NCBI GenBank assembly: GCA_965215885.1
Contig: CBDCEW010000099.1
Location: 1 to 64,000 of the forward strand
Length of the DNA: 64,000 nt
Direction of reading: 5' to 3'
From: Candidatus Moanibacter sp.
Lineage (GTDB): Bacteria > Verrucomicrobiota > Verrucomicrobiia > Opitutales > UBA2987
The position numbers and the translations under genes were made by a program. The notes below the pieces were generated by a model. It ran no database searches. It was not told the DNA's origin and worked only from the letters and a program-made list of their open reading frames with translations. Below, piece by piece: positions 1 through 64,000 of this stretch (positions are counted from its first letter, which is position 1; each line of letters starts with the position of its first letter).

Positions 1-57
1 CGCAGGGAGTAGTGACAGAAGGAACAGAAAAGAGGTTCAGAATAAATAACCTGTCTA

Positions 58-552
58 TTAATTTGAAACAAGTTCCTTGTACGTCACGAGGGCGTCGACG
101 AATCCAAGGCGGGGGTGTCGAAATGTCTTGGGTAAAGTCCCTACAATGCTGAATCCGTGTCGTTGCCAGAGATGAACGGCTACTTCGTTGGTCGATACGA
201 CGAGGTTGTACTGCATTGCTCGGGAGCCCTGAGCCCTGGCTTCTCTTTGCGAATGCTGGCACATTGCAGATGCGAATCCCCGGCTCCTTGATTGAGTGGC
301 CACGATGTAACCGCAGTTGCAGACGTGAGCAATCAGCGCCGGTTAGTTTGGCTTTATATAGTAGCTCCCAACGATGCTGCTATGTTCATCAACCGCGACA
401 AAGGTGGATGAAGGTGTATCGATCCAGTATCGCCATGCTTCGCCCACTGTGATCTCGGGGGAGCACGGAAAGGTTTCTCCTTCAAAAAAGACCGGTCCGA
501 GCACGCTCCAGACTGCGGACCAGTCGTCCCGTTTGAAGGGGCGGATCATCAT
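58..552 (-). pseudogene. GNAT N-acetyltransferase with an in-frame premature stop
   Basis: ORFs 343..591 and 58..303 share a frame. Reading through TAA at 343-345 gives YYIKPN*PALIAHVCNCGYIVATQSRSRGFASAMC...VVSTNEVAVHLWQRHGFSIVGTLP, a typical GNAT; the lesion is probably CAA->TAA. Confidence 0.8.
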
Positions 553-1184
553 GGTGTTCGGCATTGCTAGATGGGAAATTGTAAGTGACAACGCATTAAA
601 GCAGATAACGAATGAGGCTTCCGGGCATCTTGTCCATTCTCTTAGATTACCGGATCCGCTGTAATCATTTGATCGTTTCTTTTTAGATGAATAATCTCAC
701 GCCACGGAGCCAAGAACGCGGAGGATTTTGATGACGAAAATCCAGGATACCTCAGGTATTCATTGGTAGAAAATGAAGGCAGTTCTAATCAAAGAATCCG
801 GCTCACCGCAGGCAGTGCTCATGGCAGGCGGTGTTCCTGGCGATTGGCTAAGGTTGAATAAAGATGGGAACTGGCTTGGGAGAAACCCACCCCTGCCCCT
901 CCCAGGAGGGGAACTCCAGGGAATAATGTCTAAAGATGGATACCGAAGCCGATTAGGAAGAGTCGAAAGAAGTCGGAAAGAGTACTTTCGGTGACCGGGC
1001 GCAGGAAGACGTGGATAAGGGCAAAGAATTGCCGGGCTTTTTTTCGCGGCAAGAAATCACGTCAATAAAACTTGGAGGGGGCAGAAATATTCGTAAGATT
1101 CGCCATTTTTCAATCGCTGCACCGGAGGAAGGGGAAAACGGGGAGCAAGGGAGAGAGGGAGACGAAGATTTTGAGTGTGTGAGC

Positions 1185-1433
1185 ATGGAGAAGGGCGTAA
1201 TCAGTAAATTGCTGAAGGATTTTTTTGAGGAGGAGTTTCCGAACCAGGGGATGGACCTTGAATACACGACGGATCTCCTCAACGACTGGTTTGTCGACTC
1301 CCTCGGCATCATCAATACGGTCCTTTTTCTAGAGCGCGAATTCGCCATTTCCATAGCGAGGGCGGACATCAATTCCGATAATTTTCAAAACATCGACACG
1401 CTCTCCACGTTTGTTCGAAAAACATTGGGTTAA
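1185..1433 (+). CDS. acyl carrier protein (DltC-like)
   Basis: An 82-aa acidic protein with the FVDSLGII phosphopantetheine-attachment motif and an ending of NFQNIDTLSTFV. ATG 1185 is a more plausible start than 1011. Confidence 0.85.
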   Translation: MEKGVISKLLKDFFEEEFPNQGMDLEYTTDLLNDWFVDSLGIINTVLFLEREFAISIARADINSDNFQNIDTLSTFVRKTLG

Positions 1434-2476
1434 AGAGTCAGGGTTATGGCACGACTACTGGGCGGTCGCCCCATCACGACCGAAGAACAGAAAAAGAATG
1501 ATCGTCACTGCCCGGTGGCGGTAGCCGCAGTGGTAGGGGTGCTGCTGGTTTACATCTACCTCTTTACCCAGGTTTATCAAGTCGTGGGGCTGCCTTCTCC
1601 CGAAGCTTTGGCGGCAACGACTGGTCTGAATTTGGACTATGTCTTCGATGACGACCGTAATGTCGATTGCAACCTCATCATTTCGTTTACCCGAAAATAC
1701 AATAACGACAACGAGCGGTTGATCTTTTTCACCGTGGTGACACTCGCTTTCCTCTGCGTTTATTTTCTTCCCCTCGAATTCAAACGACCTGCCCTGGTAT
1801 TCTGGTTTTTAACAGCGGTCATCCTATTGTACGGTTGGCACGCGGCGAGTGGTTTGCTCTTTGCCCATCTGGTCGTTTATCTGGTTTTCACCCAACCAAT
1901 AATAGAGTCGCAATTGTCAGCCTGCTGGCCGCCGTGCTTGGGATTCTCGCGTTTTCGGGAGAGAATTATCTCAATCCAAGAACCTTTATCCCGTGGCTGT
2001 TACTGCCGGTTGCCTATAGGTATGGCCTCCGCCCGGTTTTGCTGGGAAAGCCGAAGGTTGCCTCCATATGCCGCACCATCGCGGCCCAGTCATCGGTTCT
2101 CATTGTGTTTATCGGGGCGTCAATGGAAGGGATGAGTGGATATGAGTGGGAGGTTCCACTGGGCATCTTTTTATTCTTTTGGCATTGGCAGCGGGTGATC
2201 CTCTACCATGTCGATTACAAAGACGGCCATGTCCCCAAAGATTTGCCGGTGACTCATTACCTGGCCGTGTTTCTAAACCCGGCCATGATTCCCAGCTGGA
2301 CCTGGGGCGCCTATATCGGACAGGGGTATGCCTACAGCAGCAATAATTTTCTTTGCGATGACAAGAACAAGCTGGTCATGGCCGGCCTCAAGATATGGGG
2401 GTTTTCGTTGCTTTACCTGATTTTTGATCGCTGGTTCATATACAACCTGGTCGATTATTTCGAAGATACTTTCGAT

Positions 2477-3795
2477 CACTACTGTCCGGTTGTTTTTCTA
2501 GGAACGCAGGTTAATCGATTGATAACCAACATTTTACATATGATTTCTGCTGTTTTCGACTTGAAATTGCAAAAAGCCTTGTGGACTCTCAAAAATTTCG
2601 AGGGTCCAAATCATGTATACAGGTCGATTCGTTTTTTCTCAAATCATAGATTATCTTCCGCGCCATCAGTTCCATCGTTGCGTCCAACGCTACGGAGGCG
2701 ACTACAAAGTTCAAAAGTTCAGTTGCTTCGAACAATTTCTCTGCATGGGTTTTGCCGAGTTGACCTACCGGGAGAGTCTGCGCGACATCGAAACCTGCCT
2801 GCGGGCAGTACAACCAAAACTATACCACGCAGGGATTCGAAGCGGAGTATCCAAAAGCACGCTCGCCGATGCCAACGAGAAACGAGACTGGCGCAGCTAC
2901 GCCGACTTTGCACAGGTCCTCATCGCAATGGCTCGTCCTTTGTATTCAAACGAGGATCTGGGCATCGACCTGGACAATACGCTCTACGCTCTGGACTCCA
3001 CCACGATCGATCTATGTCTATCACTCTTCCCGTGGGCACGTTTCCGCAAGCACAAGGGGGCGGTGAAGGTCCATACGCTTCTCGATCTCAGAGGCTCTAT
3101 CCCTTATTTTATCGAGATTACCGATGGAAAAGTTCACGACGTAAACATTCTGGATCTCATCATCCCCGAGGCCGGTGCTTACTATGTAATGGACCGAGCC
3201 TATCTGCATTACGAGCGCCTCTATCGGATCGCACAATGCGGTTCTTTCTTCGTCACACGCGCCCGCCGCGGCTTTCAGTTTCGCCGCCTCTACTCTCAAA
3301 AGGTCGACAAATCAACCGGTCTGCGTTCGGACCAGACCGTTGCCCTGGTCAGCTTCTATCCTGCCAAGGCCTACCCCGAAAGACTCCGGCGTATCACTTA
3401 CCTCGACCCCGACAGTTCCGAGCGCTTCGTGTTTCTCACCAACCAGTTTGCCCTCCCAGCCATAATCATCACCCAGATTTACCGTTTACGCTGGCAGATC
3501 GAATTGTTCTTCAAATGGATCAAACAGCACTTGCGCATCAAGAGCTTTTTCGGCACCTCCGAGAATGCTGTGAAGACTCAAATCTGGATTGCCGTCAGCG
3601 TCTATGTGCTCATCGCCATCATCCGCAAACGCCTTCGCCTGGAGATCAGTTTGCACAAAATCCTACAGATTCTCAGCTTCACCCTATTTGAGAAAACTCC
3701 TATGACTGAACTACTTACAGAAACCGATTACACTTTCAATGAACACCGCATTCCTAAACAGTTGGAGTTGTTTGACTTATAACCGGACAGTACTG
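2477..3795 (+). mobile_element. IS4-family insertion sequence, 1319 bp
   Basis: Terminal inverted repeats CACTACTGTCCGGTT / AACCGGACAGTACTG, with a 9-bp direct repeat ACTTTCGAT at 2468-2476 and 3796-3804. Confidence 0.95.
2613..3782 (+). CDS. IS4-family transposase (DUF4372 + DDE_Tnp_1 type)
   Basis: Motifs ALDSTTIDL, VMDRAY and YRLRWQIELFFKWIKQHL; 389 aa and intact. Confidence 0.95.
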   Translation: MYTGRFVFSQIIDYLPRHQFHRCVQRYGGDYKVQKFSCFEQFLCMGFAELTYRESLRDIETCLRAVQPKLYHAGIRSGVSKSTLADANEKRDWRSYADFAQVLIAMARPLYSNEDLGIDLDNTLYALDSTTIDLCLSLFPWARFRKHKGAVKVHTLLDLRGSIPYFIEITDGKVHDVNILDLIIPEAGAYYVMDRAYLHYERLYRIAQCGSFFVTRARRGFQFRRLYSQKVDKSTGLRSDQTVALVSFYPAKAYPERLRRITYLDPDSSERFVFLTNQFALPAIIITQIYRLRWQIELFFKWIKQHLRIKSFFGTSENAVKTQIWIAVSVYVLIAIIRKRLRLEISLHKILQILSFTLFEKTPMTELLTETDYTFNEHRIPKQLELFDL

Positions 3796-4478
3796 ACTTT
3801 CGATATCACCCTCTACACCCATATCAAATCTATGGTCCGCTACCATGTCAGCGGTGAGGACATGAGCACGCCGACGGTTCTTTTCACCTGCCTGATCGAC
3901 CAGTCCCGCTGGATGCTCCTATGGGCCAGCGTGGTTCATTTCAAGGTCGGCCTCTGGCGTATTTTCGGATATAATGTGGACCCGCATTTTAACCGCCCCT
4001 GGCTGGCCACCAATCTGGCAAATTTCTGGGCGCGCTACGCCTTCCACTTTCGCGCCTTTCTGGTTAGCGCGTTTTACTATCCGGTCTTTCTCCGCTTTTT
4101 CAAAAAGAACCTGCACCTGCGGGTATTCGTCGCCACAATGGCAGCGGCCTGTGTCGGAAACATGATCTGGGGTCACATGAGCAAGAATCTGTTTTATGAG
4201 GGTTTGGAATGGAAATATGTAGTGGATTACCTGCCCAGGTGGCCCTATTTTCTTCTCCTGGGCCTCGGAATCTCCGTGGTCCAGGTTTACCTGTTGCGCA
4301 AAAAACGAAACCGCAAACCATGGACCTGGGGGTGGAGAATCGGCACCGATATTCTGGCCGCTTACCTGACGATCCAATTTTACTGCTTGATCCACGTTTT
4401 CGGCCGACCCGTCCCCAACGGCACCGTTTTGGATTATTGGCGGCTATTCCTTATTGGACTGGGAATTCATCTGCCGGA

Positions 4479-4920
4479 CTAGCCCACAAATTTCACAAGC
4501 CATCTGCTTCGACCGCGGATCTCACGGCGCCTCAAGGACTTCCCTTGCCCGCCGACTTCCACGTGTTCCAACACGCTGTCACCCGTCGGACTTTGGTAAG
4601 CCCTTGATCCGCCGCAACCTTCGCAGTCTCGCGACGAAGTGTGTGAAATATGCGGGCTAGTCCGAACAGTTCGCCAAACCATATGCTACGATCCCGGCGT
4701 GCCGGGATCGCCCGCCGTGCTGCGAAAAGGCCTTAATCCGTCCCGGCCCGCCGGGACGCATTCTCGCTACGATGTGTGTGAAATGTCCGGACTAGGGATC
4801 TGTCGGAGTTAGCCCTTCGACCATAAGGCTCAGGACAGGCTTTTCGGAATCCGCGTAAATAATCCGTTATCTGGGTGTGATTGTGCTCTGCAGGGAATTC
4901 GACCACCGACATATTCCTGA
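4479..4920. mobile_element. three abutting MITEs: family A 4479-4660, shortened family A 4657-4795, family B 4792-4920
   Basis: Family A ends read CTAGCCC..A..TTTCACA...TGTGAAAT..CGGGCTAG. Family B ends read CTAGGGATCTGTCGG...CCGACATATTCCT. Neighbouring elements share a CTAG. Confidence 0.75.
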
Positions 4921-4941
4921 TCGCTCTGCCGAGCGGAAGAC

Positions 4942-6485
4942 TCATTTCGTATCCGTGGTATAACGCTCAACAGTAAGCCTGCGATTCGGCTTTCCGGTCG
5001 AAGTGTGCGGAATAGCGGACAAGACCACCACTTTGCGTGGGACTATCTGAGGGGGAAGTTTCCTCCGTGCAGTCGAGAGGAAATTTTTCAATGACCAGGT
5101 ATCCGGATCCTCCGGAACGACAAAGGCCCAGGGCACATGAGTCAGCACTTTCTGGGGGTCGGGAACACCAGCGATCAAATACTCCTTTACCCCTTCGGGT
5201 TGCCCGAGTTCGTTTTCCACTTCGGCCGGAAAATAGGAGTAACCGCCGCAGTTGATCATGTCATCCCGGCGTCCTCGGTAAGCGACAAAGCCATCCTCAT
5301 CGATAAACCCGAAATCCCCGGTGCGAAACCAACCCTTTAGCATCTTCTCCTGGTTGCGCTTCGGATCCTCCCAATAGCTGCCCATTCTCCGGCCCGCGCG
5401 AAGAAGGATTTCGCCCTCCTCGTTTGACCCGAGCAATTGTCCATCGGGGCCGGAGATAGCTACCTTTACCCCCTGGGTGGGTTTTCCCACGGTGTGCAAT
5501 TTGTCCGGATGGGAACGGGCGTCCAGTATAAGGGCCCTCGAGCACTCGGTCAGGCCGTATTGAAAAAAGACATTTGCTCCAGGGAAAAGGCGCAGCAAGA
5601 GGCCCAGCTCCTCCGGAGAGAGCGGCGCACTGGCAATTTCGATTGACCGGCAGCTCTGAGCCATATTCCGGATATTTTCCGGAGGGGTTTGGAGCAAGCT
5701 TCTGATGAGCGGAGGAGTGGTGAAAATCCGTTTATACCAAACCGCTGAATATCCTCAAGGATGGCTGTAACAGTCAATAATCCCTGAGGAAGAACGATGC
5801 AGCCGCCGGATAACAAGGTAGAGGTAACGCGCTGCCAGCCGCCGCTGTGGTTCATCGGACTGAGAATCAACTCCCGATGGTCCTCATCCATGTCTGTTAT
5901 CGAGGAGAGAACCCTGGCAATTTCCAAAAAATGCTCGTGCTTAAGGACAACGCCTTTAGGCTGGCCTGTGGATCCAGCCGAAAAAAGGATGGCGGCGGGA
6001 GTTCCCTCGGAACGGGCCGAACGGTAAATGGGGTCTATAGTAACATGAGCCGGTTCGGGGTCAGGCGTAAAAATCGCCCTCTTCGAAACAACGTCAATGC
6101 TGTAAGTAATCTGGGGGATTGCCGGATTTTCGGACTGGCCTCCGCCCGCCGATAGAAGAGAAAATTTCGGCCTGGTCTTCTTTTCAATATACCGCACACG
6201 CTCCGCTCCCGCATTGGCATCGACAGGGACCGCCAAACACCCGGAAGCGCCCACTGCCAAGAAAGCGATGATATATTCCGGTGAATTTCCCAGGTTCAGA
6301 CCGATTCGATCTCGCGGACCCGCACCGGCGGCACGAAGTAACCGGGCCGTTGCCTCAACCAGTCGACTCAGGTCGCCAAAGGTTAGAACAGCCGTGTCGG
6401 ACTGAATGGCCGGCCGGTCGGAAAATTCAGGTAACCTGGCGGAAATAAGCCGATCGAAGAGATTTTCCGGCAACGTGGAATTCAT
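4942..6485 (-). pseudogene. AMP-dependent acyl-adenylate ligase (ANL superfamily), frameshifted
   Basis: Motifs ILFSAGSTGQPKGV, QYGLTE, FRTGDFG, GRRDDMIN and TSTGKP. The halves join with one extra T at 5723-5726 (GFFTTPPLIRSLLQTPP). Confidence 0.85.
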
Positions 6486-6495
6486 CGGCCAATGA

Positions 6496-6630
6496 TCAGA
6501 AACGGCCGGTCTGGCCGGGAGCGATAAAACGGTCTTCGAGCCGTTTGATTTCCTCGTAACCCACCAAGGAAAAAATCTCGCTCAACGGACATATATCCTT
6601 CTCAACTGAAGCAATTGTCTGTGTTTCGAT
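6496..6630 (-). pseudogene. C-terminal remnant resembling the PEP mutase/isocitrate lyase superfamily
   Basis: Translates IETQTIASVEKDICPLSEIFSLVGYEEIKRLEDRF and ends 10 bp upstream of the ligase start. The 5' part is missing. Confidence 0.35.
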
Positions 6631-6762
6631 CCTCTGCGACATCAAGCCAGATACGTTTGGAGTTGCCGAAGTGTTTCTGGCAAGACTTCAACGATTCCCT
6701 TGTCCCGCTGGGCGCCCGCCCTTCGGCCAGAAGTCCAGCCGGGAATGCGCACACCGTTATCA

Positions 6763-8319
6763 TCAAGATTCGTCAGCCATTCGGACATCGCCGGGAGGGC
6801 ATGCTGGATCATCCCGAGAGAAAGAAACAAACAAAACACCCCGCGGCTTCCGCAGTTCATCGCCTACCGCATCGATGCCGCGGCGGCCGAGTTCGCCAAA
6901 GGCAAATCCATCTTTAATCGTGAACATCAGCGACTCCACTGCGGAGCGATCGCGGCGTGCCTCGCGATACGCCTCGCTCTCCCAGTCCTCGGGGGTGGTC
7001 AACTTCTTGCCCTTCGCCCCACTGATACTGATCTGCTTTACCCCCATGCTCAGCACCTCCTTGCGTCCCTTCGCCGAAGCATATCCGTCATCGGTGCTGA
7101 CCAGTTCAGCAATGACACCGGTGCGCTTGATCGAATCGCCGATGGCCGGCGCCAGCTCAATGGAGTCTGCCGCGTTGCCTTGCGGTACGATCAGGCTGGT
7201 GACAAAACCGTTTTCGCTGCGAACCAGTTGTGGCTTGTACCCGATCACTGGATTGCGGCTGCCCTTCTTGATGTAGGCCGCCGATCCGTCCGAGAGGCTC
7301 AGGACCTTCTGTGTGGACGGTAGCTTCTTTTCGTGAAACACCCGATCATGAGCATACTCAACAACCCGCTTGGCGTCGGCAATATCGCCCCTGATCTGGC
7401 TCAATGCCCGCTCCAGAAGCTCCCGGCGAGTGGGAGGCAGTGAATCCATCGACAGGCCCTCTTCAAGATGGCTCAGTTCCCCCGTTAGTGAGTCGGCCGC
7501 CTTGCGGCCCCGCTTGAGCAACCGCCGGTAGTGTTTCTTCAGCTTGCCCTTCGACTTCGGTTTGCCCGCGGCCAGACAAATCTGAAACTCCAGCTTGTCC
7601 ATTTCCTCCAGCCAACGCCCAACCCATCCCTTGCGAAAATCCTCCAGCCCGAAGACATGCAACTTCTGACCCAAACGATTGGCCCGCATCAAAAGACCGC
7701 TCAGAATCTTCCCATCGGTGGGCCAGCAGCTGTTTGCTTTCACCGAGGTGCTGTCGATCGTCAGCTTCCCGAAATCGTCCCATTGCTCCTGGAGGATAAA
7801 CCCAATCTGTTTATCAAAGATCAACTCGCGGGTCGTATGGCTGACCAGGTTCACGTTCTCCAGAATCGTCGTCACCGCCGGCATTCTCAGTCCCCCGCTC
7901 TGCAAAAATCCGTACAAGCTCATCGACTCGCGCACAAACCGCCGTGCCGGTTTCGTGGTCAACGAACCCAGAAACCCTCGAATCATCACGAACACGTATA
8001 CCGCATAAGCCGGCATCCGCGGCCGGCCTGCCCCAAGATTCAATTCAGCAGCCAGAATATTCTCCTCCTCGATGTCCAGCTCCGGCAGCTCCGCTGTGCG
8101 CCCTTCAAAGAACCTGCGATCTTCCAATCGAAGTTTCTTCTTCTCACGCGCATGGGCGTCCAGATCCTTCTCGATCGCCTCGATGATTTGCGCCGCGAAC
8201 CCGGCCAATTCTTCAACTTCATCCAGAAAATCACGGAAATCCGTGTCTGGAACCGGCAGAATGAGGTTGCTAAGGGGCGTCTTATCGCTTTTGTTCTCCT
8301 CTGTCGCACATGTTGGCAT
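6763..8319 (-). mobile_element. IS5/ISNCY-like DDE transposase, 3'-truncated
   Basis: Motifs IDSTSVKANSCWPTD, KVLSLSD..AYIKKG, STDDGYAS and RSAVESLMFTIK. The sequence turns unrelated after GIDAVGDEL (about 6857). A probable IS end (AGACCTTATCCGAAAAG on minus) lies at CTAG 8462-8465. Confidence 0.8.
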
Positions 8320-8461
8320 GTTTAACTCATTTCTTAATCTTAAGTTGTTAAACACTAGCATGTTGCGACACTCTTTATCAAGCCAAAAAATGATTTTTCT
8401 CAAGTTTTTCTTGCGCCTTTTGCGCCTCTTTGCGGCCAATCAGTAGCTTTTCGGATAAGGT

Positions 8462-9070
8462 CTAGAAAGCGAATCTTCCAACATTCTTACCCTTCTTGCG
8501 AAGCACCTTTCTGCAGAGTTCCCGGAAGCCAAGTTCATCATTACTATTCGTGACTGCTATTCCTGGCTCGACTCCTATTTGAATCACTAGGTGAACTACC
8601 CGAATCGCAGAAAAATCCGGACCTGGCGGAAGTATCGTGATCTCATTTTTAAACCATCCACCTTTCAACATTCTTCAGACGAGTCTGTCCTGGCGGAGAA
8701 ATCACTTTACACGCTAGACGGGTATTTGTCGTACTGGAAAATGGTCAACTGGGATATCGTAGGTTCCCTTCCCACATCCAGAGTGTTAATTGTCAAGACA
8801 TACGAAATAAAACAAAGCCTAAATCGCATCGCGGATTTTCTCGATATCCCTGTGGAGCATCTGAACCAGTCCCGCTCTCACCTTTATCGGGCCAGGAAAA
8901 CATATGGCTTGCTTTCCGAGATCGACAGGGAATTTCTGCAAGAAAAGGCGGACCGACACTGTGCTGCGACGATGGAAAGATATTATCCCGAGATCCGAAA
9001 ACTGGAGGACGCGCGAAAGAGCGACGGTACTCCGCTGGTTACTTCCATTGGAAGATCATCCCTTTCCTAA
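8462..9070 (+). pseudogene. sulfotransferase-family fragment, 5'-truncated with an internal stop
   Basis: The frame reads LESESSN...FPEAKFIITIRDCYSWLDSYLNH*VNYP...LIVKTYEI...IADFLDIP. AKFI..IRD..SW..S is a 3'-PAPS-binding-type motif. TAG at 8588-8590. Confidence 0.65.
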
Positions 9071-10003
9071 CTCCCTTCCCAACCATTTCGGCAGGTAGTG
9101 TAACGTGGCAAAGAGATGGAAGACGTGTGCAATCGGATCGTACCAACGCATACCAAGAGCCTGGCGGGCATAATGTGCGGCCTCCTGAAATTGTTCACGA
9201 CAGAGTAATTGCCTGGCCACGTAGCGGTAGCTTCTGAATATTCTCCAGCGTTTATAGTAGCGTAATTCTCCAGCGGATAATTTTCCGGTGAGCAAGGGAT
9301 GGGAAAATAGCAGATCAATAAATTCGAAATACACATCAGGATTTACGCTATGTTGTTTGGTGAAGTTGCCACCATGTTGGCGGTAGGAGAGAACGGGCGG
9401 CATCCCGATAGGATAGAAAGGGCCAAGCGTCGCAATCTGGGTCCATAATGTCACATCCTGATAAATCTTGAGGTCATTGCGCAACGTCACCTTTTCCAGG
9501 TAACGGCGTCGGATCATGGCGGCGCCCATCGTGCCGATAAAACACCGGCGCAACAGTGTGCGCAATACATCACCGCAATACATAGAACTGGGTTGATACC
9601 AGCGACGGATCGGATTCCCTGCCGTATCAATAATGGATATGGTGCCAAAACACACTGCTGCATCAGTATGATGCTGCATACCTTGATAGAGACGCATAAG
9701 CGCATCCGGTTGGGCGATATCATCAGCATCGATGAAATAAACAAATTCGCCAACGCTAGCTTCGAACCCCGTTGCACGCGCATGCGAACCTCCGGCATTC
9801 GATTGCTGGGTGACTCGGATCCTCGCGTCATTTTCGGCGTATCGATGGGCAATTTCGGCGGTGGCATCCTGAGATCCGTCATCGACGATAAGCATCTCCC
9901 AGTCTGAAAATGTCTGGGACTGGATACTTTCAATAGTGTCGCCGAGGAAACGCTCTGCATTGTATGCGGGAATGAGGACGGAGATGACAGGAGTCGGATG
10001 CAT
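9056..10003 (-). CDS. glycosyltransferase family 2
   Basis: Motifs ISVLIPAYNAE, IVDDGSQDAT and FIDADD (DxD). Confidence 0.92.
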   Translation of the reverse strand: MHPTPVISVLIPAYNAERFLGDTIESIQSQTFSDWEMLIVDDGSQDATAEIAHRYAENDARIRVTQQSNAGGSHARATGFEASVGEFVYFIDADDIAQPDALMRLYQGMQHHTDAAVCFGTISIIDTAGNPIRRWYQPSSMYCGDVLRTLLRRCFIGTMGAAMIRRRYLEKVTLRNDLKIYQDVTLWTQIATLGPFYPIGMPPVLSYRQHGGNFTKQHSVNPDVYFEFIDLLFSHPLLTGKLSAGELRYYKRWRIFRSYRYVARQLLCREQFQEAAHYARQALGMRWYDPIAHVFHLFATLHYLPKWLGRELGKG

Positions 10004-10007
10004 ACGA

Positions 10008-10109
10008 TTAGAAATCTGTCGGAATTCGTTATGCGATTTTGCTGCGCGCTCGGATTATTTGGGTGCATTCGTAGGTCGCGGCCGATTCCACCACCGACAT
10101 CTTCCTAGT
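10008..10109. mobile_element. MITE family B
   Basis: Ends TTAGAAATCTGTCGGA...CCGACATCTTCCTAG. Confidence 0.6.
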
Positions 10110-10315
10110 CGCTCTGCCAGGAGGCAGAGCGACAACATGGGGGTTCGTCGATCGACATTTACAAAACGTGTGGCAGTGGCCAAATCCTAAACAGCAGAAA
10201 TCACCTTGACAAAGAAAATCGCACCGCGCCTTGCCCAGGACCAAGGTTGTCTCCAGGAGAGGACGTTTACACTTTTCGAACAGGCTCAAGTTAGAGACTT
10301 TACTCTTGAAAGCGG

Positions 10316-11674
10316 TCAATCGCGAGCATTTTCGTAGGGATCGGAGAGACGATAGACCTTGTATTCGGGCACTTCGATGCGGTCCCATTCAACCAGATAG
10401 GATCGGTTTTCGCTTTGGAGTATGCGCATGACACTGCTGCGTTTTGAAGCCCGCGAATCGGTAGGGGGCTCAGTCAAAGTCCTCTCGAGCTCGGTAGGCT
10501 CCCAGATTCCGTCGCGATCAGCGAGGGCGAGGCCGAGACTTCGTTGCGGATCGATGTGGTGGTATTCGAGATCCTGTGCGTAGAGCCATGGATGGTTCCA
10601 ATCGACTCCTTCAGATTCCATAAATTCCTCGAGGAGATGCTTTTTGCCTACCCAGTCGAGAATTCCGACAAGCGTCTCGGGTCGGCCACACAGTCCCTGT
10701 AACACCTTATGCCAAAGATCGAGCACGGCATCGGTCTCGCGATCGCGGCCATGAAATTCGGCTTGAGCCAGATCGTAATAGTTCTGAATGAGCTCGACCG
10801 CGTCCTCTTCGTATCCGTCATAGGTTCTGACAAACCAGGGACCCTCTGTTTGGCGGGAAAGCTGCCTGAGAGTGGAGACGGCGTCGGCTAGGACGACAGC
10901 GGGCAAGGCATTCTCTTCAAGGAGGTCGAGGACGAGGGAAGTGGCGCCGATTTTGAGAAAGAGGTTCGAGGGCATGACATTGGTATCGCCATGGAGGACG
11001 TGAAGGCGGCGGTAGCGATTGGGATCCGCGAGGGGCTCGTCGCGCGTGTTGACGATGGCGCGGTTATGTTGCACCCACTGGTAAAAGTCGTTTTCGATAT
11101 AATCGGCTCTCTGGCATATCTGGTAGGGAGTTGAAACCTCGAGATCATTAGGACCGTCTCGATAATTGAGAATGTGTGCGGCACCCACTCTACCGGCTCC
11201 CGTAAAAAGCACCCGCAGGGTTTGGAAGGCGAGCAGAGAAAGGACATTCTCTTCCGTTAAGGGGGCCGACCGGTCTATGAGATAATTCTCATGGCATCCG
11301 AATGTGGCCTGCGTGTAATGGTCAATATTGTTACGAAAGAACTGCACTCTACCGGCGAGTCCAAGTTCATCGACGGCCTTCAACAAGAGCAGATCGCCCG
11401 CTCGATCGTAGCGCACAACATCACGGAGACCGGCGCATTCCGGAGTACAGAATTCAATATGCCCCATATCGATATAGAGGCGGCCGCCATTGTAGAGGAA
11501 GCCGCCATTTCCAGGCGGTTCATCCCAGCCACGAGGGTGAAGATCAATAAGACCGAATTGCCGATTGTCGAAAAACCAGTCTCGAATTCTTCTAAGGACG
11601 GGGCTCTCGGAGAGCTCCTCTTCGACCAGGCAACCGTATTCAGTTTCGAGGCCGATGATGCGAGGATAGAGCAT
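10316..11674 (-). CDS. pafA: Pup/UBact-protein ligase (PafA family)
   Basis: Motifs RIIGLETEYG, NGGRLYIDMGHIEFCTPEC, TFGCHENYL, NTRDEPLAD..YRRLHV and DLEYH. Confidence 0.9.
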   Translation of the reverse strand: MLYPRIIGLETEYGCLVEEELSESPVLRRIRDWFFDNRQFGLIDLHPRGWDEPPGNGGFLYNGGRLYIDMGHIEFCTPECAGLRDVVRYDRAGDLLLLKAVDELGLAGRVQFFRNNIDHYTQATFGCHENYLIDRSAPLTEENVLSLLAFQTLRVLFTGAGRVGAAHILNYRDGPNDLEVSTPYQICQRADYIENDFYQWVQHNRAIVNTRDEPLADPNRYRRLHVLHGDTNVMPSNLFLKIGATSLVLDLLEENALPAVVLADAVSTLRQLSRQTEGPWFVRTYDGYEEDAVELIQNYYDLAQAEFHGRDRETDAVLDLWHKVLQGLCGRPETLVGILDWVGKKHLLEEFMESEGVDWNHPWLYAQDLEYHHIDPQRSLGLALADRDGIWEPTELERTLTEPPTDSRASKRSSVMRILQSENRSYLVEWDRIEVPEYKVYRLSDPYENARD

Positions 11675-12394
11675 TTATAGGAGACTGGAGTCGAGGCGGC
11701 GGTAGCGTGCCGTTTCCGCGGAATCGCGATCCAGGAGCGCGGCTTCGACGCTCTTGCCTGGAATCTGCAGGAGCCGTTTCCTGGGGGTTTTGATCGTTTC
11801 CACGGACTGCTCTCCAACGATTCCCTGCCAGAGTGTGAGGCAGAGCGAGATTGCCCGATCGAGTCCGTCATGCGGACGCAATTTTCCGGTCAACCAACGG
11901 GAGGCCTCCTGGGCCAGATCATAATTAGTATAGGCTACGAGGACGCCGCCGGGCTCGTAAGAGGGAGTGCCATCAAATTGGAGCCTGACAAGGACATCCT
12001 CCTCAAGGCGCGGGCCGACTTCAGCGAAGATACTGTCTACAATGAGGGGAGGAGCGAATATTTTTTCAAAACTGTCTTTGAGAAGCGGACACAAAGCGAA
12101 GTTTATCAAGCGCCGAAGAATCACATCCTCTGGCGAGCGCTGAAATCCCTCCGTATGGGCGGCTTCGATGGCAGTCTGGCGAAGCTTCTCGATGTCGACC
12201 GGATTTCCGAGGGCGCAATAGCCCAACCGGTCGTAGATTTCGAAGACCTTGGAGTTTCCAGCCCCTACACCGAGAAGAAGCACGCCTTCGGGACGGGAGA
12301 GGGCAAAGACAGGTGTGCCACCCCGCATTTGGTCTTCAATGTACTCCCGGCGATTTTGAATGGCTTCCAGCCATCGATACGGTTCTTCAAGCAT
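11675..12394 (-). CDS. prcA: 20S proteasome alpha subunit
   Basis: Motifs RREYIEDQMRGGTPV, KVFEIYDRL..ALG and RSPEDV; it lies between prcB and pafA. Confidence 0.88.
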   Translation of the reverse strand: MLEEPYRWLEAIQNRREYIEDQMRGGTPVFALSRPEGVLLLGVGAGNSKVFEIYDRLGYCALGNPVDIEKLRQTAIEAAHTEGFQRSPEDVILRRLINFALCPLLKDSFEKIFAPPLIVDSIFAEVGPRLEEDVLVRLQFDGTPSYEPGGVLVAYTNYDLAQEASRWLTGKLRPHDGLDRAISLCLTLWQGIVGEQSVETIKTPRKRLLQIPGKSVEAALLDRDSAETARYRRLDSSLL

Positions 12395-12403
12395 GGATTA
12401 TGA

Positions 12404-13159
12404 TCATATTGCGGCGGTCCAGAGGTCTCGTTGTTCTTGTTCGCTTACGGTTTGGATGCCTTCGGGGGAGAGCAATTTTATGGTTCCGAATTGATCTCTA
12501 TCCGGCTGAACACCACCGGTTGCGGTATCAAATTCCGAAGCGGTCATGAGCAATCGGTTTGCGAAATTCACTGCCTCGGCCAAGGGCATATGGGCGGGTT
12601 TAGGACTACCCCATTGTTCGTTGAAATGGAGGACACTTTTGATGCTTGTGGCGCCCGATCCGGCTCCGGCATAGTTGGCAGCTTCAAAATTGGCACCGAG
12701 AGGATCGTAGAAATAAATGACTGGGTTGGGATCCGGTTTTTCGGGCTCGAGCCCGGCAAAGATCGGTGCGACCGCTCCGATTCCCTGGAGAGTGGCAGGG
12801 AGATTCTCCCGAAGAAGCCGGGAGATAGCGCGTGTCTTGGCCAGGAGACTCATTGTCTGCAGTTGGCTGCGCCGGTAAAATTCGAACGCAGTCTGAAGGG
12901 TACGCGTCATTTCGAAGGCGATGGCCGGCGAACCTGCGATAGCCATGAGAGAATGGGAGTCTAATTCCAGAATTTTCTCGGTCTTATCGGAGAAGATAAG
13001 ATTTCCGCTGGTGGCCCGATGGTCTCCGGCAAAGAGAACACCGTCCGCGCAGTGAAAGGCAAAAACGGTAGTGGCTTCGAGCTGTAAAGCCTTCGGATCG
13101 AGTTTCTCCAGATGGGGAAAGGAGGATTCAGGTAGGAGTTCTAGAAAGTCGCCTTTCAT
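12404..13159 (-). CDS. prcB: 20S proteasome beta subunit (Ntn threonine protease)
   Basis: A 29-aa propeptide precedes TTVFAF..DGVLFAGDHRATSGN; further motifs IAGSPA, GAGSG and DTATGG. Confidence 0.92.
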   Translation of the reverse strand: MKGDFLELLPESSFPHLEKLDPKALQLEATTVFAFHCADGVLFAGDHRATSGNLIFSDKTEKILELDSHSLMAIAGSPAIAFEMTRTLQTAFEFYRRSQLQTMSLLAKTRAISRLLRENLPATLQGIGAVAPIFAGLEPEKPDPNPVIYFYDPLGANFEAANYAGAGSGATSIKSVLHFNEQWGSPKPAHMPLAEAVNFANRLLMTASEFDTATGGVQPDRDQFGTIKLLSPEGIQTVSEQEQRDLWTAAI

Positions 13160-13335
13160 TCTCCGGTCCTTTGCCGGTAGCGACGCGCCTGTTCAGGATC
13201 TACCTTTCGCATTCGTTTAAGGAGATCTCTTGTATCCGGTTTCTCGACCTTGGGCGATTGGGGTCCTTCGTCGTCGCCACCACCGCCCCCTGGATTTGGA
13301 CTCGCTGGCTTTGTTTTTCGAATTGGATCTGGCAT
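13156..13335 (-). CDS. ubact: UBact ubiquitin-like modifier, 59 aa (not in the ORF track)
   Basis: MPDPIRKTKPASPNPGGGGGDDEGPQSPKVEKPDTRDLLKRMRKVDPEQARRYRQRTGE*. It has an AGGAG RBS 7 nt upstream, its stop overlaps the prcB ATG (ATGA), and the C-terminal RTGE is the UBact signature. Confidence 0.93.
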   Translation of the reverse strand: MPDPIRKTKPASPNPGGGGGDDEGPQSPKVEKPDTRDLLKRMRKVDPEQARRYRQRTGE

Positions 13336-13477
13336 AATAATCTCCTGGTAGGAATTGAACTATGGACTATCGAGTGCGTTGCCCTGCAATCGCGCTCGCA
13401 CCTGTGTAAAAGTATTTAGAAGACACCGCACTAGTTTAGCATAGCCGCATACAAAGTAAAGAGTAAGGATGTCCTAC

Positions 13478-13672
13478 GGGTGCAGTAGCCCATCCCACGG
13501 TTCCACACGGTGGACGATGGATGAAGGAGGGAAGCTCAACTGAGACTGTATTCGAGCTGGGGACCGGTGATCGCAGGCAGGCACAGTGGGATGGGGCGAA
13601 GCCCGCCGTGGGAGAGAATCCAGAAGAAAAGCCCACGGATGCAGTAGCCATCCCACGGTTCCACACGGTGGG
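13478..13672. repeat. REP/BIME-like repeat, about 157-bp period
   Basis: TGCAGTAGCCATCCCACGGTTCC occurs twice with an inverted partner CAGTGGGATGGGGCGAAGCCC between. It is near-identical to 47589-47870. Confidence 0.85.
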
Positions 13673-14223
13673 CGATAGGAGAAGGATCAAAGGATTCGGG
13701 CGAATGGGAGGTGGGCTAAATCCTCAATGCGGTTCGCGGCTTCGATTGCGTCCAGGCCGATTCTCACCTGATGGGTATCGAATAGGTCGGAAAGGTTCAG
13801 CTCAATCACTTTAGAATCGCCCTTTAAACGCACGAAGTCCCATTGCGCTCCATCGACACGAGAGCCGAATTGGATGAAGGAGGGAAGCTCAACTGAGACT
13901 GTATTCGAGCTGGGGACCGGTGATCGCAGGCAGGCACAGTGGGATGGGGCGAAGCCCGCCGTGGGTGAGAATCCAGAAGAAAAGCCCACGGATGCAGTAG
14001 CCATCCCACGGTTCCACACGGTGGGCGATAGGAGAAGGATCAAAGGATTCGGGCGAATGGGAGGTGGGCTAAATCCTCAATGCGGTTCGCGGCTTCGATT
14101 GCGTCCAGGCCGATTCTCACCTGATGGGTATCGAATAGGTCGGAAAGGTTCAGCTCAATCACTTTAGAATCGCCCTTTAAACGTACGAAGTCCCATTGCG
14201 CTCCATCGACACGAGAGCCGAAT
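13518..14223. repeat. 353-bp tandem duplication covering the dop 3' end and the REP-like element
   Basis: 13518-13870 matches 13871-14223 at offset 353. I found two substitutions: GGGAGAGA/GGGTGAGA and AACGCACG/AACGTACG. Confidence 0.92.
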
Positions 14224-15505
14224 TTCTCAATACACCGTCCACGCACGGCGGCGCGGGTGGTTTTCATTGGATCTCCAGTAAACCGTAGAAAAGGCCTTCT
14301 TTCTTATCTAAGCGATGGTAAGAGAGATCAAGGCTTCGCAGCCACGGATCTTCCGGCTTTAGTTTCTCCGACTCTCTAAACGATTCGATCAACTGATACT
14401 TGGCACTCCAGTCAAGCCGGTCGGCGGTGGATAGCGGATCCGCCTTCAAATCATCCAGGACAGTTGCCCAGGCTTCAACGAGCCGCTGCCACGGAGCGTC
14501 AAGGTTGGGCAGAAACTCCCGCACGAGATCCAGATAACGCCTTTGGACTGATATGGCAGTAGCCTCTTTTTCGCCTTCCACGGGTAGGTGCCAGCAGCGA
14601 CTCGGGTCCCGCGAGACCGCCTTGAGGGAATATAAGGGATCCACGAGTCGTGGTATTCTGTCGAGGGGGGCGCGATTGACGAGAGCTTGCAGGACAAGTG
14701 CGGTACTTCCGACTTTGAGCCAGGTCGCAAACGGAGACATGTTTGCATCTCCGATTATAACGTGGAATCGGCGGTATTTTTCGGGATTGGCGTGTGGTTC
14801 GTCCCGAGTATTGACGATAGGTCGCCGCTGCATCGTATCGACGCTTTGGATTACGGAAAAGAAATCGCTCCGCTGGGAAATCTGAAAGCCGGTTTTCAGA
14901 AAACGGTCCTCTTCCTCCCAACCGAATTTACCGGCGCCGCAAAAGACCTGTCGGGTGACAAGAAAGGCGAGAGTTCCACAGGCCAGGGTATCCCATGGGA
15001 GAATACGCGGGAGTAAGTAGTTTTCATGACACCCGTAGCTGTGTCCCTGAAAATCGCTGTTGTTCTTGAAAAGAATGACGGGATTATCGGTACCTTGGTT
15101 AATGGTTCGCGCACATGACATAAGGACTTCGTCACCGGCGAAATCCTGTTGCAGGAGTTCAAAAAGATTGCTGCATTCCGGCGTACAATACTCCGGATGG
15201 GCATGATCGTTGTAAAAGCGAGCACCGTTTTTGAGAACGTAATCGCTCTTGATTTCTCTATTTGACAAACTACGCGACGCGTCTTGAGCGAAGTATTCCG
15301 CTTCGTCTGAATCCTGCTTCAGTTCCTTAACTCGAAATCCCCTCGCATCGAGATGCGGATCCTCGAAGTTATAATCCCATCGCAGCCTTACCCCCTCCGC
15401 GGTGGCGCTGCGAACCAGCCCAATGGATTCCGCTACGACATCAATTCCCTCCGGGTTCTGCCGAGTGATTCCGATCTCATTTTCGAGTCCAAATTGTATA
15501 TCCAT
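14040..15505 (-). pseudogene. dop: Dop depupylase/deamidase homolog, split near 14265
   Basis: Motifs FGLENEIGI, NGARFYNDHAHPEYCTPEC, SYGCHENYL and NTRDEPHA. The ORF stops at GLFYGLLEIQ*; the natural tail TTRAAVRGRCIEKF...AQWD continues in another frame (14040..14267). Confidence 0.85.
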
Positions 15506-15713
15506 TTTCGAAAGCTGGTTTCTTCACCGTTACTACTGTAAGAGCTGGCTAATCCCGCGCAAGCGCGGTCCTACAAATCCTTCTTTGTGCACAACTCTAT
15601 GATCGTCCTCATGATTCGGCAACTTTCGAGAACGATATGTGAACTGGTTCTGCCTTACGACAGAGATTGAGATCAGTCGGGTTCTCGGCGAGAGAGAGGA
15701 TTTTGGAGCAGAA

Positions 15714-17450
15714 TTATATAGCGGCTGTTTTAGAGGCGGAATGGCCCGTGCGGTAGGGCTGGAGATGGATGACGTTGGAGGGGTCGAAATCGGTCAATTT
15801 TAACCAGTCCTCGGTTAAATCACTGGGTGGAAAGAGCTCGTTCTCAGCATATTCAAGATCAAGAGCGTCGAGGAGATCCTGGCGGGAGATGGCGGATTCA
15901 CTCTCTTCCAGGACCGAGCGTTTGATGGCCAAACCCTTGGCGCGCTCAATGATTGCAGCAATGATGGCGCCACTTGCGATTCCTCCACGATAGACGTAGT
16001 CGCGTCGCCCGCTCCGAAAGGTGATCTCAAGAAAGCGGTTGGCTTCAGTCTCTGCGTAATGGGCGTTCACTGCTGCGCTAATAAGGGTGTCGCGCGATTC
16101 CGAGAGGGGTAGCTCATCGGAAAGATAAATGCGGTAGATCTCCTCACCGGCCGCCTTGTCGGGACGGCGAACACGGATTTTTCTATCGATGCGGCCGGGC
16201 CGAAGAATAGCCGGGTCGATGAGGTCGGCTCGATTGGAAGCGAGTATGACAACGACGTTTTCGAGGGGTTCGATACCGTCCATCTCCGCGCAGAACATGG
16301 GAACCAGCGTCGTTAGGATACTCGAGCCGGAGCGGTAGGCACCACGAGTGCCGAGTATGGAATCGGCCTCGTCGATGAAGAGAAAAGCGAGTTCGCCTTC
16401 AGCTACCTTTTCGCGACACTGGGCAAAGAGGTCGCGCACCTGGCGTTCGGACTCACCCAGCCACATATTGAGAATTTCCGGGCCCTTGACATGGAGAAAA
16501 AATTCCGGGCGATCCTCGCCTGATTTCTCGCGGATCTGGAGCCGGAGGTTATGAGCGGTAGCTCGACCGATAAGGGTTTTGCCACATCCGGGAGGGCCGT
16601 AGAGCAAAAACCCCTTGGGAACCGGATGGTTGAATTTCTTGAAGAGGTGAGCGTGCAGATAGGGCAGTTCTATGGTATCGCGTATCGCCTCAATCGCTTC
16701 TTTCTGCCCACCGACGGCGCTCCATGGAACGGAGGGCAAAGTCGAGAGAGTGTGGTCGAGGCGCTTTGCCTGGGAGAGGATTTCCACAACGACGCGGTGA
16801 TTAGCATCCAGCCTCACTTCGAGCCCAGCTTTGAGTTTCTCCTTATAGAGAAGGGAAGATCTTACGACCACAATGTCCGACACCCCGTGCTCCGATCCCA
16901 CCCTCAATCGGCCATCTGGGAGCGTCTCACTGATGCGAACAATGGGACCGCTCTTGTCGTAACCAAACGAGTCGACGATGGCAAACGCTTCATTGAGGAC
17001 AACGTGCATACCCGTTTCGAGAACCGCATTCGGTAGTGAGGGAGCTAACGAGCAGACGTAGTCGGTTCCGTTGACGCAGACCATGGCGCGATCTTCCTTT
17101 ATACGACGCAGGAGAGTACCGAGCCGGAGGGCGGGCGATTGCAGTTTGTCCACCGCGGTGCTAAGTTGCTCGATGGCCGATGTAGCCTGGTCCTGCAGCT
17201 CTTCCATCTCCTCAATGCGTGCACGCAATATATCGAGTGTTTCTTTATCGGACCCCGACTGAGCCAGCCTGTGCGAGATGAGGTCAAAGAGTTGGAGGGT
17301 GGAGAGCGATTGGAGAAGTTCCAGGGGCGCAAACTCTTCGGATTCGGTCTCCACCGGAATATCCGAAGATGGAGAAACATCCCTTGGGTCCAATTTCAGC
17401 TTCTTTTTTCCCACGCCGCAAATCTTAGTTGAGGATGTGAAAAAGTCCAA
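15714..17450 (-). CDS. arc: proteasome-associated AAA+ ATPase (ARC/Mpa)
   Basis: N-terminal coiled coil and OB-like region, Walker A GPPGCGKT, KGPEILNMWLGESERQVR, FIDEAD and ASNRADLIDPAILRPGRID. The start is uncertain. Confidence 0.92.
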   Translation of the reverse strand: MDFFTSSTKICGVGKKKLKLDPRDVSPSSDIPVETESEEFAPLELLQSLSTLQLFDLISHRLAQSGSDKETLDILRARIEEMEELQDQATSAIEQLSTAVDKLQSPALRLGTLLRRIKEDRAMVCVNGTDYVCSLAPSLPNAVLETGMHVVLNEAFAIVDSFGYDKSGPIVRISETLPDGRLRVGSEHGVSDIVVVRSSLLYKEKLKAGLEVRLDANHRVVVEILSQAKRLDHTLSTLPSVPWSAVGGQKEAIEAIRDTIELPYLHAHLFKKFNHPVPKGFLLYGPPGCGKTLIGRATAHNLRLQIREKSGEDRPEFFLHVKGPEILNMWLGESERQVRDLFAQCREKVAEGELAFLFIDEADSILGTRGAYRSGSSILTTLVPMFCAEMDGIEPLENVVVILASNRADLIDPAILRPGRIDRKIRVRRPDKAAGEEIYRIYLSDELPLSESRDTLISAAVNAHYAETEANRFLEITFRSGRRDYVYRGGIASGAIIAAIIERAKGLAIKRSVLEESESAISRQDLLDALDLEYAENELFPPSDLTEDWLKLTDFDPSNVIHLQPYRTGHSASKTAAI

Positions 17451-17585
17451 ACCAATCTTATTGCGTAGAGAGGTCTTGACTAGGCATTTGCATGTTGTTT
17501 AATGACGCTCCTTCAATCGCAGACTTCGAATTGCCTTCGGAAGCTGTGGTCTAAGGAAATCTGAGAAATTCATTGGAGTATAACT

Positions 17586-17888
17586 ATGGCTTACGTAATT
17601 ACGGGTCTCTGTGTTGATTGTAAATATACAAGCTGTGCGGCAGTATGTCCGGTGGAAGCGTTTCACGAGACGCCGGATCGGCTCTACATTAACGCCGATA
17701 CTTGCATTGACTGTGACCTCTGCGTGCCGGAATGTCCGGTCGAAGCTATTTTTCAGGACTCCGATGTACCTGATGAATATGAAGAATGGATCGCATTGAA
17801 CGAAACCGAAGCGGAAAACTTTCCCATCATTAATGAAGAGAAAGAACCCTTGAAAGGTCCGAAATGCGTCGATTCCAATGCGGCCTGA
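17586..17888 (+). CDS. ferredoxin (FdxA-like dicluster)
   Basis: Motifs CVDCKYTSCAAVCPVEAF and CIDCDLCVPECPVEAI. Confidence 0.93.
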   Translation: MAYVITGLCVDCKYTSCAAVCPVEAFHETPDRLYINADTCIDCDLCVPECPVEAIFQDSDVPDEYEEWIALNETEAENFPIINEEKEPLKGPKCVDSNAA

Positions 17889-17998
17889 GAAGGGCGGAAT
17901 CGGAGGGTTCAAGGGTTGTTGCCCAGCTGCTCGACCATCGACTACGATTATGACGACGAGCTACGATCGCATAATGAGCCGATCGCCAGTCGAAATTC

Positions 17999-18060
17999 GT
18001 GATCTTAATTCGAAATTGGAAGATCGACGGGAGATCACGATTGAGAGTCACGATGAGAGA
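17999..18060. repeat. dispersed intergenic repeat; inverted copy at about 31737-31798
   Basis: GTGATCTTAATTCGAAATTGGAAGATCGACGGGAGATCACGATTGAGAGTCACGATGAGA nearly equals the reverse complement of 31737-31798. Confidence 0.75.
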
Positions 18061-18115
18061 TGGGAAACGGTTCGATCTTCCTGTCGTAAATCATAATCGT
18101 GATCTATTCGATATT

Positions 18116-18472
18116 GTGAGTATACACATCTACAAGATCATACACTTAACAGGGGTGCTGATGGTCTTTATCTCTCTGGGCGGCTTAATTGTAAGGAGCC
18201 AGCTTGGCGAGGAATCGGAGAAATGGAAGAAGCTGGCGGGGGTGACGAACGGAGTAGGACTTATTCTGGTTCTCCTGGGAGGGCTCGGACTTCTGGTAAA
18301 ATTGGGCTTGGGCTTTCCCGGATGGGCATTGGCAAAGTTTGTTATCTGGTTGGTTTTTGGGGGAATGATTGCGGTGGTCAACCGAAAACCGGAAGCGGGA
18401 AGGGCTCTCTGGTGGACAGTTATCTTGCTCGGTGTATTGGCGGCTTATCTGGGGGGCGTAAAGCCCTTCTAG
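18116..18472 (+). CDS. small four-TM membrane protein (SirB2-like)
   Basis: YKIIHLTGV N-terminus, four hydrophobic segments, GWALAKFVIW and a C-terminal KPF. Confidence 0.65.
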   Translation: MSIHIYKIIHLTGVLMVFISLGGLIVRSQLGEESEKWKKLAGVTNGVGLILVLLGGLGLLVKLGLGFPGWALAKFVIWLVFGGMIAVVNRKPEAGRALWWTVILLGVLAAYLGGVKPF

Positions 18473-19113
18473 CAGGAGGGAAGGGAAACAAGGCCAAAAG
18501 CGATGGCGTGACGGGTCAGGCCGGCCACGTTGTGAACGCCGAGCTTTTTCATGAGATTGTTGCGATGAGTATCGGCTGTGCCCGGGCTGATGAACAGTTT
18601 CCAAGCGATTTCTTTCGTGGTATATCCCTCGCCAATAAGCTGGAGAATCTCCCTTTCCCGGCTCGTCAAAGAATCCACGGATTCGTCTCTGCCGCTGTCC
18701 AAGAACAGGTCTGGCATCATATTCACGATTTCAGGACCGAAATAGGTCTGACCGGATGCTACCGCACGAATTGCTTTCTCCATTTCAGCAAGGCCCGCCG
18801 ATTTTTCTATTACACCGTTGACCTTTGCCTTCATGACACGGCGAATGAGGCTCAGAGAAAAGAGTCCGGAAAAGACTAGAATCTTGGTGGCGGGACGGTC
18901 TGCCTTGAGACGTTGTGCTACTTCCACTCCGTTGAGGGTCGGAAGTCGCAGATCAAGGATCACGAAATCAGGCTTGAGCTTCAGGCACTTCTTGTAGCCA
19001 TCGAGACCGTCTCCTGAGGAACCGGCAAGCTCGAGATCGATCTGAGACTTCAGGAGGTCGCCAATGAGATCGCGAAGAAGGGTTTCGTCTTCTATGATAA
19101 ATACTCGCAACAT
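18469..19113 (-). CDS. NarL/LuxR-family response regulator
   Basis: Receiver domain (IIEDE, ILDLRLP, K) plus HTH LTSREREILQLIGEGYTTKEIA...HRNNLMKKL. Confidence 0.93.
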   Translation of the reverse strand: MLRVFIIEDETLLRDLIGDLLKSQIDLELAGSSGDGLDGYKKCLKLKPDFVILDLRLPTLNGVEVAQRLKADRPATKILVFSGLFSLSLIRRVMKAKVNGVIEKSAGLAEMEKAIRAVASGQTYFGPEIVNMMPDLFLDSGRDESVDSLTSREREILQLIGEGYTTKEIAWKLFISPGTADTHRNNLMKKLGVHNVAGLTRHAIAFGLVSLPSC

Positions 19114-19164
19114 ATCGATTCGTTCCTGTTGATAAATCGCCAGATTCGGCGGTTTCTTTAATTT

Positions 19165-19200
19165 TGTAATTCCCCGTCCCGGCATGCCGGGACGGGGTCG
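19165..19200. repeat. perfect 26-bp palindrome; second copy at about 47887-47912
   Basis: CCCCGTCCCGGCATGCCGGGACGGGG, with a shared GTAATT flank at both sites. Confidence 0.85.
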
Positions 19201-19299
19201 TCAACATTCTCGAGCCCCATCGTGTGCAGAGCCCTTCGTCCCGCTCATGGGAATGAAAGCTTGAAACTTCCCCGGGAATCCACTCATTTCAGCACTGGC

Positions 19300-20443
19300 A
19301 TGCTGGATCCTGAAATTCGTTCCCAAATCGAAGAGATTACCAGGCGCGCGGGATATCTATGGAGGTATCTTTGACGTGGAGAATACGCAGGCGGAGATTT
19401 CCCGTATCGAAGAGCAGATGGGCCAGCCCGGCTTTTGGGACAACCAGGAGAGGGCCCGGAAGAGCGCCGAGGCAGTTAGCCGGTTGAGACAATCGATAGG
19501 CAAGGTCGTCGAATCCAGCAAAAGCGTGGAAGATCTTCAAGTGATGTACGATCTCATTTCGGAATCCACGGAAGTGGAAGCAGCCGAGCACGAAAGCGAA
19601 TTAACCGAAATGGTGGCGGAGCTTCTTGGTAAAGTGGAGGAATTGGAGATACAATCCTTCCTGAGCGGACCGCACGATAACAGTAACGCGATCCTGAGCG
19701 TACATGCCGGTGCCGGGGGAACGGAATCGTGCGATTGGGCGGAAATGCTCCTTCGTATGTATACGCGTTGGGCGGAGAGGTGCGGATTTGAGAGCGAAAT
19801 TCAGGACATCCAGCCGGGTGAAGAGGCGGGGATCAGTCGCGCCACCCTGCTGGTATCCGGAGTAAATGCCTACGGGTATGCCAAGGCGGAACGCGGCGTA
19901 CACCGCCTTGTGCGAATAAGCCCTTTTGATGCCAACAAACGCAGGCATACGTCATTCTGTGCTGTTGATGTAATTGCGGAAGTGGAGGACGATATCGATT
20001 TGGAAATTGAAGAAGATGAACTCCGAATAGACACCTATCGCTCGAGAGGGAAAGGGGGACAGCACGTCAACAAGACTGACTCGGCGGTGCGCGTTACCCA
20101 CTTGCCGACTGGGATAGTGGTGGCGTGTCAGGCTGAGCGTTCGCAGCACAAAAATCGATCGATGGCAATGAAAGTGCTCAAATCGCGTCTATATGAGAAA
20201 CATATCGACGATAAACGCGCCCAAATGGAGAGGTTCTACGGCGAGAAAGATGAGATAGGATGGGGAAATCAGATTCGCAGTTACGTATTCCAGCCTTACC
20301 AGATGGTTAAAGATCTGCGCACAGGGGTAGAAACTTCGGGTATTCAGGATGTAATGAACGGAGACATCGATCGTTTTGTGCATGCCTGGTTAAGGGCGGG
20401 TGGTCCCTTGACTAGAAGGAAGGGCGTCAAAGTTGCAGACTGA
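19300..20443 (+). CDS. prfB: peptide chain release factor 2 with programmed +1 frameshift
   Basis: A 24-codon first [27 protein letters not shown] ends in GGAGGTATCTTTGAC (internal SD plus CTT TGA C at 19369-19375). SPF and GGQ motifs follow. Confidence 0.97.
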
Positions 20444-20593
20444 ACCCCATAGTCTCAATCGCCTTCGCAAAGGCGGAGTGTTTATCATTTATATTCAACA
20501 CTTCTCAATTTTTTGAAACATTGGGGTAAAGTCTTTCCCTAGTGCCGGTGTTAGGTAAATTCTTTGTCACTACACATTAATCAGAAGTATTCG

Positions 20594-22003
20594 ATGCGGA
20601 AACAGCTTAGTTATTGGCAGATGCGGGAGACCTTCAAGCGACAGCCGCTTTTCGAAGACAAGACCTGGCGGCTCTCACCCGAACCCTGGCCTTTGTCGGG
20701 AGAAGCGCTGAGCTTGTTGGAGGATGTCGGGGATGCCTGTTTACAGTTTTATCGTGCCGTCGAGCTGCTTTATGAACGGTCTGCAACGGACAGAAATTTA
20801 CTGCGTAACAAAGCGCTGAAAACGCCTTGGGTGGCCGATTACCTCGATCGTGGGAAGCCGAGTTCGCTGATAGATCATGCACGGTCCAAACGGATGCGAG
20901 GGCTGATGCCGATCGTTATTAGACCGGACTTATTAATTACGGAAGAAGGGTTTGCCCTTACAGAAATGGATACGGTGCCGGGTGGTATCGGCTTAACCGC
21001 CTTCCTGAATCAATTTTACGATAACGGCCAATATGAGTTGGTGGGAGGCCGAGAGGGGATGGTTCGGGGTTTCTACGATTCTCTGGCAGCACTCGCTCCC
21101 GATCGAAATCTCCCGATGATCGCAATTCTGGTGAGCGACGAGGCGCAGACCTACCGTCCGGAAATGCAATGGCTTGCGGAGACTCTCCGAGGCTTGGGCA
21201 AACGGGTGTATTGCCTGCACTCCAGCGAAGTGATTCCTCTTGGAAAGACTCTATGCGCTTCGGTAGATGGCAATCCGGAACAGATCGATGTCGTTTACCG
21301 TTTTTGGGAACTCTTCGATCTCGCGAATGTCCCGATTGCCGGTTACATCCTCGAAGCTTGGGAGGAATCCGAGCTGATCGTCACTCCGCCCATGCGACAT
21401 TTCCAGGAGGAAAAGCTGAGTCTGGCTCTATTTCATCATCATCTACTGGGGGATTTCTGGAAAGAAAACCTCTCCAAGCGAGCGCTTCGACTGTTACAAA
21501 AGATAATCCCAAAGTCCTGGATAGTGGATAAAGTCGAGTTGCCACCGAGCGCCGTTCTCGATGCCCCTCATATTGGAGGGAGACCGATTTGGAAGTGGGA
21601 GCAGCTGGGTGAGGCTACCCAAAAAGAGCGCAACCTCATCCTGAAAATGAGCGGATTTCACGAAGGAGCTTGGGGGGCGCGAAGTGTGCTGCTCGGTAGC
21701 GATTCAGCCCGCGTGGAATGGCTGCATGGAATTGAAGCGGCGTTAGAAGCCAGCGATAAAAATCTCTATATTCTACAGGAATACTGCAAGCCGAAACGCT
21801 TGACCCATCCTGTTTACGCCTCTCCGGAAAAGGTCGTTGAGCAGGAGGGTAGAGTACGGTTGAATCCATACTATTACATAAATGGAGATCAGGTCCAATT
21901 GGCGGGCGTCCTGGCGACGTTTTGTCCTGCTGATAAGAAGATTATCCATGGAATGTCGCCTGCAGCTATGGTGCCGTGCAGAAAGGAATCTGTCGGATCC
22001 TAA
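20594..22003 (+). CDS. uncharacterised ATP-grasp-like (glutathionylspermidine synthase-like) protein
   Basis: Motifs IRPDLLITEEGFALTEMDTVPGGIG, ILKMSGFHEGAWGARSV and YILQEY. The start is uncertain (20564 or 20594). Confidence 0.55.
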   Translation: MRKQLSYWQMRETFKRQPLFEDKTWRLSPEPWPLSGEALSLLEDVGDACLQFYRAVELLYERSATDRNLLRNKALKTPWVADYLDRGKPSSLIDHARSKRMRGLMPIVIRPDLLITEEGFALTEMDTVPGGIGLTAFLNQFYDNGQYELVGGREGMVRGFYDSLAALAPDRNLPMIAILVSDEAQTYRPEMQWLAETLRGLGKRVYCLHSSEVIPLGKTLCASVDGNPEQIDVVYRFWELFDLANVPIAGYILEAWEESELIVTPPMRHFQEEKLSLALFHHHLLGDFWKENLSKRALRLLQKIIPKSWIVDKVELPPSAVLDAPHIGGRPIWKWEQLGEATQKERNLILKMSGFHEGAWGARSVLLGSDSARVEWLHGIEAALEASDKNLYILQEYCKPKRLTHPVYASPEKVVEQEGRVRLNPYYYINGDQVQLAGVLATFCPADKKIIHGMSPAAMVPCRKESVGS

Positions 22004-22198
22004 CCCGAACATTTCACAAACCTTCTACTACGACCGTGGATCTTCACCGCGTGTCAATGCCTTCCCTTGCTCGGCGACCTCAGAGGGTCTCAATCCCGGC
22101 TCGCCGGGATCTCCCGCCGTCCTGCGAAAAGGCTTTGATACGCAGTCCCGGCGCGCCGGGACAGTCTCGCTACGAAGTGTGTGAAATGTCCGGGCTAG
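22000..22198. mobile_element. MITE family A between two convergent stop codons
   Basis: Ends CTAACCCGAACATTTCACA...TGTGAAATGTCCGGGCTAG. Confidence 0.8.
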
Positions 22199-25100
22199 CG
22201 GTTGCTTAATTCGACTGAATCTATCTCAAAGTATGAGGGGAAAGAGGTCCACCCGGTAGGATCTCCCGCGATTTCGCCTCCCACATCCAGACTCAAGGCG
22301 AGATACAGTTTCTCCTCTGGAAGCGTATCGAGAATCCGGCCAACTTCGTTTCCGTTGACAGTAAACAGAATGGTTCCTGGCGAAACGGAAATGCCAATCT
22401 TTTGAAGTTGGAGAGAAAAATCACTTCCTTTCCAGGACGAAGTAAGCTTCTCCCTGTCACCCGTGTGGACCTCAAAGTGGAGTCGGTCCGGTTCCCTGCC
22501 GGCGATACTGGCATGCACGAATGATCGTCCGCTTCTCCTACCGATAAGACGAATGGAAGATACCAAACCCTGGCCGAGGGGTGCTTTGCAGAGAATCTCG
22601 AGGGATGGATACTCAGATTCTATCTTACCGAAGGTGTTGATTGCTCCACCGGAATAGGCATATTTGACTCCTCGAAAAACCGTATCGTAATCTGTCGCCG
22701 CAATAAACAGAATTCCATCTCGCAGCGAGACACTTTTGGCGCTGTAACCGTTGTAATGTCCCAGGTTTACCCAGTTTTCAGGGTAGTTGAAATTCCAGAA
22801 AGCCGAGTTGAGTGAGGATCGCACGAAATCGTCATTGAGAATTGCGACCGTTGTGAACGGGTCCGAATCCGGTTCCAAGGCCAGGGAGAATTCCAACCCC
22901 GATACATTCGCCGTGCGTTCCTCCTCATCGCGCGATTGTTGCATGGCCAAAAGCTCAGCTTGCCGGCGTGCTTTATCCTCAGCTTCCCGGCGATCCCTTT
23001 CGGCGGCAAGGCGGCTGGTTTCTTCCTCGGCATGGCGCATATCTTCTTCAGCCTGAAGACGTGCTTCTTCCTCAGCTTTCAATTGCGCTAATTGCGATTC
23101 TCTACGGGCCCTCTTGCTCAGCCTCCTTCAGGCGAGCCTTTTCGGCGGCGATGCGGCTGGTTTCCTCCTCGGCGCGACGCCGCGTTTCCTCTTCAGCCGC
23201 GAGACGGGCCTCTTCTTGAACGATGCGCCTGGTTTCCTCTTCGGCCTGTCGACGAGCATCCTTTTCGACTTTCAATTGCGCTAATTGTGCTTCTCTACGG
23301 TCCTTCTCCTCAGCTTCCCGGCGAGCCTCTTCGGCGGCGATGCGGCTGCCTTCATCCTCGACGCGCCGCCGTATTTCCTCTTCGGCCGCGAGACGGGCTA
23401 TTTCCTCAGCAATCCGCATGGCCTCTTCGTCGGCGCGGCGTTTAGCCTCCTCTTCGGCACGTATTCTTGCGAGTTGAGCCAATCGCTTTTCTTCCTCGCG
23501 GATTGTGCCGCGAATCTCGTCAATCCGGCTTCGTGCAGCCGTAATTCCGGCAGTCGACACTTGATGAGAGTCTCTCAGAGCAGCGATTTCTGCCTCGATT
23601 TGGGTGCGATTGCTCTTGTAACGGCGAATCTCGTCACCCTTCAGTTGCTCGAATTCACGATCGTGGCGGATTCGCGCCTGCTCGGTCAGCCTTTCAATTT
23701 CGTCCCGGCGAAGGTCCTCCAATTCGGCAATGCGCTCTCTCAATTCATCCTCCTGTCGCTCCAGCCAAACTTCGTTGCGCTTAAAGACGCGGACGTAATC
23801 GATCTCAAAGTCGGCGGGGAAAGGGGTCCAGCCGCTGGGGGGACCGGGGCGGTCGCCGCCCACGGCGAAGCTTGCCGCAAGGTACATCGGTTCCCTGGGC
23901 ACCCTCTCAATGGATTGAGCAAGGGCCCGCCCGTCGATGTAATAGGAGACTTCCTCGGGAGTCCATTTTACCCCGACGGTGTGAAAAGTGCGCGAAAAAT
24001 CGATACCTTTGTGGGAAGCGATCTGCTCACTGGGAGTGCTTTCGGTGACAGCAGCAGCGGAGTTGAAGAAGACGCGGTCCGGCTCGTGACCGAGAATCTC
24101 GAAAATATCGATGGCGGGCGACCGGTTTGGCGAGATCAGGGATATCAAGGGCCTCAGTCCTCGACCCTCGGGCACTCGGCAGCGAATCTCGAAATAACCG
24201 TAGGCCTGTTCGAATTTCTGGTGGGTTGTAACTACCCCGCCCGTGAAATCCATCTCGCGCCCGTCGTAGGAAACTGCGTAATCGTTGGCTGTAATGAAGA
24301 GTCGACCGTCTCTAACGCTCACATTATCTGTGGAGTACCCCGCCAATTCATTATTATAGAGCCGTGTCCACGGATACTCCGAATTCCACTTCCCATCGTC
24401 TAACGACTCACCTTCAAATTCATCCTCGAATACGACATCCCAGACCGCTACTTCCGCCGGCTTGACGGGCGTGGCACTGGAAACATCGCGCCCGCGCCTT
24501 TGGGTAATCGATTCACCGGCGTAGGCTACCAGTTCATAGCCGGTGTCAGTCGCCTCAACTGCGTATTTGCTCCCATCGTCCCATGTGATTTGAATGATAT
24601 TCTCAATCTTTCTCCAAGTGCCCGTCTGGCCTTTAAAACCGTTAGGCCCCTTTCCCCAAGTGCTTTTGGCAGTTCCGTCTGGTTTAGTCTGAATTATAAA
24701 CGAATCGCCTTCCGCATCTACCACTTTCCATGCGCCCGTCTCTCCTCCCGCATCGATTTGGAGAGTCGAAATCCGCGCAAGAAGGGATTCGCGAGACGGG
24801 GGCACGAATTTCCTTGTCTCTATAGCGGTGAGGGCATGCAAGTGCCGCTCTTGAGCGGCCCGCAAATCATCTTCGGCTGAGGTAAGGCGACTTGCTTGTT
24901 CGATGGCAGTCCTCTCCAGGTCCTCAAGGATTTGCAGCTGAGCATCTTTCTCACTTTTGAGACCGTTCAGGTAGGACAGTTCCGCCAGCCTCTCCCTCTC
25001 TTTTCTAGCCGCTTCGCGGGCCAATTGCTTTTGCGCCTCAACCCGCCGTCGTTTCTCTGCCTCGAGTTCTCGCTGCTTCTGAGCCAGGACTTGCCGGTGT

Positions 25101-26848
25101 GCTGTTTCCTCCGCCTTCTGCCGAGCGCGCTCCTGAGTCTTCTCTCTCGCCAGTTCATCTGCTCTCCGCTGCTCTTCCTGGAGAGACTTTTCCCGAGTAA
25201 TCGCCTCAGCGTGAAGGCGTACGTCTTCTTCAGCGCGCCGATGCGCTTCGTCTTCAGCCTGTCTCCGAGCTTCGACCCGAGCGCGCGTTCTCGCTTTTTC
25301 CTGCTTCCGCCTTTCTTCGCTTTCGTCGAGACTGATTTGCCCTTCCCTGCGTCTGCTCCGCTCCTCCTCTTCCGCCCGTCGCCTCCCTTCTCTCTCGCGA
25401 CGGGAGCGCTCTCTTTCTTCTGCTTGCTGTTGCGCCAATTCCTCGCGCTGGAGCCGTTCTTCTTCGAGGGCGCGGCGCCTAGCTTTCTCCTCCGCGAGGT
25501 GCCGTGCTTCCTGATCCGCACGCAGCCTCTCTTCCTTCTCTTCGGCCAGGATTCTCGCCTGTTGCTCTTCCTCTCGGCGGAGACGTTCACGCTCTTCTGC
25601 TAAGCGGAGAGTTTCCTCTTCAGCGCGCCTGCGCTCCTCTTCCTCGGCTTGTTGGCGGGCGACTTCCGCCCTCCGTTTTTCTACAACTTCCAGGCGGATG
25701 CTGCTTTCATAGTCCTCGAAAGCCTGGTCGGAGATTTTTTCAACGGTTACCTCAATTGTGGCGGCGCTCGTTGTGACGGAGACATCGGGAGGATATCTTG
25801 CCATTTTCAATTCATCCTCAATGACTCGGAGCGTCACCTGATTCCCATTAGTCCACGTGATATGTATTCCATCGGGGAGCTTAACCCAGCGACCGCGTAA
25901 TCGCTTCACCGAGTATTCGCCGTCAAAGCGAATTCTGCTGGCGTGGCTCCATCGATCCACGATAATGTGATAGAGCACGTCATCTTCGACCTTCCAGTAG
26001 CCAACAAAGTCCTCAGTGACTGCAATAGGGCCTACCGCGAGATCAAAGTATGATCGAACCTCGGAGACATCTACCCTGTCTATCGCGGTGGAGGAGTCTC
26101 GTGTCCCACTGAGGACGTGACCACCCAGGAAACTCTCAAAAATAAACCCGGTTGGCGTTTTCCTGATAACTTCACTGCTACCATCATCCCAAACCAGTTG
26201 AGCCTCGTTCCCTACCAGGTTCCATGAACCTTGGATAAGATCGGTGCCGCGTCGAACCGGTTCCGCACGGGTGGCATTACCTCCCCTTCGCAAAAAGTAA
26301 TAGATAGGAGCGTCTTTCTCCTTCCGCACTTCCCAGAATCCGATAAATTCGCTACGATTCGGAGGGAGCGGTGTATCCGGTTGAACCGGAGGAAGTGGGC
26401 TCTTCCCTTCGCTAGGAGAAGGAACGACTAGACTACCGATCCGTTCCTCCTCCAGTTTTTGGGCGCGCATCACGCTGTTAGGTGCACCCTCGATTGAATG
26501 ACCGGGGGCGAACTCATGTCTGAAATAACGCCTTCCTTCTTTTATCAGGATATCGGTGTAGCCATTGTCCCAAGTAAGAATTAATCGGCTATTTTCAAAT
26601 ACCCACCGACCTTTATCGATCCTGTTACTTCCTGTGCCCGAAAAAAAGCTGGAGGCACGGCCGTGCAGTTTTACTACTATGTAGAGGGTATCGCCTTCGG
26701 GTTGCTGCACGACCCACCACCCGACAAAATCCTTCTCCGTTACTGTCGGAGTGGGGTCGAGGACCTCCTGACTGGAGAGAGTTAAGATGGAGTTTAAGAG
26801 GGCAAGTAAGCCTGCGAGATACCAAAATCGCTTTGGTCTGGCTGCCAT
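22195..26848 (-). CDS. large secreted protein (about 1550 aa) with four beta-rich repeats, coiled coils and two GH16-like domains; split by one frameshift
   Basis: Signal peptide, E/R/A-rich coiled coils, and the GH16 fold VFEDEFEG..LDDGKW...YGYFEIR...FHTVGVKWTPEEVSYYIDG...FEIDYVRVF. An extra G at 23109-23111 separates 23102..26848 from 22195..23082. Confidence 0.75.
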
Positions 26849-27086
26849 GAGAGATGGGAATACGAGGTAGCGCTTGTTTAATCAAGCATTATCACTAACC
26901 CGAAGATCTCACTACCGAGCAAAGCGACATCTTGTTATCTTCGGGTTAGAAAGCGAAACCGCAGTGTAAGTTTTTTGAGAATAAAAAAGGTTGCTGCAGA
27001 AGAATGATCTTCCGTTTTACCGTTCAAGAATCAACACCGCGTCGAATTGGGAATTCGTGCTTCTATTAGATGTAACGTTCCAAATA

Positions 27087-27911
27087 TCACAATTTTTTTG
27101 AAGGCGGTTTCGCCGGAGTCCGGAAATCTGGGAGATTTCCGGATTGAGACGCGAGCATCGCAAAATCCAGCTGCGAATAGCTGATATGTCGTTTTCGCAA
27201 ACAGGCCCAATCGGTGTTTTCCGTGGGAGGGTGAATGGTGCCCGGGTGGTAGCTGAATTGGAATGTGTCATCGCCGCTTTTCTCGAAAAGACTGCCGAAC
27301 GTGAGGCGGGCCGGTACCGTATTTTCGATAGGAGTGTCGGGATAAACCGGATGCGGAAAATTAACATTGTGAACGATGTATTCTTCTTCGACTTCACCGA
27401 AGCGATTTCCTGCGAATTCCGCCGAAATTGCCGCTGCCGTATTCAACGATGAATCAAGATCGACCGGCACTTGCCCTTTGTTTTCTTTTACTTCGTCAAA
27501 AATCTTGTTCGGAATTGCAATCGAGAGAGCGAGGGAGGGAATTCCCCAGGCCGCTCCCTGTAGGGCCCCGGCGACGGTTCCCGATGAGAGAATCATGGGT
27601 ATGGTAATGTTGACCCCGATATTCATTCCTGACACAACCTTGGCGGGCTTTTCCGGTAGAAGGTGGCCCAGGGCGATATTTACACAGTCTGTTGGTGTGC
27701 CATCGACCGCCCAAGCCTTGCAGTTCATGTGCGGGTAGGTCTCCACCCGGATCGTGGAACTGCGACTCATGGATGTGCCACTCCAGCTTTTCTCGCTACT
27801 TGGCGCAACGACATTGACTTCGAAATGTTGCATCAGCGCCTTCACCAATATGGTGAGGAAGTAGGAATCTATGCCGTCGTCGTTGGTGACCAGTAGTAGA
27901 GGGGCGCTCAC
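27087..27911 (-). CDS. surE: 5'/3'-nucleotidase SurE
   Basis: Motifs LVTNDDGI, VDGTPTDCV, SGMNIG and SSGTVAGA. Confidence 0.95.
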   Translation of the reverse strand: MSAPLLLVTNDDGIDSYFLTILVKALMQHFEVNVVAPSSEKSWSGTSMSRSSTIRVETYPHMNCKAWAVDGTPTDCVNIALGHLLPEKPAKVVSGMNIGVNITIPMILSSGTVAGALQGAAWGIPSLALSIAIPNKIFDEVKENKGQVPVDLDSSLNTAAAISAEFAGNRFGEVEEEYIVHNVNFPHPVYPDTPIENTVPARLTFGSLFEKSGDDTFQFSYHPGTIHPPTENTDWACLRKRHISYSQLDFAMLASQSGNLPDFRTPAKPPSKKL

Positions 27912-27923
27912 TGAGGTTTACAG

Positions 27924-30209
27924 TTAGTCTCTCTCTTTGAAGCTTCTCCTCGGGCCCCTTCCGCGATCGTCTCGACCGCCCCTTTCGCGATCATCTCGTC
28001 CGCCCCTCCTTGGACGATCATTGCGGGGGCGACTCTCCCTTTTCGGCGGGATCTCGAATTCCGGGATCGGTTCCCCTTTTTCGATGGCCTCTCTTTCGGC
28101 CATGGCGATTCTGCGGCTTAACCGAACGCGGCCTCTTTCATCGACGTCAATACACTTTACCCACATCTCGTCTCCCATTTTGCAGACGTCTTCGACTCTG
28201 TTGACACGAAAATCCGCGAGCTCAGATACGTGAACGAGACCTTCTTTTCCGGGAAGACACTCCACAAAACAACCGAATTCCTTTATGCCACGAACAGTGC
28301 CGCGGTAGGATTTCCCAACCTCGATATCTCCTATTGCAATTTCGATTTCTTCGATTGCTCGCTGCAAGGCGTCTTTGCCCGTTGCGTATACCAGCACTTT
28401 TCCGCTGTTGTCTTCGTTTATGTCGATTTGAGCCGCACTGACTTCCGTGATTCTGCGTATGGTCTTTCCACCCGGACCGATGAGGGCACCGATCTTTTCA
28501 GGATCAATCTGCATCTGATGAATTCGAGGAGCGTGCTCTCTAAGTTCCGAACGCGGCGTTGCGATTTCCTCCGCCATAATTTCGAGAATTTTCAGTCGAG
28601 CCTCGCGATTTCTACTGATTGCGGCTTTTGCAATGTCAAATGGTAAACCGGCAATTTTCAGATCGAGCTGGAATCCCGTTATTCCTTTATTTGTGCCGGA
28701 AATCTTGAAATCCATGTCCCCAAAATGATCTTCACTACCAATGATGTCGGTAAGGATGACATGCTTGGAAATTGATCCGGATTCGTCTATCTCCGCAACG
28801 AGTCCGGCTGAGATGCCGGCAACCATATCGGTGATCGGCACTCCTGCGTCCATTAGTGCCAGGCAGCCTCCGCATACTGAAGCCATCGATGTGGAGCCGT
28901 TTGACTCCATAATTTCTGAAACGAGCCTGATTGAGTAGGGAAATGTCTCCTCTCCCGGAAGGACCGGAAGGAGGGAACGCTCCGAGAGGGCTCCGTGACC
29001 GACCTCTCGGCGTCCCGGACCCATTATGCGCCCTGTCTCACCCACCGAGTAATGTGGGAAATTATAATGGAGAATAAAAGATTTTGATCTGGGCCCTCCC
29101 GTCAAACCGTCCATATCCTGGTGATCGGAAGTTGTGCCGAGCGTACCGATAACCAAAGCCTGAGTTTCGCCGCGCTGGAAAAGTGCGGAACCATGGACTC
29201 GCGGTAAGACCCCCGCTTGACACTCGATATCTCGAAGATCCTCGGGACCTCTTCCGTCGACTCTTTTACCGTGCTCGAGGATATTTCCACGATAGACATC
29301 CTCTTCCAGGGTTTCAAAAGCCATTCGCAGTTGATCCGGGTCATATTCCTCCTCGCCGACCTTTTCAATGAGTTTTTCTTCGACCGCGGATTTGAGCGCT
29401 TTCACGGCCTCTTCGCGCTCCTGCTTCATCGGTTTGAAGACGGCTTCTACAAGTTTATCACCGGCTTCCATCCGCGCGAATTCAAGAATCTCCGGATCAC
29501 ATACATAGAGTTCAAAGTCTTTCTTTCTCTTTTCGCACTGCTCCGCGAGTTGCCTCTGGGCACGCACGATCTTTTGCACATTTTCCTGAGCGAAAGCGAG
29601 CGCTTCGATGAATCGATCTTCCGGAATTTGTTCCGCGCTTCCTTCGATCATCATCATCTCCTTCTCGTTGCCCACGTAGACGAGGTCGAGAGTTGATTCG
29701 AACTGTTGTTCATGGCTGGGATTGGCGACAAACTCACCACCAACCTCACCGATCCTGACACAGCCGACGGGACCGTCCCAGGGTATATCGGAGATCAACA
29801 GGGCGGTGGAGGCACCGTTCACCATGAGTATGTCTGAGTCGTTCTTCAGATCAGAACTCAAAAGGAACCCAACTACCTGAACTTCGTTCATAAAACCCTT
29901 AGGAAAAAGTGGCCGAAGAGGTCGATCACAGAGGCGCGAAGTAAGGATTTCTTTTTCTGAGGGCCTGCTTTCACGCTTGAAATAACCCCCCGGAAATCGA
30001 CCGGCCGCCGAGAATTTCTCCCGGTAATCCACCTGAAGAGGAAAATAATCCTGCCCGGGTCTCAAAGTAGGGGCTGCCGTGGCCGCCACGAATACCGTGG
30101 TCTCCTCCAGTCTTATTGTTACTGCCCCCCCGGCCTGTTTGGCAATATTGCCTGTTTCCAGGACAATACCTAAGTCTTCTACTGTAACGGAATGTTGCTG
30201 TCGTAGCAT
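27924..30209 (-). CDS. pnp: polyribonucleotide nucleotidyltransferase
   Basis: Two RNase PH domains ([30 protein letters not shown]) plus KH and S1 domains. Confidence 0.98.
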
Positions 30210-30411
30210 TTCTTGCTCTTTCTCATTGCATTATTTGAATCGGCGACATCGAGTCGCTTTCTCCCATCGGATTACGGCCTGTAATAGTATTCAAACCGTT
30301 GCTAAAATTTACATTGTTTCAACCGCTTCTCCCCGAAGCTCCTCCAGCAGTGCGACTGTTCTCCCGGAACTTCGCCTGTTTAGAGAATGGCGGTGTATCC
30401 CCTTGAGGTGT

Positions 30412-30678
30412 CTAACGACGAAGGTTCAAACGCTTGATCAAATTATTGTATCTATTCAGATCGTGCCTTTTGACATAAGCGAGAAGCTTTCGCCTTCGGC
30501 TTGTCAGTGCGATTAGACCTCTCCGGGAATGAAAGTCTTTACGGTGGTCACGCAAATGTCCCGTGAGGTGGTTGACCCTGGCTGTGATCAATGCGATTTG
30601 CACCTCGCACGAACCTGTATCGGCCTCGTGTAGTCGGTAGTCTCGTATGATTGATTCTTTTTCTATGGTTTCCGGCAT
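30412..30678 (-). CDS. rpsO: 30S ribosomal protein S15
   Basis: Motifs [10 protein letters not shown] and [11 protein letters not shown]; it lies upstream of pnp. Confidence 0.98.
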
Positions 30679-30689
30679 TATTTCCCTTC

Positions 30690-30745
30690 GAGTTGACAGC
30701 TTCCGGGACGTGGATCAAACCTTGTCCGTGAACCAGCCGCAACCA
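30690..30745 (-). promoter_or_regulatory. candidate S15 autoregulatory leader hairpin
   Basis: On the minus strand GTTG-CGGCT pairs with AGCTG-T-CAAC and encloses a GGAC/GTCC stem, just 5' of the rpsO RBS. Confidence 0.35.
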
Positions 30746-31070
30746 GTTTCACCGTATCAGCCCTCGCGTGTTTTTCGCCTGGGCGAGCCGCGGAAAGAGC
30801 CTCCAAAAAGCAGCTCGTTTCTCAAAGCAAAAAGACAGAAAATGTCCGGCTTTAAAAGCTTTGCAAGCAAAAAGACAAGGACGAACCCGCGAGGCAGCCA
30901 GGCCTTCCAGGTTTGTCCCGCCTTGCTTTCGACCCCATGGCGCATCCACATTGGTTAAGCGCATTTGTCAGACATCACACCAGCCAGGAATGTTCACTAC
31001 CGATCCCGGCTCAGCGGGAGACCCCCTCATTTTTCCGAACTGCGATATACTCTGACCCTGGAACGGGCAA

Positions 31071-31439
31071 TTATCCGGCCGTTAATCTGATATCCTTGAC
31101 GCTCTCGCATCCGGGCAAGTGACGGATGCGGTTGAGGATAGCAACACGCTGAAAGTTGAGCTCCTGTCGAAGGGTTTGATTAGCCACCTGGACTATGAGC
31201 CGGCCATTTCGATCGATTCTCGTTGGACTGCAACGAGGGGCGTTAACTTCGCCCATAACTCTCTTCCAGTTTTCAATAATCGTTTCAGCCGGCCGTCGTT
31301 TACCGATTTTATATCTCTCAAATATGACTTCCAGGATGGAGTCGATTTTGAACGGTTGGCGAACAATGGAGGTAGATTCGTCCTTTGGAAGGGAGCGCAG
31401 ACTTGCGATGAGGTTTTCAATACGACGGGAATACTTCAT
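31071..31439 (-). CDS. DUF721/DciA-family protein
   Basis: Motif IIENWKRVMGE...LIVQVANQTLRQEL....ILNRI. Confidence 0.8.
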   Translation of the reverse strand: MKYSRRIENLIASLRSLPKDESTSIVRQPFKIDSILEVIFERYKIGKRRPAETIIENWKRVMGEVNAPRCSPTRIDRNGRLIVQVANQTLRQELNFQRVAILNRIRHLPGCESVKDIRLTAG

Positions 31440-32200
31440 AAACCTGGGGACTGTACTATTACTGGCGAACTGAGGGAAGAAAATTCGCGTCTGAACGCGA
31501 ATTTCCAGGCATTTCGCGGAGTGAAATGAGAGGGGAGCGAACAGTGATACGGGATGCCGAATACGAGATGCGGAATCGGATATTCGGATGGTATAAGGCG
31601 TGGTTAAGCTGGAGAGACCCTGGCTTAGCTTGTGTACACCCGCGAGGGATGTAGGACCGCGCTTGTGCGGGATGAAGCAAGTGGATCGGTTGATTCAGGG
31701 CAATCCCACCACAGAAGATCGAGCAGGTTTCTGCTATCTCATCGTGACTCTCAATCGTGATCTCCCGTCGATCTTTCGTATTTCGAATTTAGATCACAGT
31801 TATGATTCACGAGTTTAAATTGTTGGCGCTTTCTCCTTTTATCGAACTTCGAAATCGTTCTCTTTCTCAAAGAGGGGTGCCCGCTAAAAACGCGAAAAGG
31901 CGCGAAAGTGGGATCGAACTGGATCGTCGATACAACTAGCAACGCAATGGCTGCGATCAGCCTTGAGTTTTAGCGCATTGAGTCAATGAAGTGGCGGGCA
32001 ATTGGAAGGTAAAGTGGGATTATACTTTTCCGTCCACCGATGAATTGACCAAAAAGTATTACACCGACCCGAATGGGGCAATTATCGTCAGCTATTTTGC
32101 GAAGAGATCCCGAGGTCATCTTTTCGTTCTTTTCGCCTATTCGGCGTCGGAACCGTCTAGCAAAGCAACGGAATTGGTAAGAAGGAAGGAGGCAGGCTTA

Positions 32201-33532
32201 TCAAAAATCATAGCTTATTACTCTCCCTTCAGAAGTGGTTACGCTTATGCGTGTTGTATTCGTGGTTACGACAATTTCTTCGTATATTTCATCCTGAACT
32301 CTTTGTACTGCGGAGATATAATCCCGGTTTCCCACAATCTGGTTCAAGCGTACGGACTGAATACCGGTGTCTAAAATATACCGCTGTGCCGCTGACACGA
32401 TCATTCGCAGATTGTTCAATACATTTCGATCCTTTGCTTTCGTTTTGTTTTCGGCTGTCATTCTGTTGGTAAGAAAACGATCGTATAGTTCTGAATCGGA
32501 GATCTTATTGCTTAACGCGTTCCCTAGATCCTGGTCGGTTTCATAGATTTTCATTGCGATGGTGTACGCAGCCATATCCGTATCCGGGGAAGCAGATTGC
32601 CTGTTGATCCAATCGATTGCCTCGTTCAAATCCCCAGAATTGATCCAAGCTTGAACAGCTATTTCAAGAGAATTGGATCTGATGCTTTCGTCGTCGATCG
32701 AAACCGCCCAATCCGCTACTTCAAGCGGGCTGTTTTCGACCCAATCAGCTACATAAGTGTAGAGGGACGTTAATCTTATTGGACCTTCTGGTAACTCATT
32801 GATCCACTCGCCAACCGCATTGGGCTCGTATTGCACCCATTCTGAAACGATATCGCTGATAAATCGATATTGAGTGTATTGGTCATCTAGCGAAAGAATT
32901 CGGGCGGCTACTTCCTTGTAGTGGTCATTCTTAATTGAAGCGTTCACATAAATGCCGAGCCCGCGTCTTTGATTCTGAAAGACAATCCAAGTCCAGCAAG
33001 ACTCGGGGTCCTGTTGGGCCCAACCGGATAGGGCAGCGGAGTACGCCCTCTTCGAAATTTTGTCACCGTCCCTCACTATCAGATTCATCGCCCGCTCACC
33101 ACCAGCCACTCCCAATTGCCGCCACAGCGCGGATTCGACCTCGTCTCGACGATGGGAAGGTGGCCAACTATCAAGGCGTTTCAGTTGGGCAAGGGCGGCG
33201 TCGAAGTCCAAGGTCGATACAGTTCGGTCGGACAGAAAATCGCTCTCGGCGGAATGTTCCTTATCCAAAACCGCTTCCAAGTTCGCAGATTCGAGCAACG
33301 TTGCAGAGTCGTTTAAGTCTTTTCTATCGGGAGGAACTGTTTTTTTCTGGATCGACGGTACGAGGACTCTGACTTTAGGATTAATCTGCGAGGCAGAAGC
33401 TAAGTCTGCAGCTTTGTTCTCAATTCCTGTGCGCTCGGCGTTCTTCCGTCCGAACCAGAAGGCAATACACACGAATCCCAGTGTTCCAGTCAGGAATGCT
33501 AATGAAATGATTAGGTGTCTCACTGTTCGCAA
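32201..33532 (-). CDS. membrane-anchored helical-repeat protein with a C-terminal pilin-like domain
   Basis: N-terminal TM, repeated W..(D)P..A..W helical units, and a C-terminal VLNNLRMIVSAAQRYILDTG. Confidence 0.6.
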   Translation of the reverse strand: MRTVRHLIISLAFLTGTLGFVCIAFWFGRKNAERTGIENKAADLASASQINPKVRVLVPSIQKKTVPPDRKDLNDSATLLESANLEAVLDKEHSAESDFLSDRTVSTLDFDAALAQLKRLDSWPPSHRRDEVESALWRQLGVAGGERAMNLIVRDGDKISKRAYSAALSGWAQQDPESCWTWIVFQNQRRGLGIYVNASIKNDHYKEVAARILSLDDQYTQYRFISDIVSEWVQYEPNAVGEWINELPEGPIRLTSLYTYVADWVENSPLEVADWAVSIDDESIRSNSLEIAVQAWINSGDLNEAIDWINRQSASPDTDMAAYTIAMKIYETDQDLGNALSNKISDSELYDRFLTNRMTAENKTKAKDRNVLNNLRMIVSAAQRYILDTGIQSVRLNQIVGNRDYISAVQRVQDEIYEEIVVTTNTTRISVTTSEGRVISYDF

Positions 33533-33858
33533 TCAGAGGGTTGTATTAGTGTGAGGTCAAGAGACACGGAATTGGATCGAAAATGGGCTAGGATAATTTT
33601 CCGATTCCGCTGAAGAACCCCACGTTCTTGCGAACGCGGCTACTTTGCTCCGTAAGTCTTTGATATATGCAGAGGCGTTCGCGAGGACGTGGTCGCGGAT
33701 ACCAAAAATACGACTTTTTTAGTAGAATCTCCTTTTGCAGTTTACAAGCGGGTGAAATGTTGGCTGTGACCACGGCAGACGGCCTAGAATTCGGCGGATC
33801 AGTTAGACGGATTGGTCGATTGCCGTTCGAATTGGACTTTGAGACAGAGATTTTCGAG

Positions 33859-34383
33859 CTATCCGGCGTTCTCTCTCCTGTATTCGTCGACGAACCACTG
33901 GAGGAGTTTCTCCGCCGCGACATAGATATGGGCAGTCCCGTTAGTCACCCCAAGAATTGTGCGCTCCCATGTCGGTGCATAGATTGAAATAAGGTGTTCA
34001 GTAGACCTTTCCAGGGCGATTTTTTCCTGCAATTCCAATCGGGCCGAGTAGAGATATCCCGAAGTTCCAGAGAGTTTTCCTATCAGTACCTTGAATTCGA
34101 GAATGGGAGAGCCGGGTGCGGCAGAGAGCTCTTCCTCCGAATAAATCGGAACTTCAGCTTTCTGAAGCGCTTGGCGCATGATATCAATGAGAGGGCCTTT
34201 TCTCAGCCCGAACTCCGTGGCGGCAGATGGTAAGTCGGCTACATCGACGCCGACACCCGGGAGGTCCTGCAAAGAGCTTAGAGACACCGCACAGAGTTGA
34301 TCCGTCAATCCAATTCCCTGTATCACTACGACCAACAGGAGATACCGCAATTTCCAAGCCAAAGATACAGTTTTCAAATGCAT
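33859..34383 (-). CDS. hypothetical exported protein
   Basis: A 174-aa ORF coupled to the upstream HAD gene, with a hydrophobic N-terminus. Confidence 0.6.
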   Translation of the reverse strand: MHLKTVSLAWKLRYLLLVVVIQGIGLTDQLCAVSLSSLQDLPGVGVDVADLPSAATEFGLRKGPLIDIMRQALQKAEVPIYSEEELSAAPGSPILEFKVLIGKLSGTSGYLYSARLELQEKIALERSTEHLISIYAPTWERTILGVTNGTAHIYVAAEKLLQWFVDEYRRENAG

Positions 34384-35075
34384 TAATTTCCAGGCAAGAG
34401 TGCCGGAAGATCGGATAGGGTTCGTATTGTAGAGGGATCAGCAGAAGCCCGCTTTGGGTCCAGGATGAGGTAATTCCAATTCGCCGATGCAGCGCCCGCT
34501 GCGTCATGGATTCGGCTGTCTCCGACGTGGAGGATCTCTTCAGGCTCGACTGAGAGTCTTTCTTCGACATGTCGGAATATACGGAGATCCGGTTTCTCAA
34601 AGCCCACTTCACTCGATAGGAACAGCTCCTCAAAAAAAGCGTCGATTTCCAAATCCGCGAAGACCTTGCGAAAACGGCTGTCGGAATTGCTCAGGAGGGC
34701 GAGACGATAGCGACGCCTCTGGAGAGTGCCGAGTGTCCTTCCTGCGTCCGGAAGTGTTCGCCATCGCGAAGCTGACGCAAAGGTATCGTATATCTCTTCA
34801 AAGACAGCGGGAAATCTCTCCTTCGGGCAGAAATTGCCAATCGTATCCCAAACAATTCCGCTCCAGAACTCCTTCTCCGTTTCTTCGTTAATGTTTTCAC
34901 GGACTCTTGATTGTGCACCTCTTAGTGCCTCGTGAAATAGTCGATCGATTTCCGCCGGATCCACATTGACGCCATGACCGCGCAACACTTCGGCGTAGCC
35001 TTCGCCGACCGAAGGATGTGGGATTATGAGCGTTCCGGCGGCGTCAAATGTCACAACTTTGATATTTTGAAACAT
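34383..35075 (-). CDS. HAD-superfamily hydrolase (IA)
   Basis: Motifs FDAAGTL, LSNSD, EKPD and HVGDSRIHD. Confidence 0.93.
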   Translation of the reverse strand: MFQNIKVVTFDAAGTLIIPHPSVGEGYAEVLRGHGVNVDPAEIDRLFHEALRGAQSRVRENINEETEKEFWSGIVWDTIGNFCPKERFPAVFEEIYDTFASASRWRTLPDAGRTLGTLQRRRYRLALLSNSDSRFRKVFADLEIDAFFEELFLSSEVGFEKPDLRIFRHVEERLSVEPEEILHVGDSRIHDAAGAASANWNYLILDPKRASADPSTIRTLSDLPALLPGN

Positions 35076-35158
35076 TGTTGATAGTTATTCGTCGAAATAC
35101 GAACAATCCGCCGTCAAGCTAACACCATAAGAGATGCACCTCGGGGATGTTAGGAATT

Positions 35159-36175
35159 CTATGTCCGGCAGATTCCTGACTCCAATTCCTCTAAACATTC
35201 GAATACTTTTTTGGGCTGAATCAGCGCCATGCAAGGCGACTCTTCGAGACAGGAATCGACGGCCAAAGGGCAGAGACAGCGAGGGGCGGAAAGATTTCTG
35301 TGTTTCGGCCCAAGGGGCGCCCAGCGACTTCTCTCAGAAGGCCCGAAGAGGCTCAAAGTAGGCACTCCCAATCCGGCAGCGAAGTGCAGTGGGCCGGTGT
35401 CGGCGGAGATAAATAGATCGGCTTCCTTTATGACTGCGAGAAAGAGGTCGAGCGAATCGATCCTGGGAAGTATCTTCGAAGAGGGCTCTAATCGCGCGAT
35501 TTCTCGGGCGAGCTCCCTCTCTCGTTCGGTGGGACCACTGGAGAAGCTTATTCCCCTACCAGACTCTTTCACCAGCTGGTGGAATTCAACCCAGTGGCGG
35601 AGCGGCCAGTCTTTCTTGGGCTGTCTCGTAGAAACATGGCAGACGATTCGGTTTTCCCCAAGCATCTGTCGCGCTTTGGAGGCGAGAGAGCGATCGGAGA
35701 CAATATCTATCTCCGGCTGAAGGGGCGACCTCGCGCCAAGTTGGGCGGCGATGTGCAGGTTTCGGCGAATTTCGTTTTCGGTCAGAGGCAACTCCTGGAT
35801 TCTCCTTCGGTAACAGAACCTCCTGCACAGGAAGCCGCGCGGGGCGACCGGACCGAGCCTATTATTTGCTCCCGAGAGCAGGGTGAGAATTGCGCCGCGA
35901 TCGTTACCCACAAAATCGATTGCGGTATCGAATCGCTCCCGGCGTATTGCTCTAATGATAGGACACGAGGCCTTGACGGCGATTTTTCCACGAACCCGGG
36001 GGAATTGCCATATTCTGTCGATCCAAGGCAAAAATTTGAGGATGGGTACCGCATCTTCTGCCACCGCGACATGTAAAGCGACTCCCGGAAAAGTATCCTT
36101 GATAGACCGAAACGCGGGAATAGTAACGGCGACATCGCCCAGGAATTTAAACTTGATGGCAAGGATTTTCCTCAT
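35159..36175 (-). CDS. glycosyltransferase family 9 (LPS heptosyltransferase-like)
   Basis: Motifs FLGDV, ISADTGPLHFAAGLGVP and LFGPS. Confidence 0.9.
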   Translation of the reverse strand: MRKILAIKFKFLGDVAVTIPAFRSIKDTFPGVALHVAVAEDAVPILKFLPWIDRIWQFPRVRGKIAVKASCPIIRAIRRERFDTAIDFVGNDRGAILTLLSGANNRLGPVAPRGFLCRRFCYRRRIQELPLTENEIRRNLHIAAQLGARSPLQPEIDIVSDRSLASKARQMLGENRIVCHVSTRQPKKDWPLRHWVEFHQLVKESGRGISFSSGPTERERELAREIARLEPSSKILPRIDSLDLFLAVIKEADLFISADTGPLHFAAGLGVPTLSLFGPSERSRWAPLGPKHRNLSAPRCLCPLAVDSCLEESPCMALIQPKKVFECLEELESGICRT

Positions 36176-36193
36176 CGCCCGAAGGGTAGTCCT

Positions 36194-37924
36194 TCAGAAT
36201 CCCTTCTGTTTGTCATAGACGTTGCGGTAGAGGGGGCAGCGGTCGTATAGATCCCGATGGGTGCCCTTGTCGATCATACGGCCGGCGTCAAAGACGAGAA
36301 TCTCGTCGACAAGCTGAATGGTGCTGAAGCGGTGAGCGATGATGAATACAGTTTTGCCCAGGAGGAGCTTCTGGAGGGCTCGTTGGACAAAGCTCTCGCT
36401 TTCCGAATCGAGGGCGGAGGTGGCTTCGTCGAGTATCAGTATCGGTGCATCCTTGAGAAATGCCCGCGCAAGGGCGATGCGTTGAATCTGACCACCGGAA
36501 AGCCGAGTTCCGCGATCACCGACCACGGTGTGATAGCCGTCTTCCATATTTTCGATGAAACCGTCAGCGTAGGCATTGTGGGAAGCGTCGAAAATCTCCT
36601 GTTCGGTGGCTTCGGGACGGCTCAACAGGATGTTGTTATAGATGGTGTCGTCAAAGAGAACAGGATCCTGCGCGACAAGAGCGATTTGTCGGCGTAGTCC
36701 TGATAGTTGGATACCCCGAAGGTCGTGGCCGTCGAGCTTAATGGCGCCTGAGTTGATTTCGTATAACCGTAGCAGGAGGTTAATAAATGTAGATTTTCCT
36801 GCGCCACTTGGTCCAACCAGGGCATACGCTTTGCCCGCTTCCAGGGCACAGTTTAAATCTTTCAAAACAGGTGCGTTCCCGTAGCGGAAATTGACGTCGA
36901 CGAGGCCGAATTCTCCTTTGCAGGAATTCAGGGGAATGGCGTCCGGTCGGTCCTGAATCACCACCGGTTCTTGAATGATCTCCTCCATCCGCTCCAGGGA
37001 AGCGAGGCCCCGTTTCAATTCACCACTCACCACGCCCAGTTTCTTAACCGGATCGTAGGCGAAATAGAGCGCAATAACAACCGGTATGACATCATTCAAC
37101 GTCACACCGACACGTCGTGCGTAAAAGATGGCCAGGGCGATCCCCACTGATGTGATAAATTCGATACTGGGAGTTATCGCTTTGAGATGCTTGACCACGA
37201 CAATTTGCAGATCGAGGTATTTTCGGACGAGGGTTGCGAATGCCGTCTGCTGTTGACTCCCAAGATCGAAAGCGCGCACATCTTTGGCGGCGGACAGGTT
37301 TTCCCGCACGAATTCTGTCACGGCGCCGAGTTCCCGCTGCATATCTCTGGCCCGCAAATGAAGCTTTCTGGCGATGAAGCGGATGGGAAAGACGCAAACC
37401 GGCACCATGAGAAGAAAGAGGAGAACTATCCCGATTCCCTTGGTGACAAAGGCCATCCATATAAGGAAGGAAATAGATGCGAGGAGGGTAATCGGTTGAA
37501 TGATGAGATCGTTGGAAACGCGGATAATCGTCTCCTGAAGAATCTGCGTATCATTCATGGTGCGGCTGAGAAGATCCCCGGCGCTATGCCTCTCGAAGAA
37601 ACTGAGGTGCAGTTCCTGCAGCTTGCGAAACATTTGCAGGCGCATTTTTTCAAGAATCCGGACGCCGCAATAAGCGATGAGATAGGCATTGGCAAATCCG
37701 GCAAGAGAACGAATAGCGAAGGCGAGGGGAAGTTGACCGACGATGAGGAAGAGTACCCAGTTTGTGACTTCCAATTCTCCGTAGAGTTTGGGTAGAATCT
37801 CTCTCAGAACATAGGCGAGACCGAAGCCACTCATACCGGCGTATACGAGGCCACAGGCGAGCGCGCCAAAAAAGTGAATTTTCAGCGTATTGAGGAGCGC
37901 AAAATATGGCAGGAGCTTCTTCAC
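36194..37924 (-). CDS. msbA: MsbA-like ABC exporter
   Basis: TMD plus NBD (GPSGAGKST, LSGGQ, ILDEATSALD) within an LPS gene cluster. Confidence 0.8.
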   Translation of the reverse strand: MKKLLPYFALLNTLKIHFFGALACGLVYAGMSGFGLAYVLREILPKLYGELEVTNWVLFLIVGQLPLAFAIRSLAGFANAYLIAYCGVRILEKMRLQMFRKLQELHLSFFERHSAGDLLSRTMNDTQILQETIIRVSNDLIIQPITLLASISFLIWMAFVTKGIGIVLLFLLMVPVCVFPIRFIARKLHLRARDMQRELGAVTEFVRENLSAAKDVRAFDLGSQQQTAFATLVRKYLDLQIVVVKHLKAITPSIEFITSVGIALAIFYARRVGVTLNDVIPVVIALYFAYDPVKKLGVVSGELKRGLASLERMEEIIQEPVVIQDRPDAIPLNSCKGEFGLVDVNFRYGNAPVLKDLNCALEAGKAYALVGPSGAGKSTFINLLLRLYEINSGAIKLDGHDLRGIQLSGLRRQIALVAQDPVLFDDTIYNNILLSRPEATEQEIFDASHNAYADGFIENMEDGYHTVVGDRGTRLSGGQIQRIALARAFLKDAPILILDEATSALDSESESFVQRALQKLLLGKTVFIIAHRFSTIQLVDEILVFDAGRMIDKGTHRDLYDRCPLYRNVYDKQKGF

Positions 37925-39888
37925 AAGAGATCTTCTACGGCTCGCAGCACAGCGTCGGGGGAGACCTGGTTAATCGGCATTCCACCGGTTGATGGGCATC
38001 CGGGAGGCTGAATTATTCTCGAAGGGGCATCAAATATCGGACCTGTTCTTATCGGATTGGTGGGCCCGAAAATCCCAACGATCGGCACGCCTAACGAGTT
38101 TGCGAGATGCATTCCACCTGTGTCATTACTGACCACGATGCTACACCGAGAGAGGCGCCGAGCGAATTCAAGCAAGTCAGTTTTTCCGGCGAAATTGGAC
38201 ATGCGCTGGCATGGAAAACCCTGTGCGACCACTTCAGTCACCACCTGATCAGAAGGAGAGCCAAATAGGTTAATATGCATATCGGTGTAGCGCGTAGTGA
38301 GCGACTCGACAAGCTTCCGCCAATGCCCGACCGGCCATCTCTTGGCGGGTTGGTTTTCAGACCCACAGATGAGCCCAATATTAGGAGCTTCTCTTTGCTG
38401 GTTAAATTCGGGACCAGAATCGCACTCGAATCTGACAGGAGATTTTCGGATCTCCTCATTGAGCCCAAAATGCCGCAAATAACTCTCCCAGACCTGAGTT
38501 TGATGGACCTCATCCTCATCTAATTCGGCCGGTATTTTCCACACATTTGAAAGAAGAGGCCGCATCTTTCCACTTCGTTGAATTCCGAACCGCTGCGGGC
38601 AGCCTGTCAACCAGGCTTCGAGGTCACCCGAAATTGAGTTCGTGAAGAGTAAAATGGTGTCGGGATACGCTTTTCTAAACCTTAAGAATGATAAAAAGTA
38701 GGAGAGCGGGTTTCTACTCCGCGGGAGTGCGATAAAGTCTTCCCCCAGACCGGTTGCCTGGAGGAAGGGAATATAGCGCGGCTGGGCCAGCAGAGTAAGC
38801 GCTGCGTCTGGTCTCCCTTTTCTAATCGCGCGAAGAAGAGGAATCATCATGGCGAGATCACCCAGCCAATTGGGTGTGCGAATCCAGAAACGAGTGTCTC
38901 TAGGCAACTCTTCCCACCCCCTTTCGGTGCGATCTTCTTCAAGAAGATTTCTCCTGTTTTGGAGTCGAAGACGGCGAGCTGGTGCGACCTGGTTATTCCA
39001 GCGCCTGTGAATCCAGAACCAGTTGGCAATCTGGTCCTCGTGGCTACGGAGGTAGTTTTCGAGCCAACGGTTAGCAGCCAGAGTAAGATTGACCTCTTCG
39101 TCCGCACGAGCCAGAATCTCGAGGTGGAGTTCCGCTCTCCAGAATGAAATTCTCCTCGGAAAGGTAATCGCGGCAGGGACTTTGAGATTGTGGAAGAGAA
39201 TTTGCGGGAGATCCGTTGCTGAAGCGACGCGTCCGAAAGAGGTGATCAGGCTACCAACGTCACCCGCATTCTGATCAAACGGTATGCTGACCCAGCCTCC
39301 CTTGCGTATCATGGTAACAGCGCTGCTGTATCCTTTCTTGCGAGAGAGCAGTTTAGCGCCGAAGCGTTCGCGAGTTCGCTTGATCCACGCATCGAGGTGT
39401 CTGTTGTCGAGGGGTCGATAGATGTCGCCGAGAGGGGGAAAATGCGCGTGTAGGAGCGGAATATAGGTCAACACTTCCATAAGAATGAAATGAGGAACTA
39501 AGGCGATTCCTCCCCGATTCTTCGCTTCGAGTTCTTCTATAGCCTCGCGCGCGGCTTCTGAAAGCGTAAGTATTTTTTCCGCCCTCGACCTGGAAAAAAA
39601 CGGAGAAGCGAGAATAAACAGGCCCATTTCGGCAGTCCGGTTGCAGGTCAACCGCGCAATCTTTTGGCGCCAGACCTCAGGCCTATCGGGAAAAGCGTGA
39701 TGGAGATTTGAGAAGATGACATGACGCCGGCTCCTGAGAAAGATATATATCAGGCAACCTCCGAAGTAAGAGATGACTTTGACAGCAGATTCGGGAAGCG
39801 TTGCTGTAATTCGACCAACGGTCTTTAATAGTAGTACGAAGAACACGGAATAGAGAGAAAGTTTGCGGCGGTGAGTAATAGGGTTCAA
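37921..39888 (-). CDS. fused lipid A late acyltransferase (LpxL-like) and heptosyltransferase (WaaF-like)
   Basis: N-half: PHFILME, YRPLDN, PFDQNAG, WFWIHRRW. C-half: RTPNWLGD, AKRWP, VSNDTGGMHLA. Confidence 0.85.
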   Translation of the reverse strand: MNPITHRRKLSLYSVFFVLLLKTVGRITATLPESAVKVISYFGGCLIYIFLRSRRHVIFSNLHHAFPDRPEVWRQKIARLTCNRTAEMGLFILASPFFSRSRAEKILTLSEAAREAIEELEAKNRGGIALVPHFILMEVLTYIPLLHAHFPPLGDIYRPLDNRHLDAWIKRTRERFGAKLLSRKKGYSSAVTMIRKGGWVSIPFDQNAGDVGSLITSFGRVASATDLPQILFHNLKVPAAITFPRRISFWRAELHLEILARADEEVNLTLAANRWLENYLRSHEDQIANWFWIHRRWNNQVAPARRLRLQNRRNLLEEDRTERGWEELPRDTRFWIRTPNWLGDLAMMIPLLRAIRKGRPDAALTLLAQPRYIPFLQATGLGEDFIALPRSRNPLSYFLSFLRFRKAYPDTILLFTNSISGDLEAWLTGCPQRFGIQRSGKMRPLLSNVWKIPAELDEDEVHQTQVWESYLRHFGLNEEIRKSPVRFECDSGPEFNQQREAPNIGLICGSENQPAKRWPVGHWRKLVESLTTRYTDMHINLFGSPSDQVVTEVVAQGFPCQRMSNFAGKTDLLEFARRLSRCSIVVSNDTGGMHLANSLGVPIVGIFGPTNPIRTGPIFDAPSRIIQPPGCPSTGGMPINQVSPDAVLRAVEDLL

Positions 39889-40008
39889 GTTGGAATTCAG
39901 CCTGCGGAGTTCCCTCTAATCCGGAAGACTCATTAGAATTCCGGGCTAAATTACGTAAGAGCACAGAAGATTCTCCGAAATTTGTGAGAAAAGCGGGCTA
40001 AGAGCAAT

Positions 40009-40950
40009 ATGCAGGAGATTCTTATCATCAAGCCGTCCTCCCTCGGGGATATCGTGCACGGACTTCAGGTAGCCCAGTCGATAAAGACGCAGATGGTGAA
40101 ATGTAGAATCACCTGGGTAGTGAAGGAGATATTTTCTCCACTGATACTGTTGTGTGAGGCGGTCGATGACTGCATAATATATCACCGCCATGGCGGATTG
40201 AGGGGGTTTGTCGGATTGCTGAAGGAAATACGGAAGAGACCGTGGGATGTCTTGATTGATATGCAGGGTCTCGCCCGAACCGGAGTGATGACAGGCGCGG
40301 CTCGGGCCGTGCGCAAGATTGGACGATCGGATTCCCGCGAAGGAGCGGCAATCTTTTATCGCGAAAAGGCACCTTTGCCACAGAATGGTCGCAAGCACGC
40401 ATTAGAGATATTGTTGGAGTTCTTGCCTCTTCTCGATCTGAATAGAGAGCTGTGTGGTCCGTTGGAATTTGGGGAGAAACCTGTGGAAAGTCTTGATAGT
40501 GAGATTCTCAATCAGCGGGCCGTTGTTATGTTTCCGGAAAGCCGCCGCATGGAGAAAACCTGGGATGGTTTTTCGACTCTCACAGAACAACTGCTGAGGG
40601 AATCCGAAAAGGAGCTGATTGTCTGGGCAGGAAGCGACCAGATGCCGGACCCATCGGAATGCTTACCGAGCCGTTTTTTCAACCTGACGGGAAAAACAAA
40701 TCTTGTAGAGTTAGTCGCTTTGATCAAAGAAGCGAAAGTCGTCGTCTCAAACGATAGTGGTCCCATGCATCTCGCGGCTGCATTGGAGATTCCCGTGGTG
40801 GCCTTGTTTGGCCCGACTTCACCGGAGCGATTTGGACCCTACCCGCTCGATTCTCCCCGAAATCGTGTAATTCGCGCTCCGGAGGGCAAGCTCAGAGAGC
40901 TTGGAGTCGATGAAGTGTTTCATGCCGTTTCAAGCATTGTATTACCGTAA
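40009..40950 (+). CDS. glycosyltransferase family 9 (WaaC-like)
   Basis: Motifs IKPSSLGDIVH, DMQGLART and SNDSGPMHLAAA. Confidence 0.9.
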   Translation: MQEILIIKPSSLGDIVHGLQVAQSIKTQMVKCRITWVVKEIFSPLILLCEAVDDCIIYHRHGGLRGFVGLLKEIRKRPWDVLIDMQGLARTGVMTGAARAVRKIGRSDSREGAAIFYREKAPLPQNGRKHALEILLEFLPLLDLNRELCGPLEFGEKPVESLDSEILNQRAVVMFPESRRMEKTWDGFSTLTEQLLRESEKELIVWAGSDQMPDPSECLPSRFFNLTGKTNLVELVALIKEAKVVVSNDSGPMHLAAALEIPVVALFGPTSPERFGPYPLDSPRNRVIRAPEGKLRELGVDEVFHAVSSIVLP

Positions 40951-41284
40951 ACTTGCCAACCAGGTTTTAAATCTCGAGCCGCTTACGGTAGTTCGTTGGT
41001 CGCTTAGTTCAGAAAACCGACTGCGAAGTCGGAGGCGGCGTTTAGCGCGACCATCGACTACGGTTACGACGACATTCGAGTGAGCGTCCACCCAATCCTA
41101 ATCGTAGTCGAACATCGAAAGTACGACTTTTTCAGCAGAATTAAATGTAAAAGTACGAAGACTCTGAATATGGGCATTTTCGAAAACGAAGCAGAATAAT
41201 AGGAATATAGTCCTAATAGTTCTTATATAATTAGTATTGTATTACTATAAATCTTAATATTCATAGGAATATAATACTGACAAT

Positions 41285-42641
41285 ATGGAAGATCTATTCT
41301 CACTCAGTCGCAGCTTTGGTCTACCAGCTTGACGAGGGGCGGCGGCGGCTATTGGGCGTTTCTGACAACCTCAAGCGCAACGGTTACACATCGAAGCTCT
41401 TCTGACAAAAAAGCGGGACTATCACCCGGCGAAGCTATCTGCAACTGTCTGGAGGCATACATCATCCGTGCTGGAGAAGCGGCAAAATTTCGGATCCAAT
41501 CTCTCGATTCTCATCGGAGCACGAGGGGTTGCGAAAAACGACCGCAATTAACTGGTTTCAGTTTATGTTGTCGAACTTTGAGCAGGATGCTTTAAGCGAG
41601 AAAATGCTCTACGTTCCGGTGGACCATTTCCTGGTAGGCCAACGTACGTTATACGAGATTACAGAAGATTTTGATCGCATTGGCGGACAACTCATCTGCT
41701 TTGATGAGATTCACAGATATTCAAACTGGTCTCGTGAACTGAAGAGTATTCATGATTCGTTCCCGAGGTTAAAAGTAATCGCATCGGGGAGTTCGGCACT
41801 TGAGGTACATCGGGGCAGCCACGATTTGACGCGTCGCGCGATCGTATACCACCTTCCTGGTCTGTCCTTTCGAGAGTTCCTTGAGCTCACGCTAAATCTG
41901 GACTTGCCGGTGCTTTCGATCGAAGATCTGGTACAGAATCATCGAGCGCTGTCGCATAGGGTCATTGAAACTGTAGAGGGAGTTGGCCATAGAATTCTTG
42001 CTCTTTTCTACCGATTTTTGAAAAGCGGTTATTATCCGCATTTTTTGGAGTTTGGTGATGACGAGACTCTTTACTTTATTACCCTTGAACAAGGGATACA
42101 TACGGCTATCGATAGTGACCTATTGACCGTGCATCCCACGCTGTCAGGCGCAAGCGTTCAGAAGATAAAGCGACTCTTGGCGTTTATCGCTCAATCAGTT
42201 CCCTTCAAGCCGGACATGGTGAAACTGAAGCGGCTCCTGGGAATCGGTGATGAGCGGACTTTGAAGACCTACTTGAAGTATCTGGAAGATGCAGCCATCA
42301 TCCGGTCTTTGTACAGTGAAGGCAAGAGTCTCGACTCTTTGAATAAGCCTGAGAAACTCTACCTAAATGACACGAATCTGGCCTATGCTTTGGGAAGGGA
42401 TAGGATTGATCCGGGCAATCAGCGAGAGACTTTTTTCTTCAGTGCGGTTTCGCCCGTGAGAACAGTTTCTTACGCTCGCGTTGGTGACTTCAGAATTGAC
42501 GACTTCGTCTTCGAAATTGGAGGGAAAAGCAAAAGTATGCAAGGGATTGAAGACATTGAACGCTCGTTCCTCGCCCTTGACGGTCTTGAAGTCGGTTACG
42601 GGCGGAAGATTCCACTCTGGCTTTTTGGTCTGCTCTACTAG
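41285..42641 (+). pseudogene. AAA_14/DUF4143-type ATP-binding protein with a disrupted N-terminus
   Basis: It starts MEDLFSLSRSF, followed by about 180 bp of foreign sequence, then ILIGARGVAK/TT (Walker A, frameshifted at A5 41534-41538), FDEIHRY, SGSS, KPEKLYL and FEIGGK. Confidence 0.75.
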
Positions 42642-42783
42642 CAGCCAGTTGGTCTTGTTCGAACTCTTTTCATTCCCGGCTTGCCGGGACTAGAGGAATC
42701 TGTCGGTCTTATCTGGGTCGGAACGTCGATTTGTCACTCCCGGCGTGCCGGGATTAGGAATTCTAAGTCCGACAGATTCCTAG
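42638..42783. mobile_element. two abutting CTAG-bounded family B-like MITEs
   Basis: CTAGCAGCC...GCCGGGACTAG is followed by CTAGAGGAATCTGTCGG...AAGTCCGACAGATTCCTAG. Confidence 0.7.
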
Positions 42784-42803
42784 CCTTAAGAATAAGTGAG
42801 GGA

Positions 42804-44069
42804 ATGATAGATATCAAATTTCTGCGGGAGAATCCGGAATCCGTAAGGGTTGCTATTCGAAAGAAGAAGTTCGAGTGCAATCTCGATGAAATTCTGGATA
42901 TGGACAGGAAACGACGGGCGGCTATCGCGGATACGGAGAAGCTTCGATCGGAACAGAAAGCGGCAAATGCCGAAATGGCCAACCTGGCGAAGGATTCGGA
43001 AACGTTTCGGCAAAAAGTGGAAGAGATGCGCGCCCTGTCCACCAAATTAAAAGCAGGTCAGGCGAAACTCCAGGAGATTGAGGCCACCTGGAGGGAGAAA
43101 TTCCTAACGATCCCAAATATTCCACACAATTCGGTGCCGGAAGGAGACGATGAGAAAGACAACGAAGTGGTGAGAACATGGGGAGAACCGGCTTCAGTCT
43201 CGACAACGGCGCTGGCCCATTACGATATTCCGGGATTTGAAAAACATGTCGATCTGAAATCGGGAACGAAAGTTACAGGATCGGGATTTCCGTATTTCGT
43301 CGGTGAAATGGCCCGTCTTGTTCGGTCACTCATTCAATTCTATCTCGATGAGGCAAACAAAGCGGGCTATCGCGAAATGATGACACCTTTGCTGGTTAAT
43401 GAGGCTAGTGCTACCGCGACAGGGCATCTTCCCGACAAAGAGGGGCAGATGTATGAGCTGGCCAACGAACGATTTTTCCTCATACCGACGGCGGAGGTGT
43501 CGATTACCAATTACCTCCGGGACGAAATCGTGGATCATTCCGCTTTGCCGATAAGCTTTTGTGGCTATACGCCCTGTTTTCGGCGTGAGGCGGGGAGTTA
43601 TGGGAAGGAAGTTCGCGGGCTTAACAGGACCCATCAATTCGACAAGGTCGAGCTGGTCAAGTGGGTTCATCCGGATTCCAGCTATGAAGAATTGGATGCA
43701 ATGTTAGGGCATGTCGAAGCCCTTTTACAGAAACTGGAGCTGCCCTACCGCCTGCTCTTAATGTGTAGCGGAGAAATCGGTTTTCCGCACGCCAAGCAGT
43801 TCGATATCGAAGTCTGGGCCGCGGGTCAGGGGCGTTGGCTGGAGGTATCCAGTTGCAGTAATTTTACCGACTTTCAAGCTCGACGTGCAAACACTCGATT
43901 TCGCAGTGAAGAGGGCAAGCTCCGGCATATGCATACTCTTAACGGATCGGCGCTGGCGATTCCGCGAGTCCTCGCCGCGATCCTGGAAAACAATATCGAG
44001 GGGGAGAACCGGATACGGATTCCGGAGTGCCTGACAGAGATCTTCGGGAAGGATACGTTGGAGCTTTGA
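42804..44069 (+). CDS. serS: serine--tRNA ligase
   Basis: Starts MIDIKFLRENP; motifs LIPTAEV, FRREAGS, EVSSCSN and TLNGSALAIPR. Confidence 0.98.
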   Translation: MIDIKFLRENPESVRVAIRKKKFECNLDEILDMDRKRRAAIADTEKLRSEQKAANAEMANLAKDSETFRQKVEEMRALSTKLKAGQAKLQEIEATWREKFLTIPNIPHNSVPEGDDEKDNEVVRTWGEPASVSTTALAHYDIPGFEKHVDLKSGTKVTGSGFPYFVGEMARLVRSLIQFYLDEANKAGYREMMTPLLVNEASATATGHLPDKEGQMYELANERFFLIPTAEVSITNYLRDEIVDHSALPISFCGYTPCFRREAGSYGKEVRGLNRTHQFDKVELVKWVHPDSSYEELDAMLGHVEALLQKLELPYRLLLMCSGEIGFPHAKQFDIEVWAAGQGRWLEVSSCSNFTDFQARRANTRFRSEEGKLRHMHTLNGSALAIPRVLAAILENNIEGENRIRIPECLTEIFGKDTLEL

Positions 44070-45508
44070 AGGATTGGAAGGAAGGGGCGGAGCGTCTCAG
44101 CGAACTGCTTCCGCGGGAGAAGCTTCATTCGGAAGTATTGGCGGCAATAAAGAAGGCGAGGAAGGGCGATCCCTGGCTAATTGCCTGTTCCGGTGGCGCG
44201 GATTCCGTGTGTACGGTACTGTCGTTATATGCCCACTTTGTCGAGAAACGTGCGGATATGAGGGTGCTGCATTTTAATCACGATTTGCGGGGAGAAGCAT
44301 CGCAAAGAGATGAGGAATTTGTATCGGAAATGAGCCGGAGTCTGGGACTGGCATTTTCAAAAGGAAGATGGGAGAGGCGTGACAAGGAGAAGGTAAGCGA
44401 AGAAGCCGCGAGGAGGGCACGCTTTGCATTTTTCGATCGGGTGCGCGAGGAGAGCGGAGGCCGTCTCTTCTATTTCGGGCATCATAGAGATGATGTCGCG
44501 GAGACACTGCTGATGCGCCTTTCCCGGGGGAGCGGTAGTGCGGGTCTGGCGGCCCCGCGACCCGTTCAGTGTTTTCGGGATGGACGTCTTCATTTGCGAC
44601 CACTCATGGATTTGCGACACTCGGAGATTACGCAGGTATTGAGAGAATCTGACATACCATGGCGGGAAGACTCGTCGAATGGGGAAGACCACTTCTATCG
44701 CAATCGCATTCGGCATGCCGTGGTTTCGGCTTGGCAAAGAGTCTCGCCGCACGATGTCGTGCAAGGTGCCGCTCGAGCGAGAAGGCTGCTGGAAGAAGAT
44801 GATTCTGCTCTGGAAGAGTGGCTCGACACCAAAATCGCCCCGATCGAGTCGCTTGCAGCGTTGGACGTTGCACCTCTAGCGGGCAAGCCCGCAGCCCTTC
44901 ACCGGCGGGCTATACACCGGTTTCTGATAGCGAATTCCCTCGGTGAGGTGCTCTCGAGTGAGGCGGTGGAAGATCTCCTGGGAGCAATGATGGAGAGGCG
45001 ATCGTTCCGGACGAGCGCGGGAAGAAAGCGTTTCATCGCGCTTGAGAATGACCGACTGTTTATAATAGTTGACTCTGTTTCAACGGTATGGCCATCCCTC
45101 TCGATTATTCCTCCGGCGACTGTCTTTCTCCCCGACTCCGCCTCATTGAAAGCGTCTTGGATGGACGTGAATGAGAATGGCCGAAGGGAGGTAATGGGTG
45201 GACACGTGGACGAGAAGGTGAATGCGTTTCTAAATATTGAGCAAGAGAATGGCCGGGGGTTGGTAGTTCGGTGCTGGAAGCCGGGAGACCGCTATGAGCC
45301 TCTGGGAGCGCCTGGTTCTCAGAAGCTTCAAGATCTCTTCACGGATCGAAAGATCCCCCGTTTGGAACGAAAAAAGCTGCCTATTGTCTGTCTTCCAGAT
45401 GGCCGAATTATCTGGTGTCCGGGGCTGCCCCCTTTGGAAGCCTTGAAAATCCGGATAAATACGGAGCGAGCTCTAAGATTGACTTACTTCCCGCCTTCGA
45501 CAGGCTGA
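44066..45508 (+). CDS. tilS: tRNA(Ile)-lysidine synthetase
   Basis: Motifs ACSGGADS, HFNHDLR, GHHRDDVAET, RPL and DSSN...RNRIRH; it lies upstream of ftsH. Confidence 0.95.
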   Translation: MKDWKEGAERLSELLPREKLHSEVLAAIKKARKGDPWLIACSGGADSVCTVLSLYAHFVEKRADMRVLHFNHDLRGEASQRDEEFVSEMSRSLGLAFSKGRWERRDKEKVSEEAARRARFAFFDRVREESGGRLFYFGHHRDDVAETLLMRLSRGSGSAGLAAPRPVQCFRDGRLHLRPLMDLRHSEITQVLRESDIPWREDSSNGEDHFYRNRIRHAVVSAWQRVSPHDVVQGAARARRLLEEDDSALEEWLDTKIAPIESLAALDVAPLAGKPAALHRRAIHRFLIANSLGEVLSSEAVEDLLGAMMERRSFRTSAGRKRFIALENDRLFIIVDSVSTVWPSLSIIPPATVFLPDSASLKASWMDVNENGRREVMGGHVDEKVNAFLNIEQENGRGLVVRCWKPGDRYEPLGAPGSQKLQDLFTDRKIPRLERKKLPIVCLPDGRIIWCPGLPPLEALKIRINTERALRLTYFPPSTG

Positions 45509-45543
45509 GAAGAGCAAATATAGAGGCAATTTGAGAATTCTAC

Positions 45544-47550
45544 ATGTCTGAAGATCAACAGTCCGAACGAGATCAGAACCCTAATCGCGGCTCTAATTCA
45601 GATCGATTCAAGCCGATTCTGATCTGGCTAGTGGTTATTGGAGCCCTCTTCAGCCTCTACTTTTTCAGCGACCCGCGTCCCCGGACTAAGAACGTGTGGA
45701 CGATCAGGGACGTCATTAAGGCGGCCGAAGAGGGGCGCATTGCGAAAGGCAACATAAAGTCGGTCCCGACGGGGGGACCGGATTGGTGCGAGATCACGGT
45801 TACCTTGAAGGAGAGTACCCAGGGCCAGGAACAGATATATGTAGCGAAGGGTCGCCTTACAGAAGGAAACCTGGAACGATTGCAGAGTACTGGGTTGTTT
45901 CAAGAGAACCCTGCCAGCACACTCTTTACTGAGATTCTCGTCACCCTTCTGCCGTTTGTAATCATCATTGGAGTTTTGTACTTTCTGTTCGTGCGGCAGC
46001 TGCGCATGGCCGGGAGAGGGGCGATGAGTTTCGGAAAAAGCCGCGCCAAGATGCTGACGCGTGAGCGCGAGAAAGTGAATTTCAAAGACGTCGCGGGATG
46101 TGACGAAGCCAAGGAGGAAGTCGAAGAGATTGTCGAATTTCTCAAAGACCCAAAGAAATTCCAGAAGATCGGTGGGCGAATTCCAAAAGGTGTGCTGCTC
46201 GTCGGGTCTCCCGGTACGGGTAAGACTCTGTTGGCCAGAGCGGTGGCGGGCGAAGCCGACGTACCTTTCTTCAGTATCAGCGGTTCCGATTTTGTGGAGA
46301 TGTTCGTTGGAGTCGGGGCCGCTCGTGTCCGCGATATGTTTGAGCAGGGCCGGAAAAACGCTCCCTGTATCGTTTTTATCGATGAAATCGACGCTGTGGG
46401 GCGTTCTCGTGGCGCTGGACTGGGAGGCGGCAATGATGAGCGCGAGCAGACTCTGAATTCGCTCCTCGTGGAGATGGATGGTTTCGATTCGCACGAAGGA
46501 GTCATTATAGTGGCGGCGACCAATCGGCCCGATGTGCTCGATCATGCGCTGCTCAGACCGGGACGGTTCGACCGGGAGGTCGTGATCGATTTGCCGGATT
46601 TGATTGGGCGAGAGGAGATCCTGAAGGTGCATGCCAAGAAAATCCAGCTTTCGGCCAAAGCCGACTTGAATATCGCTGCGCGCAATACGCCGGGATTTTC
46701 CGGAGCCGATCTCGCTAACCTTTTGAATGAGGCCGCGCTACTCGCCGCGCGCTACGAAAAGAAGGAAGTCGAGATGAGTGATCTCGACGAGGCGCGAGAA
46801 AAAATTGCTTTCGGTCGTGAGCGGCGCCGTCTCATGGATGAAGAAGACAAGAAGCTCACGGCATTTCACGAAGCGGGCCACGCTTTGGTGGCGGCAATTA
46901 TTGACGACGACCACCTTCCGATCCACAAGGTTACCATAATCCCCCGCGGGCAGAGCCTGGGAAGCACGATGTTCATGCCCAAGAAGGATATCCTGAACCA
47001 TGCCAGAAAGCGGGTCCTGAATCAGATCTGTTGGGCGATGGGTGGCCGGGTTGCCGAAGAGATGAAGTTTGACGATATCACGAGCGGCGCCGCCGGTGAC
47101 ATAAAGATGGCCACCAAGCTGGCGCGGCATATGGTATGCGACTGGGGCATGAGCGACCTTGGTCCGGTCGCATTCGGGGAGAATCAGGACCACGTCTTCC
47201 TCGGAAAAGAGTTTTCGAGGACTCAGAATTACAGTGAGGATACGGCGCTCAAAATCGATTCCGCAATTCGAGAGATTATCGACGCGCAGTATGAGAGGGC
47301 CGTCCAGCTTGCGACCGAACGACGTGAAGAATTGGAGCTGATCGCTCAGGCACTTCTCGATTACGAAACGCTTGAGGGGAAGCATGTGCAGGAGATTTTG
47401 AAATACGGCGAGATTCGCTCACCCGTGATTCGAAATCTGCAACCGGAGCCGGAAAAAGAGGAAGAATCTGTCCAGGAAGGGAAGGGTGCCAAAGATGAAC
47501 GCACCCCCGAAGAACTGGGTCCTGGAACCGAGCCCGCGCTAGCCACCTAG
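45544..47550 (+). CDS. ftsH: ATP-dependent zinc metalloprotease FtsH
   Basis: Two TMs, [18 protein letters not shown] and HEAGH. Confidence 0.98.
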
Positions 47551-47588
47551 AAGCTTCCGGCTGAGAAGGAATCGAAGGAGGTTGCCCG

Positions 47589-47870
47589 CGGGTGCAGTAG
47601 CCATCCCACGGTTCCATACGGTGGACGATGGATGAAGGAGGGAAGCTCAACTGAGACTGTATTCGAGCTGGGGCTTGCAGTTGCCGGCAGGCACGGTGGG
47701 ATGGGGCGAAGCCCACGGTGGGAGAATATCCAGAAGAAAAGCCCACGGGTGCAGTAGCCATCCCACGGTTCCTCGCGGTGGACGATGGATGAAGGAGGGA
47801 AGCTCAGCTGAGACTGTATTCGAGCTGGGGACTGGTAGTATCCGGCAGGCACAGTGGGATGGGGCAAAGC
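47589..47870. repeat. REP/BIME-like tandem repeat, about 157-bp unit, 1.8 copies
   Basis: GGGTGCAGTAGCCATCCCACGGTTCC..CGGTGGACGATGGATGAAGGAGGGAAGCTCA occurs twice; same family as 13478-13672. Confidence 0.85.
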
Positions 47871-48552
47871 ATTTAATTTGGTAATTCCCCGTCCCGGCAT
47901 GCCGGGACGGGGTCGCTGACTTTCTCAAGCATTATCGTGCGCGGAGCGCCCGACCCACCCGTAGCAAGGATGCCCGCTAAAATACGCGAAAGTGGGATTT
48001 TCGCGGAGGACAGAAGGTTGGTGGCGGCGTAGTGCCGAATCACGAGAACGAGTGAGTCTGTGCCATGCCACCGTTACGCACCTCGGGTGATGGACAAAGG
48101 TGAAAAGCCGGACGAAGTATAGGAATTTATAGGGGAGAAATATGGTGAGTTTGGGAGAGAATTGGTGAATTTGCTGTATTATGAGAAAGGGTTTTGCGGA
48201 CGAATTTCTCAGTGAATGCTCAATCATCAAGAATTGGAGGAACAGAGATGACAAAGGATGAGATTAATGCCTACATATTGAGATCCCTTCTCGACAAGCC
48301 GCTGCAGAAACTGATTACCGACTTGAAAGAGGAGAACGCGGAAGCAGCCCTACTGGAACTGATTGAGATCGGATTACATCTCCGGCACTTCTCCCCTTGA
48401 TAGGGTGCCGACGGTCGGACTTTCCGATCAGAATTTCCCGTTTTCATTCCCGGCGAGCCGGGAATGAAAAGAGTTCAATAAAGTCCCACAGACTGCCAAG
48501 CGAGTTGATGACAGGGGTTGCCATGTAGAAGTGGTAGGTTTTTGATTCCTGG

Positions 48553-50082
48553 ATGAGTGGGCCGAAATGCGTGGAGATTGAGGCAACTCCTGATGCTTGG
48601 GAGCAGCGGCGACTGTTGAGGTCATGTGCGATCCTGCGAAGTCGATTTGAGCGTATTTTCAAGCTGCGGCGCCAGAAGCTGGAGAAACTGATGGCGCTCC
48701 GTGGAGAAACATCGTCGGCGCATTCAGTAGGACCTGAACAGGTGTTAGGCCGATTGGAATCTCTTCTCGACCGGAATGATACGCTGGAGGAGGCCGAAGA
48801 CTATATCAAAGGTCAGGTCGAGTGGATTGAACGGGAAGTAATTTCCGTAGAGAGTGAACTGCAGGGCGCGTTCGGGGCGGCGCATTCGGAGATTGCCCGT
48901 TATCGGGAATCGCGAAATCGAATCGAGGCGCTGGTTAACGGAAAACTGGTGGAACTTCATGCCCTTGGGTCGGATCTTCTGTCGGAGGAAGAGAGAAATA
49001 CACTGGAGAATCGTTTCCGGGAGGGATTGAAGTCGCTGGGCTGGCCACAAGATCCCATTGAGGAAAACGATTTTACTGGCTGGAAGGAGAAGAGCGAGCG
49101 GGCCGATGCGCTTTCCAAACTCGAAGGAGAGTTAGCGCGTCTTTGGTCCGAATTGGCTGATGGGGTTGCGAGAGACGATTCGAACGTGGCGGAACCTGCC
49201 CTGGAGCTAGGGAAGGCTAAAGCCGAATCAATCGAGAGTTTCTTGAAGGAGCACCCGGTAGAGAGGGTGAAAAGGGAATCTGCACACGATTGGGAGAAAC
49301 AGATTGGCGAGCTCTTTTCCAATATCGCGGCGAGAGGCGGGGAATCAGTTTTGGATGAGTTGATGCATGAAGCTGATAAAATCGGCCGGGAAGATGATAG
49401 CACTCGAGCGCGAATGCTCTATGAGAATCTGGTAATGGAAGCGAGCGCGAAACTGCGAGACTTGAAAGCGTTGAGGAAATTTGAGGAGAGACTGGGAGAA
49501 CTATGTGATTCGATGGAACATCTGCGAGGACGCCGGTCTGTTGAGGAGTTGGTCAATGAAATTGAGACGCTAACACAGCTCAAACGGCCGACATCCCTGG
49601 AGGAACTGGAAGTTCGGATCCAGGAAACGATAGAAAAAGAAGAAGCCGCTCAGGAAAGAGAGAGAAAGAGATATGCGATTCTTGAGTCGATTTTGGCTTT
49701 GGGCTACGAACCGCGAGAGGGATTGAAGACCGGGTTGGTGGAAGGCGGAAAATTGATTGTACGGAAGGCAGATGAAGAAGAGTATGGAGTAGAGATTGTG
49801 CTGAACGATGATTTGAGCAAAATACAGACGGCGATGGTGCGATTTGCAGAATCTGCTGAAATGACTCGGCAGCAGCGATTGAGAGATGTTGAAAGGGAGA
49901 CAGAGTGGTGCGAAGACCACGCTGACTTTCTCGGTAATCTTGAAGAGCGAGGATTCGAACCATCATTTCTGATGAAACTCGAACCGGGGGCGCATCCAGT
50001 CAAAGTTGTGGTTGAAGGGGAGGAAGGGAAGCAGAAGAGACGTGAAGATGAAGTACTTCGGAATAGGCAACTTCAGGAATGA
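48553..50082 (+). CDS. coiled-coil protein, first gene of the AAA/kinase/radical-SAM/FHA operon
   Basis: 509 aa, E/L/R-rich and helical, with a C-terminal alpha/beta region (LALGYE...YGVEI...TEWCED). Its stop overlaps the next start (ATGA). Confidence 0.8.
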   Translation: MSGPKCVEIEATPDAWEQRRLLRSCAILRSRFERIFKLRRQKLEKLMALRGETSSAHSVGPEQVLGRLESLLDRNDTLEEAEDYIKGQVEWIEREVISVESELQGAFGAAHSEIARYRESRNRIEALVNGKLVELHALGSDLLSEEERNTLENRFREGLKSLGWPQDPIEENDFTGWKEKSERADALSKLEGELARLWSELADGVARDDSNVAEPALELGKAKAESIESFLKEHPVERVKRESAHDWEKQIGELFSNIAARGGESVLDELMHEADKIGREDDSTRARMLYENLVMEASAKLRDLKALRKFEERLGELCDSMEHLRGRRSVEELVNEIETLTQLKRPTSLEELEVRIQETIEKEEAAQERERKRYAILESILALGYEPREGLKTGLVEGGKLIVRKADEEEYGVEIVLNDDLSKIQTAMVRFAESAEMTRQQRLRDVERETEWCEDHADFLGNLEERGFEPSFLMKLEPGAHPVKVVVEGEEGKQKRREDEVLRNRQLQE

Positions 50083-51959
50083 CGAGCAAGGAATTTGAAC
50101 AGAATGCAGCCACTCCGCGTTGGGTAAAGGATCTCTTCCGCTTCCTAAACGTAAAGGCACAGTTTATCCTCTCCGGTAATATTCGTGACCGGTGCTCTTT
50201 TCCTCTCGAAGGAGGAGGCGCACTTCCCCTCGAACTGCCCTCCTATCTCTCAGAGATTCTCAAATTGAGAGGTTACGATCGTTTTATTGTATTCGATAGT
50301 GTCGACGGGTTCTCTCCCATGGTACCTCGTGGTGAACAGGCGGAGAACACACACAAGTATTTTCAGGAGACTTTTTCACTGGAGTTCGACGAGCGCGGTC
50401 GGCTGGCATGTTCTCTGGAGAGGTCGCTAGAAGTTATCGAAGCTATTGTCGGTGAGCGAAATTCCCTGATTGGGATTCTAATAGATTATGCTTCGCGTTT
50501 GACAGTAAGGCAGGGAAATCTCTCAGAGTCGGAACATGAGTATTTCGCGCGTGTGCTCAAGTTGTCCCAGACGGCGCTACCCCATCCCACGGACAGGGTA
50601 AAGGAGGCGTTGTTCAACACGATATTCTGGTTGTGCGATCGCGAGAATGATTTGCCGGACTGGTTATCCCTCGATAATCCGAGAGTGCGGCAGCTGATTG
50701 TTCCGAGACCCGATCACATTGTAAGGCGAACTCTCATTACCAGTTTGAGCGCCTCTCTATCCGGATACGAAGATTGCACTTCGGAGCAAAAAGAAGTGTG
50801 CACGGATGACTTTGTGGATCAGACGGAAGGCATGATGTTATCCGAAGTTGTGGCAATCACACAGATGTGTAGAAGCGAGAATCTGCTTTTCAGTGAGGTG
50901 GGGGAAGCGGTGCGGCGCTACAAGCTCGGAGTTACGGAGGATCCATGGAAGAAGATTGATCGGAGAAAGATTGAAGACGGCGCGGAGTTCGTTGGGCGGA
51001 GAGTGAAAGGGCAGATTCAGGCGGTTACCAAATCGATGGATATCATTAAGCGTGCAGTCACAGGACTCTCCGGATCGCAGGCATCCAAGAAAGGCGGCCG
51101 GCCCCGAGGAGTGCTCTTTCTGGCAGGGCCGACAGGGGTAGGCAAGACGGAGTTGGCGAAGTCTCTCACAGAACTGCTTTTTGGTGATGAGACTGCCTAC
51201 ATACGCTTTGATATGAGCGAATTTTCAGCGGAGCACGCTGATCAACGTTTACTCGGAGCCCCTCCCGGATATGTCGGGTATGACGCGGGTGGCGAACTGA
51301 CCAATGCTATAAGGGAGAAGCCTTTTGCAGTGGTCCTCTTTGACGAAATTGAAAAGGCGCACCCGCGAATTCTGGACAAATTTCTCCAACTGCTCGACGA
51401 TGGAGTACTTACTTCAGGTCGGGGAGAGCGGGTCTACTTTTCGGAGGCGGTGATCATCTTTACTTCTAATCTGGGAATTTACAAAACCGATCCCGGTGGA
51501 CTTCGCACACCCAACGTGACGTCGGAGGATTCCTATGAAGCAGTGGCGGAGAAAATACGCGATGAGATTAATCGCTACTTTACGAGCGAACTCAACCGCC
51601 CCGAGATCCTCAACCGTATCGGTGAGAATATCGTAGTTTTCGATTTTATTCGGACGGAGGTAGCCGATCTCATATTCGAGAAAATGCTGAATAGCATTCT
51701 TGAACGCGTATTGGATGAGCAGAAAATGACGGTCGAAATACCCTCTCGATTTCTTAAAGAACTAAAAGCGCGATGTGTAGAAGATCTTTCCCATGGCGGT
51801 CGTGGAATAGGGAACCAGCTGGAAGCCTGGTTTATCAATCCCTTGGCCCGCACGCTTTTCGAAATGGAAGCCAGGGATGATTCGAAGGTCGAGGTAACAG
51901 AGTTTGGAGTGCGTGAGAATATTCCTTATCTCGCTCTAGCAGCCTGTCGGACTTTGTAA
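50079..51959 (+). CDS. AAA+ ATPase with a single ClpB-D2-type module and a degenerate N-terminal module
   Basis: Motifs GPTGVGKTELAK, RFDMSEF, LLGAPPGYVGY, FDEIEKAHP, FTSNLG, RPEILNRI and GGRGI. No D1 Walker A is present. Confidence 0.88.
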   Translation: MTSKEFEQNAATPRWVKDLFRFLNVKAQFILSGNIRDRCSFPLEGGGALPLELPSYLSEILKLRGYDRFIVFDSVDGFSPMVPRGEQAENTHKYFQETFSLEFDERGRLACSLERSLEVIEAIVGERNSLIGILIDYASRLTVRQGNLSESEHEYFARVLKLSQTALPHPTDRVKEALFNTIFWLCDRENDLPDWLSLDNPRVRQLIVPRPDHIVRRTLITSLSASLSGYEDCTSEQKEVCTDDFVDQTEGMMLSEVVAITQMCRSENLLFSEVGEAVRRYKLGVTEDPWKKIDRRKIEDGAEFVGRRVKGQIQAVTKSMDIIKRAVTGLSGSQASKKGGRPRGVLFLAGPTGVGKTELAKSLTELLFGDETAYIRFDMSEFSAEHADQRLLGAPPGYVGYDAGGELTNAIREKPFAVVLFDEIEKAHPRILDKFLQLLDDGVLTSGRGERVYFSEAVIIFTSNLGIYKTDPGGLRTPNVTSEDSYEAVAEKIRDEINRYFTSELNRPEILNRIGENIVVFDFIRTEVADLIFEKMLNSILERVLDEQKMTVEIPSRFLKELKARCVEDLSHGGRGIGNQLEAWFINPLARTLFEMEARDDSKVEVTEFGVRENIPYLALAACRTL

Positions 51960-52012
51960 TTCTTTCTAAAAGATCTCTCAAATTCATTCCGATCCCGGCT
52001 CGCCGGGACTAG
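51936..52012. mobile_element. 73-bp family B-like element inserted at CTAG in the ATPase 3' end
   Basis: CTAG at 51936-51939 and 52009-52012; left end GCAGCCTGTCGGACTT. Excision gives ...YLALEARK*. Confidence 0.7.
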
Positions 52013-52045
52013 AAGCAAGAAAATGAAACCGAACTAAAAATACCG

Positions 52046-54232
52046 ATGGCGGCAGAGGAGACGAAACTGGAGTCAGTTCTTAGGAGAACCGTAGGCTCGC
52101 AGGGCTCAAAGGGAGAAACTCTCCTGGAGAATGCGACCGCCGGGCAGGTCACGGTCATCGAGGATGACATACAGCAATACCGCAATGACTGCATTGAATA
52201 TCTCGAAAGGGACTTTGGGAAATACGTAATTCGGGAGCCGATGCCCGTGGCTTCAGCAGAGGCGGATCTGTTTCTCGCGAATGATCGCGATACTGGTGTG
52301 GAGGTCGTGATTAAGCATTATCGTTTTGGAGTGGTGCCCAAGGTGGAGATTGCACAGAAGATTCAAGGCCCAGGCTGCGATCACATCATTGGGCTATTGG
52401 AAACAGGCGAGAAAGGAGGGCGGGTATTTGAGGTCATCGAGTATGCTCCTTTCGGAACCCTGGAGAATCTTCTGGAAGACATCAAAAGGGAGGAGAGTCT
52501 TCAACGTGAGACATTAGGCGAAATTGCGGCTGCGATCAATTACCTGCATGGAATCGATATAATTCATCGCGATATCAAACCCTCAAATATCCTCCTACGT
52601 CGACGCGATCCTCTAAACCTGGTGCTGACCGATTTCGGTATTTCGAGTGAAACGCATCTCTCACTCCATTTGACCACGACAAACCGGACCATCACCTACA
52701 GTGCGCCGGAAGCGCTGGTTGGTGTAGTGGCCCAGGCTTCGGATTGGTGGAGCCTCGGAATCATTATTCTTGAAATGACATCCGGGCGTCATCCATTTGC
52801 GGATATGACGGAGACGGCGGTGAATTTTCACCTTGTTTCGAAACCGGTTCCGGTGCCGGAGAATCTACCGGAGGAGTGGCAACAACTAATCAAGGGATTA
52901 CTCACTCGTGACCAGTACAGACGCTGGGGATACCCGGAGATCCAGCGATGGTTGGACGGGGAGACAATAATACCCCTCGATTACGAGAGTGAGACGGAAG
53001 GGGGAGTTTCAACCGGAATTTCCACGAAGCCGTATCGATTCGAAGACTCAGAGTTTGTCGATCCGCAATCCTTAGCGGAAGCGTTCGCCAAGGATTGGAG
53101 GGAGGCGATACAGCACATCGAGCGGCGCTACGTTGAGAGTTGGTTGGCCAACGATCTGGGTGATCAGCAGAGAGCCAAGCAGTTGGGGGATCTCCTTGAG
53201 GATTCGGAACTTCACCGGGATTGTTACCTTTCGCTTGCGCTACTCATCCTCAATACAGATCTTCCGCTTGTATTTAAAGGCGAGGTGGTGTCGAGGGAGT
53301 GGATGGTAAGTAATGTCAGGGACTCCATTCGCATGCTGGAATCGACGTTTCCGGATTGGCATCGGAAATTAACCGGTGATTCATGGATCGCTGATTTGAG
53401 AGATCACCGTATCTCCGTTATCAATGAGCTCGAACCTCACTATGATTTGGTCAAGGAGAGCGGGCAGAGCCCGACTCGCCCACCAATTTCGATGGGGCGA
53501 AGCAAGAAAGTGCCGGCAATGGCGGTTTCTGAAATCGTAAACCAGTATATCCTAAACGAGCCTCAAGAGATTATTGAAGGCGCCGCGAAATTTCGTGAAG
53601 GATTTCACAAAGCCAGGCATCCGTATCTGGCAAAACTCCTCAAACAATCAGAGCTTAGACTCTATGAGGCTATTCTATTGTTGTGTGCGCCACGCGATCT
53701 CTATCTCACTCGCCGACAATCTTACTTTCGCGCTCTATCGCAGTATGGCTTGAGTTTGGATCTTGCGCGTGTTGAACAGCTACTTGATTGCATACCGGAA
53801 GAGGTCGTTGAGCAGGCCATATCCTTTCGTGAGAAGTTTGCCTATAGCAATAACGAGAGGCTGCAGGAGTGTCTGCGGGTGGAGGAACTATCACTGCCGG
53901 ACGCTATTGCACTTCTTACATGTGATCCCGAATATCTGGTAACAGAGGAACAATGTAAGGGGGAGGAACAAGAGAAGCTGGTAAAGGAACGATTCGAGAA
54001 GCTGAGATCTCGTGGGTGGCCGGTTGATCGCGAATATGTCAAAGCTCTTTTCCCCTTTGGGAAATCCGAAGTCGTGCAGGAGGCATTGAAATTCAGGCAA
54101 GATTACAGAAAGGCGCTGGATCCCAATCTGCACGCACTTCTCAAGAAGGGAGATCTTTCATATGCGGAGGCTTTTGCTTTGCTGGCCTCTCCCAGAGACC
54201 TCTACGTGACGAAACTCAGATTCCGGTTATGA
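52046..54232 (+). CDS. Hanks-type Ser/Thr protein kinase with three C-terminal helical repeats
   Basis: Motifs VIKHY, HRDIKPSNIL, TDFGIS, YSAPE and DWWSLG. Confidence 0.92.
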   Translation: MAAEETKLESVLRRTVGSQGSKGETLLENATAGQVTVIEDDIQQYRNDCIEYLERDFGKYVIREPMPVASAEADLFLANDRDTGVEVVIKHYRFGVVPKVEIAQKIQGPGCDHIIGLLETGEKGGRVFEVIEYAPFGTLENLLEDIKREESLQRETLGEIAAAINYLHGIDIIHRDIKPSNILLRRRDPLNLVLTDFGISSETHLSLHLTTTNRTITYSAPEALVGVVAQASDWWSLGIIILEMTSGRHPFADMTETAVNFHLVSKPVPVPENLPEEWQQLIKGLLTRDQYRRWGYPEIQRWLDGETIIPLDYESETEGGVSTGISTKPYRFEDSEFVDPQSLAEAFAKDWREAIQHIERRYVESWLANDLGDQQRAKQLGDLLEDSELHRDCYLSLALLILNTDLPLVFKGEVVSREWMVSNVRDSIRMLESTFPDWHRKLTGDSWIADLRDHRISVINELEPHYDLVKESGQSPTRPPISMGRSKKVPAMAVSEIVNQYILNEPQEIIEGAAKFREGFHKARHPYLAKLLKQSELRLYEAILLLCAPRDLYLTRRQSYFRALSQYGLSLDLARVEQLLDCIPEEVVEQAISFREKFAYSNNERLQECLRVEELSLPDAIALLTCDPEYLVTEEQCKGEEQEKLVKERFEKLRSRGWPVDREYVKALFPFGKSEVVQEALKFRQDYRKALDPNLHALLKKGDLSYAEAFALLASPRDLYVTKLRFRL

Positions 54233-54234
54233 CA

Positions 54235-54403
54235 CCAGGAACCTGTCGGACTCTGTCGTCGGATTGTTATGCAAGTGCCAAATCGCGTCCGACAGGCTCC
54301 TGGTAAGAAATCTGTCGGTAGGAACTTAGCCTTAACCTGCATTGGTCGCCTTGATATCTAAACCTCGGTATATTGCGAAAGCACAAGTCCGACAGATTCC
54401 TAA
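54235..54403. mobile_element. two abutting family B MITEs
   Basis: CCAGGAACCTGTCGGAC...GTCCGACAGGCTCCTGG and TAAGAAATCTGTCGG...AAGTCCGACAGATTCCTAA. Confidence 0.75.
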
Positions 54404-55245
54404 TGGAGATCCAAATAAACAAAGTCCACTTTCCTGTCACGACCCTAGGAGCCGCCCACCGCCAGTTGACCATTCGTTTCGGTTGTCCGGTTCTTTTGTC
54501 CTGCCCGCTGTTGATCGTGACCGGAGCGGATCCATTCCACTGGGTCATGTTCTGGGCCGTTTCGAAGTGCGAACGATCGGTCCCGAACGCGCACAGCAAC
54601 CGGGGACTCATGACCTCGCCGGCTCCGGGAATGCCACTCGGATATGGAAGGCGCGTGGGGATTTGGACACAAGGGTGTTCCATCGTGCGGTGTCCGGGTT
54701 GCGTAAGCCGGGATACGTGGGAAACGCACGCCGGTTCAGCAATTGAAGTCGACATGTTACTTGAGGGGATTTCAAAATGGTTGAGACAAGCGGACGGGGT
54801 AACAGTTTCCGGGGGGGAGCCTTTTGATCAACCGGAGGCCTTGAGTTTTCTACTTGGCAGGATTCGCGCCGAATGTTCAGGAGACATCCTCGTCTATTCT
54901 GGTTATTCGAAGGAGAGACTATTTACGAGATTTTCCCCCTTGGTAGGTAAAATCGACGTTCTCATCTCCGAACCCTACACTCACGATTGCAGTGATAACC
55001 TTTACCTGCGTGGTTCTGATAACCAGAAAATATCTTTCATAACCGACCTTGCTCGAAGTATCGATCCCGAGGGAATCAATTTCATGGAAAAACCTGACCG
55101 CCCTTCATTCGACGTCAGTTTTGATGGCGAGACACTTTGGTTGGCGGGAATTCCAAAACGCGGCGAATTGAAGCAATTCAAGGAAATCCTCCTGCGTAAC
55201 GGCTACAGCTGCGTGACATCTGAGAGTTTGATAGTGCGCGCCTAG
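54403..55245 (+). CDS. radical-SAM/4Fe-4S single-cluster protein (NrdG-like) with a 192-bp in-frame insertion
   Basis: Reads HFPVTTLG[64 aa]YGRRVGIWTQGCSIVRCPGC; further motifs GVTVSGGEPFDQ, YSGY and LRGSDNQ. Confidence 0.85.
   Translation: MEIQINKVHFPVTTLGAAHRQLTIRFGCPVLLSCPLLIVTGADPFHWVMFWAVSKCERSVPNAHSNRGLMTSPAPGMPLGYGRRVGIWTQGCSIVRCPGCVSRDTWETHAGSAIEVDMLLEGISKWLRQADGVTVSGGEPFDQPEALSFLLGRIRAECSGDILVYSGYSKERLFTRFSPLVGKIDVLISEPYTHDCSDNLYLRGSDNQKISFITDLARSIDPEGINFMEKPDRPSFDVSFDGETLWLAGIPKRGELKQFKEILLRNGYSCVTSESLIVRA
54445..54636 (-). mobile_element. internal IS110-family transposase fragment
   Basis: The minus strand reads GIPGAGEVMSPRLLCAFGTDRSHFETAQNMTQWNGSAPVTINSG...VNWRWAAP, matching the IS110 (Transposase_20) pattern PGxG....RF......G.AP....SG. 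Confidence 0.75.
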
Positions 55246-55342
55246 GAAGCTGTCGGATTTCGCTTAGCGACTTTTCCGAACGCTCCTGCATTCTGGGACC
55301 ATTCGTGGATCACGGCCGATTCCACTACCGACCTCTTCCTCG
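55242..55342. mobile_element. degenerate family B MITE at the radical-SAM stop codon
   Basis: Ends CTAGGAAGCTGTCGGA...CCGACCTCTTCCT. Confidence 0.55.
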
Positions 55343-55432
55343 TCACTCTAGGGGCCTTTCGGTATAGTCCGGCAGGTTCTCGTAGGATCGTTTTGCCTTC
55401 CTGCCGTTTCTTTGCCTAACTGGAATTCGAAA

Positions 55433-56071
55433 ATGGTGGAAACGTCCGATTCAAAGGTCAAGATATGTCCCAGCTGCGAAGGGGAGAATTTGTCTGTCGA
55501 CTTTTTCTGCAGGAGCTGTGGGGCGGACATTTCCTCCGTTGAGACTCAGGAAAAGGGGACCGAGTCGGAGAATAGAGAAAAGACGGATGACGAAGAGCAC
55601 CCTCATGAAGGGAAAGTATGTCCTGAATGCGGCAGCAGGGTTGAGGCGGTTTTCCCTCTTTGTTCCACATGCGGGCATGAATTTTCGGAGGAGGGTAATG
55701 AAATTCATGGGCCCGGGAGGGCGGTCGGCAAGGGGAGGTTAATCGAAGAAAGGGAGCCTCTTCAACTAGTAATCGGGGAAGACGTATTTCCGCTTGCCAA
55801 CGGTGATATTCTTGGCCGCGAAGGGACTGTGGCCGGGGATTACTTCAATACTTTTCCAACCGTTTCGCGGCAGCACCTCTTTGTAGCATTCGATGGCCGA
55901 AATTGGTCAATCTCGGTGCCGCGATCGGTAAGAAACCCTACTCTCCTCGATGGCAAAGAAATGACACGCGGTCAGATGCTCGTTCTGAGCGGGGAACATC
56001 GTGTTCAATTGTCGTCTCAATGTTCAGTAACACTGAGAGTATCTCATCACGGTTCTGGCGATGGCCCGTGA
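55433..56071 (+). CDS. double zinc-ribbon plus FHA domain protein
   Basis: CPSC..CRSC and CPEC..CSTC ribbons, followed by FHA motifs LGR, VSRQH and NPTLLDG. Confidence 0.88.
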   Translation: MVETSDSKVKICPSCEGENLSVDFFCRSCGADISSVETQEKGTESENREKTDDEEHPHEGKVCPECGSRVEAVFPLCSTCGHEFSEEGNEIHGPGRAVGKGRLIEEREPLQLVIGEDVFPLANGDILGREGTVAGDYFNTFPTVSRQHLFVAFDGRNWSISVPRSVRNPTLLDGKEMTRGQMLVLSGEHRVQLSSQCSVTLRVSHHGSGDGP

Positions 56072-56081
56072 GCTTGGGGTG

Positions 56082-56263
56082 CTAGCCCGGACATTTCACA
56101 AACCATCTGCTGCGACCACAGATGTCACTGCGGATCAAGGCCTTCTCTTCTTCGGCGACCTCAGAGGGTTCCAACACACTGTCGCCCGCCGGACTGCGAA
56201 AAGACCTTGATCCGCAGCAACCTACGCGGTCTCGCTACGATGTGTGTGAAATGTCCGGGCTAG
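56082..56263. mobile_element. MITE family A (best-conserved copy)
   Basis: Perfect 19-bp inverted ends CTAGCCCGGACATTTCACA / TGTGAAATGTCCGGGCTAG. Confidence 0.88.
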
Positions 56264-56285
56264 AGGCTGGTACTGTAAGAGAATC

Positions 56286-56444
56286 CTACTCTTCAGGCTT
56301 GGTCTTGGGGAGACCGCTGACCCGGTCACCTTCTTTCCATTGTCCTCTTTTCTTTAGAAGGGCTACCCTTTCAAAGCGCTTGAGGACGTTTTTCTTTCTC
56401 AGGGCGCGACCACCGCCCTTTTTAAAGCTGGAGTGCTGGGACAT
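56286..56444 (-). CDS. PVC-superphylum small basic protein
   Basis: MSQHSSFK...KNVLKRFERV..LKKRGQWKEGDRVSGLPKTK matches the Chlamydiae/Verrucomicrobia/Planctomycetes signature protein. Confidence 0.9.
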   Translation of the reverse strand: MSQHSSFKKGGGRALRKKNVLKRFERVALLKKRGQWKEGDRVSGLPKTKPEE

Positions 56445-56487
56445 GATGTTCGCCTGATTAAAGAGAATCATATTGAAAGATCAACGA

Positions 56488-56808
56488 TTATTTTGAACAC
56501 ATCTCCATGGCCCAATCAAGGTAAGGTTTGGAAACGTCTACTGTCTCGAACACGACCCACTCCGGGGTTTCATAAGGATGAATTTTCAAAATCCAATCTC
56601 GCAGCGAATCGGCGAGGCCTTCGGGAAACTTGAACATAATCCGATATTCGGAGGAACTCTCGACTGAGTTTTTCCAAGTATATACGGATTCTATGGGACC
56701 TTCGATCTGTGCACAGGCCGCGAGCTTCTCCTTGACCGCGCCATGGGCAAGTTTTTCGGCATCATCCCGGGTTTCAGTGGTGGAATATCCAATACATAAA
56801 TTGCTCAT
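56488..56808 (-). CDS. cutA: divalent-cation tolerance protein CutA
   Basis: Motifs KLAACAQI, SVYTWK and HPYETPE. Confidence 0.93.
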   Translation of the reverse strand: MSNLCIGYSTTETRDDAEKLAHGAVKEKLAACAQIEGPIESVYTWKNSVESSSEYRIMFKFPEGLADSLRDWILKIHPYETPEWVVFETVDVSKPYLDWAMEMCSK

Positions 56809-56955
56809 GAGGCAAATTAACTAAGAAAGCTGTTGTAAAACCGCAACAATGTTCCCATTTTACCTGATTTTCCATTTTCCTGCGTGGCAGGAAGTGGCTG
56901 TTTAATTGAAGGGACATTTTTGTAATTGTCCTAACTAAAAAGGAGCACGCGCACC

Positions 56956-57171
56956 TTGAGAGACGACTATATTGAGGAAGCACAGAAAATCATCCCCGAC
57001 CCTAATATCTTGATCAATGTGGTATCGCGGAGAGTTAAACAGTTAAAATTTGGCCAGAAGCCACTCGTAGAATCCCTGGAGCGACTTAGCCTGGAAGATA
57101 CCGCGCTACGTGAAGTGATCGAAGGCAAGATAGATTACGAACTCTTCGAGCAGGATTCTGAAGAAGAGTAG
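56956..57171 (+). CDS. rpoZ: RNA polymerase omega subunit
   Basis: Motif LINVVSRRVKQL..G.KPLV....TALREVIEGKI. Confidence 0.9.
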   Translation: MRDDYIEEAQKIIPDPNILINVVSRRVKQLKFGQKPLVESLERLSLEDTALREVIEGKIDYELFEQDSEEE

Positions 57172-57478
57172 CTCGGAAATCTTGTGAGATTGCAAGTAGG
57201 TAGCGGATCTGGTTCACCCAATCCATTATTCCTGCTTTCCGAGTGTGGACAAGGAGTCAGCCGCCTTCGCCGCGACAATATTGCGAGCCAAGAGCCATAG
57301 GCATGCCGTAGGGCAGGATTCGGGGTGAATCGCCTTGCGGGACAGTTGCCCAGATAAATACAAATTACTCCGATCGTGTCCGTCATCGGAGCAGCTTTGA
57401 AATTGAAACTCGTTGGCAAGTGGATACCCTGCTAGTATTCATTCTCATTACCGTTATCTATCAACCAACCCTCGCGAG

Positions 57479-59832
57479 ATGATATCCAATATTAGAGAGC
57501 GAGCGATTCTGCTCCTCGTGGCTTTCGGAATTGCCAATACTACCTACGCTTCAACGCTGATCGATTACTTCGATAATGCTGTCATAGACGCCACTAAGTG
57601 GATCATCCTGCTCCCGATTGCGGATTCCGACCTCTCCGTCTCAAAAACAGCACCATCCAGTTTCGTTCACGCGGAACCCTCGCATCGACACTCAGATTCG
57701 AGGACCGGATCGAAATCGTCGGTCGATTTCAATTCAAGAGTTCCGATGATAACTTCAAAGTCGTTTTCCGCTCGAGCCTCGATTCAGTCAATGAAAGTGG
57801 GGAGAGGAACGGAATCATCGTCGCCTTCGCGAACGATGGAAACGAGGTCAGCATTCAGGAATCCCAGGAAAATTCGATGGAGATCCTCGCCGCGACACCG
57901 GTCGATCTAGAAAATGAACAGGACGTCGAATTTCGGATTAACGACGATGGTCAAATTATCGCACTTTACATCGATGACTTTCAGACTCCCCTCCTCTCCG
58001 CGAATAGCGCTTTTCGAGCCGGAGGGCATGTTGCAATCTACAACCGCGAACTCTCATCCTCGGAGTCCGAATTGGACTTCGTATTCGTGGCTAACGATTC
58101 TGGAGGTGGGATAGGACAGAAATTCAGCGCATCCATTCGCGCTAATTCCTTCTCCTTTTCTCTCGGAAGCACCCGCATAAACACGGCGGACACTGTAGTT
58201 TTCACCACATACGACGGCCTGTCTGAGACACCTCTCTTCGACACTTTTGGCTCTGCGGTGGTCGTGAGCGGTGAATTCAAACCTGTGCCAATTGGAAGTA
58301 CGACATACCGCTCTGACTACGGCGTAATCGATCCGGACGGAAATCTGAACGAATTTGGCACGGTGACCACGCAATTTCCCGAGGTGGACACCGATGGCAA
58401 CGGCGTTGTCGATTCCTTGCAGATCGAGAACAGCACTTCTCTTACAATAAGCGGAACAGCGGTTCCCGACTTCAGTGCAAGTGGTACTGGTGATTCTGTC
58501 TTTACGGTATCGCTCACACGCATGCCGGGTGCTTCATTCGGCAATTACGCCGGCCAATTCTCAAACGCGGTAAACTCCTCTTCTTTCGAGGGGATATTCG
58601 GTCTCCTTGATGTCAGCGGCTTCGCCTTTTACGGGATGGCCACGTCAAACACGATCGAGATAAATCTGGAGAGTCGCTCGCTCGGCTTGCTCCTTCTGGA
58701 TTTGAGTGGCCTTACGACATTCCGCATCGACGGGCTGGATCAACTCACGATTGATTCGTTTACTCTCATCGACCGCCCAACAGGCGATGAATTTGGTGTA
58801 TTCGAATCTGTCCTTACTCGCAATGGCGATACTTATCGGGGCGAGTTTGAGATCTTTGACGGACTTCAAAACACCTCCTGGCGCGACTTTCAAAATTATG
58901 TCATCGAAGTCACGGATCCAAATGATAGTGATAATGACGGAATTCCAAACCTGACCGATCCCGTTCCCAGTCAGGACGACTCCGATTCAATCTTATTGTC
59001 GGGTAGCGCCCGCCTCGTCAACGACCGCACCCTCTTTCAGGATAATATCTACAATGGATTTGAGTTGAGCGGCCCCCGCGCTTCTTTCTCGTCGCGTCCC
59101 GGTGAAATCACAAGAGTGTCTTTCATTGATCCGGACGGCGATCTCATCTTCGTCGAGTTCGGAAGTGACGATGAAAACACCTTATTGACGATTTTACTCG
59201 AGGATTTCCAGGAACCGCAACCTTCTCCCTACACCCAACCGGGGACACGCTATGTAGAGGGCCTTGCTAATATCACAATCGACAATCCCACGCCGGCAAC
59301 CTTCATCTCCATCTTTTCCCTTGGAAACGACGCTGCCCGAGTGGACCCTTCACTCATAAACATTCAGACCCTGGAAATTCCTGTTGATGGAATCGCGGAC
59401 GTTAAGTTCCTTCGGATAAATGCCCCCGAAGGGATGCAGGCGACCATTGGAGGCATAAACGCCGCCAATGCCGACTTTACGGGAAGGTTCGGATTTGTCG
59501 GTATCGACGCGCTCAATACCAACGTCAACCTCTTTCTCTTTATCGGAGACATTACTCCCTTGGACTCAGCGCTTCCAAGAATCATCGTAAACCCGGATTC
59601 CCCCATCTCGGAAATTCGAATTACCGGTGGAGACCTCCGCGAGGCAACCGAAGACAAGCAGATAGACACGAACGGAGCGGTATATTTCTTTGATATCATC
59701 GCTGACGAAGGCCAGCGCTCAATAAGCAACGGATTTCTGCGCTTCGATCTCGGCGACGGAAGTATTCCAGCGGCGACCGATACCTTCGAGGAAAATATCG
59801 ATAGTTACTTCGTGACCGACGGTCAAAGATGA
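57479..59832 (+). CDS. secreted acidic beta-rich protein (one frameshift near 57645)
   Basis: The signal peptide in ORF 57479.. joins ORF 57598..59832 with one extra A in the A5 run 57643-57647. It has Ca-binding-type DTDGNGVVD and DSDNDGIPN motifs. Confidence 0.7.
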
Positions 59833-59905
59833 CCTGACGTCATGTTTTTTCGTTCGGCGGGAGTCCGGAGAGAAAAGACGAACGCGAAGGTCCAACGGAT
59901 TTCCA

Positions 59906-60382
59906 TTGAGCAAAAAGAGAGACAGCAAACTCCGCTACAGAGAGATTCGAAACAAAAAGGTCTACAGGAATTTCTTTGTAGGCGAGGCTTTTGAGGCGGG
60001 AATCGTACTGACTGGAACCGAAGTGAAGTCGATTCGGAGCGGGCAGGTACAGATTAGCGACTCCTTTGCAAGAGTGGAAAAGGGAAGGGTGATGCTTTAC
60101 CATGCCCATATCGCGGAATACGCATTTGGAAGTGGCAGCAACCATAATCCTTACCGTCCGAGGGAGCTATTGCTGCACAAACGCGAGATTCGCAAGATCG
60201 GCCAAGAGCTTCAAAGTGGAGGAAAATCTCTAGTGCCTACACGGATGTACTTCAGGAAGGCGCTGATAAAAGTTGAGATCGCTCTGTGCACCGGAAAGAA
60301 ACATGGCGATAAACGGCAGGATCTGAGAAAGAAAGTCGAGCTTCGGGAAGCACAACGCTTTTTAAAGTATCGAGAAAGATGA
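59906..60382 (+). CDS. smpB: SsrA-binding protein
   Basis: Motifs NKK, EAGIVLTGTEVKSIR, LLLHKREI and GKK..DKR. Confidence 0.97.
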   Translation: MSKKRDSKLRYREIRNKKVYRNFFVGEAFEAGIVLTGTEVKSIRSGQVQISDSFARVEKGRVMLYHAHIAEYAFGSGSNHNPYRPRELLLHKREIRKIGQELQSGGKSLVPTRMYFRKALIKVEIALCTGKKHGDKRQDLRKKVELREAQRFLKYRER

Positions 60383-60400
60383 GAGAACGATCAGTAGATC

Positions 60401-61954
60401 GTGATGAAAAGTAAAGGTGTAATTGCGGCCGGACATATTGAAACCGCGCGGGCGGGAAGAGCAGCTCTGGAGGCGGGAGGAAATGCGTTCGATGCCGCAG
60501 TTGCCGCTTTTTTCGCAGCCTGTGTGGCGGAGACGGTTCTCACTTCGCCCGGCGGTGGCGGTTTTCTCCTTGCGCACACTCCGAGTGAGGAAGTGCTCTA
60601 TGACTTTTTTACGCAGACTCCTCGGAATTCCCTATTAAGGGAACTCAATTTTTATCCGGTTGAGGCGGATTTCGGAGCAACGAAGCAAGAGTTTCACATT
60701 GGAATCGGCGCCTGTGCCACACCCGGCGCAATTCGAGGAATCTTCGAAGTCCATGCCAACCACTGTACGCTGCCTATGAATGTCCTCATTGAACCGGCTC
60801 TGAAGTTGGGGAGAGAGGGAGTGGCAATCGATGGTTTTCTGCCGTATCTGTTTAAAGTCGTTGAGCAGATCTACCTCGCTACTCCCGGGTCAGTCGAGAT
60901 TTTCCAAAGTAAGAGAAACCCTCCAAAAGTTGTGGGCGAAAAGGACGTATTGAAACAACATGAATTGGCGGATTTCTTTGAGACGCTTGCTGCCGAAGGT
61001 CCCGATTTTTTCTATCTGGGAGAAGTGGCCCACACCATCGTGGGCGAGTGTAATGAAAGAGGGGGTCAACTCACCCTGGAGGACTTTGCGAAATATAAGG
61101 TGGAAAAACGACACCCCTTGATTGTGAGGTATAATGAGGCGAAGATCCTGACGAACCCACTCCCTTCACTCGGTGGAACGCTGATTGGTTTAGCTCTCAA
61201 ATTACTTGAAGAGGCCCGAGTCCACCAACACTCTTTTGGCTCCTTACCTCACCTTGATATTCTCGCTCGCTCCATGGAACTGACCGGCGATGTAAAACAG
61301 AAGCATTGTGGGTACGAATCGCTGGAGAGTGGCGCGGTGAAGGAGTTGATGGATCCGAGACTGAATGCGGACTTCCAGAAGATCATTTCCCGGCACGCTT
61401 TGAGTATTCAAGGAACGACCCATATCAGTGTGATTGACGTTGAAGGGAATGTAGCCGCTTTGACAATGTCGAACGGCTCCGGCTCCGGTTTTATTGTGCC
61501 AGGGTGCGGCTTTATGTTGAACAACATGCTTGGTGAAGAAGATCTCAATCGGCGAGGCTTTCACCGCTGGGAGCCGAATACGAGAATAGCCTCGATGATG
61601 TCGCCCAGCATTATCTTCAAAGGGAAAGGCATCACTGCGACAGGTTCGGGCGGATCTAATAGAATTCGCTCAGCCATCCTTCAGGTGATGCTCAATTGTA
61701 TCGATTTCGATATGAGGGTGGAAGATTCGGTCAAAAGCCCGCGTATCCATTTCGAAAATGGCCTCTTGAATGTTGAGGATGGATTCCCTCGAGAGGTAAT
61801 CGATTCTCTAAAGAACCAATATGCCAGCCTTAAGCTCTGGCCTGACCGCAGCTTATTCTTTGGAGGCGCCCACACCGCCTACCGCCTCGCTACAGGTGAA
61901 TTGGGAGGCGTCGGTGATCCCAGGCGGGGAGGCGTCTGCCTTTTGGTCCCGTAG
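60401..61954 (+). CDS. ggt: gamma-glutamyltransferase
   Basis: Motifs GGNAFDAAVA, GTTHISVID (catalytic Thr), LNNMLG, SMMSP, GSGGSNRI and DPRRGG. Confidence 0.92.
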   Translation: MMKSKGVIAAGHIETARAGRAALEAGGNAFDAAVAAFFAACVAETVLTSPGGGGFLLAHTPSEEVLYDFFTQTPRNSLLRELNFYPVEADFGATKQEFHIGIGACATPGAIRGIFEVHANHCTLPMNVLIEPALKLGREGVAIDGFLPYLFKVVEQIYLATPGSVEIFQSKRNPPKVVGEKDVLKQHELADFFETLAAEGPDFFYLGEVAHTIVGECNERGGQLTLEDFAKYKVEKRHPLIVRYNEAKILTNPLPSLGGTLIGLALKLLEEARVHQHSFGSLPHLDILARSMELTGDVKQKHCGYESLESGAVKELMDPRLNADFQKIISRHALSIQGTTHISVIDVEGNVAALTMSNGSGSGFIVPGCGFMLNNMLGEEDLNRRGFHRWEPNTRIASMMSPSIIFKGKGITATGSGGSNRIRSAILQVMLNCIDFDMRVEDSVKSPRIHFENGLLNVEDGFPREVIDSLKNQYASLKLWPDRSLFFGGAHTAYRLATGELGGVGDPRRGGVCLLVP

Positions 61955-62137
61955 CCCGAACATTTCACAAACCTTCTGCTACGACCGCGTATCTCACCGC
62001 GTCTCATAGCCTTCCCTTGCCCGGCGACCTCAGAGGGTTCCAACACGCTTTTCCCGGCTTGCCGGGACTGCGGAAAGGCTTTGATACGCAGCAATCTACA
62101 CAATCTCGCTACGAAGTGTGTGAAGTGTCCGGGCTAG
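61951..62137. mobile_element. MITE family A at the ggt stop codon
   Basis: Ends GTAGCCCGAACATTTCACA...TGTGAAGTGTCCGGGCTAG. Confidence 0.85.
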
Positions 62138-63625
62138 GAATCTCCGCGGCAAGGCCGGCCGTCAAGGCTTTGCCCAAGCGTTCCACGATCATCCGACCAT
62201 GGCTTTTCCGGTAGGCTTCGCGCAAGGCGGGACCGGCCCGCTGTTCGCGCAGATGGCGCTCGTCTCTGTAGAGATTGTGGATCTGCCGCACCACCCAGCC
62301 GGCCAGCTTCGGACTTATCCCGAGTCCGAAACTGGCTTCTAGTTCTCCAGCGACATTTTACCCCACGGCCTGTGTGCCAGTCGTAGAGCACCTCGCCGCC
62401 GGGTCGCCCGTAGACCCACAGGTATCCTTTCCTGCAGCCCTCTTTCTTGCCTGCGTCCGGATCCAGGTAGCGGATGGGCGTTTCGTCTGGATGTAACCGC
62501 CCTCGAACAATTGTAAGCACATGTAGTTGTAGATGGGTTTTAGCCATTGCGCTACCTGGTGGATCCAATCGAGCATGCTCTGGCGCGCCACCCTTACTCC
62601 GTAGCGTTCCCGGAAAATCTTCTCCTGCCGATACAACGGCAGGTGATCGACGTATTTGCTCAGTAATATGTGCACCAAAAGTCCAGGGATCCCTTTTTCA
62701 ATCAGCCGCGATGGTAATGGCGCCAGCACGGGAGGTTCCTGGGGCTTTTCGCGAGATACATATTTGCGCCGTATATAGCGCCGCCTGATAAATCGGGCCG
62801 GGAGCAAATCTAACTCTTCAGTGACTTCCTCACCGATCAACCGCCACTTTTGCGGTTCAACCTTCACCGCTTCGGGTTCGATTACGATCTCTTCGACTTC
62901 CAGGTGCTCGGGCAGACGCTGTCGCCTCGCCCCAGCTCCTTTGCGCGCCTTCGGCTCGGGTGGTGGCTCTGCCGTTTGCTCAGCGGGTTTGTTTTCCTCG
63001 GCCTGCTCCAGCCCGGCCAGGAGCAATTCCAGCTGTCCCGGATCGATCCGCTCGCTTTGGTTGCCTCCAAAGTAGCGCTTAATGAGCCAGCCGATCTTCT
63101 GACGTAAAAGCCGATTCTCCTCTCGGAGTTGCTCCAGCTCTGTTTGCAAAACCTCGACTTCAGGCATGAAAACAATACTAAACTAACGGTAATAAGAAAA
63201 GCAATACTTTTTCAAAAAAATCACTTTTTTTGACCTAACGCTGATACCAGGGCCGCATCTTCCCCTCCCTCAGGTCGATCCCGTTCAAGAGCATGCTCAA
63301 CGCTTCAGGGCGCAATGGAAGCTTCTGATCTTTCAAGTCCACTCCCTGCGGCCAGCTGAACCGACCCTTCTCTAATCGCTTTGCGAAAACCCATAACCCC
63401 GTGCCGTCCCAATACAGAATCTTGACCCGGTCCCGGCTGCGATTGCAGAAGACAAAGACCGCTCCGCTCAACGGGTCTTCCTTGAGCTGATTGGCCGCCA
63501 GGGCGTAGAGACCATTAAAACTCTTTCGCAGATCCGTTACTCCCACGGCCAGGAAAACCTTCATCGTTCCCGGTAAGCTCAGCATCCCGATTCCCTCAAC
63601 GCCTTCACCAGACTCGCCACTGTAA
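62138..63625 (-). mobile_element. IS66-family element remnant (tnpA tail, tnpB, broken tnpC)
   Basis: tnpC motifs RRQRLPEHL, KYVDHLPLYRQ, DETP and GYLWVY, with frameshifts and deletions and no C-terminus. Only VASLVKALRESGC* of tnpA remains. Confidence 0.88.
63235..63585 (-). CDS. tnpB: IS66 accessory protein TnpB
   Basis: Motifs TDLRKSFNGL, FVFCNRSRDRVKILYWDGTG and KRLEKGRFSWP. Confidence 0.95.
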   Translation of the reverse strand: MLSLPGTMKVFLAVGVTDLRKSFNGLYALAANQLKEDPLSGAVFVFCNRSRDRVKILYWDGTGLWVFAKRLEKGRFSWPQGVDLKDQKLPLRPEALSMLLNGIDLREGKMRPWYQR

Positions 63626-64000
63626 AACTGTTATCGGCGATGCCCGTAATCCGATGCCGTAGGTAAGACCTTCATCGCTCGCGTACGATTTGCATGAGGC
63701 GAGCGGTCGGAGAAATTCCCGCCTAAGATAACCGTTCCCATCATTAGGGGAAGATAAACGGGATCGTTTTTCTTGACGCTGCAGGTCATGCCAACACGCA
63801 CGCTTACGCTCGTCTTGTCCGGCATTTGCACAATTAATTTTCGTCCAGAATTTAGCAGCGGCGCCTCTTCGTATTTCGTATTTTGGGACCTTAACCCCTT
63901 TAGCCCAACCGGAGAATCCCTCTTTGACGGCGTCAAAGTATCCCTCATCATCGAGATCTCCGACCGCCACAAGGATCATCGACTTGGGACCGTAATGTTT
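63626..64000 (-). pseudogene. M16 (insulinase-family) peptidase fragment, frameshifted and truncated
   Basis: HYGPKSMILVAVGD, LMMGTVILGGNFS and EGLTYGI lie in alternating frames, fused directly to the IS66 remnant. Confidence 0.7.

Follow-up and report, generated by a model that had tools for sequence, protein, structure and literature searches.

A probable UBact-proteasome operon with dop in two frames in a draft genome of Verrucomicrobiota affinity

Does the gene cluster at 10316-17450 of the window (the whole 64,000-nucleotide stretch of DNA that was analysed) encode a ubiquitin-like tagging pathway coupled to a 20S proteasome, and which of its parts appear intact? A sequence-only reading had named six genes on the minus strand, and all of them were recovered in the order it gave, arc, dop, UBact, prcB, prcA and pafA, each matching its own family, with ORF ends falling on both limits of the cluster. 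That reading had taken dop as one gene; here it was found in two frames (413 aa and 75 aa). The UBact stop overlaps the prcB start in ATGA, 9 bp separate prcB from prcA, and prcA and pafA directly abut. We consider it highly probable that the cluster forms a UBact-type (Pup-like) operon for tagging and 20S proteolysis, which would likely work in the manner of the actinobacterial Pup-proteasome.

The genome had also been credited with LPS genes and with the PVC signature protein. The former are present within the window, namely a lipid A acyltransferase fused to a heptosyltransferase (37921-39888), further heptosyltransferases and an MsbA-like ABC transporter; the latter was unsupported by Pfam or NCBIfam profile searches. 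The phylum of the organism, Verrucomicrobiota, is suggested solely by how the closest homologous records are named (Opitutaceae, Verrucomicrobiota).

UBact conjugation-proteasome clusters of Gram-negative phyla were reportedly described by Lehmann, Udasin, Livneh and Ciechanover in 2017 (BBRC 483:946), and the R-[TS]-G-[EQ] C-terminal motif of UBact is said to come from the same paper. The locus shares with these clusters the tag family, the RYRQRTG[EQ] end, the gene order and the phylum, and differs from them in having dop in two frames and a longer dop-UBact spacer. It is of an already known kind, an ordinary Verrucomicrobiota copy apart from the dop that is broken in this assembly; specific to it are the split dop and, in the dop-UBact spacer, a 353-bp tandem duplication and a dispersed repeat. 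The same gene order was found in 8 of 13 Verrucomicrobial genomes including that of the window (7 of the 12 others) and in 22 of the 48 additional loci whose flanks were long enough. Searching species genomes for relatives of ARC gave 562, of which the best 80 came almost entirely from Verrucomicrobiota. The UBact system occurred in 3 of 31 genomes of the order and exceeded the cut-off in 11 of 401 in the phylum sample, a rarity suggesting that it is dispensable for most relatives.

The tag, its ligase and the 20S core

The tag gene UBact (13156-13335, minus strand, 59 aa) exceeded the curated thresholds of both models dedicated to its family, Pfam PF20513 (80.6 bits, cut-off 27.8) and NCBIfam NF033388 (86.7 bits, cut-off 35). 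In contrast to the actinobacterial tag, it belongs to the UBact family and not to Pup, PF20513 being the sole hit at E-values up to 0.01. Its ATG is preceded by AGGAG 6 nt upstream, and the protein ends in RYRQRTGE; a RYRQRTG[EQ] C-terminus was found in 13/13 genomes and in 36/36 further loci. A G-[EQ] tag ending is described in excerpts of Iyer et al. (2008). Given that the C-terminal residue is already Glu, a deamidase step would not be needed for tagging. The earlier statement that UBact is known from bioinformatics only agrees with the literature searched, in which, judging by titles and the beginnings of abstracts, we found no experiment on a UBact protein.

All the enzymes of the locus score under the NCBI actinobacterial equivalog cut-offs, and we therefore regard them as diverged. 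The putative ligase PafA (10316-11674, minus strand, 452 aa) lies at the operon end and covers positions 1-440 of the 441 in the Pup_ligase model (358.7 bits), a full-length fold without the Dop-type insertion. It aligns over its full length to the PafA sequence 4b0t (residues 10-460) and to Dop from residue 59 only. PafA D69 corresponds to the conserved cradle-loop Asp, and the conserved Asp is kept in both ligase-family enzymes of the locus (dop and pafA). In the tree, PafA falls in a clade with support of 100 together with 31/31 pafA-position genes. The PafA model TIGR03686 gave 261.3 bits, short of its cut-off of 551.3, and the Dop model TIGR03688 scored slightly higher on the same protein (272.2 bits) over a shorter stretch.

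In the proteasome beta subunit, Thr1, Asp17 and Lys33 have active-site roles. Alignment to 1q5q_H and 2h6j_H identifies T30, D46 and K62 as their equivalents in PrcB (12404-13159, minus strand, 251 aa), and the first residue of the mature beta chain from Rhodococcus (1q5q_H) falls on residue 30. The propeptide preceding T30, at 29 aa, is short compared with that of actinobacterial PrcB and ends in Ala instead of Gly; the ATT at the cleavage site is kept in relatives. PrcB matches the beta subunits of Rhodococcus and Mycobacterium tuberculosis (PDB sequences). The expectation that the subunits match proteasome HMMs held for PrcB, the sole PF00227 match in the genome (84.3 bits), and only in part for PrcA (11675-12394, minus strand, 239 aa), which had no Pfam hit and reached 61.6 bits with TIGR03691, under the cut-off of 139. 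PrcA also matches the PDB sequence of M. tuberculosis PrcA (E-value 2e-10), and its predicted model (pLDDT 92) has an alpha-subunit fold, with M. tuberculosis proteasome chains as the best matches (TM 0.72-0.84). Its K49 corresponds to Lys52 of M. tuberculosis PrcA, in the activator pocket, and is invariant in 32/32 sequences.

The ATPase tail and the proposed pathway

The ARC/Mpa-like proteasomal ATPase (15714-17450, minus strand) comprises 578 aa from a TTG start that is uncertain, conservation beginning near residue 12-45. It carries the Pfam domains Prot_ATP_ID_OB_N, OB_C and AAA within an architecture of coiled coil, double OB, AAA and C-terminal beta-grasp, and scores 412.5 bits with TIGR03689, under the cut-off of 504.75. 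The match to Mpa (PDB, E-value 5e-98) spans residues 61-599 of the 609 in 7px9. Walker A (G285-T292), Walker B (I359-A362) and the pore loop (M329-W330-x-G332) are invariant in 29 relatives.

ARC ends in SKTAAI where Mpa has its residue 599, and so lacks the last 10 residues of M. tuberculosis Mpa, including GQYL. Among the C-termini of 80 ARC relatives, Tyr occupies neither of the last two positions in any, and the last residue is I or V in 79. In mycobacterial Mpa, according to excerpts of PMC12288473 and PMC9599533, GQYL is required for opening the proteasome gate; the latter also describes a contact between the Mpa beta-grasp region and the 20S core, and this region is conserved in ARC. 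The lack of GQYL makes coupling to 20S less certain than in mycobacteria. Nevertheless, the conserved I/V tail, taken together with the invariant lysine of the alpha pocket, suggests a docking tail that is spelled differently. We put forward as a tentative proposal that Verrucomicrobial UBact ATPases dock to and open the 20S core through a tyrosine-free C-terminal code, [G/S/A]-[aliphatic or T/A]-[I/V]-COOH.

The earlier claim that a tagging and degradation pathway operates here is supported in part: the parts and their expected residues are present, which makes a Pup-like pathway the best reading of the sequence, but the disruption of Dop in this assembly and the missing GQYL qualify it. Judged by homology, PafA would add a phosphate to the side chain of the C-terminal Glu of UBact and then join UBact to substrate lysines. 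The tag would likely be bound by an ARC hexamer, which would unfold the substrate and feed it into the PrcA/PrcB core, where Thr30 would perform proteolysis; Dop would normally take the tag off. These steps follow the review PMC3511204.

Compared with the M. tuberculosis cluster mpa-dop-pup-prcB-prcA-pafA, the locus has the same six roles in the same order, with homologous enzymes, a Thr1 protease, an ATPase with double OB, AAA and beta-grasp domains, and a tag ending in G-[EQ]. The PupE tag of Corynebacterium glutamicum, like the tag studied here, ends in Glu and is ligation-competent without deamidation. However, corynebacteria lack prcBA, which is present at this locus, and their dop is whole, whereas the dop of the window is disrupted. 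PMC3511204 describes corynebacterial pupylation without a proteasome, and organisms with a Glu-ended tag that keep dop as a de-tagging enzyme.

The split dop and the adjoining spacer

The N-terminal piece of dop (14264-15505, minus strand, 413 aa) contains a large carboxylate-amine-ligase-like domain with the Dop-type N-terminal insertion, and matches positions 3-391 of the 441 in Pup_ligase (418.8 bits). The Dop model TIGR03688 (368.8 bits, cut-off 492.3) fits it better than the PafA model TIGR03686 (286.3 bits), which aligns from residue 69 only. In the tree, this piece is sister to the dop of the relative G006, within the dop-position clade. The nearest whole Dop, P0001 (506 aa), is 97% identical to the window dop (96% over the N-terminal piece) and scores 321 bits with Acidothermus Dop 4b0r against 214 with PafA (PDB sequences). 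The C-terminal piece (14040-14267, minus strand, 75 aa) gives weak matches to the ends of Pup_ligase and TIGR03688 and aligns to residues 434-506 of P0001. Rather than a single chain of about 500 aa in which a large N-domain is joined to a small C-domain, the window thus encodes 413 and 75 aa, without the 21 residues equivalent to P0001 413-433. At the junction (14265-14271), 7 letters stand in place of the 62 found in related strains, so that the window is 55 bp shorter.

In the predicted Dop model the lost segment is ordered (pLDDT 83-95), and it holds the invariant P418 and P432 and a conserved LPYP, which speaks for, without proving, a loss of Dop function. Dop is in a single piece in 9/9 other loci and in 53/55 further loci, the best 120 Dop homologues have 500-677 aa, and no second dop was found in the assembly. 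The lesion looks recent, since the end branch of the N-terminal piece measures 0.20 against 0.31 for its sister, with no rate excess. We infer that the lesion is probably recent and strain-specific, and that it would cripple de-tagging and leave tagging and degradation intact.

Owing to a dispersed repeat and a 353-bp duplication, the dop-UBact spacer measures 704 bp here, whereas the median for 36 relatives is 55 bp. The tandem duplication (13518-14224, 2 x 353 bp) comprises the last ~180 nt of dop and most of the spacer, and was scored by TRF as 2.0 copies of period 353, 99% identical, with a score of 1400. The dispersed repeat, a lineage-specific element of ~140 nt with inverted ends, lies inside the spacer (13473-13686), and a second, partial copy (13871-14039) was produced via the duplication. 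We counted 56 loci of this repeat on 33 contigs of its own genome, and 51 matches in G000 as opposed to none in 20 relatives; it had no match in Rfam. Contigs of public runs break at it, at high depth. In the metatranscriptome run X4, contigs cross the UBact/prcB junction and also dop, in unbroken form; they give a weak hint that the locus is expressed, with DNA carry-over possible.

Alternative readings of the locus

The split of dop, and perhaps also the duplication, might be an assembly artefact, in which case the organism would have a whole 506-aa dop and a full cycle of tagging, degradation and de-tagging. We regard this as possible, though less likely than not. The four near-identical public runs all carry the 62-letter form, on one contig each, preserving one frame, and the 7-letter junction occurs in 0/4. 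Run X1 matches the window letter for letter over 4904-6851, 11403-12594 and 12596-13166 (3.7 kb), yet its dop is unbroken. The letters at which the window departs locally from the runs (positions 13966 and 14184, and the indel) are confined to one block of ~400 bp, and the promoter-distal copy of the duplication carries the runs' alleles, at 14184 in 4/4 runs and at 13966 in two, a pattern expected from two strain variants laid in tandem. A contig of run X3 stops fitting exactly at the duplication junction (13871), and the assembly is a draft of 105 contigs with 5.47% contamination. On the other hand, the sequence at the duplication junction has no more than one or two letters in common with either side, and a k-mer graph would not make such a junction in the absence of reads; nor is the loss of 55 bp, with 7 letters replaced, typical of base-calling error. 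Moreover, an independent contig agrees at every letter with the nearby split AMP-binding gene (4942-6485), which indicates that indels are not a general problem of the assembly in that region. If the split is genuine, its two products could be translationally coupled domains that reassemble into a working two-chain Dop, which we consider unlikely. The break falls, in the predicted model, at the boundary between the two domains, given as ~400 and ~70 residues for Dop and PafA in excerpts of PMC3511204; apart from the break, both frames are open, with 95-96% identity to P0001, and the second ATG overlaps the first stop (ATGA) with GGAG 5 nt upstream. However, that ATG derives from the 7 junction letters, and the arrangement therefore looks accidental; the lost residues include the invariant prolines in a confidently ordered segment; and, in the homologues and loci surveyed above, the only other dop in pieces, at locus L094, results from a frameshift.

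Two further readings concern the pathway as a whole. In one, tagging is not coupled to 20S by way of ARC, which, with neither a GQYL nor an HbYX tail, would act by itself as an unfoldase or de-tagging helper, leaving UBact mainly as a regulatory mark. The early end of the Mpa alignment, the tyrosine-free tails, the mycobacterial requirement for GQYL and the existence of corynebacterial pupylation without a proteasome all favour this, but UBact, prcB, prcA and pafA are translationally coupled, arc is linked to them in 22/48 loci, and the character of the ARC tail, the alpha-pocket lysine and the beta-grasp region are conserved; we judge such uncoupling quite improbable. Neither do we see more than a slight chance that the locus as a whole is in decay and no longer active in this strain, with the dop break as the first visible step of loss. 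The system is patchy in the order and the phylum sample, repeat invasion, duplication and deletion coincide at the locus, and IS elements lie 2-8 kb downstream of it; nevertheless, all five remaining genes have open, full-length frames with their catalytic residues in place, the dop branch shows no acceleration, and near-identical strains retain the locus with few differences.

The reading we prefer is, therefore, a UBact-type tagging and 20S operon that is likely functional and in which dop is broken in this assembly. If the dop lesion is real, the strain would offer a natural experiment on UBact tagging in which the eraser enzyme is not whole. If the proposed C-terminal code is true, the tyrosine-free ATPase tail would represent a third spelling, beside the archaeal/eukaryotic HbYX and the mycobacterial GQYL.

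Operon structure and assignment of its genes

Profiles from Pfam and NCBIfam bear out the six-gene operon of the sequence-only reading, in the order arc, dop, UBact, prcB, prcA and pafA on the minus strand (10316-17450), and together they back each gene. The Mpa-like proteasomal AAA ATPase ARC (15714-17450, 578 aa) carries the Pfam domains Prot_ATP_ID_OB_N, OB_C and AAA, and is followed on the same strand by a Dop-type gene lying in two frames (14264-15505 and 14040-14267; Pup_ligase, 418.8 bits). The Pup-like tag UBact (13156-13335, 59 aa, ending in RYRQRTGE) scores 80.6 bits with PF20513 and 86.7 bits with NF033388, exceeding the curated cut-offs of 27.8 and 35 bits. The operon is completed by prcB (12404-13159), prcA (11675-12394) and a PafA-type ligase of 452 aa (10316-11674; Pup_ligase, 358.7 bits). 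The UBact stop overlaps the prcB start (ATGA), 9 bp separate prcB from prcA, and pafA follows prcA without a gap, so these four genes are tightly coupled. Metatranscriptome contigs cover UBact/prcB and dop, which is a weak hint of expression, DNA carry-over being possible.

The expectation that the subunits match proteasome HMMs held for prcB (Pfam Proteasome, 84.3 bits) and in part for prcA, which has no Pfam match and scores only 61.6 bits with TIGR03691. PrcA also matches M. tuberculosis PrcA in the PDB (E 2e-10), and the best folds for a structure model built from 32 relatives (pLDDT 92, pTM 0.90) are M. tuberculosis proteasome chains (E ~3e-15, TM 0.72-0.84). None of the operon enzymes reached the NCBI actinobacterial equivalog cut-offs in NCBIfam, and they are therefore diverged relatives and not close orthologues.

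The two ligase-family genes can be told apart. P0001, an intact close homologue of the upstream gene, scores 321 bits against Acidothermus Dop (4b0r) versus 214 bits against PafA in the PDB, and the NCBIfam PafA model does not begin to match the upstream gene until residue 69, consistent with the additional N-terminal loop that Dop has. The 452-aa protein encoded downstream can be aligned with PafA (4b0t) along its whole length, and its match to Dop starts only at residue 59. A ligase tree was built from the window's two genes together with 62 genes in the dop position and 31 in the pafA position (95 rows). In it, the 452-aa protein groups with all 31 pafA-position genes (clade support 100), and the 413-aa N-terminal piece of the split gene is sister to the dop of the related genome G006 (support 98).

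The PVC signature protein named in the same reading could be recognized with neither Pfam nor NCBIfam. Elsewhere in the window, an AMP-binding (acyl-CoA synthetase-like) gene on the minus strand is split into overlapping frames at 4942-5697 (251 aa, the C-terminal part) and 5550-6485 (311 aa, the N-terminal part); a contig of the near-identical public run X1 agrees with the window in every letter of 4904-6851, and the frameshift is therefore found outside this assembly as well. An IS element (6852-8463; DDE transposase, 6763-8439) reaches a depth of 400-1400 in public runs, with contigs breaking at both ends, and two more transposase genes, DDE_Tnp_1 and IS66, lie at 2613-3782 and 62358-63167. 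One 655-aa frame on the minus strand (37921-39888) joins lipid A biosynthesis acyltransferase and family 9 heptosyltransferase domains.

Active-site residues and the ARC tail

PrcB T30 aligns with the first residue of the mature beta chain from Rhodococcus, with D46 at +16 and K62 at +32; we take the three to be the equivalents of Thr1, Asp17 and Lys33, and their catalytic roles are assumed accordingly. The N-terminus of PrcA (11675-12394), M-x-E-E-P-Y-R-W-L-E-A, is nearly invariant among 32 relatives, and is presumably unlike the M. tuberculosis gate residues. A search of the 90%-complete own genome with PF00227 returned prcB as the sole match and no HslV-type match; of the 14 genomes used as controls, 10 gave matches in the same search, including those of E. 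coli and B. subtilis. ARC shows no variation among 29 relatives in its Walker A (G285-T292) and Walker B (I359-A362) motifs and its M329-W330-x-G332 loop. The conserved cradle-loop aspartate, proposed as the catalytic base in PMC3511204, aligns to D69 in PafA and to D100 in Dop, the latter invariant in 32 relatives.

ARC aligns to residues 61 to 599 of Mpa (7px9, 609 aa), stopping there with ...SKTAAI, and hence lacks the last ten Mpa residues, GQYL included. According to PMC12288473 and PMC9599533, GQYL is essential for gate opening, and Tyr608 and the Leu609 carboxylate contact Arg26/Glu119 and Lys52 of the alpha subunit. Whereas mycobacterial Mpa ends in GQYL, the Verrucomicrobial ARC has a tyrosine-free tail: small-aliphatic tails were found on all nine ARCs first read (eight relatives and the window's own), and the 80 C-termini counted as closed at 80 further loci, all from Verrucomicrobiota, end in V (45), I (34) or R (1), none with a tyrosine in the last two places. 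The per-locus table shows the tail at 79 of these 80 loci, L078 running off its contig. On the side of the alpha subunit, PrcA K49, the residue aligned with Lys52, is the same in all 32 sequences, and a K or R stands beside the Arg26 equivalent in 25 of 32. From these alignments we infer that the ARC end would serve as a docking tail with another spelling. The tyrosine-free tail sets the whole class apart and merits a single bench test.

The interrupted dop gene and the dop-UBact spacer

The dop frame ends after 413 aa (...GLLEIQ, then a stop), and a 75-aa frame begins inside that stop (ATGA), with GGAG 5 nt upstream. The best 120 Dop homologues are 500-677 aa long, and alignment to the nearest, P0001 (97% identical, 506 aa), shows that residues 413-433 are missing from the window. 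The cut sits at the border of the ~400-residue and ~70-residue domains that Dop and PafA possess, as described in PMC3511204. Two invariant prolines, P418 and P432, lie in the lost segment, which the P0001 model shows as ordered (local pLDDT 83-95, the whole model only 75). Dop is in a single piece at 9 of 9 other Verrucomicrobial genome loci and at 53 of 55 further loci with room, the exceptions being L094 (frameshift) and L098 (shorter alignment only). Among the 55, no dop but that of L094 (9606-11103, on a Verrucomicrobiae MAG contig) is interrupted; there the frame shifts near residue 50, perhaps through a sequencing error. Two full Pup_ligase genes are present in each of five genomes in which the layout is dispersed; no second dop was found in the own assembly (90.3% complete).

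The spacer between dop and UBact is 704 bp long (median 55 bp among 36 relatives) because of a tandem duplication and a repeat copy. The duplication (2 x 353 bp, 13518-14224, 99% identical) takes in the 3' end of dop and the greater part of the spacer. The repeat is a dispersed intergenic sequence of ~140 nt with inverted ends (…CCCACGG…CCATCCCACTGT… / …ACAGTGGGATGG…CCGTGGG…), present in the window at 13473-13686, 13871-14039 and 47584-47870, at 56 loci on 33 contigs of the own genome and at none in 20 relatives. It is sometimes tandem, with a ~158-bp period, and looks like a MITE or REP-like element. A structured RNA was considered and rejected for this repeat, as alifold gave few compensatory pairs and a pair picked by eye was paired in 18 and unpaired in 12. 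Rfam gave no match over 10000-18000 at E up to 1, the repeat copies in the spacer included. The promoter scan (6 found versus 5.2 expected) and the terminator scan (7 versus 7.6) were at chance level, and the RNA fold of the single-copy dop-UBact spacer was not notable (z -1.12).

Public runs bear on whether these features are real. In all four near-identical runs (three studies, one contig per run), 62 letters replace 7 of the window (14265-14271); since A plus 62 letters make 21 codons by our count, the 62-letter form stays in one frame. A DNA pattern scan of metagenome contigs gave 0 matches to the unbroken dop allele. Between the window and X1 there are no differences over 4904-6851, 11403-12594 and 12596-13166 and two over 14272-18048, with two differences and an indel within 13886-14272, a clustering with a probability of ~0.005 by our own Poisson estimate. 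The duplication copies differ at 14184 and 13966, and the runs have the promoter-distal letters at 14184 in 4 of 4 and at 13966 in two. Such a local pattern could stem from a genuine rearrangement at this site or from the joining of two strain variants in tandem during assembly. The duplication junction (13871/13872) is bridged by no contig of the public runs, and a contig of run X3 ceases to fit exactly at 13871; because the run contigs break in the repeat, they neither confirm nor refute the duplication. The N-terminal piece of dop has an end branch of 0.20 versus 0.31 in its sister in the 95-row tree, and so shows no rate excess, which would make the lesion a recent one. We regard the dop break, the duplication and the repeat as strain-level features of uncertain reality.

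Distribution of the system and its significance

Of 401 genomes sampled from the phylum, 11, this one included, score above the cut-off of the UBact model, and dop is present in 3 of the 31 genomes sampled from the order. ARC relatives made up 562 of 571 pattern matches across species genomes, the best 80 being almost all from Verrucomicrobiota. Gene order is canonical in 8 of 13 genomes and at 22 of 48 loci; in the other cases the layout is modular, with arc-dop, UBact-prcBA and pafA standing apart. In the nearest related genome, G006 (loci L009 and L010; G006:C1:816000-843500), ~25 kb splits dop from UBact-prcB-prcA-pafA, an interval containing giant genes, on the opposite strand, for Ig, cadherin and laminin-G surface proteins.

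The window's UBact ends in Glu, as in 7 of 13 Verrucomicrobial genomes (Q in the other 6) and 8 of 36 further loci (Q in 28), and such a tag makes a deamidation step unnecessary. A tie between Glu-ended UBact and loss of dop was rejected, a whole dop being kept at the other Glu-ended loci. Corynebacteria likewise keep dop for de-tagging, according to PMC3511204. A dop lesion, if real, would therefore touch de-tagging and not tagging.

UBact was reportedly named by Lehmann et al. in 2017. The literature searched, judged by titles and the beginnings of abstracts, contained no experiment on the UBact protein, and 'UBact' in most papers found meant something else. Pup-type conjugation in verrucomicrobia was noted in 2008 (PMC2588565) and again in 2020 (PMC7947786). 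The operon observed here is correctly described and of a type already known, and, for a system catalogued with no bench test found, a further copy by itself adds little. The conserved tyrosine-free ARC tail together with the invariant alpha pocket lysine poses a concrete and cheap question, namely whether, and how, this tail docks. If real, near-identical strains with a whole and an interrupted dop, sharing a Glu-ended tag, would form a natural pair on the contribution of de-tagging.

What the first reader, a model, noticed from the sequence alone, without database searches (positions are those of the whole stretch)
48553..56071. Five-gene operon with no named match: coiled-coil, ClpB-D2 AAA+, Ser/Thr kinase, radical SAM, Zn-ribbon/FHA
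Seen: five co-oriented genes downstream of ftsH; the first two overlap by ATGA and the other junctions are filled mainly by MITEs. Established: Hanks kinases write pThr, FHA domains read it, ClpB-D2-type AAA+ rings remodel proteins, and NrdG-like radical-SAM enzymes normally act on a glycyl-radical partner. No such partner or phosphatase is in this window. Inference: this is a phosphorylation-gated protein remodelling or modification module, possibly a conflict, defence or stress system acting on the coiled-coil protein. I cannot match it to a named pathway.
Basis: partly seen in the sequence, partly recalled or inferred. Interest (0 to 1): 0.85.

Follow-up and report, generated by a model that had tools for sequence, protein, structure and literature searches.

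The report
Unnamed radical-SAM, unfoldase, kinase cassette
Five neighbouring genes belong to a widespread but apparently undescribed bacterial cassette that joins a protein-unfolding motor, a radical-generating enzyme without its usual partner, a kinase, a phosphate reader and an unknown helical protein, probably as a switch against invaders.

Summary
The five genes are real and travel together. In 37 non-redundant loci with enough flank, the ATPase sits with the coiled-coil protein in 34, the kinase in 34 and the radical-SAM enzyme in 32; L085 has the window's exact order. Two forms exist: a helicase form (kinase fused to an Hhe-like DUF4011-helicase-Vsr nuclease, 34 loci) and the window's form (free Zn-ribbon-FHA, optional PP2C, variable kinase tail); none has both. 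The ATPase is a Clp D1+D2 ring without N or middle domain, with a dead D1 P-loop and no ClpP loop. The activase-like enzyme has no glycyl-radical partner in this assembly. New here: the window's radical-SAM gene carries a 192-nt piece of an IS110 transposase and a 3-nt insertion breaking Cx3Cx2C; public contigs lack them, so an intact allele exists. No PADLOC, Pfam or NCBIfam system and no paper in 10 searches describes it. Best reading: a kinase-gated anti-invader module (0.55), untested. The scan has noted this cassette before on other genomes.

The parts
48553..50082 (+). Coiled-coil protein, 509 aa, no known family; near-invariant N-terminal MSGPK; N-terminal strand and C-terminal ~110 aa fold into one alpha/beta domain (KA1-like, borderline); invariant G384, Y385, C453, G479
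   Evidence: no hit; 1,832 clusters
50079..51959 (+). Two-tier Clp/Hsp100-type AAA+ ATPase, 626 aa: pseudo-ATPase D1 (SGNxRD in place of GxxGxGKT), intact D2, no N-domain, no middle domain, no IGF-type ClpP loop
52046..54232 (+). Hanks-type Ser/Thr kinase, 728 aa: intact HRDIKPSN, DFG, APE; conserved helical middle domain (about 338-455); three 51-aa C-terminal repeats; no membrane segment predicted
54403..55245 (+). Short radical-SAM enzyme of the PFL-AE/NrdG activase type (about 215 aa when uninterrupted); LGxGxR in place of the activases' [D/N]GxGxR
54445..54636 (-). 192-nt in-frame insertion in the radical-SAM gene: an internal piece of an IS110 transposase gene present in 11 other places of the assembly (junction can slide by 2 nt); skipped by contigs of three public runs
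54685..54687 (+). 3-nt insertion that turns the cluster motif Cx3Cx2C into Cx4Cx2C; absent from contigs of two public runs; 60 of 61 motifs found have Cx3Cx2C
55433..56071 (+). Double zinc ribbon + FHA protein (ORF open from TTG 55412; ATG 55433 likely)
51940..52033 (.). Short multicopy repeat overlapping the ATPase stop and filling the ATPase/kinase junction
54234..54403 (.). Multicopy repeat pieces between kinase and radical-SAM genes
55239..55349 (.). Short multicopy repeat between radical-SAM and FHA genes
56082..56263 (.). High-copy short element with 66-nt inverted arms just downstream of the cassette

Best explanation
The five genes are one copy of a mobile, patchily distributed conflict (probably anti-phage or anti-plasmid) cassette with a four-gene core: pseudo-D1 Clp ATPase, MSGPK coiled-coil protein, orphan activase-type radical-SAM enzyme and Ser/Thr kinase. 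Shown: the core, its two forms, the motifs. Inferred steps: (1) the variable tail of the kinase senses a trigger and the kinase writes pThr; (2) the Zn-ribbon-FHA reads it and, where present, PP2C erases it; (3) the ATPase hexamer, powered by D2 only and not coupled to ClpP, pulls on the coiled-coil protein, its most constant partner, or on a complex that it holds shut; (4) the radical-SAM enzyme abstracts a hydrogen from a protein of the cassette, giving a one-way covalent change; (5) output is the fused helicase-nuclease in the helicase form and the released coiled-coil protein or an unlinked effector in the window's form. The assembled radical-SAM allele is probably crippled, but an intact allele exists in the same population or species.
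For: Co-occurrence 34, 34, 32 of 37 loci; all 12 Pseudomonas copies have four genes; gene order shuffles while membership holds; in G685 the cassette is split into ATPase+coiled-coil and radical-SAM+kinase on two contigs. Patchy: 12 of 301 Pseudomonas genomes, 1 further of 300 in the own phylum, 9 plasmid records. The helicase-form kinase tail matches PADLOC Hhe (8.9e-65) and PDC-S37 (4.8e-148); hhe is reported active against phages (10.1101/2022.06.16.496414, passages). Kinase tails of the window's form vary (Sel1, PQQ propeller, FGE-sulfatase, membrane segments). No Gly_radical domain in 10 of 10 carrier genomes tested, no NrdD in 5 of 6.
Against: No defence-island enrichment: 10 of 94 flank versus 10 of 140 control proteins hit PADLOC, convincing full-length hits 2 versus 5; most Pseudomonas flanks are metabolic genes. 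The window's form has no recognisable toxic or nuclease domain. Strong conservation of the ATPase (34-63% identity) is unlike fast-evolving effectors. Four clostridial loci carry the ATPase alone, with no coiled-coil gene found in those genomes. The invariant Gly-Tyr lies at a helix end and may be purely structural.
Confidence: 0.55

Rival explanations
1. A stress or DNA-damage signalling and protein-remodelling module: the kinase senses envelope or oxidative stress, the radical-SAM cluster acts as a redox or oxygen sensor or repair enzyme, and the ATPase remodels the coiled-coil scaffold; the helicase-nuclease is a repair add-on.
For: No island enrichment; flanks include SbcCD-like, ScpB, Y-family polymerase and SRAP genes; high sequence conservation; membrane segments in 7 of 11 long non-helicase kinases.
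Against: Very patchy presence and several unrelated insertion sites; Hhe-like effector fusion; rapidly swapped kinase tails.
Confidence: 0.25
2. The coiled-coil protein is itself a new kind of radical enzyme or suicide effector: the activase puts a glycyl radical on its N-terminal SGPK tail or on G384, after the ATPase exposes the site, with C453 as relay or with oxygen cleaving the chain.
For: Closest solved relative of the enzyme is PFL-AE (2.3e-8); invariant Gly-Tyr and Cys in 148 of 148 and MSGPK in 143 of 161 sequences; no ordinary partner in carriers.
Against: The activases' Asp/Asn of the [D/N]GxGxR stretch is Leu in 42 of 42 (its role in binding the glycyl loop is recalled); no RVxG[YFW]-type motif in the coiled-coil proteins; Gly-Cys distance could not be read from the model.
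Confidence: 0.12
3. The cassette is real elsewhere but this copy is decaying: repeats split the junctions, the radical-SAM gene is disrupted and PP2C is lost.
For: Two insertions in the radical-SAM gene, repeats at three junctions that are tight in L085.
Against: Contigs of three runs (two studies) skip the 192 nt and two lack the 3 nt while being nearly identical elsewhere; all five frames are open; L085 and L098 also lack PP2C.
Confidence: 0.08

Closest known systems
Class I Clp/Hsp100 unfoldases (ClpA, ClpB, ClpC, ClpV)
   Same: Whole chain aligns to D1+D2 of ClpC/ClpB (Z 30.8, rmsd 6.8, 511 residues); D2 Walker A/B, GYVG pore loop, sensor 1, Arg finger and sensor 2 invariant in 61 of 61.
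   Different: No N-domain, no middle domain, D1 without GKT (2 of 61 have any GK[TS] in the first 290 aa), no IGF-type loop (0 of 61), a family-specific hairpin instead; far below all NCBIfam cut-offs.
Glycyl-radical activases PFL-AE (PflA) and NrdG
   Same: Cx3Cx2C, GGE, short barrel; NrdG model 1.3e-23, PFL-AE structure 2.3e-8.
   Different: Below both cut-offs; LGxGxR in place of [D/N]GxGxR; no glycyl-radical enzyme beside it or in most carrier genomes; many carriers are aerobes (general knowledge).
Hhe (DUF4011-helicase-Vsr) anti-phage protein
   Same: The 2,100-aa kinase of the sister form ends in DUF4011, SF1 helicase and MTES_1575 nuclease and hits PADLOC Hhe.
   Different: Hhe is a single gene; the window's kinase has none of these domains.
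TerY-P triad (vWA, PP2C, kinase with Zn ribbon or OB fold)
   Same: Kinase/PP2C/Zn-ribbon switch; stand-alone anti-phage versions exist (PMC11090510, passages).
   Different: No vWA in the window's five genes or in the loci I examined; adds Clp ATPase, radical SAM, FHA and the coiled-coil protein.
T6SS threonine-phosphorylation module (PpkA, PppA, Fha1, ClpV; recalled)
   Same: Kinase, PP2C, FHA and a Clp ATPase in one locus.
   Different: No sheath gene VipB in the assembly; ATPase lacks the N-domain; no radical SAM in T6SS.
Dodola DolB and PADLOC PDC-M37B (ClpB-like defence ATPases)
   Same: ClpB-D2-like stretch (1.4e-17 and 4.5e-29).
   Different: Hits cover only the D2 core; no DolA or PDC-M37A hit among the five genes.
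Ophion (radical SAM, PHP, PRTase); FtsH-type vWA-MoxR ternary systems
   Same: Radical-SAM enzyme inside a defence or conflict operon (10.1101/2025.09.30.679545, first three of six parts read; PMC7159879, passages).
   Different: Different partners throughout: no PHP, PRTase, vWA or MoxR.

Membership tests
Class I Clp/Hsp100 | Two stacked AAA+ modules with Clp-type D2 | tested here: met
Class I Clp/Hsp100 | Active D1 Walker A/B | tested here: not met
   SGNxRD and D-F/Y-A in place of GKT and DE
ClpB / ClpC / ClpV | N-terminal Clp_N domain; middle coiled coil (ClpB, ClpC) | tested here: not met
   model residues 8-625 align to chain residues 181-808; no Clp_N hit
ClpA / ClpC | IGF/L-type ClpP docking loop | tested here: not met
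   0 of 61
GRE activases (PflA/NrdG) | Cx3Cx2C and GGE | tested here: met
   60 of 61 and 42 of 42 in the family; the assembled window allele has Cx4Cx2C
GRE activases (PflA/NrdG) | Curated score cut-off | tested here: not met
   83.6 bits versus 126.1 for TIGR02491 (window allele with insertion)
GRE activases (PflA/NrdG) | Cognate glycyl-radical enzyme in the genome | tested here: not met
   Gly_radical 0 of 10 genomes, NrdD 1 of 6; some are incomplete
GRE activases (PflA/NrdG) | Forms a glycyl radical on a protein | not testable with these tools
   needs EPR
Hanks Ser/Thr kinase | Catalytic loop, DFG, APE | tested here: met
FHA domain | GR and SRxH pThr-binding motifs | tested here: met
   Pfam score below cut-off
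Hhe | DUF4011 + SF1 helicase + Vsr nuclease | tested here: not met
   absent from the window kinase; present in the sister form
TerY-P | vWA + PP2C + kinase triad | tested here: not met
   no vWA or PP2C among the five genes
T6SS TPP module | T6SS sheath genes in the genome | tested here: not met
   no VipB in a 90% complete assembly
Dodola | DolA partner | tested here: not met
Ophion | PHP and PRTase partners | tested here: not met
KA1 fold (coiled-coil protein's alpha/beta domain) | Structural match to KA1 domains | tested here: inconclusive
   Chk1 KA1 Z 8.2, rmsd 2.8, 88 residues; several other KA1 domains Z 6.7-7.7; within the range of common arrangements
Anti-phage defence system | Enrichment beside known defence genes | tested here: inconclusive
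   no excess over control in a small sample; 10 of 115 uncontrolled
Anti-phage defence system | Protection in a phage challenge | not testable with these tools
   bench test

The most novel reading that the evidence does not exclude
A new class of immune switch in which a phosphorylation-gated Clp ring presents a dedicated protein to an activase-type radical-SAM enzyme, which writes a protein radical or a backbone cut as an irreversible trigger, in aerobes and with no glycyl-radical enzyme; different effectors (Hhe-like nuclease, sensor tails) are plugged onto the kinase.
Probability: 0.25. Interest if true: 0.92.

Novelty: categorically new. Interest (0 to 1): 0.72.

Why it matters
The label refers to the gene set, which fits no named system tested; the function is inferred. 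The coiled-coil family alone has 1,832 clusters at 50% identity and no Pfam, NCBIfam, PADLOC or PDB match, so a large protein family lacks any function. Activase-type radical-SAM enzymes are known for one job on one kind of partner; here they are kept in genomes without that partner, next to an unfoldase with a dead but conserved first ring. An intact four-gene version sits in culturable Pseudomonas, so the question is directly testable. The window also shows a practical trap: an in-frame IS110 fragment and an extra codon that public contigs lack.

Tried and rejected
Ophion (recalled lead): different genes. FtsH-type ternary systems and PspA-linked tandem AAA+: different partners; the PSP paper has no 'radical' or 'FHA' in its main text; their supplements were not opened and could list this cassette. 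Ten literature searches found no description; subscription papers are not covered. Complex prediction of ATPase 10-520 with the coiled-coil protein: no verdict, score 0.00. Foldseek of the coiled-coil model: no match at E<=0.001. ESM Atlas: only unnamed clusters for the coiled-coil protein, nothing for the kinase tail. PDB sequence search with the D1 profile: nothing. Phage collection: no match; IMG/VR one contig; E. coli: only ClpK D2. 71 of 80 loci were D2-only ClpB/C and were dropped. Promoter and terminator scans at chance level. Covariation on 148 sequences too weak to place G384 against C453. RNA-library contigs of run X6 cover parts of the first three genes without mismatch, but DNA carry-over was not controlled. 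The tree is the quick one; the careful search did not finish.
Full report
OBSERVATION. The five ORFs are at the stated place on the + strand, with an ATGA overlap between the first two. Pfam gives AAA_2, Pkinase, Fer4_12, double zinc ribbon and a weak FHA; the first protein hits nothing in Pfam, NCBIfam or PADLOC. The other junctions are filled by short repeats that recur in the assembly. G+C is 51% against 53% for the genome, so the cassette is not a compositional outlier.

THE RADICAL-SAM GENE. Alignment to relatives shows a start at ATG 54403 and a 64-residue insertion. The 192 nt are identical to an internal piece, in reverse orientation, of a transposase gene found in 11 other places of the assembly; Pfam calls it IS110. 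The cluster motif reads Cx4Cx2C, where 60 of the 61 motifs found read Cx3Cx2C. Contigs of three public runs from two studies skip exactly these 192 nt, and two of them also lack the three extra bases; run X1 is otherwise identical over its two long contigs. So an intact allele exists. Whether the assembled allele is a real mutant or an assembly artefact cannot be told from contigs, which drop rare variants; X1 may be the source sample.

CONSERVATION. After collapsing at 90% identity, 69 loci remain besides the window; 37 have at least 7.5 kb downstream, and of these 34 carry the coiled-coil gene, 34 the kinase and 32 the radical-SAM gene. L085 has the same five genes in the same order with junctions of -4, +7, -11 and -4 nt; others shuffle the order and add PP2C. 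In G685 the cassette is split over two contigs as ATPase+coiled-coil and radical-SAM+kinase. Four clostridial loci have the ATPase alone. The coiled-coil family has 1,832 clusters at E<=0.001.

TWO FORMS. In 34 of 69 loci the kinase is a 2,100-aa fusion ending in DUF4011, SF1 helicase and a Vsr-like nuclease (one of the 34, L100, is only a fragment beside the locus); none of these has an FHA gene. Nine loci have the free Zn-ribbon-FHA (8 by my profile, L008 by Pfam) and 6 have PP2C. In a quick tree all 31 helicase-form ATPases included fall in one branch (SH-aLRT 100) that holds no FHA-form row; the window lies outside it. Kinases of the window's form share the kinase and a helical middle domain, then diverge: Sel1 repeats, PQQ propeller, FGE-sulfatase domain, membrane segments, or here three 51-aa repeats.

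ANATOMY. The ATPase model (pLDDT 91) aligns along its whole length to D1+D2 of ClpC/ClpB. D2 motifs are invariant; D1 has SGNxRD for a P-loop, with G33, N34 and D37 invariant in 61 of 61, so it is probably dead as an ATPase yet conserved, perhaps as a binding site (inference). There is no IGF-type loop (0 of 61), so coupling to ClpP is unlikely. The coiled-coil model (pLDDT 91, pTM 0.84) is mostly long helices; residues 5-11 and about 370-490 form one alpha/beta domain whose best matches include KA1 domains (Z up to 8.2, borderline). MSGPK starts 143 of 161 proteins; G384, Y385, C453 and G479 are invariant in 148. The radical-SAM enzyme is closest to PFL-AE among solved structures but has Leu where the activases have Asp or Asn (42 of 42). 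No Gly_radical domain was found in any of 10 carrier genomes and NrdD in 1 of 6; five of these are single-contig Pseudomonas assemblies, others are incomplete.

DISTRIBUTION AND CONTEXT. 12 of 301 Pseudomonas genomes carry it (the seed genome included), all with four genes, at several unrelated sites; 1 of 300 sampled genomes of the window's phylum has a partial match and none of 100 relatives has a convincing coiled-coil match. That pattern fits an accessory, mobile cassette. Among 115 flank proteins of 31 helicase-form loci, 10 hit PADLOC, about four convincingly, with no control. The case for defence therefore rests on the Hhe-like effector of the sister form, the swapped kinase tails and the patchy spread.

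MECHANISM. Most likely (0.55) a kinase-gated conflict module: trigger sensed by the kinase tail, pThr read by FHA and erased by PP2C, a D2-powered Clp ring remodelling the coiled-coil protein or a complex that it holds, and a radical-SAM step making the change covalent. Only composition and motifs are shown; every interaction is inferred. Rivals: stress or repair signalling (0.25), the coiled-coil protein as a novel radical carrier (0.12), a decaying local copy (0.08).

KNOWN SYSTEMS. It works like TerY-P or the T6SS phosphorylation module in its switch, like Clp unfoldases in its motor and like Hhe in the effector of one form, but fails a defining feature of each. Papers: 10.1101/2025.09.30.679545 (abstract and parts 1-3 of 6), PMC7159879, PMC10853773, PMC11237479, PMC11090510, PMC10267522 and 10.1101/2022.06.16.496414 (passages only). 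None describes this gene set in what I saw; supplements were not opened, and candidate tables there could list it. Ten searches found nothing closer. Earlier notes of this scan describe the same cassette on other genomes; they are unchecked and not counted as support, and one claims defence-island location, which my test did not reproduce.

VERDICT. Real, conserved, apparently undescribed; function untested. Interest 0.72.

Noticed in passing
window:54445-54636 and G000:C100:158800-160510: An internal 192-nt piece of a multicopy IS110 transposase gene sits in frame at a CT dinucleotide of the radical-SAM gene, with slight homeology at the left junction; both the piece and the whole element read AG...CT at their ends. 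Either an off-target recombination product or an assembly chimera.
   Followed up: partly
window:48248-48400: 50-codon ORF with a good GGAGG ribosome site just upstream of the cassette; no relative in the genome or in fetched loci.
   Followed up: partly
window:47584-47976: Tandem copies of multicopy repeats (50-70 overlapping hits) between ftsH and the cassette; the assembly is rich in such short elements and IS copies.
   Followed up: no
L184:10432-11382, L188:8633-9583: A TIR/ThsB-like gene lies directly upstream of the cassette in two Pseudomonas genomes; a RES-domain gene pair lies upstream in L186 and L190.
   Followed up: partly
L004, L006, L007 (ATPase match): Rumen or gut Clostridia carry the ATPase without the other core genes; in L006 and L007 it is followed by a conserved unknown ~247-aa protein. 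L009 has a NADAR (DarT1-associated) gene upstream.
   Followed up: partly
L099:4996-6708; L098:3476-4621: Window-form cassettes next to a GAP1-N2 gene and a TerB gene, parts of other conflict systems.
   Followed up: no
L124:1083-4393: Two further radical-SAM genes and a peptidoglycan-binding protein directly upstream of the cassette.
   Followed up: no
window:62134-63585: IS66-like transposase genes near the window's end (recognised from the translations, not scanned).
   Followed up: no
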